NCBI GenBank assembly: GCA_022646745.1
Contig: CP060262.1
Location: 810,001-842,000, forward strand
Source: Planctomycetales bacterium
GTDB lineage: Bacteria > 4484-113 > JAFGCY01
Reading direction: 5' to 3'
DNA: 32,000 nt
Below are positions 1 to 32,000 of this stretch, in pieces (the stretch's first letter is position 1; every line of letters starts with the position of its first letter). The translations under genes were made by a program, and so were the position numbers. A model generated the notes under the pieces. The model searched no databases and was not told the DNA's origin. It saw only the letters and a program-made list of their open reading frames with translations.

Positions 1-1
1 A

Positions 2-2317
2 TCCGACGGCTTCACGAACTCCGTCACCTACCAGGGGGACTTCGGCAAGATCGGACGCAACATCGGCATCCAGCGCGACCTCGATGTGAACTTCGACGGG
101 CATTCGATCTTCCTCGACCATACCTGGCAGGCCCAGGGCCGGCAGATGAGCGGCCAGCCGCTCGGCTACAGCGGCACCTTCGAGATCAACGAACGCCTGA
201 TCGTCGTCAACCCGGCGGATACGCTGGCGGATGTGGCCCGCAGGATCAACTCGGATACCCTGACCGAGGTCAAGGCTGAGGTCTCAAGTGACTTCCGCCT
301 GCAGCTGACCAGCCTCAACAGTTCCAAGAGCATCAAGCTGCGCGACCTGGCCGGCACCGTGCTGGAGGACATGGAGATCCTGCCGCAGGGCGCCTTCAAC
401 AAAGCACAGACCGGTGTCACGCTGCCACTGACGGACAGCACCGGCGCGATCCATGACGGTGGCCCGCTGGTCTATCCGCTCAACCTGACAACCAACCTGC
501 AGGACATGGTGATCACTCTCGGAGGCGCTGCCAACGATGGCTTCACTGAGACCAAGGCCATCAAGCTGGATGCGGTTACCTACAACAATGCTGCCGAGCT
601 GGCGGCAGAGATCCAGAAGAAGGCTGACCTGGCCTTCGGCGAAGACAAGCTGATCGTGCGAGACGATGGCCTCGGCGGGATTGACATCGAGACCAATGTA
701 CAGAACAGCAGCGTGCTGATCGGCGACCTGATGCTGGGCGGCACTGCCCCGGACGGCACGGCTGACACCGCCAGCGCGGTGATCTTCGGCTATGCGGGAC
801 AGACTGCCGCCGGATTCGCCGGCACGGATGGCAATGACCGCTTCACGATCGACCTCGGACCGGATGCATACATCACCAGGCCCGGCGAGGAGCCGATTGA
901 CTTAAGCCCGGTGGAGATCAACCTCGATGCCTCCGCCGCCACGCTGCAGGACATCATTGACGATATCAACCGCCAGGTGCTTGACAACAAGTACCTGAGC
1001 GGGCTGGTCAGGGCCGAGGATGACGGTGGGCGGCTGCGCATCGTGACCACGGCAACCGGCACCAAGGTCGGCATCGACGACCTGGTGCTGCGCAACAGCG
1101 TGCCTGGCCCGCCCGTGCTGGCAACGGACACGCTTGGTGGGCTGGGCTTCTACGTTGAAGCGACCACCGGCGAAAGTGCCCCGCCGGTGCCTGCCCAGGT
1201 GCAGAACACACTCGCATGGCCTGCTCCTGGTGTTGGAACAATCATCGGTCCGGGAAATGAGAGCTTCAGCATCGATCTTGGTCCCGGTTCCAGTATCGAC
1301 GGCACTGATCCCGCGCCCGTGACTATCACCCTGCCGGCCGGTGGATTCATCGACGAGAACGACATGGCCGCGAAGATCAACAATCAGATCGCGTTGTCTC
1401 CGATCCTCAAGAACGCCGTGATCGCTGTGGTTGTCAACCGTGGCGGTAGTAATTATGTGGATATCCAGACCACCAATGTCGGCAGTGGAGTGGAGGCATC
1501 AGATCTCACCCTGGCGGATGTGGATGCCGGCATGCTTGCAAACCTGGGACTCGCTGCGCCAACCATTCCCGGCGGTGGCACGCAGCCCGGCATCGGAGAG
1601 ATCACCGAAGCTGACAACATGATCAACACCATGATCCAGCTGCGTGACGAGCTGCTGGGTTACAGTGCGGCCACCAGCCGCCTGAGCGACCTGCATGACG
1701 TGAATGGCGTCAGCTACGACCTTGCGCCGGGCACGGAAATCCGCATCTCCAGCGACGGCACCACCTCCAGCTTCATCGTGCAGCGCTTCAGCACCATGCA
1801 GGACCTGGCGGACGCCATCGAGCAGCAGCTCGGTGTCAGCCTGGAAGTGGAGGTGCAGCGCGACGGCCGCATCCGCGTGTTCAACCCGAACAATACCGTC
1901 GTCAATGACATCAGCATCGAGGCCTATGGCCTGAAGGGCCAGCGCCTGTCGACCTTCGAGGAGCGCATGAGCGGCATCAGCGGGCGGCTGATCTACCGTT
2001 CCGAGCTGGCCTCACGCACGACATATGAGGATGAGCGCTTCCAGCACCTGACGAACCGCATCGGCAATGTGGACCGCGCGCTGGAGAAGGTCACGAGTAC
2101 GCTGGCGATCATCGGCAGCCGCACCCGCCGCCTGGACATGACGCTGACCCAGAATGACACCCTGACGGTGAACACGCTGGACCTGCAGAACAAGAATGAC
2201 AACGTGGACATGGCGGAGGCGATCATCAAGCTGAAGGAACGCGAGAATGTGCTGAACGCGGCATTGGGCACCGGCTCACGCATCATCCCGAGCACACTGT
2301 TCGATTACCTGAGATAA
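2..2317 (+). CDS. flgL: Flagellar hook-associated protein 3 (hook-filament junction protein FlgL). The 5' end lies outside the window. Very long form with about 5 tandem IN-motif domains.
   Basis: The frame is open from nt 2 (SDGFTNSVTYQGDFGKIGRNIGIQRDLDVNFDGHSIF). The C-terminus NVDMAEAIIKLKERENVLNAALGTGSRIIPSTLFDYLR is the flagellin-superfamily C-terminal helix with a FlgL-type LFDYL ending. The gene lies upstream of yviE-like and fliW genes, as in Bacillus-type loci. Confidence 0.8.
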   Translation, partial: SDGFTNSVTYQGDFGKIGRNIGIQRDLDVNFDGHSIFLDHTWQAQGRQMSGQPLGYSGTFEINERLIVVNPADTLADVARRINSDTLTEVKAEVSSDFRLQLTSLNSSKSIKLRDLAGTVLEDMEILPQGAFNKAQTGVTLPLTDSTGAIHDGGPLVYPLNLTTNLQDMVITLGGAANDGFTETKAIKLDAVTYNNAAELAAEIQKKADLAFGEDKLIVRDDGLGGIDIETNVQNSSVLIGDLMLGGTAPDGTADTASAVIFGYAGQTAAGFAGTDGNDRFTIDLGPDAYITRPGEEPIDLSPVEINLDASAATLQDIIDDINRQVLDNKYLSGLVRAEDDGGRLRIVTTATGTKVGIDDLVLRNSVPGPPVLATDTLGGLGFYVEATTGESAPPVPAQVQNTLAWPAPGVGTIIGPGNESFSIDLGPGSSIDGTDPAPVTITLPAGGFIDENDMAAKINNQIALSPILKNAVIAVVVNRGGSNYVDIQTTNVGSGVEASDLTLADVDAGMLANLGLAAPTIPGGGTQPGIGEITEADNMINTMIQLRDELLGYSAATSRLSDLHDVNGVSYDLAPGTEIRISSDGTTSSFIVQRFSTMQDLADAIEQQLGVSLEVEVQRDGRIRVFNPNNTVVNDISIEAYGLKGQRLSTFEERMSGISGRLIYRSELASRTTYEDERFQHLTNRIGNVDRALEKVTSTLAIIGSRTRRLDMTLTQNDTLTVNTLDLQNKNDNVDMAEAIIKLKERENVLNAALGTGSRIIPSTLFDYLR

Positions 2318-2321
2318 GGGA

Positions 2322-2342
2322 GGCCAGGCAGTAAGCCTGGCT
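2322..2342 (+). terminator. Hairpin just after the flgL stop; possible terminator, but no U-tract
   Basis: GCCAGGC (2323-2329) and GCCTGGC (2335-2341) form a perfect 7-bp stem with loop AGTAA. No T-run follows. Confidence 0.3.
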
Positions 2343-2346
2343 GCTA

Positions 2347-2374
2347 TGGGGGATGAGGGATGCGGGATGAAGTA
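2347..2374. repeat. Tandem heptanucleotide repeat TGNGGGA, 3 copies plus 1 degenerate
   Basis: Reads TGGGGGA TGAGGGA TGCGGGA TGAAGTA contiguously, in the spacer between the convergent flgL and the 2388-3662 gene. Confidence 0.8.
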
Positions 2375-2387
2375 AGCGATCGCAGAA

Positions 2388-3662
2388 TCACTTCACCCTG
2401 CGACCCTGCAGCCTGATCCCGCCAGGGCTCTGGTGGCCCTGGCTCTGGTCCCAGCTGGCACGCACCAGCCAGCCGCCGCCATATGTATATAAAGCCTGAT
2501 CAAGCAAGTTCACATCTTCAGTGCAACGCAGCAGCACACGCTCCCTGCCTGACCGGCTGCACTTAACCTCCAGCAGATCGCTGTGCGGACTGCTGCCAAG
2601 CCAGCGGTCCAGCATCGGACCCTGTGGGAAGCCTGCACTCAGCAGACTGCCATCCGGCAGTTCTTCCTGTTGCCACCAGCAGTCCTGCTCGGTCCTGCCC
2701 AGCCTGCCGTTCTGCTCCAGCCAACGCGATCCACCGTTCAGCAGCAACCTGTTGCCAAGTGGCGTGGCAGTCCGCACCCATTGCAGCTGCTCCTCGATCC
2801 CGACGCGCTGCAATTCCGTGATAAGTGGATCCGCACTGTAGAAGGGCATGAGCTGATTGACCACATACATCCCGCCCCGCCAGTCATCCGTCATGTACAC
2901 AGCCACCGCGCCGTTGCCAAAGCAGGCCATCTGGCAGATTCCGCGGCAGTCGAAGGATCTTCTCGCCAGCTCCCCACCCTTGCCATCCAGCACAATCAGC
3001 TGCCAGCCGCCGCAAGGCATGCCCCGCACATTGTCAGGCAGCATCGAGCCCCCGGGTCGCTCGCCGCAGACGGCCAGCAGTGCGAAGCTTCCATCATGCC
3101 TGCGCTTCACATCCAGCAGCTGCAGGATCTGCAGCTCAGCGTAATCCCGCACCCACAGCAGCTCGCCAGCGTCACTGAAACCGGCCAGCTGGTCCCGGGC
3201 TCCAGCCAAGAACTGCGCGTCCTGCAAGTGCACGGCCGGCGCTTCGTACCTGTCAGAGCGGACTTCCCAAAGGACCTGACCGTCCGCGGAGATTGCCAGC
3301 CTGCTGCCCTGCCTGCCACGGACCACAAGCGTCTCTCCGATTAGGTCCAGCTGCGGGCCGAAGTCACCCCCACGCAGTGCCGCGTCCTGCAGCAGCCACA
3401 AGGGCTTGCCTTCCATTGTCAGGGCCTGCAGGTGCAGATCAGCCCTGGGTTTCAGGGGATCGTAGATGTGCTTATCGGTGTACAGCAGGTACAGCTGTCC
3501 GGAGGCCTCGTCGGCAAGGATGTCAACGCAGAATCCGGGCAGGGTCTTTTCCCAGTCAAAGCTGCGTACGCTGGAATGCCACAGCACGCGCTGCACCACG
3601 GCGGCAATCAGGAGCACCACTGGCACTAAAAGCAGGAACAGCACTATCCGCCTGCGGATCAT
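2388..3662 (-). CDS. Membrane-anchored hypothetical protein with PQQ/BamB-like beta-propeller-type repeats; paralogue of the next gene
   Basis: 424-aa ORF with strong GC3 bias. It has an N-terminal TM segment (RRRIVLFLLLVPVVLLIAAVV) followed by FDWEKTLPG. Repeated DG-x-hydrophobic-W motifs (ISADGQVLWEV, FSDAGELLWVRDY) are typical of PQQ-like propeller blades. Confidence 0.6.
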   Translation of the reverse strand: MIRRRIVLFLLLVPVVLLIAAVVQRVLWHSSVRSFDWEKTLPGFCVDILADEASGQLYLLYTDKHIYDPLKPRADLHLQALTMEGKPLWLLQDAALRGGDFGPQLDLIGETLVVRGRQGSRLAISADGQVLWEVRSDRYEAPAVHLQDAQFLAGARDQLAGFSDAGELLWVRDYAELQILQLLDVKRRHDGSFALLAVCGERPGGSMLPDNVRGMPCGGWQLIVLDGKGGELARRSFDCRGICQMACFGNGAVAVYMTDDWRGGMYVVNQLMPFYSADPLITELQRVGIEEQLQWVRTATPLGNRLLLNGGSRWLEQNGRLGRTEQDCWWQQEELPDGSLLSAGFPQGPMLDRWLGSSPHSDLLEVKCSRSGRERVLLRCTEDVNLLDQALYTYGGGWLVRASWDQSQGHQSPGGIRLQGRRVK

Positions 3663-3676
3663 ACCCTGATGATAGC

Positions 3677-5056
3677 CTAGCGATGCAGCCTGCCGTGCAG
3701 CTCGAACTGGTTGCTGTAGCGGTTGTCCTGGCTGGCCAGGGCAAACAGCTGTTCATTCCCATCGACACGCAGGGCGTAGCCACCGAGCTTGTCTCCAGCC
3801 ACCCGGATCATGCGCTGGCCTCCGCCAGTGCCGCCGCTACGCTTCAGCTCAAGCGTGTCACCATATGGCAGGAAGCCGACGATTGACAGCAGCGCGCGCG
3901 GGCTGTCAACCCATTCCGCGCTCACCAGCCCATTGCCAGCATCCCAGTGGAAGCCGGCACATTCCGGGCCAAGCTGTTCCGCCAGCGTCCCATCCTGGTC
4001 CAGCCGCCACAGTCGGCCACTATGCACCCAGGCGCAGTCATCCTCGAACTGCACCCGCTCGACGCTACCAACACCAAAGTCCAGATCCGGCATCTCCTGC
4101 AGGGGGTCGGCACCGACAACATACCTGTATCTCGGGCCGCCACCGATGAGCGACATGGAGCCGCACCGGTACATTGACTGGGCTCCGTATCCCTGCATCG
4201 AAAGGATGTTGCCATTGCCAAAGCGGTGGTTGACGGCCCGGTCGTAATCCGACAGCTTGCAGGAAACCTCCGCCTCCTGCGGGTTGCCACCTGCACTGTC
4301 CACCTGCAGCCCGGCGGTCAGCATGTAGATTTCAGGGTCCCAGCCCGGCTCCCCGAACTTATGCGGCTCATAGCTGCTGTAAACCAGCCAGCCGCCATCG
4401 GCCGCCGGGTACAGCTGGCGGGATTCAAGGTTCGGGTACTGCGGCAGGGAGTAGCGCCAGCAGGCCCGGCCCTGCGTGTCGTAGGCCACCAGCTCATCCC
4501 CGCTGATCACGGCACCGACCGGCTTGCCTTCCAGCGCAGTCACGGCACTTGCCATGCTGTACTTGTCCGCCGCCCAGTCCAGCCTGCCATCCGCAGTGAT
4601 GGCGAAACGTTCGCCGCTGTTATTGGCAACAATCACAGTCCCGTCCACATCCTCGATCCAGGCGTTCTCATCCGAGGAGCGGTAGTCCAGCGGAGGCATC
4701 TGCCTGAAGGGACAGCTCCACTGCACTGAACCATTGCCATCCAGCCTGTACAGCAGGTATTGCTTGGTGTTGACGGGCTGCGCTGGCTGCTGGGAAGCAT
4801 CCAGTGCCAGCAGGTAGATGTTCTGTGTGCCGGGTTCAACATGCATATCCAGCAGCTGCCCCTTCAGGCTGCGTTCCCAATCAAAGACGGTCACATGCCG
4901 CAGCCAGAGCCACTGCTTGATCACAATGAACAAGACGAGCGCAGCAGGTGCGATCAGCAACAGCAGCGTCCTGCGCTTTCCCGGTATTCCCACAGTTAAC
5001 TGGACAGTATGCCAGCAGGTCCTGTTCAGCAAGTCGCAAGCGTTATTGGACTCCAC
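3677..5056 (-). CDS. Membrane-anchored hypothetical protein with PQQ/BamB-like beta-propeller-type repeats; tandem paralogue of 2388-3662
   Basis: 459-aa ORF. It has a TM segment (TLLLLIAPAALVLFIVI) then VFDWERSLKG, matching SFDWEKTLPG of its neighbour. Blade-like motifs include RLDGNGSVQWSCPF, ITADGRLDWAADKY, YDTQGRACWRYSL and LDQDGTLAEQLG. There are 14 nt between its stop and the next start. The true start may be an internal GTG (VGIPGKRR). Confidence 0.6.
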   Translation of the reverse strand: MESNNACDLLNRTCWHTVQLTVGIPGKRRTLLLLIAPAALVLFIVIKQWLWLRHVTVFDWERSLKGQLLDMHVEPGTQNIYLLALDASQQPAQPVNTKQYLLYRLDGNGSVQWSCPFRQMPPLDYRSSDENAWIEDVDGTVIVANNSGERFAITADGRLDWAADKYSMASAVTALEGKPVGAVISGDELVAYDTQGRACWRYSLPQYPNLESRQLYPAADGGWLVYSSYEPHKFGEPGWDPEIYMLTAGLQVDSAGGNPQEAEVSCKLSDYDRAVNHRFGNGNILSMQGYGAQSMYRCGSMSLIGGGPRYRYVVGADPLQEMPDLDFGVGSVERVQFEDDCAWVHSGRLWRLDQDGTLAEQLGPECAGFHWDAGNGLVSAEWVDSPRALLSIVGFLPYGDTLELKRSGGTGGGQRMIRVAGDKLGGYALRVDGNEQLFALASQDNRYSNQFELHGRLHR

Positions 5057-5149
5057 ATATCAAGTCAGATATTTCAATACCGGCAGACCAATATTTCTTA
5101 TGGTTTGCTTAACGCAGATAGTCGGCATCCCGGTTAGCATCTCTGCAGA

Positions 5150-5704
5150 ATGGACATCCCGCGCCTGCAAATCGAAAGCAGCCCGGCCCGGATAAGCATC
5201 CGCAACGGCCGGCCGGACCTGTCCATCAAAACCCCGCCGCTTGATGTCCACATCGATAGCAGCCCCGCCCGCATTGAGCTGTCCCGTACCCCCGGCAGCA
5301 TCGAGATTGATTACACCAGGGCACGCGCCTCGATGGGTTACTTCACGCCGACGGGTTTCTCCGACCGCATCCAGCAGCTGACCGACAAGCTGCGCAGCGA
5401 AGGCATCGCACGCATCGTGGAGAAGGGAGACTACCTCGCCGACGTGGCGCACCATCCCAATGGCGTGGCGGCCTGGAGCCGCAGCCGGATGGTCCAGCAC
5501 GCCACCCGCCATGAGTTCGGCATCGCCGCGCTGCCCAAGGATCCGCCGGAAATCAACATCCAACCGTCAAATCTGGGTACATCATCCACTTACCGCCCCC
5601 CGAGCATTCAGATCGGGATGCGTAAACCGATGATTGATGTACGGATCCGGGAGAATGAGTTTTCCGTAATCCCGCCGAGCCTGCGAATCTTCGTTTCAGG
5701 CTGA
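5150..5704 (+). CDS. YviE-like protein (DUF6470-type) of flagellar loci
   Basis: 184-aa ORF directly upstream of fliW and about the size of B. subtilis YviE, occupying the same flgL-yviE-fliW position. It has a repetitive P-x-L-x-I pattern (IPRLQIESSPARISIRNGRPDLSIKTPPLDVHIDSSPARIELSRTPGSIEID). The family assignment comes from synteny and pattern memory, not a search. Confidence 0.55.
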   Translation: MDIPRLQIESSPARISIRNGRPDLSIKTPPLDVHIDSSPARIELSRTPGSIEIDYTRARASMGYFTPTGFSDRIQQLTDKLRSEGIARIVEKGDYLADVAHHPNGVAAWSRSRMVQHATRHEFGIAALPKDPPEINIQPSNLGTSSTYRPPSIQIGMRKPMIDVRIRENEFSVIPPSLRIFVSG

Positions 5705-5730
5705 GGATCCGGCGGTGGGTAGAGGCAGTC

Positions 5731-6189
5731 GTGATCTTCAACAGTGAGCGCTTCGGCAGGATAGAGTACACAGAGCAGGATGTGGTCCGCTTCCCGCAGG
5801 GTCTGGTCGGCTTCCCCGACATGACCTGCTTCTTCATCCATCGGGATGAGCGCGTATCACCGCTGGTCTGGCTGCACAGCCAGGATGACCCGAACCTGGC
5901 CTTCCTGCTGGCCGACCCCTTCGAGTTCATCCCGAACTACAGCCTCAAGCTGCACCTGCCGAAATCCGTGCGCCGCGAGATGGGCAGCGAGGAGCACCTG
6001 CGGGTGAAGTGCATCGTGACGATCCACCCCGAGTTCTCCAGGAGCACGCTCAACCTGCTCGGCCCGCTGATCATCAACAGCGCGGAGCAGAACGGCTGGC
6101 AGGTGATCCTTGACGACGACTCGCTGTCAACGCGCCACCCGCTGTTCCCGGCGAGCGTCGTGCGCGAGGAGAGCGTGCGCGCGATCTAG
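5731..6189 (+). CDS. fliW: Flagellar assembly factor FliW
   Basis: The N-terminus MIFNSERFGRIEYTEQDVVRFPQGLVGFPDMTCFFI, then PLVWLHSQDDPNLAFLLADPFEFIPNY and TLNLLGPLIIN...GWQVIL, match the conserved FliW pattern. GTG start with GAGG 5 nt upstream. Confidence 0.9.
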   Translation: MIFNSERFGRIEYTEQDVVRFPQGLVGFPDMTCFFIHRDERVSPLVWLHSQDDPNLAFLLADPFEFIPNYSLKLHLPKSVRREMGSEEHLRVKCIVTIHPEFSRSTLNLLGPLIINSAEQNGWQVILDDDSLSTRHPLFPASVVREESVRAI

Positions 6190-6229
6190 CGCAGCAGTCG
6201 ATCAGGGGACGGGGTAATCGGGGACAGCT

Positions 6230-6340
6230 TCAGCGCAAAAGCGCGAACCAGGCGTCAACGTCGACGCGGCTCATGATCACCTGGGTCAGGAAACAGCCGG
6301 CGGTCAGCGAGAACGCCAGCATAACGAGGGTCCGGTCCAT
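6230..6340 (-). CDS. Small hydrophobic protein (36 aa), hypothetical
   Basis: Hand translation gives ATG..TGA: MDRTLVMLAFSLTAGCFLTQVIMSRVDVDAWFALLR. Third-codon positions are almost all G/C, as in the real genes here. It falls below the 60-aa cut-off of the ORF track. The RBS is weak. Confidence 0.4.
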   Translation of the reverse strand: MDRTLVMLAFSLTAGCFLTQVIMSRVDVDAWFALLR

Positions 6341-6380
6341 AACACAGTCTCACAGTGGGGGATTTGGGGCCAGGGGAATA

Positions 6381-6518
6381 TCAGGCGGGGGGAATGTTGC
6401 CAAGCACATCGCCAAGCCCGCTGATCACACCGTACATCTTCCATGCAATGAACAGCACGCCGATGAAGGCTGCCCAGAAGAAGGGGTTGAATCGCAGGCC
6501 GAACTCGTTCTCGTACAT
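6381..6518 (-). CDS. Small membrane protein (45 aa), hypothetical
   Basis: Internal ATG of the 80-aa track ORF, preceded by AGGAAAGTGGAA. Product is MYENEFGLRFNPFFWAAFIGVLFIAWKMYGVISGLGDVLGNIPPA, with one clear TM helix and strong GC3 bias. Confidence 0.55.
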   Translation of the reverse strand: MYENEFGLRFNPFFWAAFIGVLFIAWKMYGVISGLGDVLGNIPPA

Positions 6519-6679
6519 TTCCACTTTCCTCACACGGTCTTTCCAGGGTTTCCCCCGTCCTGTCCTCATGCAGGCCAGGCCGGGATGAAAGAGCTGGCTG
6601 CCCGGACCCTGGATTCCGGGCAACCGTATTTGTTACCCGGGGTGTGGGGAGTGTAAACAGGGGCGCGTAGGTAAACCTG

Positions 6680-6763
6680 TTCCACGTTCACTTCCATTGC
6701 CTCCCTGATCACCGCTCCCCGTTCCCTGTTCCCAGATCCCTGGTCCCTGGTCCCTGGTTTGAC
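6680..6763. repeat. Tandem heptanucleotide array, consensus NTCCCTG (CAGGGAN on the other strand)
   Basis: In-phase heptads are TTCCACG TTCACTT CCATTGC CTCCCTG ATCACCG CTCCCCG TTCCCTG TTCCCAG ATCCCTG GTCCCTG GTCCCTG GTTTGAC. The core is 6701-6756. It lies between the divergent small-ORF pair and tRNA-Ser. Confidence 0.85.
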
Positions 6764-6791
6764 CCTTTACCCGAATCTGATCCCTGGGTGA

Positions 6792-6820
6792 TTGATAAGG
6801 CCCCTGTGCTGTGGTAGCAT
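6792..6820 (+). promoter_or_regulatory. Candidate sigma70-type promoter for tRNA-Ser
   Basis: TTGATA (6792-6797), a 17-nt spacer, then an extended -10 TGgTAGCAT (6812-6820). The mature tRNA 5' end is 14 nt downstream. Confidence 0.45.
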
Positions 6821-6834
6821 ATTGATCCTCGCGC

Positions 6835-6928
6835 GGAGAGTTGGCCGAGTGGTTGAAGGCGGCTGCCTGCTAAGCAGTTATACGGTGATATAGCCGTATC
6901 GAGGGTTCGAATCCCTCACTCTCCGCCA
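6835..6928 (+). tRNA. tRNA-Ser (anticodon GCU) with encoded CCA
   Basis: Folded by hand. Acceptor stem GGAGAGT/ACTCTCC. Anticodon stem GCTGC/GCAGT with loop CTGCTAA (anticodon GCT). Long variable arm ATACGG...CCGTAT. T-arm GAGGG-TTCGAAT-CCCTC. Discriminator G followed by CCA. Confidence 0.95.
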
Positions 6929-7000
6929 TTTCTTCCCTTGCATCCCTTAGCCTCGGCATTCGCAACTGTCCGTCCAATTTAGATATTCCGCCTCGCAGAA

Positions 7001-7519
7001 GTGGTATATCCCGCCGTGGCAGATCCTGATTACAGAAACCCCTCGCAGCCGATCGACCCAGGCGTCGACATCGGGCATGTGCACCTGCGCGTCGCCGATG
7101 TGGAGCGCGCACTGGACTTCTACTGCGGTGTGCTCGGCTTCACACTTACGCAGCGCATGGGCCGGCGCGCGGCCTTCGTGTCCGCCGGTGGCTACCACCA
7201 CCATATCGGGCTCAACTCCTGGCAGAGCGAGGGTGGCGGGCCTCCCGCGCCTGGGCATACCGGGCTGTTCCATGCCGCGATCCGCTACCCCAGCCCGCAA
7301 TCGCTGGGCGATGCGATGCGCCGCCTGCAGCAGGCCGGCTGGCCGCTGACAGGTGCCGCCGACCATGGTGTCAGCCTCGCGCTGTACCTGAACGACCCGG
7401 ATGGCAACGGCCTGGAGCTTTACTGGGACCGCCCGCAGGCGGACTGGCCGCTGGACAATGACGGTGAGATGGCGATGGTCACCGAGCCGCTGGACTTCAG
7501 GCTGCTTGGCATTAGCTGA
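7001..7519 (+). CDS. VOC (glyoxalase/bleomycin-resistance/extradiol dioxygenase fold) family protein
   Basis: IGHVHLRVADVERALDFYCGVLGF...AGGYHHHIGLNSW...HAAIRYP...SLALYLNDPDGNGLELYWDRP is the conserved pattern of the CatE-like VOC subfamily. GTG start, uncertain. Confidence 0.8.
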   Translation: MVYPAVADPDYRNPSQPIDPGVDIGHVHLRVADVERALDFYCGVLGFTLTQRMGRRAAFVSAGGYHHHIGLNSWQSEGGGPPAPGHTGLFHAAIRYPSPQSLGDAMRRLQQAGWPLTGAADHGVSLALYLNDPDGNGLELYWDRPQADWPLDNDGEMAMVTEPLDFRLLGIS

Positions 7520-7551
7520 AAAGCGATCCCGGCAAGTAGTACTCTCTATCC

Positions 7552-7983
7552 ATGCAGCACATAGTTGACAGGCTGAACCGCGACTTCGAGCTCTGGGTGG
7601 AGATGGCCAACCACCTGCCGGACGAGGCATTCGCCCTCGAGCTCCCGCTGCCATCCAACTCGATCGGAGACCAGTTCTGGTGCCTGGTCGGTGCCCGCGA
7701 AAGCTACATCCGCGCCATCGAGGAGGGTGAGTGGCAGGGCTTCACCTGCTCGCTGTCCCGCGATGACATTGCCAGCCGCGAGGGTATCGTGCGCGCCCTG
7801 TGCGACAGCGCGAGCTCCTTTTACGAACTGGCCAGCTACACCGAGTGGGACGACCCACGCACCGAACTGCTGCTGGACCTGCTGGAGCATGAGGCCCAGC
7901 ACATGGGGCAGCTGATCCGCTTCTGCTACGCGCTGGAGCTCGGCTTCCCGATGTCCTGGAAACGGCGCTGGTCGCTTGAGTGA
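7552..7983 (+). CDS. DinB-like four-helix-bundle family protein
   Basis: 143 aa. The C-terminal LLDLLEHEAQHMGQL motif and the overall size are typical of the DinB/YfiT-like superfamily. Confidence 0.6.
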   Translation: MQHIVDRLNRDFELWVEMANHLPDEAFALELPLPSNSIGDQFWCLVGARESYIRAIEEGEWQGFTCSLSRDDIASREGIVRALCDSASSFYELASYTEWDDPRTELLLDLLEHEAQHMGQLIRFCYALELGFPMSWKRRWSLE

Positions 7984-8023
7984 TCGCGGCCCTGGGGCCC
8001 GTACCGGGCCCGGCAGCCAGCCT

Positions 8024-8053
8024 GGCCGGACAAGCACACCGGCCTGCCTTTTC
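8024..8053 (+). terminator. Candidate intrinsic terminator after the DinB-like gene
   Basis: GGCCGG (8024-8029) and CCGGCC (8039-8044) form a stem with a 9-nt loop, followed by TGCCTTTTCG. Confidence 0.4.
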
Positions 8054-8144
8054 GCAGTCTCATTTCTTATTGCGACTAAGACTCATGTAGATCTTCCATG
8101 CATTCACGCGCTTGCCAGCCTTTCCCGGATATTAGTAGATAGGT

Positions 8145-10106
8145 ATGCAGCACGATGCAGCACAGCCGGCCCACAATGCCCACAGCCACGGGGCCGGTTC
8201 CGCACGGCTGGCGGCATGGCTGACAATCAGCTGCGCGATTGCTGCATTGGCCGGCTGGTGGCTGCTTGACAACGGAACTGTGGTTGCGGGTCGCTGGCTG
8301 CTGCTCGTGGCCTACATCTCCGGCAGCTGGCTGCCGCTGCAGTCCGCGCTGGCCTCACTGCGCGAAAAGGGCCCGGACATCAACCTGCTGATGCTGCTGG
8401 CGGCCTGGGGTTCGGCCCTGCTTGGCAACCCTGTTGAGGGAGCCGGCCTGCTGTTCCTGTTCACCCTGTCCGCCGCGCTGGAAAGTTACACGCTGGAGCG
8501 CGCCACGCGCAGCATTGATGCCCTGACGCAGCTGCGACCGGACACTGTGACGCGGGTGGACAGCGCTGGCAACGAACAACAGGTCAGCGTGGATGAGATC
8601 CAGCCCGGCGACCTCGTGCGCGTGCGGCCAGGGGAGCGCATCGGCGTCGATGGCGAAGTTGTCGATGGCAGCAGCAGCGTTGACGAATCAACGCTGACGG
8701 GTGAAAGCCTGCCGGTTGACAAACAGCCAGGCAGCCCGGTGTACGCCGGCACGCTGAGCTTCAACGGCAGCCTGCTGGTGCGCAGCCTGCGGCCGGCCAG
8801 CGAAAGCATGATCGAGCGCATCGCCCGCCTCGTGCAGCAGGCGCAGTCCGAACAGCCCGCGATCCAGGGCCGCTTCGAGCGCTGGCAGGGAGGCTACGTC
8901 TGGTTCGTGATCGCCCTGACAAGCGCCAGCGGGCTGGCCCACTACCTCGGCTGGATTGGCAAGCATGCCGGGGATCCGCGCGCCTCGATCTATGCCGCGA
9001 TGGTGGTGATGGTCGCCGCCTCGCCCTGTGCGGTGATCATGTCGATCCCGGCTGCCGTGCTGTCCGGCCTGACGCGGGCCGCACGGCGCGGTGTGCTGTT
9101 CAAGGCCGGCAGTTACCTCGAGCAGCTGGCGCATGTGAAGTGCATCGTGATGGACAAGACCGGCACCCTGACCCATGGCGAACCCGAAGTGGTGCAGGTG
9201 CTGGATGGAATGAATGGCAACGCTGGCAACCATGCGCTGCTGCAGCAGGCCGCCAGCGTGGAGCGCCTCAGTGAGCACCCGCTGGCCGGGGCGGTGGTGC
9301 GTGCCGCCGAGCAGGAACAGCTGCCGCGGCTGGATGCGCGCACCTTCCACAGCCATACCGGCCAGGGCGTGCATGCCACGCTGCGCGATGAACAGGGTGA
9401 ACTATGGGTCGGGATCGGAAACCGCCTGCTGTTCACCGAGCACGGGGTGGATGTGCCGCAGGATGTCTGGCAACGTGCCGAGGAACTGCGCGAGGCGGGC
9501 CTGACGGCGCTGATTGTCGGCACCCAGCATGGCGGCGGCGGCGTGATTGCCGTGGCCGACCGTATGCGCAGCGAGGCGGCGGAGGCGATCAGCCGGCTGC
9601 GGGAGCTCGGCATCCGCCGGCTGGTGATCCTCACCGGTGACCACCGCGTGGTCGGCGAGGCCGTTGGCAGTGCCGTCGGGGCGGATGAGGTGCTCAGCGA
9701 ACTGCTGCCGGCGCAGAAACTGGAAAGCGTGAAGGCAATGCGCGGCCGCTATGGCGCGCTGGCCTATATCGGCGACGGTGTCAATGACGGCCCGGCGCTG
9801 GCCGCCGCCGACATCGGCATCGCAATGGGTGAGGCCGGCACTGATGTCGCACTGGAAACGGCGGACGTGGTGCTGATGCGCAGCGACCTGCGCGCGCTGC
9901 CATTCGCGCTGTGGCTGGCGAAACGGACCGAAGCTGCAATCATCCGCGGGCTGGTGATCGCATTCAGCGTGATCGCCTTCCTGCTGTTCAGCGCCGCCTT
10001 CCTCAGCATCCCGCTCTGGCTGGCGGTGTTGCTGCATGAGGGCAGCACGGTTGTCACGATCCTCAGCGGGACCTACCTGCTGGTGGAACCGTACCGGGAG
10101 CAATGA
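8145..10106 (+). CDS. Heavy-metal translocating P-type ATPase, P1B-4 subtype (Co/Zn/Fe(II)-type exporter)
   Basis: Motifs TGES (LTGESLPV), SPC in a TM helix (AASPCAV), DKTGTLT, GDGVNDGPALAAADIGIAMG, and HEGSTV in the last TM helix. SPC plus HEGxT and the lack of an N-terminal HMA domain define P1B-4. The N-terminus is short and His-containing (HNAHSHG). Confidence 0.9.
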   Translation: MQHDAAQPAHNAHSHGAGSARLAAWLTISCAIAALAGWWLLDNGTVVAGRWLLLVAYISGSWLPLQSALASLREKGPDINLLMLLAAWGSALLGNPVEGAGLLFLFTLSAALESYTLERATRSIDALTQLRPDTVTRVDSAGNEQQVSVDEIQPGDLVRVRPGERIGVDGEVVDGSSSVDESTLTGESLPVDKQPGSPVYAGTLSFNGSLLVRSLRPASESMIERIARLVQQAQSEQPAIQGRFERWQGGYVWFVIALTSASGLAHYLGWIGKHAGDPRASIYAAMVVMVAASPCAVIMSIPAAVLSGLTRAARRGVLFKAGSYLEQLAHVKCIVMDKTGTLTHGEPEVVQVLDGMNGNAGNHALLQQAASVERLSEHPLAGAVVRAAEQEQLPRLDARTFHSHTGQGVHATLRDEQGELWVGIGNRLLFTEHGVDVPQDVWQRAEELREAGLTALIVGTQHGGGGVIAVADRMRSEAAEAISRLRELGIRRLVILTGDHRVVGEAVGSAVGADEVLSELLPAQKLESVKAMRGRYGALAYIGDGVNDGPALAAADIGIAMGEAGTDVALETADVVLMRSDLRALPFALWLAKRTEAAIIRGLVIAFSVIAFLLFSAAFLSIPLWLAVLLHEGSTVVTILSGTYLLVEPYREQ

Positions 10107-10182
10107 AACTGGCAGGCAAGGATGTTGCGTATGCCGCCAGCCGTTCCGGATGCCTCGGCGAATGCGTTGCCAAAAACCCGCA

Positions 10183-13100
10183 CTACGGAATTTCAATCAG
10201 CGGGATTTCCTGCCAATCAAGCCCTGAGCCGAAGGGATTGACCGGATTGATGGCCTTTGGATAGCGCAGGTTGTAGTTTGACGATACCGTGCTGAAGCCC
10301 GGGATTGTCTCCGAATCAATGTACAGATACAGGCTGCCATACAGGTCCTGGTCGGCAGGACTTCCGCTAAGCCACACTGAATCCAGGTAGTGCGCCTTGA
10401 AGATGTAGGTATCTCCGCTGACAGCCTGCGACTCTGGCAGGAAGTAGTACCAGTCCCACCAGCCCGGCACCCTGCCTATCATACCCTTGCCACTGTCCTG
10501 CTGGCCTGCCACAAGCTGGCTCCCCGGTTCAAGCACCACCAGGCGGAAGTCCTCATTCGGCACACCCGGCACCTGTGACACATCGCTCGTCGGTGGCACG
10601 GCATCCGCTGCCCACTTCAGCTCCGCCTTCATTGCCGCCTGCTCATTGCGGACCAGCGTGAAGTGTTCAGCTGTCAGCGTGTTGACAATGTAATGTGTGT
10701 ATTCCAGATCTCCGGCACTCGCCGGCAGCTTGCAGAACATGTAGATCCTGTTCTCGCCGGGATCCAGGTAGCGAGTGAACGCAAAGTTTCCATCCGGCTT
10801 GATCAGATGCGATATCGAGTAGTATTCCGTTCCGGCATCCCTCCAGTAGAGCCGGGACTGGCTGCCGGAGGCATCCTCCCGGATATTGTCCTTCATGAGG
10901 ATATCTGCTGGCTCAACATCACCGTATGTGATCCGGCCCTCGATCCTTGCATATGGCACATCTATCACCGCGCCATTCTCGGGAGATGTGATCTCGATTG
11001 TCACGGTCTCCGCATCCGGCAACGAGTCAATGCCCCAGGGAACTGGCCAGTAGTCCTCATATGACAGGTACTTGTCCGCTTCGATCACGATCGGTACGCC
11101 CACAATCGTGTCACGGTAGCCATCCTTCGTCATGACGGCATCGTAAGTGCCGACAGGCAGGATCTTCTCAAACGCCCCGCGCCCGAAGTCGTTGCCATAT
11201 GCTGTCGCAGCCAGCTGGCCATCCTGCATGAAGTCAACCCGCACTCCCGGCACTTCCCTGAAGTAGTAGTCATTACTGGGATCAAGGGAAAGCTCACCCG
11301 TGTCCGGATCTACAACTAGCTGTTCGCCATAGTGGCTCTCGAGAATGCCGCCTACCTTCAGCACACCGGTATCCTGCGTGTAATAGTTGGTCAGGTCGAG
11401 TACCAAATAGCGCATCTGCAAGCCGTAGTTCTCCGGCTCATAGCTAACGAATGATGTGCCGAAGATGCCGCCTTCCAGCCCGATCTTTCCGCGCACACCG
11501 ACCCAGGACTGCAAGCTTACATATGGATTGCTGCCCGCTGTGGCCTTCGCCTGGATTTCCACGTAAGGTGCCTGGAAGTGGATGTACGGACCGACAACCC
11601 CGTACAGGTACAGCCCGAATTCCGGCCCGACCAGTGAGAACTCACCGCGGATCGCTCCGTAGACATTGGCCTGCGCCGGCACATCATTGAATCCGAAATC
11701 GGTCTTGTGCATGTACGACCCGAAGCCCTTCTCCGGAGTGTATTCGCCAACCATCCTTGCGCTTGCATGGCCGGTGATCAGACCCTCCACACCGGCTTCC
11801 GCGAAGGCCTCGAAGTTCAGCCAGAGGTCAATCCTCGGCGTGATGATGATCGGCACCAGCCCCGCCGGGATGCTGATCGGATTCAGCCACAGGGTGCCGA
11901 GCTTCAGCTTGGACTCCGCCAGCTTGATCGCCGCGAACAGCTTGGCTTCGCCCTCGAGCTGCATCTCAAACTCGATGCTGCATTCAATCAGGGTGATGGT
12001 GCCGAGGTCACTCCAGCTTGTCCCGATCTCGACCCTGAAGTCCAGCACCTGGCGCATCCTGAAGCTGCCGGACAGATGCAGGTTCTCATTGACCTCCTTC
12101 GTAATCCGCGATTCCCACCAGTTGCCAAACACGGTATCACTGGCCTCCCTGGCAACGGATGAGGTACCGGTCTCCGGCAGCAACTCGAACTCCACCTCAT
12201 CCACGTCCGGGATGAATTCACGGACATCATCCGGCGTGATCTTCAGCTGGTAGTCCAGCCTGAGGTAGTCAAACGCATCCTCCAGTCCGGCCTGGCTGGT
12301 GACCAGCTCCAGTCCACCCGGTATGGGATTGACAGCTTCCACGCGGCGCAGCAGGCCTTCGCCCTCCGCTGATACGATGATGCTGCCAACCTGGATCCCA
12401 TCCGTCTCTCCGAGCAGCACGAGCCCATCGGCGCTGACGGAGTCAATCGTCGTGAGCGCCGGATCCAGCACCTCGGTCCAGGGGTTTGCCAGCGGCTGCT
12501 GCGGGAAATCCTCACCGGTACTGTCATACGGTGCAATGGTGTAGGTGTCATATTCCACACTGATGAGCTGCACACTGAAGTGATAGGGCGAGCCGCTGCC
12601 CTGGGAGATCGCCACTCTGTCCACCTTCACATATGGCCCAGCCTGGTTGCGGCCGTAGATGTTGTAACCAAGCACGCTGGCGAAGAAGTGACGGCCGATC
12701 GGCGTCACGTCACTGATGTTGACTTCGCCGTTGCCATCCCCATCCGCGACTCTGGCCTGCTCCCAGCCGGGAGCTCCTTCCCGAGCGCTGAAGTTCTGTC
12801 CCAGCGGTGTAAGGTCGGAGATGTTCACCTCACCGTTCAGGTCATAGTCCCCGACATTGCGGTAGGTCCAGCTCAGGATCGCGCCGTTGCCATCCGGAGT
12901 GATTGCCAGGTCATCGACGAGGTTCTCCGGCCCGCTGGGCAGGGCACTGGGGTTCCGGTCCGGCTGGCCCGCCAGCGACTGCAGCAGTGCGCCCCTGAGC
13001 ACGTCAAACAGGCCCTCATCCATTCCCGCTGGCGCAGCTGCCAGCCTGATCTCTGCCTGCGCTAGATCAAGCGATGCTCCTTCCAGCCTGCGGGGGGCGA

Positions 13101-13263
13101 TTGCTGCCAGCCTGACTCCCGTCAGGCCCGCCGGCTGGCCGGCTGTCCCCAGGGCTTCCTGAGGAAACTGCCCGTGGCTGTCTGCTCCGCAACCGGCCAG
13201 GTTCAGAAGCAGCAACAGGGAAAGAACCACTCCGCAATGGATCAGCTGGCAGGGTTCACGCAT
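10183..13263 (-). CDS. Large lipoprotein with a dockerin-like repeat pair and a carboxypeptidase-regulatory-like domain; function unknown
   Basis: 1026 aa. Lipobox LLLLLNLAGC. Two EF-hand-like dockerin repeats (DYDLNGEVNISDLTPLG and DGDGNGEVNISDVTPIG). GVRVDFMQDGQLAATAYGNDFGRGAFEKILPVGTYDAVMTKDGY resembles a CarboxypepD_reg fold. The beta-rich central region is uncharacterised. Confidence 0.7.
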   Translation of the reverse strand: MREPCQLIHCGVVLSLLLLLNLAGCGADSHGQFPQEALGTAGQPAGLTGVRLAAIAPRRLEGASLDLAQAEIRLAAAPAGMDEGLFDVLRGALLQSLAGQPDRNPSALPSGPENLVDDLAITPDGNGAILSWTYRNVGDYDLNGEVNISDLTPLGQNFSAREGAPGWEQARVADGDGNGEVNISDVTPIGRHFFASVLGYNIYGRNQAGPYVKVDRVAISQGSGSPYHFSVQLISVEYDTYTIAPYDSTGEDFPQQPLANPWTEVLDPALTTIDSVSADGLVLLGETDGIQVGSIIVSAEGEGLLRRVEAVNPIPGGLELVTSQAGLEDAFDYLRLDYQLKITPDDVREFIPDVDEVEFELLPETGTSSVAREASDTVFGNWWESRITKEVNENLHLSGSFRMRQVLDFRVEIGTSWSDLGTITLIECSIEFEMQLEGEAKLFAAIKLAESKLKLGTLWLNPISIPAGLVPIIITPRIDLWLNFEAFAEAGVEGLITGHASARMVGEYTPEKGFGSYMHKTDFGFNDVPAQANVYGAIRGEFSLVGPEFGLYLYGVVGPYIHFQAPYVEIQAKATAGSNPYVSLQSWVGVRGKIGLEGGIFGTSFVSYEPENYGLQMRYLVLDLTNYYTQDTGVLKVGGILESHYGEQLVVDPDTGELSLDPSNDYYFREVPGVRVDFMQDGQLAATAYGNDFGRGAFEKILPVGTYDAVMTKDGYRDTIVGVPIVIEADKYLSYEDYWPVPWGIDSLPDAETVTIEITSPENGAVIDVPYARIEGRITYGDVEPADILMKDNIREDASGSQSRLYWRDAGTEYYSISHLIKPDGNFAFTRYLDPGENRIYMFCKLPASAGDLEYTHYIVNTLTAEHFTLVRNEQAAMKAELKWAADAVPPTSDVSQVPGVPNEDFRLVVLEPGSQLVAGQQDSGKGMIGRVPGWWDWYYFLPESQAVSGDTYIFKAHYLDSVWLSGSPADQDLYGSLYLYIDSETIPGFSTVSSNYNLRYPKAINPVNPFGSGLDWQEIPLIEIP

Positions 13264-13434
13264 CCCATTCTCCTTTCACCGTTCACAGCGTCGGTGACTC
13301 CATGCCCGTGGCCACGGATGGCTGGCCTCAGAGCCTGAGCGTACAGAATGACAACGCTGCCATTCAATGGCTCCCTTGGCCGGGTTGGCTGCCTGCGGGG
13401 CAACATGTGGAAATGGCTGTCCGCTCACAGCTCT

Positions 13435-13459
13435 TGCATTGTCATGCTAGCACAATGCA
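13435..13459. repeat. Inverted repeat TGCATTGT-N9-ACAATGCA in a divergent intergenic region
   Basis: Perfect 8-bp arms (13435-13442 and 13452-13459). The spacer contains the palindrome GCTAGC. Confidence 0.5.
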
Positions 13460-13634
13460 CAATTAGCCGCACAAATGAGACTGATACTCAGATTCCGGCG
13501 GAGTTTCCTGACAGCAGGCGGATTGCACTGTTGCCAGCATTGCGACTTCATGCCTACTGCATGACTATGCGGCAAATGCTCTGACTGCGAACTGTACAGC
13601 CTGTGAAGCCGCACTTCCCGATTCCCTCAGCCAC

Positions 13635-13697
13635 ACTCTTTACTCACAACTCATTGCTCATTGCTTCTCCAAGCTCCCCACTCCAAGCTCCAAACTG
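13635..13697. repeat. Heptad-periodic array (ACTCNNN / NNNGCTC) including a 14-bp direct repeat CTCCAAGCTCC x2
   Basis: ACTCTTT ACTCACA ACTCATT GCTCATT GCTTCTC CAAGCTC CCCACTC CAAGCTC CAAACTG, immediately upstream of TGTACAAT and the yfiT-like gene. Confidence 0.75.
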
Positions 13698-13738
13698 CCA
13701 TGTACAATCCTCGCGGCATGGGCATGAGGAGTGGCAAC

Positions 13739-14266
13739 ATGGAAGAGCTGCAGTATCCGATCGGCAAGTACCGCATCGAGCATGAGTTCACAGCAGAGCG
13801 GCGCGCGGAGCTGGTTGGGCAGCTTGCCAGCCTGCCGCAGCAGCTGCGTGAAGCTGTCAACGGACTGGATGATGGACTGCTGGGCACGCCTTACCGGCCC
13901 GAGGGCTGGACGCTGAGGCAGGTGGTGCACCATGTGGCGGACAGCCATATGAATGCCTATGTGCGCATGCGCCTGGCGCTGACCGAGGAGGAACCGGCAA
14001 TTGCGCCTTACAAGGAAGGCCACTGGGCGATGCTGCCGGATGCGCAGCAGGCACCGCTCGGGTTGTCACTTTCCCTGCTGGACGGCCTGCATGGCCGCTG
14101 GGTGCTGTTGCTGGAAAGCATGACGGATGAGCAGTTCGCGCGGCGCTTCTTCCATCCGCAGTACGGCACACGGGTGCGCCAGGACGAAATCCTCTCGCAC
14201 TACGCCTGGCACGGCCGGCACCATACGGCGCATGTGACGGGCCTGCGGGAACGGATGGGCTGGTAG
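13739..14266 (+). CDS. yfiT: YfiT/DinB-family metal-dependent hydrolase or thiol S-transferase-like protein
   Basis: MEELQYPIGKY...TPYRPEGWTLRQVVHHVADSHMNAYVRMRLALTEEEPAIAPY...HGRW...YAWHGRHHTAHVTGLRERMGW is collinear with B. subtilis YfiT, including the His triad. I chose the start at 13739 because GAGGAG lies 7 nt upstream. The track ORF begins at 13661. Confidence 0.85.
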   Translation: MEELQYPIGKYRIEHEFTAERRAELVGQLASLPQQLREAVNGLDDGLLGTPYRPEGWTLRQVVHHVADSHMNAYVRMRLALTEEEPAIAPYKEGHWAMLPDAQQAPLGLSLSLLDGLHGRWVLLLESMTDEQFARRFFHPQYGTRVRQDEILSHYAWHGRHHTAHVTGLRERMGW

Positions 14267-14297
14267 CGGCGGCTTGAATGCCGCCATACCTGTTGTC

Positions 14298-14372
14298 AGA
14301 CTTAAGACTTCAGACTCCAGAGAAGCAAATACTGGATCGGCACATCGATCTGTAGTCTGATTTCTGAGGTCT
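14298..14372. repeat. Palindromic AGAC-heptad element, copy L
   Basis: Plus-strand array AGACTTA AGACTTC AGACTCC AGAGAAG (14298-14325), then a 19-nt spacer. Minus-strand array AGACCTC AGAAATC AGACTAC AGATCGA (14345-14372). The arms are roughly 21/27 complementary by hand alignment. Confidence 0.85.
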
Positions 14373-14381
14373 GATCACTTG

Positions 14382-14858
14382 CTACAGCGTCATCCCGCCC
14401 GCCATCAGGTGGCCACCCTCATCCGTGCCGCAGACCAGCAGGCGCAGCCTGACGATGTATTCCACGCCCTGCCTGAACTTGACCACGACCGGCTTGTCGT
14501 CCTTGCCGGGAGTGAGGTAGCTGTCCACTTCAATGCTGATCGGACCGACGCCGTCGGCGGCATCGTCCTGCACGTCCGACTTGAGCGTACTGACACCAGC
14601 AGTCGCGGTATCACGCCACTCGCCATCCACCAGCACCTGCACCATCACGTTCTGCGGGGCGGCGGATTGGAAGTCCAGCGTCATCGCCAGCCGGTCCTTC
14701 GTGGAGCTGTCCCTCAGCTCGGCATGCTCAGCGATCGGCTTGCCGTCAATCCTGGCCGAACTGGCCAGATGCTCCTCGCATCAAGCGCGGCCGGGGCCGG
14801 CCTGCAGGACGGCAATGGCCAGCGCCATTGTCAGTGCAGCTGTAATCTTCCTGATCAT
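14382..14858 (-). pseudogene. Small exported protein gene interrupted by an in-frame TGA (nonsense pseudogene, base-call error or recoding candidate)
   Basis: ATG at 14858 with GAGG 8 nt upstream. Signal-peptide-like MIRKITAALTMALAIAVLQAGPGRA, then TGA (14781-14783), then the same frame continues with coding-like GC3: CEEHLASSARIDGKPIAEHAELRDSSTKDRLAMTLDFQ... to the stop at 14382. The track lists only the last 100 aa. Confidence 0.6.
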
Positions 14859-14942
14859 CAGTGAGACCTCATGTCCGTTGGGATGCCCGCCTGGCCCAGC
14901 GACCCGGCAGGAGTTTTGCTGCAGAAATGATAGCATTGGAGC

Positions 14943-15031
14943 AGACTGCAGACATCTGACACCAGACTTCAGATGTATTGTCGGAGTACCATGATATCTC
15001 TCTGAGGTCTGTAGTCTGTCTTCTGAGGTCT
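14943..15031. repeat. Palindromic AGAC-heptad element, copy R
   Basis: Plus-strand array AGACTGC AGACATC TGACACC AGACTTC AGATGTA (14943-14977), then a 19-nt spacer. Minus-strand array AGACCTC AGAAGAC AGACTAC AGACCTC AGAGAGA (14997-15031). The sub-order AGACCTC-AGAAnnC-AGACTAC is shared with copy L. Confidence 0.85.
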
Positions 15032-15061
15032 AGACCGACGGCAGATTGCCGCCGGTACAAT
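15031..15061 (+). promoter_or_regulatory. Candidate promoter of the VOC gene, possibly giving a leaderless mRNA
   Basis: TACAAT at 15056-15061 lies 6 nt before the ATG at 15068, with no Shine-Dalgarno between them. The -35-like TAGACC (15031-15036) overlaps the last AGAC heptad. The spacer is 19 nt, which is longer than optimal. Confidence 0.3.
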
Positions 15062-15067
15062 GTCCCC

Positions 15068-15457
15068 ATGAGAATCGCATTGACAAGCGTCATGGTTGAT
15101 GACCAGCAGAAGGCGCTGGACTTCTACACGGAAAAGCTCGGCTTCGTGAAGATCAACGACCACCCCATGGGCGAACACCGCTGGATTACAGTGGCTGGCC
15201 CCGACGGTCCCGAGGGTGTTGAACTGCTGCTGGAGCCGAATGCCGACCCGGACGCACGGATCTTCCAGGCTGCCATGAAGGACAAGGGCAAACCCTGGAC
15301 CAGTTTTGAGGTGGATGACGTGAAAGCCGAGGTGGAACGCCTGCGCGCCCTCGGCGTGGTCATCACCAAGGAACCCGTCGAGGAGCAGTGGGGCGGATAC
15401 GCTATGTTCGATGACACATGCGGCAACATCATCAGCATCCATTCCGTGGCCGGCTGA
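15068..15457 (+). CDS. VOC/glyoxalase-fold family protein
   Basis: MRIALTSVMVDDQQKALDFYTEKLGFVK...WITV...LLLEP...FEVDDVKAEVERLRALGV...GGYAMFDDTCGNIISIHS is a typical single-domain VOC protein. I chose the internal ATG at 15068, because the track ORF start at 14978 would read through the repeat element. Confidence 0.8.
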   Translation: MRIALTSVMVDDQQKALDFYTEKLGFVKINDHPMGEHRWITVAGPDGPEGVELLLEPNADPDARIFQAAMKDKGKPWTSFEVDDVKAEVERLRALGVVITKEPVEEQWGGYAMFDDTCGNIISIHSVAG

Positions 15458-15519
15458 GCTAAGACAATCTCCCCCCGCAGGGGTAGTAAACACCACCAAG
15501 CACACAGGGGAGTGTTCCA

Positions 15520-16494
15520 ATGCGTTACAGAAGACTGGGATCCGCCGGCATCCAGGTATCCGAGCTGAGCTTCGGCTCATGGGTCACCTTCGGGCAGCAG
15601 TACGGCGTGGATGAGGCGCTGGCCTGCATGGAGGCCGCTTACGAAGCCGGCGTGAACTTCTTTGACAACGCCGAGGCCTACGCCGGTGGCAAGAGCGAAA
15701 CCCTGATGGGTGAGGCCATCAGGAAGGCCGGCTGGAACCGCGCGGACCTCGTTGTCTCCACCAAGATCTTCTTCGGCGGCCAGGGCCCGAACCAGAAGGG
15801 CCTGTCCCGCAAGCATGTGATTGACGGCATGCGCGCCTCTCTGGACCGCATGCAGCTGGACTACGTGGACCTCGTGTTCTGCCACCGACCCGACCCGAAC
15901 ACGCCGATGCTCGAGACCGTGCGCGCGATGAGCTGGGTGGTGGACCAGGGCTGGGCGCATTACTGGGGCACCAGTGAGTGGAGCGCCGAGCAGATCCGCC
16001 ACGCGCATGGCATCGCCGAGCGTGAGCACCTCAACCGCCCACAGATGGAGCAGCCGCAGTACAACATGTTCCACCGCGAGCGCGTCGAGAAGGAGTACGC
16101 GCCGCTGTACGAGGACATCGGGCTTGGCACCACGATCTGGTCACCACTGGCCAGCGGGATGCTGACCGGCAAGTACAACGAGGGCATCCCGGAGGGCAGC
16201 CGCGCGACGCTGCCGAACTACAAGTTCATCCGCGAGGGCATCGAAAGCGACGAGGGCCAGGCCCGCATCGATAAGGTCAAGCAGCTGATGCCGATCGCCG
16301 GCGAACTCGGCTGCAGCATCGCGCAACTGGCACTGGCCTGGTGCCTGAAGTTTGACGGCGTGAGCACGGTGATCACCGGTGCCTCCAGGGCCGAGCAGGT
16401 GTCTGAGAACATGGGCGCGCTGGACGTCGTTGACAAGCTAGACGAGAGCGTGATGGAGCGCATCGAGGCCATACTTGGCAACCGGCCTGTGTAG
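15520..16494 (+). CDS. Aldo/keto reductase (Kv-beta-subunit-like AKR family)
   Basis: [25 protein letters not shown]...[15 protein letters not shown]...VVSTKIF...[12 protein letters not shown]...WGTSEW...QPQYNM...[22 protein letters not shown] 8 nt upstream. Confidence 0.9.
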
Positions 16495-16503
16495 GCGGGA
16501 CGT

Positions 16504-19205
16504 TCAACGCAGTCGCCACATCAGTTTGTCAATGCCCTCCGCATAGTCCGGCATTTTTGCATCGCGTTCATGCAGCAGGACCAGGCAGTCGTCCGCTCCG
16601 TCCTGCAGGCAGTCCAGCAGCAGCTCGGTCATGTCCAGCCCCGGCAGGTAGCTGCGCTTGATGCGCGCCTGCTCCTGCGAGTAGTCATCCAGACTTGGGT
16701 CAGCCCGCAGGAACATGCGCCGGTCATCCAGCAGGCGCCTGAGGATGTCAGCCCGGTCCTGCATGGGGCATTGCCCGGCCGCCTCCACCAGCTCCCGTGG
16801 ATAGGCCTCCTCGATCAGCCGCTCAAATGTCGCCAGGTCCATGCCGGGTACATTCACTGCCGGTGACAATGGATTGTCCGGCTGGATCGTCGGGTTGACA
16901 GCCACGCGATTGTCACGGTCCATCCCGTTGTTGTTGCGCCGGACTGGATCAGCGCCGCTGTCCAGCAGCATGCGCATGCATTCGACATCGTCCATGAACG
17001 TATCGTGGTACAGCAGGTAGGTGAATGTGAAGGGATACTGCCTGCGGCTGTAATAGGTGTTGGCATGCGCGCCATGCTCCAGCATCAATGACAGCATATC
17101 GCGCAGGCTTGCCAGTTCCGCAGTGTCCTTCACCCTGCCGAAGCTGTCCGCCAGTCTGCCCACAGGGCAGCTGCCGACGTAGGCCGCATATTCCTCATCG
17201 TACTCAAGCCCGTAGTTCGGGTCGGCCCCGCCATCCAGCAGCAGCTCCAGCATGTCAACATTGCGCTGCTCGAATGCGAAGTCCATCGGCTGCTGCATGT
17301 ACATCTCCTGGCCATAGATCGCATCCATGTCCCACCAGCAGGCTGCACCGGCATCCAGCAGGATGGCAACGTGCTCGCGCTGCCCTCCAGCACCCCGTGG
17401 TAGAGCGTGATGTACATCCGGTAGTCTTCGATGCTCGCTCGCTGCACCTGATCCGCCAGCAGCATGCGCAGCACCTCCGGATCGGGTTGGTCCATTGCGG
17501 TATAGATCGCATCCGGCAGGCGCTCACGCGGTTCGTATTCGTACTCCCCGCTTGCCAGCAAACTGGCCAGCAACTCAAGGTCACCGAGCGCAATCACCGC
17601 CTGCAGCGGCGGTCGCTCCATTGCCAGCAGTTCTTCGCGCAAGCCCTCACGGCCCGCACTGGCAGCGAGGTACAGGCCGAAGCTGCGCAGGTAGCCAGTT
17701 TCCTTCTCATCCAGTCCTGCGCAGGCTGCTTCAAACTGTGGCCACAGCCCGAGGGCGGCACAACTTGCCGCATCAGGTTCCACTCCCATCGTGAGCAATT
17801 GCCTGGCCAGGCCCAGCCGGCCCCAGCGCAGCACTCGCTGCAAGGGTGTATCGCCTCCTCCATTGGCAAGCAGCGGATCGGCACCGAGCTGCACCAGCCT
17901 GACGAAGTCCGCCTCATAGCTGCTGGAGTCCGGCCTCAGGTACATCAGTGCGTTGTTACCGAGGCTGTCCGTGTAATTGCAGTCTATCCCGAGACTGCTG
18001 AACAGATCGTAGATGCCAATCTCACCCACACGGCTGCATTCGGCCACCAGCTCATGCAGTGTGGTGATCTCTGCAGGGTAGGATGGATGCGACGCTACCT
18101 TTCGCAGGTCCTGCAGGTCCAGACCGTTGGCAAGCATTACTTCAAACAGTTCCCGCAGGCGTGGTGCGGCATCCTCGCCCGCCAGGTCCGGGAAATCCAT
18201 GTAGCTGGACTGGTAAGCCAGCGTGAACAGGTCGTAGTATTGCGCATCCGAAAGGGCCTGCAGGTCCAGACCGTTGTCAATAAGCTGCTGCAGCAGGGAG
18301 GGGTCCAGCAGGCATACCGGCAGCAACCTGTCCTCCGGCATCGCCCCGAGGCCCGTAAGCGGGATTTCCGCAATGTCCCTTCCGCGGTCCAGCATGGCCT
18401 GGCGCTCGCTTGCATCCTGCATGTTTGCCAGTGCAAGGAAGGCATGGATCCACAGGCGGTCGACATGCATCCCGTTGGCAAGCAGTGGGCGCAGCCTGTC
18501 CATCTCCGTTTCATCCAGCCCATCCTCCGCCAGTGCCAGCACAAAGGTACTGCGCAACTGCGCACCATGTTCCAGCAGGGCATCAGTTGTCATTGGCAAC
18601 TCTGAGGAAGCCGCCAGGTACAGCAGGCTGTCAAGGTCGCGCTGGGTCAGCCCTGCCTCAAGCATACTCCTGTGCAGCAGCTCCATTGACAACTCATCGT
18701 AACCCAGCCGGATGGCAATCGGCAGCAGGGCCAGCCCACCATGCAGCTCGAGGACGTCCAACCCCTGCTCATTGCACAATGCAATTGCAGCCTGCTCGTC
18801 AACAAGCGCTGTCTGCAGCACCCTGATCCAGTCCCGCTCCGGGGCATCCGCCTTCCCGCACCAGCCGGCAAACATGTCCTCGATGGCAAGCCAGTTCCCT
18901 GTATCCGCTTTGTACATCCCTGTGACTGATCCAGCGGGAAAGAATGTGTTCAGGCAGCTTCCAGGCGGTTCAATGCCAAACAGTACACAGGCTGGCGGCT
19001 CCTCTCCATAGCCATCATCAAGCCAGTAATTCGGGCCATCGTCGTTGGTAACGTATTTAATTCCGGGCGTGGCAAACGCCGGTCCCTGGACCTGTATCAA
19101 CAGCAGTGCAGCAATCAGACCAAGCATGCGCAGCATCACCCGCAGATCATAGCGCCGTGCTGCATATGCCGCCACTCGCTCAGTCAAGCTCATCCACCAT
19201 TGCAT
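16504..19205 (-). pseudogene. Ankyrin-repeat exported protein, paralogue 6 of the array, split by a 1-nt frameshift near 17383-17388
   Basis: The 691-aa ORF (17130-19205) holds the N-terminal part and the 274-aa ORF (16504-17328) the C-terminal part, each collinear with the matching part of its intact neighbours. Shifting -1 after CTG GAG GGC gives YHGVLEG-QREHVAILLDAGA, a perfect ANK repeat. Likely start at 19136 (MLRMLGLIAALLLIQVQGPAFA) or 19193. Confidence 0.75.
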
Positions 19206-21675
19206 TCAGGCAGTCGCGATAGCCCGGCAGGGCAAAGCCCAGCCGCAGCATGCTGTCAATGCAGGCCCGTGAGCGCTGCACGAAGGCCTCACGGTATAGC
19301 CGCGCCGTGCTTGCTGAATCCGGCGTGTTGGCGGACTGGCTGGCCAGCAGCTCCAGCTGCGCCGCATTGTCACGCCTGATGCAGCCGAGCATCGCATTCA
19401 GCATCTCATCCGGGTTCTGCTCCGGCAGGAACAGCAGCAGGTGCCGGTCCTCCACGTCCGGCAGGTTGGCAACGAGCGGCAGCAACCCGCGAGCGACAGG
19501 CGGCTGCATCGGCTGCCCCGGGACCAGCGTGCCGGCATCGAGGTCCAGCCCGGCTTCCAGCAACAGGTCAAGCACTTCCGCTGATGGCTGCAGCCCGACC
19601 CGCTCAATCAGGGGGACGTATGTGCCGCCGCCTCTATAAGGATTGCTGTCAAGGTAGTAATCCGCGCGCAGGCCATGCTCAACCAGCAGGCGCAGCATTT
19701 CCAATTCCTTTCCGGCGCGCTGGTCCCTGCTATTCGCTCCGGCGCGCGGCAGGCAATACTCAAGCAGGCGGCCGCCCGTCCAGATGCCGAGCTGCTGGTC
19801 GTAGCTGAGCTGGTCGTTCGGGTCAAAGCCGGCGTCGAGCATCAGGCGCAGCATGTCAACCCGGCCCCGGCTGATTGCCATCCCGAGCGACTGCGCCTGC
19901 CGTCCCGCTCCAGGCTGGCAGTCATCCAGCCCGCTGTCCAGCAGTGCCTTCAGCACTGCCGGGTCCTCGTTGTAGCTGGCCGCTTCCAGCAGATCATGGA
20001 ACTGCTCATCCGTCACCGCCGCGCGGATGGCATCATCCGCCAGCAGTGCCTGCAGGCAGTCCAAGCGCTTTGCACCGGTTGCCAGCCTGAGCGGTTCATA
20101 GTCCGGCAGCGGCCAGATGCTGTACTCACCGTTCTCCAGCCGCAGCGCAAGTTCCTCAGGCATGTCAGCGAGGATCAGCGCCTGCAGCGGGGGTTCGTCG
20201 CCAAGCTCCAGCAGCTGCCTGAGAATGTCCTGGCTGTCAGCGGAGCCGGCGAGGATCATCGCGATGTCTGCCTGCCTGATGCGCTCACCGGGCAGCATGT
20301 CCGCCAGCGCCTGACTGTACTCCTCAATCCGCCCGATCGCTCCAAGGCTGGCGGCGTCCGGCTGCTCCACATGTTCGAGCATGAGCTGCCAGAGCTCCGG
20401 CCGCTGATTGATGATTGCCAGGTGCAATGGGCTGAAGCCCTGCTTGTCCGCCTGCAGCGGGTCCATCCCCGCATCCAGTAGCGACTCAATCGATTCCGCC
20501 GTATTCCAGGGGAACCAGCTCACTCCATGCAGCGCCGTGTAGCCGCGCTCATCAGCGAGCAGTGGATCTATCCCCAGCTCCGGCAGCACGCTGGCCAGCC
20601 GCGGGTCAAGTGCCGCCAGCCAGGCGATCTCCGCCGGCTTGCGCACAGCGGGATTGTCCAGGCTGGCTTCCTCCGCCTTGAACCCTGCCTTGGCCAGCAC
20701 AGCCGCACAGCCCGCCAGGTCCGGCGCCTGTTCAGACTCGCTGTTGCCAATAGGCCACATCATCGCAGCCTGCCAGAACATAGCTATCGAATTGGGGCTG
20801 TCCGGCTGCCTGAGCGCTTCGGCATAGCCCCTCTCCATCAGCAATTGCAGCTTGCGCGAGTCATCCATGCAGCCCAGCAGGATGTCATTGCTGAACATTG
20901 CCCGTCCCTGGAAGTAATCGCCATCTTCCAGCAGCGCTGCCAGTTCGTCATGGTCCAGTAGCGGCAGAAATTCGGCAATAGCCTTCTCCCAGCCTCCCTT
21001 GCTGTTGGACAGTCCACACTGCGTTGCCAGGAAATGGTAGAACTCCCGGCGTTCAGCGCTATCCAGGTCAAGCTGAGCACCGATCGTGTATGAATCCAGC
21101 CCGGCTCCGCTGTCCGCCAGGGTCAGAGCCATGATCCGGTCGCCGTAGCGGGCCGCGATCCCGAGCAGCTCATCCATTTCCCGGGTCCCGATTTCGTTCC
21201 GGCGCTCCATCCGTGGCAGCAGGCCGGCCAGCAGCTCCGTGTTGCCATACATCGCGCACATTGACAACAGCTGCATCGCATGCCCACGTTCACAGACTGC
21301 ATCAGGGTTCTCGTCGAACAGGGTCAGCGCGGCCTGCGGGTCAGTCTGGCTCAGCTGCAGTACGGTCAGCCAGGCCCGCTCATCCGGGTCGACAGGCGGG
21401 ATGGTCAGCGCCAGCAGCTGCTCCATCTCGAGGAACTCCGCGATGTCAGGCCGCTCCTCAAAGGCCGGCTCCTGCTCATCCTCAGCAGTGCTGCCAGCCA
21501 CACTTGTCACAGCCCCTGCCTGATTGACGATGATGCCAGCGTGTGTAGCAGCTGTCCTGTTGCAGGAAGCGCAGCACAGAAGGACAGTGAACATTAGCAA
21601 ACCGGAAAGGCTTGCCACCAAAGCCCCTATGCCGCCTGTCCGCACCAGACTGCTGCTATGTCCCTGCCTGTTCAT
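19180..21675 (-). CDS. Ankyrin-repeat exported protein (probable lipoprotein), paralogue 5
   Basis: 831 aa. N-terminus ...LLMFTVLLCCASCNRT. ANK motifs include GYTALHGVS...LLDAGMDPLQADKQGFSPLHLAIINQRPELWQLMLEH. The ATG overlaps the upstream stop (TGATG at 21673-21677). Confidence 0.85.
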   Translation of the reverse strand: MNRQGHSSSLVRTGGIGALVASLSGLLMFTVLLCCASCNRTAATHAGIIVNQAGAVTSVAGSTAEDEQEPAFEERPDIAEFLEMEQLLALTIPPVDPDERAWLTVLQLSQTDPQAALTLFDENPDAVCERGHAMQLLSMCAMYGNTELLAGLLPRMERRNEIGTREMDELLGIAARYGDRIMALTLADSGAGLDSYTIGAQLDLDSAERREFYHFLATQCGLSNSKGGWEKAIAEFLPLLDHDELAALLEDGDYFQGRAMFSNDILLGCMDDSRKLQLLMERGYAEALRQPDSPNSIAMFWQAAMMWPIGNSESEQAPDLAGCAAVLAKAGFKAEEASLDNPAVRKPAEIAWLAALDPRLASVLPELGIDPLLADERGYTALHGVSWFPWNTAESIESLLDAGMDPLQADKQGFSPLHLAIINQRPELWQLMLEHVEQPDAASLGAIGRIEEYSQALADMLPGERIRQADIAMILAGSADSQDILRQLLELGDEPPLQALILADMPEELALRLENGEYSIWPLPDYEPLRLATGAKRLDCLQALLADDAIRAAVTDEQFHDLLEAASYNEDPAVLKALLDSGLDDCQPGAGRQAQSLGMAISRGRVDMLRLMLDAGFDPNDQLSYDQQLGIWTGGRLLEYCLPRAGANSRDQRAGKELEMLRLLVEHGLRADYYLDSNPYRGGGTYVPLIERVGLQPSAEVLDLLLEAGLDLDAGTLVPGQPMQPPVARGLLPLVANLPDVEDRHLLLFLPEQNPDEMLNAMLGCIRRDNAAQLELLASQSANTPDSASTARLYREAFVQRSRACIDSMLRLGFALPGYRDCLNAMVDELD

Positions 21676-24203
21676 CAGCGCAGCCGTTGCAGCATCTGGT
21701 TCAATGCCGTGTTGTAGTCAGGCAGGGCGAAGTCCCGGTTGAGCAGCAGGTCCAGTGCTTCAAGGTCACCCGCTGCGAAGCATTCAGCCATCAGTAGCTT
21801 CTGGTCGGCATCCGACAGCGGCGCATCCAGCCAGGCCAGCAGTTCCGGCAGGAATTCCGTGTTGCCAGACATGATGCAGTTGCGCATTGCCGCCTTGAGG
21901 TCATCATCAAGGGCATGACGCGCGAACTGGCTAAACAGGTCGGGGTCCATCCCTTCAATTGTGGATAAGTTGGTTAACACTTGATTGAACAGTGAACTAG
22001 CAACGATGAATTGTCCTGTTACCCCCGGCGGCAGTCCAGCTGTTGTGCTCTGCTTACCAGCAGCCGGCGGCGGCGGCATCTGTCCTGGGTCCAGGCCATG
22101 GTCCAGCAGCAAGTGCAGGGTGTCAGCATCCAGCGTGCGGCACAGGTCCCACAGCGGTGGCTGGGGAGCCTGTCCCATCATGCTCGTTGCCAGGAAATCC
22201 AGCCGTGCCCCCTCATCCAGCAGCCGCTTGTAAATCCGCCGGTTCAGGTCGTAGTCAAGCACTTCCGGTGTTCCTTTCAGGTGCATGATCGGTGGATCTC
22301 CTGTCAGGGTTCCAGTGGCCGGATCGAGTACCAGCCCGACATTCGGATCAGCACCGAACTCAAACAGCAGCTTAATCATCTCCTCATCCCGGAATGAAAC
22401 CGCCATACACAGCAGCGGCGTGCCCCTGCGCATCATTTCATCCTCGGGTGCAACCGGGATGCCCGCTTCCAGCATGATCCGCAGGCGCTGGGGCTTCCTT
22501 TCCGAAACCGACCTGAACATCGTATAGGCAAAGTAGTCCATGTCCGCCCTGGCCATGTATGTCTCACTATCCAGCAGGGCCTTCAGCATGTCGTCATTTT
22601 CATCAAACTGTTCCTGGTAGAACAGGTAGCCGAAGGTCTCGCCATCTTCAGTGTAGTTCTCCCGCGCCAGCGCATCCCGCAGCAGTTCCGCATCGCCATT
22701 GATCACGAGGCTGCACAGGTCCGGCACGAATCCGCTGTCATACAGCTCCCGGAAGCGCTCGTGGTCCGCCCCTGCCGCCAGGTGCAGGCCGCGTTTGATC
22801 TCCAGTCCGCGATTGACAATCACCTGCTCGCCGGCCGCCTGCTTGAATTGCTCCACTGTGCCAAGCACCGCCAGCGTTGCCAGGTCCGGTTCGCGCTCGC
22901 CCAGCAGCTCCCGTGCCAGCTCGATGTCCCCGTTGACCAGTGCGAAGTGCACCGCGCTGAAGCCATCATCACCTTCCAGCAGCGGGTCCAGCCCGGCGGC
23001 GACGAAGTCCCGTGCTAGCTGCGCCGTGTACTTTTCCTCCTCCTGATAGTGCAGCAGACCCAGCAGTATGGTCTGCCCGCGGCTGTCAAGGCGATTCGGG
23101 TCCACGCCGTGCTCCGCCAGCAGCTCTATCAGCTCCGCCGGCGGAGGCTGCCTGAGGAAGCCGACATCCGCCACCAGCGACCAGTCATCCGGCAGGCTGT
23201 CCAGCGATATGCCGCGCTCATCCAGCAGCTTGAAAAGCCCGACCACATCACCCCAGTCCGTTTCATTGCTTGAGTTGTAAATCTTCTCGCGCTCCTTCAG
23301 CAGCTTGCCAAACAGCTCCCCCTGATCCGTGTAGCGCACTTCCTCCAGGTCCAGCCCGTCGGCCAGCAGCAGCTCCAGCTTGTGGCTGTCATCCATGCAG
23401 CCCTTGACGAGATCATAGGTCTGGCGGTTGCCGGCGTAGCGCAGGTCCGCATCATTCATCGCCTCCGTCCCGCGCAGCTCCCGGCAGCGCTCAATCTGGT
23501 CAGCAAGCTGCTCAGCATCCATCTGCGGCAGTGTGTTGGCAAGCACCGCGCACCAGTCCTGCGCCGTGTCCGAGATCACGTCCTGCTCCAGCACGAATGC
23601 CAATAGATCCGGGTCCGGCTCGTTGCCAATACCGAGATTGCGGAACAGGTAGCCCGCCGACATCGAGATGCGCGCGCCATTCCCGGCCAGCAGCTCAATC
23701 ATCTCCGCATCGCCATGCCCGATCGCGGTGGTCAGCAGTTCATTCATGTCCGCCTGCGTCATCACATCCGCAGCGGCATGCTGCTCCAGCAGGTAGCGGC
23801 AAAGTTCAGCCTTGCCGAACATAACCGACAGGCGCAGCAGGCCGAATCCCGGCAGGGCCTCGCTGGCCGGATCGACCCGCCCGGATTCAAGCAGCGCAAT
23901 CGCTGCCTGTTCATCATCCGCAGCGATTGACAGCACTTCGGCCCAGCCTCGCTCGAATTCACCACTCGGTGGAGACAGCGCGAACAGGTGGGCCTCACTC
24001 TCCATGAAGGGCTGCAGCTCTGGCGCCGGCTGGATCAGCTGGAAGGCCTTGAAGTAGTCCTCACGCTTGATGGTCTTGCCACTACCGGCAGCCCCGCCCT
24101 GGGCGGCACCTCCTGTACCCTTGCCAGTACTGCCCCTGTTGCATGCACACAGCAGAAGCATAGCAAGTATGCCAATCCCGAGCCTTGTCAGCTTTCGACT
24201 CAT
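21675..24203 (-). CDS. Ankyrin-repeat exported protein (probable lipoprotein), paralogue 4
   Basis: I chose the start at 24203 (MSRKLTRLGIGILAMLLLCACNRGS, with GGAAGGAA RBS) rather than the track start at 24356, which overlaps the upstream gene. ANK motifs include GQTILLGLL...FVAAGLDPLLEGDDGFSAVHFALVNGDIELARELL. Confidence 0.85.
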   Translation of the reverse strand: MSRKLTRLGIGILAMLLLCACNRGSTGKGTGGAAQGGAAGSGKTIKREDYFKAFQLIQPAPELQPFMESEAHLFALSPPSGEFERGWAEVLSIAADDEQAAIALLESGRVDPASEALPGFGLLRLSVMFGKAELCRYLLEQHAAADVMTQADMNELLTTAIGHGDAEMIELLAGNGARISMSAGYLFRNLGIGNEPDPDLLAFVLEQDVISDTAQDWCAVLANTLPQMDAEQLADQIERCRELRGTEAMNDADLRYAGNRQTYDLVKGCMDDSHKLELLLADGLDLEEVRYTDQGELFGKLLKEREKIYNSSNETDWGDVVGLFKLLDERGISLDSLPDDWSLVADVGFLRQPPPAELIELLAEHGVDPNRLDSRGQTILLGLLHYQEEEKYTAQLARDFVAAGLDPLLEGDDGFSAVHFALVNGDIELARELLGEREPDLATLAVLGTVEQFKQAAGEQVIVNRGLEIKRGLHLAAGADHERFRELYDSGFVPDLCSLVINGDAELLRDALARENYTEDGETFGYLFYQEQFDENDDMLKALLDSETYMARADMDYFAYTMFRSVSERKPQRLRIMLEAGIPVAPEDEMMRRGTPLLCMAVSFRDEEMIKLLFEFGADPNVGLVLDPATGTLTGDPPIMHLKGTPEVLDYDLNRRIYKRLLDEGARLDFLATSMMGQAPQPPLWDLCRTLDADTLHLLLDHGLDPGQMPPPPAAGKQSTTAGLPPGVTGQFIVASSLFNQVLTNLSTIEGMDPDLFSQFARHALDDDLKAAMRNCIMSGNTEFLPELLAWLDAPLSDADQKLLMAECFAAGDLEALDLLLNRDFALPDYNTALNQMLQRLR

Positions 24204-24267
24204 TTCCTTCCCCCGCGGATGTCCTGTTACACCATATAGCTTACAGACTGCCTGGCCTGGCTGCCGT

Positions 24268-26748
24268 TCAACGCTGCTGTGGCTCAAGCCCGTAGCCCAG
24301 CGCATCCAGCCCGACGCGGTAATCCGGTACGGGATAGCCCAGCACCAGCAGGGCATCGAGGCAGGCCCTGGCCCTGTGCCTGAATGCTTCAGTCACCAGA
24401 CCTGCATCCTGCTGCCTCGATCCGGCCGGCAAGGCACTGTCCAGCCTTGCCAGCAGGTCGGCATTGTCAACAACCAGGCACTGATACATTGCCAGTTCGA
24501 TCTGCTGCTCCGTGGCAACCTGCAGCGCTGCCTCCTGTAGCTCCCCGTCGACCCCCTGCATCCCGGCCAGCTGCACGATCAGCGCCGGGGGATACTGCCA
24601 GTCCGTGTTGCCCGGCTTGCCGCGCACCGGTGCTGCCATTGGCTCCCTTGCATGCTCTGCCAACAATTCCACCAGATCCGGATCAAGCCGCTTTGCGTTG
24701 TACTGCAGGCTGGGAATGTAATCCACCACTCCGGTTATCGGGTTCATGCTTTCCACGTAGTAGTCAACATTGGCATCATGCTCCAGCAGCAACTCGACAC
24801 ATCGCCGGACTTCTTCCATGTCAATCCGCTGCGAGTACGGGACCGTCTCGCTCATCAGCAGGTCCAGGCAGGATTGCAGGGCCGGCTTGCCTGACAATAT
24901 GCCATGCGCCTGTATCTCGATCAGGCCCCGGTCCGGGTCGGCACCATGCTCCAGCATCAGCCCCAGCAGTTCCGGCTCACCCAGCTGGGCCGCTGCCTGC
25001 ACCAGGCTGCGCACAAGCCCCGTATAGCCATCAGGGATTTCCACCGGTGCACCGTTGTCAAGCAATACCGCTGCGTTGTCAAGCCTCTGGTTCTGCACAG
25101 CCCTGACCAGTGCATCAAACAGTGACAGCGGGTTGTAGTCCCGCTGCAGGTTCTTCGCCTGCAGCATCGCGGCCAGGCAATCAGGGTCGCCATGCGCTGC
25201 GGCATACTGCAGTGGCCGCAGGTTTTCACCCGGCATCACGCTGAACTCGCCACTCTCCAGCCGCTGCTCCAGCTCCGCAAGCATGCCGGCGCGGCACAGG
25301 GCCTGCAGGGGAATCGCCGTGCCCTGCTCCTCCAGCGCGAGTACCACCTGCCTGTCCCCCAGTGATGCCGCCAGCAGCATCGCTCGCTGCACTGCCAGTT
25401 CGCGATCCGCCCGGTCCAGCTCCTCGAGCAGGCTGGCAAAGTTGTCCACTTGCCCGAAGGCCCCCGCCGTGACGATGTCCTCCCTGCCGCAGGCGCTGTA
25501 CATTGCTTCAGCCAGTTCGCGCCGGTCATCATCGATTGCCATGTAAAGCGGCGTATAGCCATTGTCGTTGGCCAGCAGCGGGTCCATTCCCAGCTCCACC
25601 AGCGCGACAATCTCCGCATCGGAATAGTCATCGCGCTCCAGCAGGTGGAACAGCGCATTGCGGCCCAGGTTGTCAGTCCGGTTCAGGTCCACGCCCCATT
25701 CCGCCAGCAGAGGATAGAGCCGCTTGTCATATGACGGCCAGCTGACAATCACGTCCATTAGTGTGAATCCAGGTGCGTTGCTGGGAGACACGAACTTATC
25801 ATCCTCGGCCATGATGTCCTGCCCGTTGTCAGCAAGGATCCGGAACACACCGGATTCGTCAGACACATCCCGCCCGATGAACTTCGCCTGGCCGAAACGG
25901 GTGGCCGTGAGATGCACCTGCTGGAACAGGCTGCCACCCCTCGCCGGGTCGGTATCAGGCAGTGTGTAGCCGCTGTCCAGCAGCAGCTGCAGCTTGCGTG
26001 ACTCATCCAGGCAGCCGGTGACCAGTGCAGTCGGATCCGACATAAGCTGATCGAAATGGGTTTCCCCCGCCAGCACCGCCTGCAGGCTCTCATAAGTCAT
26101 ATATGGCAGCATTTCGGCCAGCTTTGACAACCAGTTGCCATTCTCATCGCTGATCCCGCAGGCCTGCACCGCCTCCTGCAGCAACTGCTTGTCGCGCGGT
26201 GCGAATGTCCCCATCAGGCCCTGCTGCGCCTCATAGCTCAGCGTGGCCCCGTGGCCGGCCAGCATCCGCATCATCTCGCGGTCGCCATGCCGCAGTGCGG
26301 CGGCCAGCAGGCTGCCCTTGTCAGCCGGGCCGAGCTGCCCGCTCTCCTCCACACTGGCCAGCGCGACATCCGCCAGCTCCACATAGCCGAAGCTGACCGC
26401 CGCCCTGAGCAGGTCCACCTCATGTCCGGTCCGGCTGATTGATTCGCGCCGTGTTGCCAGTTCCTCGACAGCCGCCGCCTGGTCCTCACTCGCCAGCTCG
26501 ATCAGTGCCAGCCAGTCGCGCTCGGCCTCCTGCTTCGGTGGCGAAATCGATGCGAGGATCGCCTCCATTTCGAGGAAGTCCTCCGGCGAGGCGTGCGGCT
26601 CGAAGGCCGGCTGCGCATCTTCCCCGGCAGCATTGCCAGTCCCGCCAGTTGAAACCTGCAGTCCAGTTCCGCTTCCACTGCTTCCGCCGGAATTGCATCC
26701 CGCCAGCAGCAGCACAATCAATCCTGCCAGTATTTCCTGTGTCCTCAT
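24268..26748 (-). CDS. Ankyrin-repeat lipoprotein, paralogue 3
   Basis: 826 aa. Canonical lipobox LLLAGC followed by a G/S/T-rich tether. ANK motifs include GRNALFHLL...LVELGMDPLLANDNGYTPLYMAI and PLQYAAAHGDPDCLAAML. AGGAAAG RBS. Confidence 0.9.
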   Translation of the reverse strand: MRTQEILAGLIVLLLAGCNSGGSSGSGTGLQVSTGGTGNAAGEDAQPAFEPHASPEDFLEMEAILASISPPKQEAERDWLALIELASEDQAAAVEELATRRESISRTGHEVDLLRAAVSFGYVELADVALASVEESGQLGPADKGSLLAAALRHGDREMMRMLAGHGATLSYEAQQGLMGTFAPRDKQLLQEAVQACGISDENGNWLSKLAEMLPYMTYESLQAVLAGETHFDQLMSDPTALVTGCLDESRKLQLLLDSGYTLPDTDPARGGSLFQQVHLTATRFGQAKFIGRDVSDESGVFRILADNGQDIMAEDDKFVSPSNAPGFTLMDVIVSWPSYDKRLYPLLAEWGVDLNRTDNLGRNALFHLLERDDYSDAEIVALVELGMDPLLANDNGYTPLYMAIDDDRRELAEAMYSACGREDIVTAGAFGQVDNFASLLEELDRADRELAVQRAMLLAASLGDRQVVLALEEQGTAIPLQALCRAGMLAELEQRLESGEFSVMPGENLRPLQYAAAHGDPDCLAAMLQAKNLQRDYNPLSLFDALVRAVQNQRLDNAAVLLDNGAPVEIPDGYTGLVRSLVQAAAQLGEPELLGLMLEHGADPDRGLIEIQAHGILSGKPALQSCLDLLMSETVPYSQRIDMEEVRRCVELLLEHDANVDYYVESMNPITGVVDYIPSLQYNAKRLDPDLVELLAEHAREPMAAPVRGKPGNTDWQYPPALIVQLAGMQGVDGELQEAALQVATEQQIELAMYQCLVVDNADLLARLDSALPAGSRQQDAGLVTEAFRHRARACLDALLVLGYPVPDYRVGLDALGYGLEPQQR

Positions 26749-26770
26749 ATTGCTTTCCTGGCGAACAGCC

Positions 26771-29254
26771 TCAGTAGATCAGTTCATAGCTCCTGAAAGC
26801 CCCGAGCCGGCCCAGCAGTGCCTCCTCGTAGGATGGCAGTGGAAACATCAGTTCCAGCGCCTGTTCCATGCAACGCGGCGCATCCTGCGCCAGGCAGGCA
26901 TTGACAACCTCCTTGCCATCGTCGGCCGTGATCCGACGACCAAGCCTCGCGTTCAGCACTGCCAGCAGGCCAGCGTTGTCAGTTTCCGCACAGGCCGCCA
27001 TAGCCATGACCAGGTCCCCGTATTCCGCCCCGGGCAGGAACTGCTCAAGTATCGCCTGGTCCAGCCCCGGGATCTCCAGCAGCTGCGCCAGCAGGCCCGG
27101 CATGCGAAACGGCAAGGGCCTGCTGGACAGCTCGCCACCGATCGTGCGAGCCTGCGGGTTGGCACCGTACTCCAGCATCAGCTGCAGCATCGGCAGGTTC
27201 TTTTCGTAGATCACCTGCAGCAGGACCGGCGCATACTCCTCCCTGCCCCCGTATCCACGGTCAGTGTAGAAATCCGGGTTGGCACCCGCCTCCAGCAGCA
27301 TGCGCATGCGGCCGAGCTGCACCGCCGGGCCGTCCGGCATGTCGTCAAAGTAATAGTGCGATGTCACCCTGTCCAGCGCTGGCTCGCCGACCATGATGTC
27401 ATGTTGCTGGTTGTGCACCAGACCGTAGTCCGGGTCCGCGCCCCATTCCAGCAGCCACTGCAGCATCTCCGGGCTGTCCCGCGTGGCGGCAGTTCCCAGC
27501 AGCGGACTGTCAAAATCCTCCAGCCCACCGGGTTTCTCGATCTGTGCACCAGCATCAATCAATGCCTTGGCAACATCATTCATTTCAACCATCAGTGCAA
27601 GGTCCAGCATGCGGTACAGGTCGTCATCGTCCAGCCCGCTGCGGATCCGCTCATCCGCCAGCAGGCTTGCCACCGCCTGCGGACGCTCGGCATGCATTGC
27701 CAGCCGCACCGGATGCTCGAACTCCACTCCGGGAGGCAGGTAATCACCACTGGCCAGGTGGGCCTGCAGTTCCGCGGCCAGCTCCGGCAGGAACAGCGCC
27801 GGAAGCGTTGGACTGTAGCCCATTGCCAGGATCGCCCGTACCGTCGCCGCATCCTCACGCTTCGCCGCAATCTCCATTGCCAGCGCGGCGGCCGCCGCAG
27901 CCTCCTGCGGACCAAGCCCCGCCAGCCCCTCACTGAACTGCCCAAGCTCTCCCAGCCCGCCCTGCGCCGCCGGATCGGGCACGGTCGCAAGTGCCAGCAA
28001 TGCCTGTCCCAGTTCCTCCCGTCCGGCCAGCAGGGCCAGGTCCGCCGGAGTGCGGCCCTCCTTGTCACGCAGGTCGGGGTCGAGCCCCAGTGCCACCAGC
28101 TGCCGCACATCTTCCGCCGTGCCGTAGTCGCGGAAGCTGAGCGCATGCAGCGCATTACGGCCTTCCTCGTCAACACTGTCCAGCGCTACGCCCCACTCGG
28201 CCAGCAGCGCATACATCGACAGGTCGGGGGAAGGGTAGGTCACGACGTAGTCCAGCGCACTCATGCCCTCGCTGTCTTCCCCGGCCGGCAGTGCGGCCAG
28301 CTCGTGGATGTCGAATCCCATCGTTGCCAGGATGCGCATCAGGCCCGCCTCGTCCTTCACCTGCACGTCATTGTCCTCGGCATAGCGGTACTGTATTGCC
28401 AGCGAGTGCAGCGCCTGCATCGGGTGCTCCCCGTCCCTGCCAATCAATGGTGCCAGCCTGTAGCCGTGTTCCACCAGCAGGGCGAACTTCGCTGAATCAT
28501 CCAGGCAGGCATTCAGCAGGGATGTCCCCTTGTCCGGCTCGGAGGCCAGGGTGCCGCTGCGTTCCAGCAGGGCCAGCAGTTCCGTTTCGTCGACAAACGG
28601 CATAATGCGGGCGATCGTTGAACCGGTGCTCTGGTTGCTCTCTGCCAGCGCAGCGCTGCCAGCCAACTGTCCCAGCAGTTCGGCCCGCGGCCCCTCCAGT
28701 CCCCGGCCGGCCAGGAAGCTCAGGCAGTCATCCTCCAGCCTGGCTCCGGCTGCTGCCAGCACCAGAGCCATGTCCACGTCCCCGACGCTGACCGCCCTTG
28801 TCAGCAGGTTGTCCAGCTCAAGCTGCTGAGGGAATCCCTGCCCGGACAACTGCTCGATGTATGCCTGCGCCAGTTCGCCGAAGCCGAACTCAACCGCGAA
28901 GGCCAGCAGCGAGTAATCCTGGCAGTTGCGGCTGTGCTCAAAACCGCTGAATAGCGAAGGTTCCTCCGGCGGGGGTGCCGGCAGGGAGAGCAGCATCGCG
29001 ATCGCGGCCTGCTCATCCCTTGCCGCCTGTTCCAGTACAGCCACCCAGTCGCGGGCATGTGCATCCTCCGGCGGGCTCTGTGCCGCCAGCATTGCCTCCG
29101 CCGCCAGGAATTCCTCCAGCACGGGCTGCGGCAGCCAGACCATTGAATCATCAGGCCACTGTGCCTGCGCTGCCTTTGTAGCCGTGAGCATTGCCAACAG
29201 GCATACTGTTGCCAGCATGCCGGTTCCCTGCCCCTGAGCTAAACCTGTCCGCAT
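26771..29254 (-). CDS. Ankyrin-repeat secreted protein (SPase I-type signal), paralogue 2
   Basis: I chose the start at 29254 (MRTGLAQGQGTGMLATVCLLAMLTATKAAQA), with GGGGGGAGG ending 6 nt upstream. The track ORF starts at a GTG at 29317. ANK motifs include GRNALHALS...LVALGLDPDLRDKEGRTPADLALLAGREELGQALL. Confidence 0.85.
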   Translation of the reverse strand: MRTGLAQGQGTGMLATVCLLAMLTATKAAQAQWPDDSMVWLPQPVLEEFLAAEAMLAAQSPPEDAHARDWVAVLEQAARDEQAAIAMLLSLPAPPPEEPSLFSGFEHSRNCQDYSLLAFAVEFGFGELAQAYIEQLSGQGFPQQLELDNLLTRAVSVGDVDMALVLAAAGARLEDDCLSFLAGRGLEGPRAELLGQLAGSAALAESNQSTGSTIARIMPFVDETELLALLERSGTLASEPDKGTSLLNACLDDSAKFALLVEHGYRLAPLIGRDGEHPMQALHSLAIQYRYAEDNDVQVKDEAGLMRILATMGFDIHELAALPAGEDSEGMSALDYVVTYPSPDLSMYALLAEWGVALDSVDEEGRNALHALSFRDYGTAEDVRQLVALGLDPDLRDKEGRTPADLALLAGREELGQALLALATVPDPAAQGGLGELGQFSEGLAGLGPQEAAAAAALAMEIAAKREDAATVRAILAMGYSPTLPALFLPELAAELQAHLASGDYLPPGVEFEHPVRLAMHAERPQAVASLLADERIRSGLDDDDLYRMLDLALMVEMNDVAKALIDAGAQIEKPGGLEDFDSPLLGTAATRDSPEMLQWLLEWGADPDYGLVHNQQHDIMVGEPALDRVTSHYYFDDMPDGPAVQLGRMRMLLEAGANPDFYTDRGYGGREEYAPVLLQVIYEKNLPMLQLMLEYGANPQARTIGGELSSRPLPFRMPGLLAQLLEIPGLDQAILEQFLPGAEYGDLVMAMAACAETDNAGLLAVLNARLGRRITADDGKEVVNACLAQDAPRCMEQALELMFPLPSYEEALLGRLGAFRSYELIY

Positions 29255-29337
29255 ATGCATCCTCCCCCCGCAGCGCATTCCACTGGCCCTGTCAGCCAGT
29301 GCAGCGGCCGCAGTCACTGTTTCCAGTCTATCAGCAT

Positions 29338-31917
29338 TCAGAACATTGACGGGAACTGCAATGCTGCCCCGGCGGCCAGCGCCGACACCAGCTCGTCCCC
29401 TTCGGGCAGGTCATATCCCGCATCAATCATCATTTCCACCGCTGTCGGCTGCATGTACATCACCGCCTGCAGCAGCATCTGCTGCTGAGCTTCCACAGCC
29501 GGCATCGCGTCAAGGTTCCCGAGCAGCAAAGGGAAGAGGTCCATGCGCTGCTGCCCAAGGCAGGCTTCCACGCCCATCAGCAGTTCATCGTCAGGCATCC
29601 GCTCGAAATACTCCCTTGCGGTTTCCGTATCCAGCTGGTCCATCCGGCAGAGGTTGGCAGCGAGGCTTACATACCATGAGAAATAGGCAGGCTCCTCCAG
29701 GGTATTGATCACCCCCTGCGATGGGTCAGCACCGATCTCAAGCATTGCCTTCATCACTTCCGGGTCGCCTCCGAAACTGACAATGTTCAGCAGCGGCAGG
29801 TAGTCAGCCCTCAGGCGGTCCTCTCCATAGGCGATGTAGTAATCCGCACGTGCGCCATACTCGGCCAGCAGTCTGATCACGCCCGTGCGGCTGATCTCCA
29901 CTCCATCCACCGGGTCGTCGTCGTCACCGAAGCACCATGCGTTCATCGGGCCGAGCCCGACCGTGATTTCGTACTCCTCAATCTCCTCCAGGCCACGGTT
30001 CGGATCCACTCCATGTTCCAGCAGGATCCGCACCCCGTCCATCCAGCCCAGCTGCACCGCCCGGTTGAGCGGGTCATGCTCCATCGTGCGGCCGTCATAA
30101 GGCGCGCTTGCCCTGGCACCATGTCCAAGCAGCAGCTCAAGCTGGCCTGCTCCATAGCTGTTCACCGCGACCAGCACGGCAGCGGCGAGGTCGGCCTCCG
30201 TCAGCCAGCGTGAGTACGGCTCAAAGTCCAGGAGCGTTGCCAATATGTCAGCTTCATGCTGGCGCACCGCCAGCTCCAGGCTGTGACCCAGCCCACTGCT
30301 TCCCTGCACGACATAATTGCCGGCTTCCAGCTGTCTGGCGAGGTAATCCGGGCTTCCGCAACTGATCAGCGTTTCGAGCGGTATGCCCCAACCCATTGCC
30401 GACAGTTCATTCAGCGTCGCCAGCTTGCCGGCCTGGCTCGCCGCCAGCATGCACCTGCGTACCATCGCATCCTGTTCCTGCCCTGACAACACAGACAGTC
30501 CGGCGATGCAGTCCTCCGTGTTGCCGAGCATCGCCAGCACAGGCAGGTCAGTAAGCCCTGAATCCCCTAGCAGGAGCGTTGCCAGCTCCCTGCGGCCAGC
30601 CTGCAGTGCGAGGCTGACTGCAGTCTGCCCCTCTTCGTCCCGCTGCAGCGGATCTGCTCCGAGTTCAACCAGCGCCAGCAGCGCTGCATCCGGTACCTGA
30701 GCACGTGCGCCGAGCATCCGGTGCAGGATGTTGCCACCATTGCGCATCTCGCCGTTTAGCGTCCCGGCCAGCTCCAGGATGTAGCGGTAGAATGCCAGTG
30801 TGCCCTGCGGGTCGTTCTCCCAGTCCGCCAGCTTGGGCCCATAGGCGGTCATTGCCCGGTCTGCCGAGCGGTATCCCGGTGCCCGATCCGGCCGTTCCAC
30901 GGCCCTTGCCGCCGCGTGCATGTCCAGCCCCTGCTTTTCAAACTGCCTGAACAGCTCCAGCAGTGCTGCCCTGCGCCAGTCACCTTCCACATAGGTCGCC
31001 GCGTGCAAAACCGTATCCGCCAGTGGATCAAAGTCCATCTCACGGCAGTACTGCTGAAGGTCCATTCCGTGTTCCACCAGCAGCTCCAGTTTCGCCGGAT
31101 CGCCGATGCACATCGGGGGCAGGAAGTAATAATTGTCATAATCACCGTCAAGCGCAAATGGCAGGTCCCGCGGGCAGATTTCATCTAGCTCCTCAATGCT
31201 CAGTTCCTGCAGCAGCACACTGAGGCAGTCCATCCATTCGCCACCGTCCTCGCGCAGGCCGCAGCTGCGCAGTGCTGCCATCATGAATCCGTGATCAATC
31301 CTCCCCTCGTGCAGCTCATGCAGCAGGGTCTCGCAGCTGGTCCTGCCGAGCTTTGCACCATGCTCGCCAAACAGCTCAATGATGCCTGCCTGCCCCTCCC
31401 GGATCGCCCGCTGCAGCAGCATGTCCATCACCTGCCTGACTTCCTCGTCGGAAGCACTGCCCTTGCCATCCGGGAACCCTTCCATGGAAATGAACCGGTC
31501 GGCCAGCTCGGGGCAGCCGCAGGGTATCGCATTGAGCAGGACGTCCATTGCCAGCACAGGCAATTCCGCACCTTGCTCAATCTCCGGCATGGCCGCAATT
31601 GCCGCCGCCTCATCCGTCTGCATCAGCCGCAGCACCTCCAGCCAGCCGGCATTCGAAGCGTCCATCTCAAACCCCGCGCTTTCCAGCAGTGCGAGGGTCT
31701 CCAATGCCTGCGGGATCCGGCTGCCCTCTCCGTAGGCATAGCTGTCCAGTGCCATTCCCATCATGAAATCCTGGCTCCATTTCAGAGCGGTTTCATCAGT
31801 CAGATGGGAAACAGCGCCTGAATCCAATTCTTCCCCGGCCTGCGCCAGCACATTGCCGGACTGCAGCAGCAGGCAGCCGGATGCGGCCAGCAGCGCCACG
31901 ATCAGCTTCCAGTTCAT
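29338..31917 (-). CDS. Ankyrin-repeat secreted protein, paralogue 1 (first gene of the array)
   Basis: 859 aa. Signal peptide MNWKLIVALLAASGCLLLQSGNVLAQA. ANK motifs include GNILHRML...LVELGADPLQRDEEGQTAVSLALQAGRRELATLLL. It shares conserved blocks with the other five genes. Confidence 0.85.
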   Translation of the reverse strand: MNWKLIVALLAASGCLLLQSGNVLAQAGEELDSGAVSHLTDETALKWSQDFMMGMALDSYAYGEGSRIPQALETLALLESAGFEMDASNAGWLEVLRLMQTDEAAAIAAMPEIEQGAELPVLAMDVLLNAIPCGCPELADRFISMEGFPDGKGSASDEEVRQVMDMLLQRAIREGQAGIIELFGEHGAKLGRTSCETLLHELHEGRIDHGFMMAALRSCGLREDGGEWMDCLSVLLQELSIEELDEICPRDLPFALDGDYDNYYFLPPMCIGDPAKLELLVEHGMDLQQYCREMDFDPLADTVLHAATYVEGDWRRAALLELFRQFEKQGLDMHAAARAVERPDRAPGYRSADRAMTAYGPKLADWENDPQGTLAFYRYILELAGTLNGEMRNGGNILHRMLGARAQVPDAALLALVELGADPLQRDEEGQTAVSLALQAGRRELATLLLGDSGLTDLPVLAMLGNTEDCIAGLSVLSGQEQDAMVRRCMLAASQAGKLATLNELSAMGWGIPLETLISCGSPDYLARQLEAGNYVVQGSSGLGHSLELAVRQHEADILATLLDFEPYSRWLTEADLAAAVLVAVNSYGAGQLELLLGHGARASAPYDGRTMEHDPLNRAVQLGWMDGVRILLEHGVDPNRGLEEIEEYEITVGLGPMNAWCFGDDDDPVDGVEISRTGVIRLLAEYGARADYYIAYGEDRLRADYLPLLNIVSFGGDPEVMKAMLEIGADPSQGVINTLEEPAYFSWYVSLAANLCRMDQLDTETAREYFERMPDDELLMGVEACLGQQRMDLFPLLLGNLDAMPAVEAQQQMLLQAVMYMQPTAVEMMIDAGYDLPEGDELVSALAAGAALQFPSMF

Positions 31918-32000
31918 GGACTGATCATAGCAAGTCGGAATTCAGATCCTGCTGTTTACGCCACCCTCAGCCCGGGTAATACATCTGGTTTGGCCCAGGC

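Follow-up and report, generated by a model that had tools for sequence, protein, structure and literature searches.

Two elements built from inverted arrays of AGAC heptads, here called L (14298-14372) and R (14943-15031), flank a small secreted-protein gene in the window, the whole 32-kb stretch of DNA that was analyzed. Four heptad arrays make up the two elements, and their paired arrangement around the gene, first described in the original prediction, is confirmed as real and non-random. Intergenic repeats of this kind are widespread and were described earlier without an explanation, and the small-gene locus of this lineage has the arrays as a conserved cis-feature. The explanation favored here, tentatively and with less than even confidence, is that L and R form a platform on double-stranded DNA that is read once per 7 bp, in the mode of the omega repressor but not by a member of the omega family. 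The features are listed in Table 1.

Table 1. Features in and around elements L and R, with positions in the window.
Feature	Position	Strand	Description
Further heptad arrays	2346-2369, 6712-6758, 13650-13665		Composed of other units
DinB_2-family gene	13661-14266	+	Convergent with the small gene; gene-caller start about 13739
L outer arm	14298-14325	+	AGACTTA AGACTTC AGACTCC AGAGAAG (4 heptads); faces the 3' end of the DinB-family gene
L spacer	14326-14344		19 nucleotides; with its flanks holds a small GATCG...CGATC hairpin
L inner arm	14372-14345	-	AGACCTC AGAAATC AGACTAC AGATCGA; starts 8 nucleotides past the small-gene stop codon; carries the 24-mer common with R
Small exported-protein gene	14382-14858	-	158 codons, one of them an in-frame TGA (14781-14783)
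Candidate SECIS (conserved 7-bp hairpin)	14751-14769	-	Starts 14 nucleotides past the in-frame TGA; GU in the loop in three of three genomes
Putative extended -10 element of the small gene	14927-14935	-	TGCTATCAT
R inner (left) arm	14943-14977	+	AGACTGC AGACATC TGACACC AGACTTC AGATGTA; spans about -23 to -57 relative to the putative promoter of the small gene
R spacer	14978-14996		19 nucleotides
R outer (right) arm	15031-14997	-	AGACCTC AGAAGAC AGACTAC AGACCTC AGAGAGA; abuts TAGACC
TAGACC	15031-15036		19 nucleotides upstream of TACAAT
TACAAT	15056-15061		6 nucleotides before the VOC ATG at 15068
VOC/glyoxalase-family gene	15068-15457	+	Transcribed divergently from the small gene; likely leaderless
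Aldo-keto reductase gene	15520-16494		Downstream of the VOC gene

With at most one mismatch allowed, AGACNNNAGACNNNAGA has 10 matches in the 32 kb, all within L and R, compared with 0.31 in shuffled sequences. A scan for four heptads returned six matches, again only at L and R (0.02 in shuffles), and nothing comparable to the two elements exists at other sites in the window. The 7-nucleotide periodicity also withstood shuffling, with four period-7 segments in the window against 0.4 in shuffles; other periods give zero to one.

Element L is 75 bp long with 4 and 4 units in its arms, and element R is 89 bp long with 5 and 5. Both are intergenic and both are CAG-first. The heptads are contiguous inside each arm, and the opposed arms lie 19 bp apart. 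When the units are aligned as nCAGAC/nCAGAA, the C, A, G, and A of the core are present in 16, 17, 18, and 18 of the 18 units, respectively, and the next positions are nearly random. The CAGA core is therefore almost invariant, and two to three positions vary freely. The spacer of exactly 19 nucleotides proposed for both copies holds with the registers of Table 1, although the exact figure depends on counting because the units at both ends of the arms are degenerate. The ordered module AGACCTC-AGAAnnC-AGACTAC occurs in both minus-strand arrays, and the shared 24-mer (14349-14372 and 15008-15031) is identical at 22 of 24 positions, both as predicted. A degenerate relative proposed at 8074-8094 did not survive: the region contains a single AGAC, was picked up by no scan, and does not fold (z = +0.4).

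The DinB-family gene and the small gene converge on L, which lies between their 3' ends, and R occupies the gap between the divergent small gene and VOC gene, in agreement with the gene positions given originally. Because L is between convergent 3' ends, it had been argued that the element is not simply an operator, which is a fair inference. The -35-like TAGACC said to overlap R is present, with an overlap of a single base. On the small-gene side of R, the TGCTATCAT/TGCTATAGT block is the only conserved block upstream of the gene in three genomes (TGCTATCAT, TGCTATCAT, and TGCTATAGT). The sigma-70 extended -10 consensus is TGnTATAAT, and the block is, from its sequence alone, a putative extended -10 element of the small gene.

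Two relatives, L122 and L183, encode the small protein with 82% and 58% identity, respectively, and keep CAG-core heptad arrays at both places flanking the gene. The upstream arrays lie 6-17 nucleotides before the TGCTATCAT/TGCTATAGT block and the downstream arrays are 0-8 nucleotides past the stop codon. An array sits right on the -35 region of the conserved putative promoter in three of three genomes. CAG-heptad arrays of at least four units occur essentially only around the small gene in the 61 kb from the three genomes. The units themselves have changed, to CAGTGGT and CAGTAAG in the relatives as against CAGACTT here, and only C-A-G and the 7-nucleotide phase are common to all three. The arms in L183 are 21-23 nucleotides long, 78-81% complementary, and 574-632 nucleotides apart, with the outer boundary GACGTC in common; those in L122 are 50 nucleotides long and 70% complementary. 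Single arrays that lack a partner arm occur in L183 and at the downstream site in L122. In the three genomes the locus is syntenic beside the aldo-keto reductase, VOC, and DinB genes, as would be expected from vertical descent. The gene content beside the arrays is not constant: L122 lacks VOC, and L183 has additional ORFs.

A pattern scan found the same design at at least 120 loci in more than 15 bacterial phyla among the matches listed. The cross-phylum set consists of 123 elements from these 120 loci among the matches listed, and its profile is A.96 G.99 A.96 C.60 R D C.64, in which the AGA core is partly imposed by the search pattern. The median element has 4 and 5 units per arm, and unit number ranges from 2 to 19 across the loci listed. 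The spacer is about 24 nucleotides (interquartile range 14-33 bp among the matches listed), and this variability implies that the arms are not helically phased. The class is also found as a compact element of 60-110 bp without cargo, and near-identical copies occur within some genomes. In viral contigs, real arrays are CAG-first about five times as often as everted. Strict 2+2 heptad patterns in viral contigs give 8 everted and 4 inverted stretches, and all of the everted families but one are two-unit chance matches in coding DNA.

The 112 ORFs that flank the related elements are ordinary, unrelated housekeeping genes, with no regulator, transposase, or recombinase enriched among them. A bias in gene orientation was considered and rejected: an unmasked ORF heuristic gave a convergent excess of 19 to 6, which was gone once ORFs were barred from the elements (17 convergent, 22 divergent, and 69 tandem), so gene context is uninformative.

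The same design has been reported from Geobacter metallireducens as eight "class 3 paired sites", published in 2009, with a function only guessed at (IHF/HU) (PMC2700814). These sites consist of five tandem heptanucleotides of consensus MTYCTGA / TCAGRAK, for example TCAGAAA and TCAGAAG, arranged as opposite-strand pairs of about 75-115 bp in intergenic DNA (PMC2700814). L and R agree with them unit for unit, in the CAGA core, the CAG-first polarity, the paired arrays, and the size. They differ in the preferred fourth core base and in location. Class 3 sites prefer A (CAGAA), whereas L and R prefer C (CAGAC), and class 3 pairs lie between co-directional operon genes, whereas L is between convergent genes and R is in a divergent promoter region. 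Since the function of the class 3 sites is only guessed, the comparison supplies a name and not a mechanism.

A broader parallel exists in simple sequence repeats. According to papers citing the original work, heptamers have been known since 2007 as the most over-represented longer class of simple repeat in bacterial intergenic DNA. Many bacteria have an excess of heptameric SSRs, for which slippage is the proposed cause (see PMC4679880 and PMC4692102 for review). Intergenic examples include the cyanobacterial STRR-type repeats, GGGAATC of Xanthomonas, and TAACTGA of Beggiatoaceae (PMC4692102, PMC4679880, bioRxiv 10.1101/2022.06.06.494920). Like L and R, these are tandem 7-nucleotide units confined to intergenic DNA, sometimes as inverted pairs, at conserved genomic positions and with length and sequence varying between relatives. 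Unlike L and R, they have other units and are mostly single direct arrays. A G-quadruplex has been proposed for the G-rich heptamer SSRs and is not applicable to CAGAC units.

L and R could be functionless heptanucleotide microsatellites, in which polymerase slippage makes and renews the arrays and persistence reflects mutational inertia rather than selection. The general excess of heptamers, the range of unit numbers across loci, the turnover of units between relatives, and the presence in the window of heptad arrays with other units all fit this explanation, which nevertheless appears unlikely to us. Variation is concentrated in two to four positions, and the C-A-G core is kept in every array in three genomes. 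The layout is consistent, each element having 4-5 units in either arm, around 24 nucleotides of spacer, and CAG-first polarity, and the arrays hold conserved positions relative to the promoter and stop codon. Ten strain-level contigs are identical across L and R with zero length polymorphism, which also counts against microsatellites, although a slippage rate cannot be read from identical contigs.

The omega (RHH) repressor of pSM19035 binds adjoining 7-bp sites, some directly repeated and some inverted, that overlap promoters, with one protein unit per heptad and cooperatively. TTTTGAT heptads are also present in the ctxAB promoter of Vibrio cholerae (bioRxiv 10.1101/2021.05.14.444153). The unit consensus is different, WATCACW for omega and TTTTGAT for ctxAB as against nCAGACn for L and R. 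The omega sites lack a 19-bp gap between facing arrays, the omega gene lies beside them on the plasmid, and L is located at 3' ends, unlike the promoter sites of omega and ctxAB. An omega-type operator, which the original prediction put forward, is thus retained as a binding mode and not as a family. As a mode it is the best fit because of the invariant CAG(A) core, the poor complementarity at the free positions, the weak hairpins, and the array on the -35 region.

L and R are two copies of an "inverted heptanucleotide array", which by this mechanism would act on double-stranded DNA as multi-site platforms. Each arm would be occupied cooperatively by a putative protein that recognizes a CAG core every 7 bp. 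R would control both of the divergent promoters that abut it, and L would act in one of two ways, by bridging to R through bound protein or by blocking convergent transcription. The rapid changes in unit number and at the free positions would come from replication slippage. In favor of this explanation are the non-random arrays, the constraint that falls on the core and not on the pairing of the arms, the conserved positions amid changing sequence, the near-restriction of the arrays to this gene in the three genomes, the CAG-first polarity, and the lack of terminator features. It is weakened by the lack of any RHH or HTH gene in the window and of any enriched among the flanking ORFs of the class, and by the core itself, since 3-4 nucleotides offer very little specificity to a DNA-binding protein. 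Because the units change between close relatives, a reader must need only CAG or have co-evolved. The search for a nearby regulator or transposase covered the 19 window proteins with Pfam, and no RHH, HTH, other DNA-binding domain, or transposase was found. Resemblances of the heptad cores to Type III restriction sites (AGACC, CAGAG, CAGCAG), primase initiation triplets (CTG), the MetJ metbox (AGACGTCT), and the Neisseria DNA uptake sequence are presumably coincidences of 3-5 nucleotides, to which the context gives no support.

Other observations weaken the double-stranded-DNA platform by pointing toward structured RNA. The REP/BIME sequences of enterobacteria are short imperfect palindromes dispersed between genes, both within operons and at 3' ends, and form genome-specific families. 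An element of this kind would pair its arms in RNA or in extruded single-stranded DNA as a long imperfect stem-loop, and would protect 3' ends, terminate or insulate transcription, or tune translation termination of the gene just upstream. L begins shortly past a stop codon between convergent genes, and the Geobacter pairs lie between co-directional operon genes, the same kind of place that is occupied by E. coli REPs. Both are typical locations of REP-like RNA elements and, together with the variable class spacer, speak against a platform. The inverted layout and the predicted segmented stem also agree with a stem-loop, most of all in the upstream element of L122, which is a strong hairpin (RNA z = -6.3/-5.2). 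Across the class, the free positions are slightly more pairable between arms of one element than between arms of different loci (0.58 compared with 0.47, p = 2e-4). A perfect GC hairpin is present in the spacer of some elements, with no general enrichment of spacer hairpins across the class (17 compared with 11).

A REP/BIME-like structure is nonetheless considered rather unlikely. L as RNA has a predicted energy of -31.4 kcal/mol (z = -3.1). The RNA z values relative to shuffles are -3.1/-2.0 for L and -2.2/-1.7 for R, and the DNA values are -1.9 and -0.7, so the elements fold better than shuffles only marginally, and R as DNA no better at all. Hairpin potential is weak, most of all for R. 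The term long imperfect palindrome, used in the original prediction, applies mainly to the CAGA cores; over 26 nucleotides, the two arms of L show 81% complementarity. A REP is a single palindrome of 20-40 nucleotides with a GTAG-type head and is not composed of 7-nucleotide units, whereas L and R have weak, segmented stems, no conserved head outside the heptads, and constraint on a periodic core. REPs depend on RAYT transposases for their mobility and seldom occur in divergent promoter regions, where R sits; they number tens to hundreds per genome, and the 32 kb contain two copies of the present element. Being upstream of the conserved -10 block, the inner arm of R would be absent from the small-gene mRNA, which counts against a structured transcript, as do the single arrays without a partner arm in the relatives. 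Pairing also cannot account for the exact retention of C-A-G in three genomes amid other change.

Several structured or mobile categories were considered and rejected. An intrinsic terminator was rejected, as 14150-15150 contains no terminator-like site and no U-tract follows the elements; the 10 nucleotides past the 123 class elements contain a mean of 3.0 T. A GC-rich hairpin is present at 14266-14287, just past the DinB_2-family gene. The covariance models of Rfam 15 gave only chance-level matches in 13500-15600 and none on the elements in 18 related loci. Reading of the sequence found no integron attC cores (RYYYAAC ... GTTRRRY) at the ends of L or R, and the VOC gene is followed by no element. 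A MITE was rejected because no direct repeat flanks L (ctgttgt to the left, tcacttg to the right) or R (ttggag to the left, agaccga to the right), and the window holds no copy beyond these two.

The idea of a REP- or MITE-like mobile palindrome that had captured or flanked the gene fares in two ways. The dispersal of the class and the near-identical copies within some genomes are in its favor, and no sign of mobility was found at this locus, given the absence of target-site duplications, of a transposase, and of a further window copy, the synteny in relatives, and a 22-mer that has 0 matches in JGI metagenomes. The related proposal, that the inner arms of L and R are terminal inverted repeats of a cassette of about 650-700 bp carrying the small gene and moved or rearranged by a heptad-recognizing recombinase or transposase, is judged quite improbable. 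The gene and its promoter are bracketed by mutually inverted arrays in three of three genomes, and gene content beside the arrays differs between relatives. The syntenic location, the lack of target-site duplications, and the lack of transposase or recombinase genes in the window or near related loci oppose it. In addition, the small protein has only these relatives in a database of 5.8 billion proteins, and the same design is cargo-free elsewhere. The original interpretation is, overall, partly supported.

In a more general proposal, the CAG(A)-core arrays of more than 15 phyla and some phages would be sites of one widespread putative reader that binds double- or single-stranded nucleic acid in a 7-nucleotide register. 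The reader could be, for example, a factor of the cold-shock-domain or ribbon-helix-helix type. We regard a single reader of this breadth as unlikely. A separate alternative, in which cold-shock-domain proteins load the arrays on single-stranded nucleic acid, with the GTCT strand (GTCTGHY units) binding one Csp per 7 nucleotides and thereby melting the stem or antiterminating, is very improbable. Csp proteins are near-universal, and this together with a footprint of about 7 nucleotides per protein fits the wide spread of the class. CspB of B. subtilis binds a heptanucleotide of consensus GTCTTTG/T with a strong preference for T2, C3, and T4 (PMC1904285). The T-C-T of that site is the exact complement of the invariant A-G-A core, and the CAG-first polarity places a GUCU array as the 3' arm of every transcript. 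The match is only 3-4 nucleotides, however, and the orthologous arrays of L122 and L183 (ACTGACC and CTTACTG on the GTCT strand) are unlike GTCTTTG. Single arrays showed no strand bias relative to transcription (20 compared with 24), in a crude test on a set contaminated by palindrome arms.

If one reader does serve these arrays, it would give a functional explanation of the long-noted heptamer excess in bacterial intergenic DNA, and its existence would mean a new layer of regulation or chromosome organization. If no reader exists, the locus documents the persistence of slippage-made repeats. The locus is an unusually clean test case, with two compact copies whose places with respect to a promoter and a stop codon are defined, and with the same grammar in many phyla.

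The small gene between the elements is probably a mis-annotated secreted selenoprotein. The predicted protein has the signal peptide MIRKITAALTMALAIAVLQAGPGRA followed by TGA-Cys, and the candidate SECIS hairpin lies downstream of that in-frame TGA (Table 1). Gene callers shorten the small protein to 100 residues.

The heptad arrays of elements L and R, which lie on either side of a small exported-protein gene, are real. The sequence AGACNNNAGACNNNAGA, at no more than one mismatch, has 10 matches in the 32 kb. All 10 are within L (14298-14372) or R (14943-15031), and the dinucleotide-shuffle expectation is 0.31. A second scan required 14 or more of 16 core matches over four heptads in a row; its six windows all fall within L or R, compared with 0.02 in shuffles. 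The layout reads as in the original prediction, and the significance of the 7-nucleotide arrays stands against shuffled sequence. The spacers of L and R are 19 nucleotides, counted in the register of that prediction. The minus-strand arrays (L-right and R-right) both contain the ordered module AGACCTC-AGAAnnC-AGACTAC and share a 24-mer identical at 22 of 24 positions, as claimed. A third, degenerate copy had been placed at 8074-8094. This site holds a single AGAC, is missed by every scan and does not fold, and it was rejected.

Heptad arrays of the window
Array	Position	Strand	Description
L-left	14298-14325	+	4-5 units per array
L-right	14345-14372	-	4-5 units per array
R-left	14943-14977	+	4-5 units per array
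R-right	14997-15031	-	4-5 units per array
ATGGGGG/ATGAGGG	2346-2369		between convergent genes
GGGG-type and TCCCTGG-type	6357-6395 and 6712-6758		mutually inverted, about 320 bp apart
CTCATTG/CTCCAAG	13650-13693		just upstream of DinB-family gene

The window belongs to contig JAGRNS010000012.1 of NCBI assembly GCA_020440665.1. A DinB_2-family gene and the small gene converge, and element L lies between their 3' ends. The small gene and a VOC/glyoxalase gene are divergent, with element R between them, and an aldo-keto reductase (AKR) gene comes next after the VOC gene. No sigma-70 or terminator consensus site was found in 14150-15150, and the region around L and R has no Rfam match. The folding z-scores of L are -3.1 and -2.0 for RNA (+ and - strand) and -1.9 for DNA (+ strand); those of R are -2.2, -1.7, and -0.7, respectively. 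Short CAGAC/GUCUG helices interrupted by internal loops make up the predicted stems, so the long imperfect palindrome originally described is mostly one of the cores.

Paired sites of a similar kind have been published for Geobacter metallireducens (class 3). A site consists of five heptanucleotides MTYCTGA in tandem, and a pair places its two sites on opposite strands at a distance of 75-115 bp; the pairs lie between genes, for example moaA-mosC, cbiG-cobQ, and proB-proA, and IHF/HU was named for them as a guess only (PMC2700814). These sites (for example, ATTCTGA CTCCTGA ATTCTGA) share CAGA-core units and polarity with L and R. Heptameric repeats are described as an over-represented longer simple-repeat class of bacterial intergenic DNA; they occur in inverted pairs in Xanthomonas and have no established function (PMC4692102, PMC4679880, bioRxiv 10.1101/2022.06.06.494920). 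L and R are a fresh case of the paired arrays, an element type already described but so far without explanation. Period 7 alone is enriched in the window, with four segments against 0.4 expected and 0-1 for other periods. The further intergenic heptad arrays have units unlike those of L and R (see table). The GGGG-type and TCCCTGG-type arrays enclose a 45-aa membrane ORF and lie just upstream of tRNA-Ser(GCU) (6835-6928).

The paired CAG-heptad design occurs far beyond the single published case. One genome per bacterial and archaeal species was scanned for AGACNNNAGAC, a gap of 30-60, and TCTGNNNTCTGNNNTCTG. At least 120 loci were found, where a rough random-sequence expectation for the whole collection is about 34. 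Among the matches listed, the elements reach well past the demands of the pattern. The 123 elements among these matches have median arms of 4 and 5 units (maximum 19) and a median spacer of 24 nucleotides (interquartile range 14-33). By position, their heptads have A.96, G.99, A.96, C.60, two nearly free positions, and C.64, the first three values being partly imposed by the search pattern. Between the two arms, the free positions are pairable at 0.58, compared with 0.47 for arms from different loci (p = 2e-4), an excess that is real but small. The named carriers among the matches listed are metagenome-assembled genomes, from Planctomycetota, Acidobacteriota, Gemmatimonadota, Omnitrophota, Chloroflexota, Nitrospirota, Nitrospinota, Actinomycetota, Bacteroidota, Verrucomicrobiota, Patescibacteria, Bacillota, Pseudomonadota, Desulfobacterota, and others; several of them have two or more copies, whose free positions are specific to the genome. 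By crude ORF heuristics, the flanking genes are ordinary housekeeping genes in every orientation, with no gene family enriched. No U-tract follows these related elements and no Rfam family covers them.

The 70 kb viral contig IMGVR_UViG_3300036851_000385 (loci L139, L141, and L144) contains at least five near-identical elements between genes, and in one case two copies bracket a gene pair. Their form is (CAGACGC)3-4 – CAGT…GGGACTGCCGGCAGTCCC…ACTG – (GCGTCTG)3-4, with a shared palindromic center. This is a clear within-genome family with the architecture of L and R and a conserved center. On viral contigs, equal-size patterns gave 17 stretches with the CAG-strand array first and 4 everted. A stricter two-plus-two pattern gave 4 and 8, where all but one of the everted families are two-unit chance matches. 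For real arrays only, CAG-first exceeds everted by about five to one, in small numbers.

The unbiased evidence on constraint is the synteny comparison with two relatives that carry the small gene. The small protein is 82% identical to that of the window in L122 (from GCA_041395205.1) and 58% in L183 (from a JGI metagenome), where the AKR is 88% identical. In all three genomes the upstream array ends 6-17 nucleotides before the sole conserved upstream block, TGCTATCAT or TGCTATAGT, a putative extended -10 element at 14927-14935 (-) in the window, and the second array begins 0-8 nucleotides past the small-gene stop codon. The consensus units are CAGACTT, CAGTGGT, and CAGTAAG, so that only C-A-G and the 7-nucleotide phase are common to the three. 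This constrained part, C-A-G every 7 nucleotides, and the wide spread of the design are where the value of the finding lies. In 61 kb from the three genomes, CAG arrays with four or more units are essentially confined to the surroundings of the small gene. Local palindromes made by outer arms stand at both ends in the window, at the upstream end only in L122, and at neither end in L183. A purely structural hairpin is spoken against by the single arrays in the relatives, the weak stems, the conservation of one trinucleotide, and the fact that one arm covers the -35 region of the conserved putative promoter. Ten strain-level contigs are identical across L and R. This invariance speaks against a purely neutral microsatellite, as do uneven conservation within units and conserved placement. 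The REP/MITE-like mobile palindrome of the original prediction is likewise disfavored, since synteny is conserved and neither target-site duplications nor, in the window, a transposase were found. The genes beside the upstream array differ between the relatives, and array borders therefore coincide with insertion/deletion points. The VOC gene is absent in L122 (9560-9822; window counterpart 14943-15519), and the array there comes immediately before the conserved AKR leader. The corresponding region of L183 (1024-4000) has an SDR gene and further ORFs, of 231 and 45 aa. Downstream of the small gene, L122 also has three direct repeats of roughly 65 nucleotides (…ctattcgcactattcagact[t/a]cccccgccagtgccagacttacatctggcctcccc…; 10520-10790) that are absent from the window.

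With these three readings set aside, what remains is a periodic CAG core that would be read by something, and on this evidence the simplest reader would be a protein on double-stranded DNA with one contact per 7 bp. We propose this for L and R only tentatively, with somewhat less than even confidence. The omega repressor binds double-stranded DNA once per 7 bp. The ctxAB heptads are read with the same spacing (bioRxiv 10.1101/2021.05.14.444153), and the proposed binding mode would resemble both. L and R lack both the sequence and the genetic features that define the omega family and so are not an omega operator; of the predicted omega/RHH-type operator, the binding mode is retained and the membership is not. 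The search for ribbon-helix-helix or other small DNA-binding genes, run within the window, found no ribbon-helix-helix, helix-turn-helix, transposase, or recombinase domain among its proteins (Pfam). The weak points of a double-stranded DNA reader are the absence of any known candidate protein, the shortness of the core, the position of one copy (L) at 3' ends, and a spacer that is not phased in the class. A cold-shock protein could instead read the complementary strand. The heptanucleotide GTCTTTG/T is bound by CspB of B. subtilis, which is most selective at T2, C3, and T4 (PMC1904285); this T-C-T matches the invariant A-G-A on the opposite strand. In L122 and L183 the orthologous arrays do not fit such a reader, which is for that reason considered very improbable.

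Several other features of the window were recorded. A TACAAT in 15056-15070 stops 6 nucleotides before the ATG of the VOC gene with no Shine-Dalgarno between, which suggests a leaderless mRNA. A second VOC/glyoxalase gene (7016-7519) is followed by a second DinB-like ORF (7552-7983), of the same families as those flanking L and R. At 16504-31917 (-), six large ankyrin-repeat proteins of about 270-890 aa, paralogs of one another, are arranged head to tail. The small gene (14382-14858, -) contains an in-frame TGA at 14781-14783, followed immediately by a Cys codon (…AGPGRA-TGA-CEEHL…). The TGA is kept in the 10 strain-level contigs and both relatives, with conserved residues on either side. A conserved 7-bp hairpin with GU in the loop (14751-14769) starts 14 nucleotides downstream of it. 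Gene callers shorten the product, probably a secreted selenoprotein, to 100 aa.

Follow-up and report, generated by a model that had tools for sequence, protein, structure and literature searches.

The locus analysed here raises the question of why a bacterium should encode six large ankyrin-repeat (ANK) proteins side by side, and whether such an array belongs to a known kind of system. The window, the whole stretch of DNA that was analysed, is 32,000 nt long. Its minus strand carries, at 16504-31917, six consecutive collinear paralogues in head-to-tail order (A to F), which together occupy half of its length, with ORF calls of 826-877 aa (Table 1). The earlier note had described six large minus-strand genes, and ORFs were found exactly where it had placed them; A-E are intact, and F is split in the window by a 1-nt deletion. 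The organism is uncultured and has the NCBI label 'bacterium'; identical and related proteins from metagenome-assembled genomes (MAGs) are labelled Planctomycetales.

Table 1. Coordinates of the array, its candidate promoter region and its downstream boundary gene
Feature	Position	Strand	Description
Paralogue A	29338..31917	-	859 aa; signal peptide with probable SPase I site VLA|QA, then ANK solenoid (predicted)
Paralogue B	26771..29254	-	827 aa from MRTGL; SPase I-type signal AQA|QW; good Shine-Dalgarno GGAGG
Paralogue C	24268..26748	-	826 aa; lipoprotein signal LLAG|C-N, Gly/Ser-rich tether, ANK solenoid ~55-820 (predicted)
Paralogue D	21675..24203	-	842 aa from MSRKL; lipobox-like LLCA|C-N, Gly-rich tether; good Shine-Dalgarno
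Paralogue E	19180..21675	-	831 aa; lipobox-like CCAS|C-N; start overlaps D stop (TGATG)
Paralogue F	16504..19205	-	877-900 aa if repaired; start 19136 or 19205; SPase I-type AFA|TP
Frameshift site in F	17383..17385	-	GGG here, GGGG in intact allele
Divergent intergenic region upstream of A, part within window	31918..32000	-	Candidate promoter region
Aldo-keto reductase gene	15520..16494	+	Convergent; downstream boundary of the slot; Pfam Aldo_ket_red 4.6e-68

The reading frame of B is open upstream as far as a GTG at 29317, and the length of 827 aa was also called in other assemblies. The frame of D is open upstream to 24356. Paralogue C is identical to NCBI UNM09104.1, 'hypothetical protein KDL29_12525 [bacterium]'. 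All paralogue pairs aligned end to end at 22-30% identity (BLASTP E 1e-16 to 1e-83), and by these alignments the paralogy of A-F is far above chance. Four conserved blocks picked out earlier by eye (ERDW..DEQAAIA, C.DDS.KL.LL, LL.E.G.D.N..D..G.NAL and GADPN.GL) are present in the paralogue consensus. Conservation peaks along the proteins coincided mainly with generic ANK structural motifs, and a distinct conserved docking domain was not supported; the conservation pattern therefore gives no clue to a client common to the paralogues.

Neighbouring genes are separated by 83 nt (or 20) between A and B, 22 nt between B and C, 64 nt between C and D, -1 nt between D and E, and 43 nt (or an overlap) between E and F. 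The spacing previously put at 0-64 nt is thus corrected to -1 to 83 nt, and the single TGATG stop/start overlap reported with it was found between D and E. No terminator-like site was found on the coding strand of the array, the single one detected being on the opposite strand. The common strand, the gaps of at most 83 nt, the stop/start overlap and the lack of a coding-strand terminator-like site are consistent with transcription of A-F as one operon. Upstream of A lies a divergent intergenic region of ∼106 nt (L001 4725-4832), 83 nt of which fall within the window; beyond the window, and divergent from A, is a conserved gene for a 155-aa membrane-anchored protein. The putative array promoter must lie in this intergenic region, which is the sole candidate. 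No match to a sigma-70-like promoter consensus was found in 16000-32000, a result that is uninformative for this lineage.

In the window strain F consists of a 687/691-aa ORF (17130-19205) and a 274-aa ORF (16504-17328). Alignment of the window with L001/L002 located the lesion to one G absent from a GGGG run at about 17383-17385. The intact allele of L001/L002 encodes 896/900 aa and is about 5% diverged from the window allele, with a dN/dS of 0.26. An identical truncated F was encoded on four independent contigs from four samples (ERZ27309061; WANG18-1 SAMN08389169; SRR12358675; SRR12358676), so the deletion is a real allele and a sequencing or assembly error is ruled out. Programmed -1 frameshifting was likewise ruled out, as the site lacks a slippery heptamer and the related allele has an extra G. 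Since F is inactivated in the window strain, at least one copy of the array is dispensable.

The six proteins were compared with Pfam, the two frameshift halves of F being scanned separately. A-E scored above the curated cut-offs for Ank_2, Ank_3, Ank_4 and Ank, with Ank_2 scores of 39.5-59.2 bits against a cut-off of 27.3 (E 8e-10 for Ank_2 in A). The N-terminal half of F passed Ank_4 only (28.2 bits, cut-off 22.7) and the C-terminal half passed Ank (30.3 bits, cut-off 21.1) and Ank_4 only. Each of the six genes thus has an Ank-family match above a curated cut-off, which bears out the ANK repeats that had been read from the sequence. GxTPLH-like motifs number 0-2 per protein and LLxxGADP-like motifs 3-8; most repeats are degenerate and recognisable from structure only. 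A family profile searched against PDB sequences matched almost entirely ANK proteins, both natural and designed.

Structure prediction, one of the checks proposed with the original description, was carried out for A and C, and the predicted models were ANK solenoids. The AF2 models (A: pLDDT 79.8, pTM 0.68; C: pLDDT 81.3, pTM 0.71) contain helical hairpins throughout, few beta-hairpins and a disordered N-terminus, which in C comprises residues 1-47. On these models A and C are predicted to fold as ANK solenoids of roughly 22 repeats. The top Foldseek matches for both were 24-repeat domains of ankyrin-R/B (E 2e-11 to 5.5e-10): for A the 24-repeat ankyrin-1 8cs9_A (2e-11), and for C 8cs9_A and 4rlv, which has 24 ANK repeats (E about 3e-10).

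Export signals were judged by rule-based motif inspection. In C, D and E a hydrophobic h-region is followed by a lipobox-like sequence (LAGC/N, LCAC/N and CASC/N, respectively), and in C and D by a Gly/Ser-rich tether after this site; A, B and F instead carry signal-peptidase I sites of the AXA type. The same inspection gave no further TM-like segment in A-F. By these motifs A, B and F are predicted to be Sec-exported and C, D and E to be lipoproteins on a flexible tether, in agreement with the N-terminal signals noted earlier on all six genes. Orthologues in other genomes retain such signals (LAVAC in P0004; P0008 begins MNWKLIVALLAAL and P0049 begins MLLLSCVMVIIAAGNSLA). An A-type singleton in L008 (P0033) is without a signal peptide, so not every family member is exported. 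The paralogues have a pI of about 4.3, as have the other exported proteins of the window, cytoplasmic ones being at about 5-6; their solenoid appears to be one continuous, very acidic unit of roughly 22 repeats.

Homologues were sought exhaustively in 1.84 billion representative sequences. This gave 222,543 generic ANK matches, of which about 10 representatives gave one unbroken full-length match. The full-length relatives are confined to a few related MAGs, some labelled Planctomycetales, and a search for related loci with the pair of D and P0004 found one GTDB genome. Neither Pfam nor NCBIfam has a model for the family as such, and PADLOC has no family-specific model. The same array was recovered in the independent assemblies L001-L004, L006, L007 and L011, and there are no long DNA repeats among the paralogues; read as an assembly-artefact check, this speaks for a real array.

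Related genomes carry the family in a slot of conserved order: PKD-domain genes, the divergent 155-aa gene, the ANK genes and the convergent aldo-keto reductase gene. PKD-domain genes lie next to the slot in every lineage compared. What the slot contains varies strongly from strain to strain and from lineage to lineage; this variation, which like the frameshift in F the earlier note had missed, tells more about the locus than any other feature. Six ANK genes occupy the slot in the window and in L001. The close relative L006 has at least five, and there the 155-aa neighbour is 100% identical while the A position holds a 32%-identical allele. In two remoter relatives the slot holds singletons of different types: in L005 (Planctomycetales MAG Ww346) the only family gene is D-type and 65% identical to D, and in L008 it is A-type. 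The reductase boundary gene is 87-88% identical at both of these slots. At a second family locus, a gene for a PKD plus S15-peptidase protein follows a single ANK gene by 48-105 nt; the context of a further protein, P0165, was without synteny to the slot.

In a neighbour-joining tree the D clade had a bootstrap value of 100, the A clade 97 and B+C+E 94, and the orthologues of single paralogues in other lineages grouped with D (100) or A (97). By this tree the duplications predate the splits of the compared lineages. Between strains, dN/dS was 0.16-0.44 for B-E, and the coding sequences of the array are evidently under purifying selection. The identities of 22-30% and the orthologue clades across lineages uphold the proposal that the family is old and maintained rather than recently duplicated. 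Viewed across the slots, the history of the array is best described as ancient tandem duplication at a fixed site followed by differential retention in the lineages. DNA matches among the paralogues were only 30-65 nt long at 60-86% identity; these are motif-sized, and recent gene conversion among paralogues was ruled out.

Strain comparisons also revealed a mosaic. The window and L001 do not differ in A-E but differ in F and the reductase gene, at dS 0.11-0.14. Between L001 and L006, dS along B-E ranges from 0 to above 1, with one identity breakpoint inside A, after 77 nt, and another where B starts; the junction between the variant A allele (A') and B recurs in L006, L007 and L011. To judge from these patterns, the array is still reshuffled by homologous recombination with diverged alleles. 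The mosaic could also reflect neutral recombination at a hotspot, or MAG assemblies that are partly chimeric, although the A'/B junction is a recurrent one, and the gene-wide dN/dS below 1 gives no direct sign of diversifying selection.

The locus was originally thought to match no recognised system. This was overstated, as bacterial ANK proteins with Sec signals are a known kind (RARP-1 and sponge-symbiont ANKs), and the locus shows no new kind of system. AnkB of P. aeruginosa is a small periplasmic ANK protein encoded beside a catalase gene (katB-ankB); no catalase gene was found in the window or flanks. RARP-1 of Rickettsia is a periplasmic, Sec-exported ANK protein that binds endogenous envelope proteins (10.1101/2022.02.23.481736). 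A-F resemble both in being, by prediction, Sec-exported ANK proteins, which need not be host effectors. RARP-1 and AnkB are single-copy, conserved and short in repeats, whereas the present locus has six copies in an array that varies between strains and encodes full-length solenoids, and searches of Pfam, NCBIfam and PDB sequences gave no specific match that would indicate orthology with either.

Ankyphage ANKs of sponge symbionts lower phagocytosis and are read as exported binders acting on another organism; Ankyphage ANKp has an N-terminal signal peptide and no TM domain, and its gene is 568 nt long (10.1101/608950). The same source, citing Nguyen, Liu and Thomas 2014, states that ANKs encoded on the chromosome of an uncultivated sponge gammaproteobacterium modulate phagocytosis by amoebae. 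A-F share with the Ankyphage proteins an N-terminal export signal, predicted in A-F, and the lack of a TM domain, and with sponge-symbiont genomes the enrichment and variability of ANK genes. They differ from ANKp in size (about 830 aa and roughly 22 repeats), and from sponge-symbiont ANKs in that half of them look lipid-anchored and that the organism is without known host association. Searches of representative and PDB sequences gave only generic ANK similarity and no specific relationship to sponge-symbiont ANKs.

The best structural match is the membrane-binding domain of eukaryotic ankyrin-R/B (8cs9, 4rlv, 5y4d), which like the A and C models is a single long superhelical ANK solenoid of ∼800 residues. 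It serves as a multi-partner, membrane-proximal scaffold of 24 ANK repeats. The A and C models have 13-16% identity to it and global TM-scores of 0.23-0.34, so the geometry of the superhelix differs. Eukaryotic ankyrin is cytoplasmic and has spectrin-binding and death domains, whereas A-F are predicted to be exported and to consist of the solenoid alone. Lineage-specific and often strain-variable expansion is shared with the ANK families of Legionella/Coxiella (Dot/Icm), Wolbachia, Rickettsiales and Orientia. The effectors of intracellular bacteria are translocated by T4SS or T1SS, normally lack Sec signals and are scattered or on mobile elements; A-F, in contrast, form one collinear six-gene array of equal-length paralogues with export signals, and no secretion-system gene was found in the window or in the 10-kb flanks of related loci. 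PADLOC gave no full-length match to an anti-phage defence protein, only stretches of 40-130 residues matching the ANK part of PDC-M72A at 25-54 bits, and membership of a defence or effector system was rejected on the PADLOC and NCBIfam results.

We give about even odds (roughly 0.5) to the reading that A-F belong to a birth-and-death family peculiar to this lineage, whose products are protein-binding scaffolds in the cell envelope and have been diversified by recombination; their function is what we infer. The array would be transcribed as a single unit from the divergent promoter upstream of A, and its products would be exported to the cell envelope, at the surface or in the periplasm. C, D and E would be held at a membrane through a flexible linker that bears a lipid at the N-terminus, and A, B and F would be soluble in the periplasm or released. 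Each paralogue would act as a non-enzymatic protein-binding scaffold with its own specificity. Cassette replacement between strains and the change in copy number suggest that the binding partners are themselves variable or external, for instance grazers, hosts, phage or competitors, and not one constant housekeeping protein. No secretion system or obvious partner gene was found in the window or fetched flanks. A more specific version is put forward only tentatively and seems to us rather doubtful: the slot may hold cassettes for a repertoire of exported ANK binders that is driven by recombination, a bacterial counterpart of variable receptor or antigen gene arrays, in which paralogues or segments are swapped and copies gained or lost under frequency-dependent selection, the lipid-anchored and soluble members acting together at the cell surface.

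Of the alternatives, an unlikely one that still deserves some weight is that the proteins are housekeeping periplasmic scaffolds or chaperones for endogenous envelope proteins, such as the neighbouring exported PKD-domain proteins, and have no inter-organism role. RARP-1 provides a precedent for a periplasmic ANK protein with endogenous partners (10.1101/2022.02.23.481736), dN/dS is below 1, and PKD-domain genes recur beside the slot in every lineage and beside the ANK gene, fused to an S15 peptidase, at the second family locus. This adjacency may be chance, PKD proteins being common in these genomes, and a housekeeping role fits poorly with three things: a change from six copies to one in a single slot, the exchange of A for an allele of 32% identity next to a gene that is 100% identical, and a frameshift in F that segregates. 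The same variability is typical of effector families, and A-F might instead be released after Sec export to act on host or predator proteins in eukaryotic cells, for example by blocking phagosome maturation. ANK proteins are a typical class of eukaryote-like effector, phage ANKs with signal peptides from sponge symbionts lower phagocytosis, and chromosomal ANKs of a sponge gammaproteobacterium modulate phagocytosis by amoebae (10.1101/608950, the latter citing Nguyen et al. 2014). We nevertheless consider this improbable: no T3SS, T4SS or T6SS gene occurs in the window or fetched flanks, the match to NCBIfam T4SS_AnkY (Dot/Icm) reached 17 bits against a cut-off of 600, C, D and E look lipid-anchored rather than released, and the locus lies on an ordinary chromosome of a flagellated bacterium from MAG sources not identified as host-associated.

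Tandem diverged paralogues, variable content and recombination mosaics also recall immunity islands, and the array could be imagined to neutralise periplasm-acting toxins of competitors in the manner of orphan immunity clusters. Tox-AHH belongs to the HNH/EndoVII nucleases, which act in the cytoplasm. The ANK-repeat immunity protein Imm-ank is listed as associated with this toxin in firmicutes, planctomycetes and gammaproteobacteria, and as a member of polyimmunity loci of heterogeneous make-up (PMC3482391); like the present slot, such loci contain tandem diverged repeat-protein genes of strain-variable content. Immunity to a nuclease would be exerted in the cytoplasm, whereas A-F carry export signals; at about 830 aa they exceed the length typical of immunity proteins several-fold, neither the slot nor the genes next to it included a toxin, Rhs, CDI or T6SS gene in the four lineages compared, and the PADLOC and NCBIfam matches were generic, short and to ANK only. 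Polyimmunity is accordingly a very improbable account. Finally, the frameshifted F of the window strain and the relatives without most copies might suggest non-functional duplicated DNA or a mis-assembled repeat. That explanation is largely refuted by five of six ORFs being intact over 2.5 kb each, by dN/dS of 0.16-0.44, by the lack of long DNA repeats able to mislead an assembler and by the presence of the array in several independent assemblies.

Exported bacterial ANK proteins are known mostly from host-associated species, and their non-effector roles are poorly understood. The locus offers a clean natural experiment, in which a slot with fixed borders holds one to six paralogues, and strains that are nearly identical elsewhere differ by the replacement of a whole gene with another allele and by a frameshift that segregates. 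If A-F bind partners at the surface or in the periplasm and are under frequency-dependent selection, the slot would provide a tractable model of how a binding repertoire diversifies in free-living, Planctomycetales-labelled bacteria, and a source of natural ANK scaffolds of ∼22 repeats. If they are housekeeping scaffolds, they would be an ordinary lineage-specific gene family.

Two minor observations concern the surroundings of the array. The closest homologues of the boundary reductase are labelled 'bacterium' or 'Planctomycetales bacterium', remoter matches being phylogenetically mixed. The flagellar genes FlgL and FliW were present in the genomic context, which is that of an ordinary chromosome of a flagellated bacterium.

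Six consecutive long ORFs, named A (upstream-most) to F (downstream-most), fill positions 16504-31917 of the window on the minus strand; the start codons listed in the table are those picked by gene callers in independent assemblies. All pairs align end to end by BLASTP at 22-30% identity (E 1e-16 to 1e-83), and the collinear motif blocks described in an earlier note, made from the sequence before any database search, were found again in the A-F consensus. The six-gene paralogue array claimed there was confirmed, except that F is frameshifted (GGG vs GGGG) and not intact. DNA matches between the copies were motif-sized only (30-65 nt), some recurring at the gene period of ∼2.5-2.6 kb. The head-to-tail register is thereby confirmed, and recent duplication, which that note had also rejected, gene conversion and repeat-driven mis-assembly are excluded. 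The best reading of the long plus-strand ORFs overlying the array, whose translations are of low complexity, is as antisense shadows in DNA of 62% G+C.

Coordinates of the array genes, related loci and other features (window positions unless another locus is named)
Feature	Locus	Coordinates	Strand	Length
A	window	29338-31917	minus	859 aa
B	window	26771-29254	minus	827 aa
C	window	24268-26748	minus	826 aa
D	window	21675-24203	minus	842 aa
E	window	19180-21675	minus	831 aa
F	window	16504-19136/19205	minus	877-900 aa if repaired
Antisense ORFs (examples)	window	17088-18605, 26633-28495	plus	
P-type ATPase	window	8145-10106		
DinB-like (2) and glyoxalase-like (2) genes	window	7001-7983, 13661-14266, 14978-15457		
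Flagellar genes	window	86-2317, 5150-6189		
FliW-like ORF	window	5731-6189		
ORF downstream of FliW-like ORF	window	6355-6588		
TM-anchored pair	window	2388-3662, 3677-5056	minus	424 aa, 459 aa
Predicted lipoprotein	window	10183-13263	minus	1026 aa
A' (allele at position A)	L006	1010-3598		
155-157-aa protein	L001	4258-4725 (just past window 32000)		
155-157-aa protein	L005	9310-9786		
155-157-aa protein	L006	439-903		
155-157-aa protein	L008	9441-9905		
A-type singleton	L008	10001-12415		
Second family locus	L009	10001-15018		
Second family locus	L010	10001-14967		

Intergenic gaps are 83 (or 20) nt for A-B, 22 nt for B-C, 64 nt for C-D, −1 nt for D-E and 43 nt (or an overlap) for E-F. Good Shine-Dalgarno sequences are present at B and D, and E is translationally coupled to D through TGATG. 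No terminator-like site was found on the coding strand of the array, and ∼106 nt separate A from a divergently transcribed gene for a 155-aa membrane-anchored protein. With this layout a single transcription unit is plausible but unproven; no sigma-70 consensus was found anywhere across the array region.

A-E exceeded the curated cut-offs of Pfam ANK families. F was scanned as two halves, with Ank_4 passing in both and Ank in the C-terminal half, which bears out the ANK-like repeats recognized earlier. AlphaFold2 was run on C (pLDDT 81.3, pTM 0.71) and on the most divergent copy, A (pLDDT 79.8, pTM 0.68). Both models have a disordered N-terminus (residues 1-47 in C, 1-64 in A) and continue as a single unbroken stack of ∼50 short helices with a few beta-hairpins. 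Foldseek matched both models best to the ankyrin-R/B membrane-binding domains of 24 repeats (8cs9_A, 4rlv, 5y4d; E 2e-11 to 5.5e-10), which makes these eukaryotic domains the nearest in structure; designed multi-DARPins, NOMPC, TRPA1 and latrotoxins came next. Nearly all PDB sequences matched by the family profile were natural or designed ANK proteins. Few canonical TPLH motifs occur, most repeats thus being degenerate, and conservation peaks in the family alignment fall on LLxxGADP-type structural motifs rather than on a separate domain. A-F are strongly acidic (pI ∼4.3, net charge −66 to −84), and other exported proteins encoded in the window are similar, against pI 5-6 for the cytoplasmic ones.

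The N-terminal signal sequence noted in all six was supported by motif inspection, which located AXA-type signal-peptidase I sites in A, B and F and a hydrophobic h-region ending LAG↓C-N, LCA↓C-N and CAS↓C-N in C, D and E, respectively. In C and D the lipobox-like site is followed by a Gly/Ser/Thr-rich tether; C, D and E thus resemble lipoproteins, with a flexible linker in C and D. No further TM-like segments were found in A-F. Orthologues in other genomes retain export signals, save an A-type singleton in a remoter relative (L008), where in-frame stops lie just upstream of the ATG and the hydrophobic N-terminus is absent; it appears, then, that not every family member is exported.

Searching 1.84 billion representatives exhaustively with a profile gave 222,543 generic ANK matches. 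Beyond the window's own genes, or strain variants nearly identical to them, only a handful of relatives matched over the full length in one stretch. These included a D orthologue (P0004, 65% identity), A-type proteins (P0008 and P0033, ∼31%) and a separate clade (P0049 and P0061, ∼25% to all six). No NCBIfam or PADLOC family fitted A-F, only short generic ANK stretches being matched. The NCBI entry for C, from a 4.11-Mb contig, is UNM09104.1, 'hypothetical protein [bacterium]'; a protein identical to the adjacent reductase is also deposited as '[Planctomycetales bacterium]', and a D orthologue was found in 'Planctomycetales bacterium isolate Ww346'.

The array occupies a chromosomal slot whose borders are kept at three divergence levels: upstream of it lie PKD-domain genes together with the divergently oriented 155-aa gene, and downstream an aldo-keto reductase gene in convergent orientation. 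The slot holds A-F in the window and in L001, the border reference. In L006 (GCA_020440665.1; 155-aa protein 100% identical) the locus as recovered ends inside E, and the slot contains at least A' (32% identical), B (97%), C (96%), D (84%) and E (86%). Single genes are found in Ww346 (L005; D-type; 155-aa protein 67%, reductase 88%) and L008 (JGI 3300061720; A-type; 55% and 87.5%). A neighbour-joining tree grouped D with its L006 and Ww346 counterparts (bootstrap 100), A with A' and L008 (97), P0049 with P0061 (100) and B with C and E (94). The duplications are therefore older than these lineage splits, and the lineages retained different copies, a history of birth-and-death evolution. The 155-157-aa protein has an N-terminal TM anchor, lies divergent from the slot in every lineage examined and may be functionally linked with the array; it had no Pfam or PADLOC match. 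The stretch from the flagellar genes to the slot contains several small detoxification-type genes, two DinB-like and two glyoxalase-like, plus a P-type ATPase. In L008 the slot is again accompanied by reductase, glyoxalase, DinB and ATPase genes, so the neighbourhood is conserved.

The window and L001 carry identical A-E sequences over 12.6 kb, while F and the reductase differ (dS 0.11-0.14), placing a sharp recombination or sweep boundary near the E/F junction. L001 and L006 share 97% nucleotide identity over the 155-aa gene; identity stops 77 nt into A, just past the signal peptide, and returns where B starts. Along B-E, dS in sliding windows ranges from 0 to >1, and the A'/B junction was seen again in independent contigs L007 and L011. 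Gene-wide dN/dS (B 0.44, C 0.16, D 0.28, E 0.23) gave no demonstration of positive selection; the coding sequences are under purifying selection. The locus is thus a hotspot at which diverged alleles are exchanged.

F is broken by a −1 frameshift, with GGG at ∼17383-17385 in place of GGGG in L001/L002, the alleles differing by ∼5%. Once repaired, its frame matches the intact 896/900-aa gene of L001/L002. The 687-aa truncated product, including the out-of-frame tail, is encoded identically by four independent contigs, each from a different sample (L014-L017); assembly error is thus ruled out and the deletion is a real allele of this strain. No slippery site suggests programmed frameshifting. 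The two alleles have diverged under purifying selection (dN/dS 0.26, dS 0.11), which indicates recent inactivation, and F is a segregating, recent pseudogene inside the array. A decaying or artefactual array is essentially excluded.

What is established here is an ancient tandem ANK solenoid family of narrow phyletic range in a fixed slot of variable copy number, with export-type N-termini, allele replacement, a segregating pseudogene and purifying selection. We consider it about an even chance that the array is co-transcribed and that its products reside in the envelope, three lipid-tethered and three soluble, as non-enzymatic binding scaffolds, each paralogue with its own partners. The variability pattern argues for partners that are variable or external, which may be grazers, hosts, phage or competitors. 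The main rival, housekeeping scaffolding of endogenous envelope proteins, draws on the recurrent PKD neighbours: at a second, single-copy family locus (P0049/P0061) of different conserved context, adjoining MacB/FtsX and MscS genes, the ANK gene lies directly upstream (48-105 nt) of a ∼900-aa PKD + Peptidase_S15 + PepX_C gene. PKD proteins also flank the main slot, so ANK-PKD adjacency recurs. Given the variability of the slot we judge this role unlikely.

Translocated effectors and polyimmunity would both call for partner genes that were found neither in the window nor in the flanks of the related loci, making the former improbable and the latter, where Imm-ank loci (PMC3482391) share no more than the layout with the array, more improbable still. 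Nearest in concept are bacterial and phage ANK proteins with Sec signals from sponge symbionts (10.1101/608950, citing Nguyen et al. 2014) and the periplasmic ANK protein RARP-1 (10.1101/2022.02.23.481736). The earlier interpretation stands as to ANK solenoids, export-type N-termini and an old family, but not as to matching no system, exported bacterial ANK proteins being a known kind. The locus represents a new, narrowly distributed family of that kind and, on present evidence, not a new type of system; its six-gene array is unusually regular and its pattern of variation informative.

The left end of the window is flagellar, including a 184-aa ORF. One ORF resembles FliW by eye only, and the translated ORF downstream of it is not CsrA-like. 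FlgL is unusually long (743 aa), and FlgL models match no more than its last ∼115 residues. Immediately beyond flgL on its downstream side, two adjacent genes on the opposite strand encode proteins with N-terminal TM anchors; these are diverged paralogues (23% identity, E 2e-11) with no Pfam or NCBIfam match. The 1026-aa predicted lipoprotein (LLNLAG↓C), likewise unmatched in Pfam and NCBIfam, has pI 4.3 and two dockerin-like DxDxNGEVNISD motifs.
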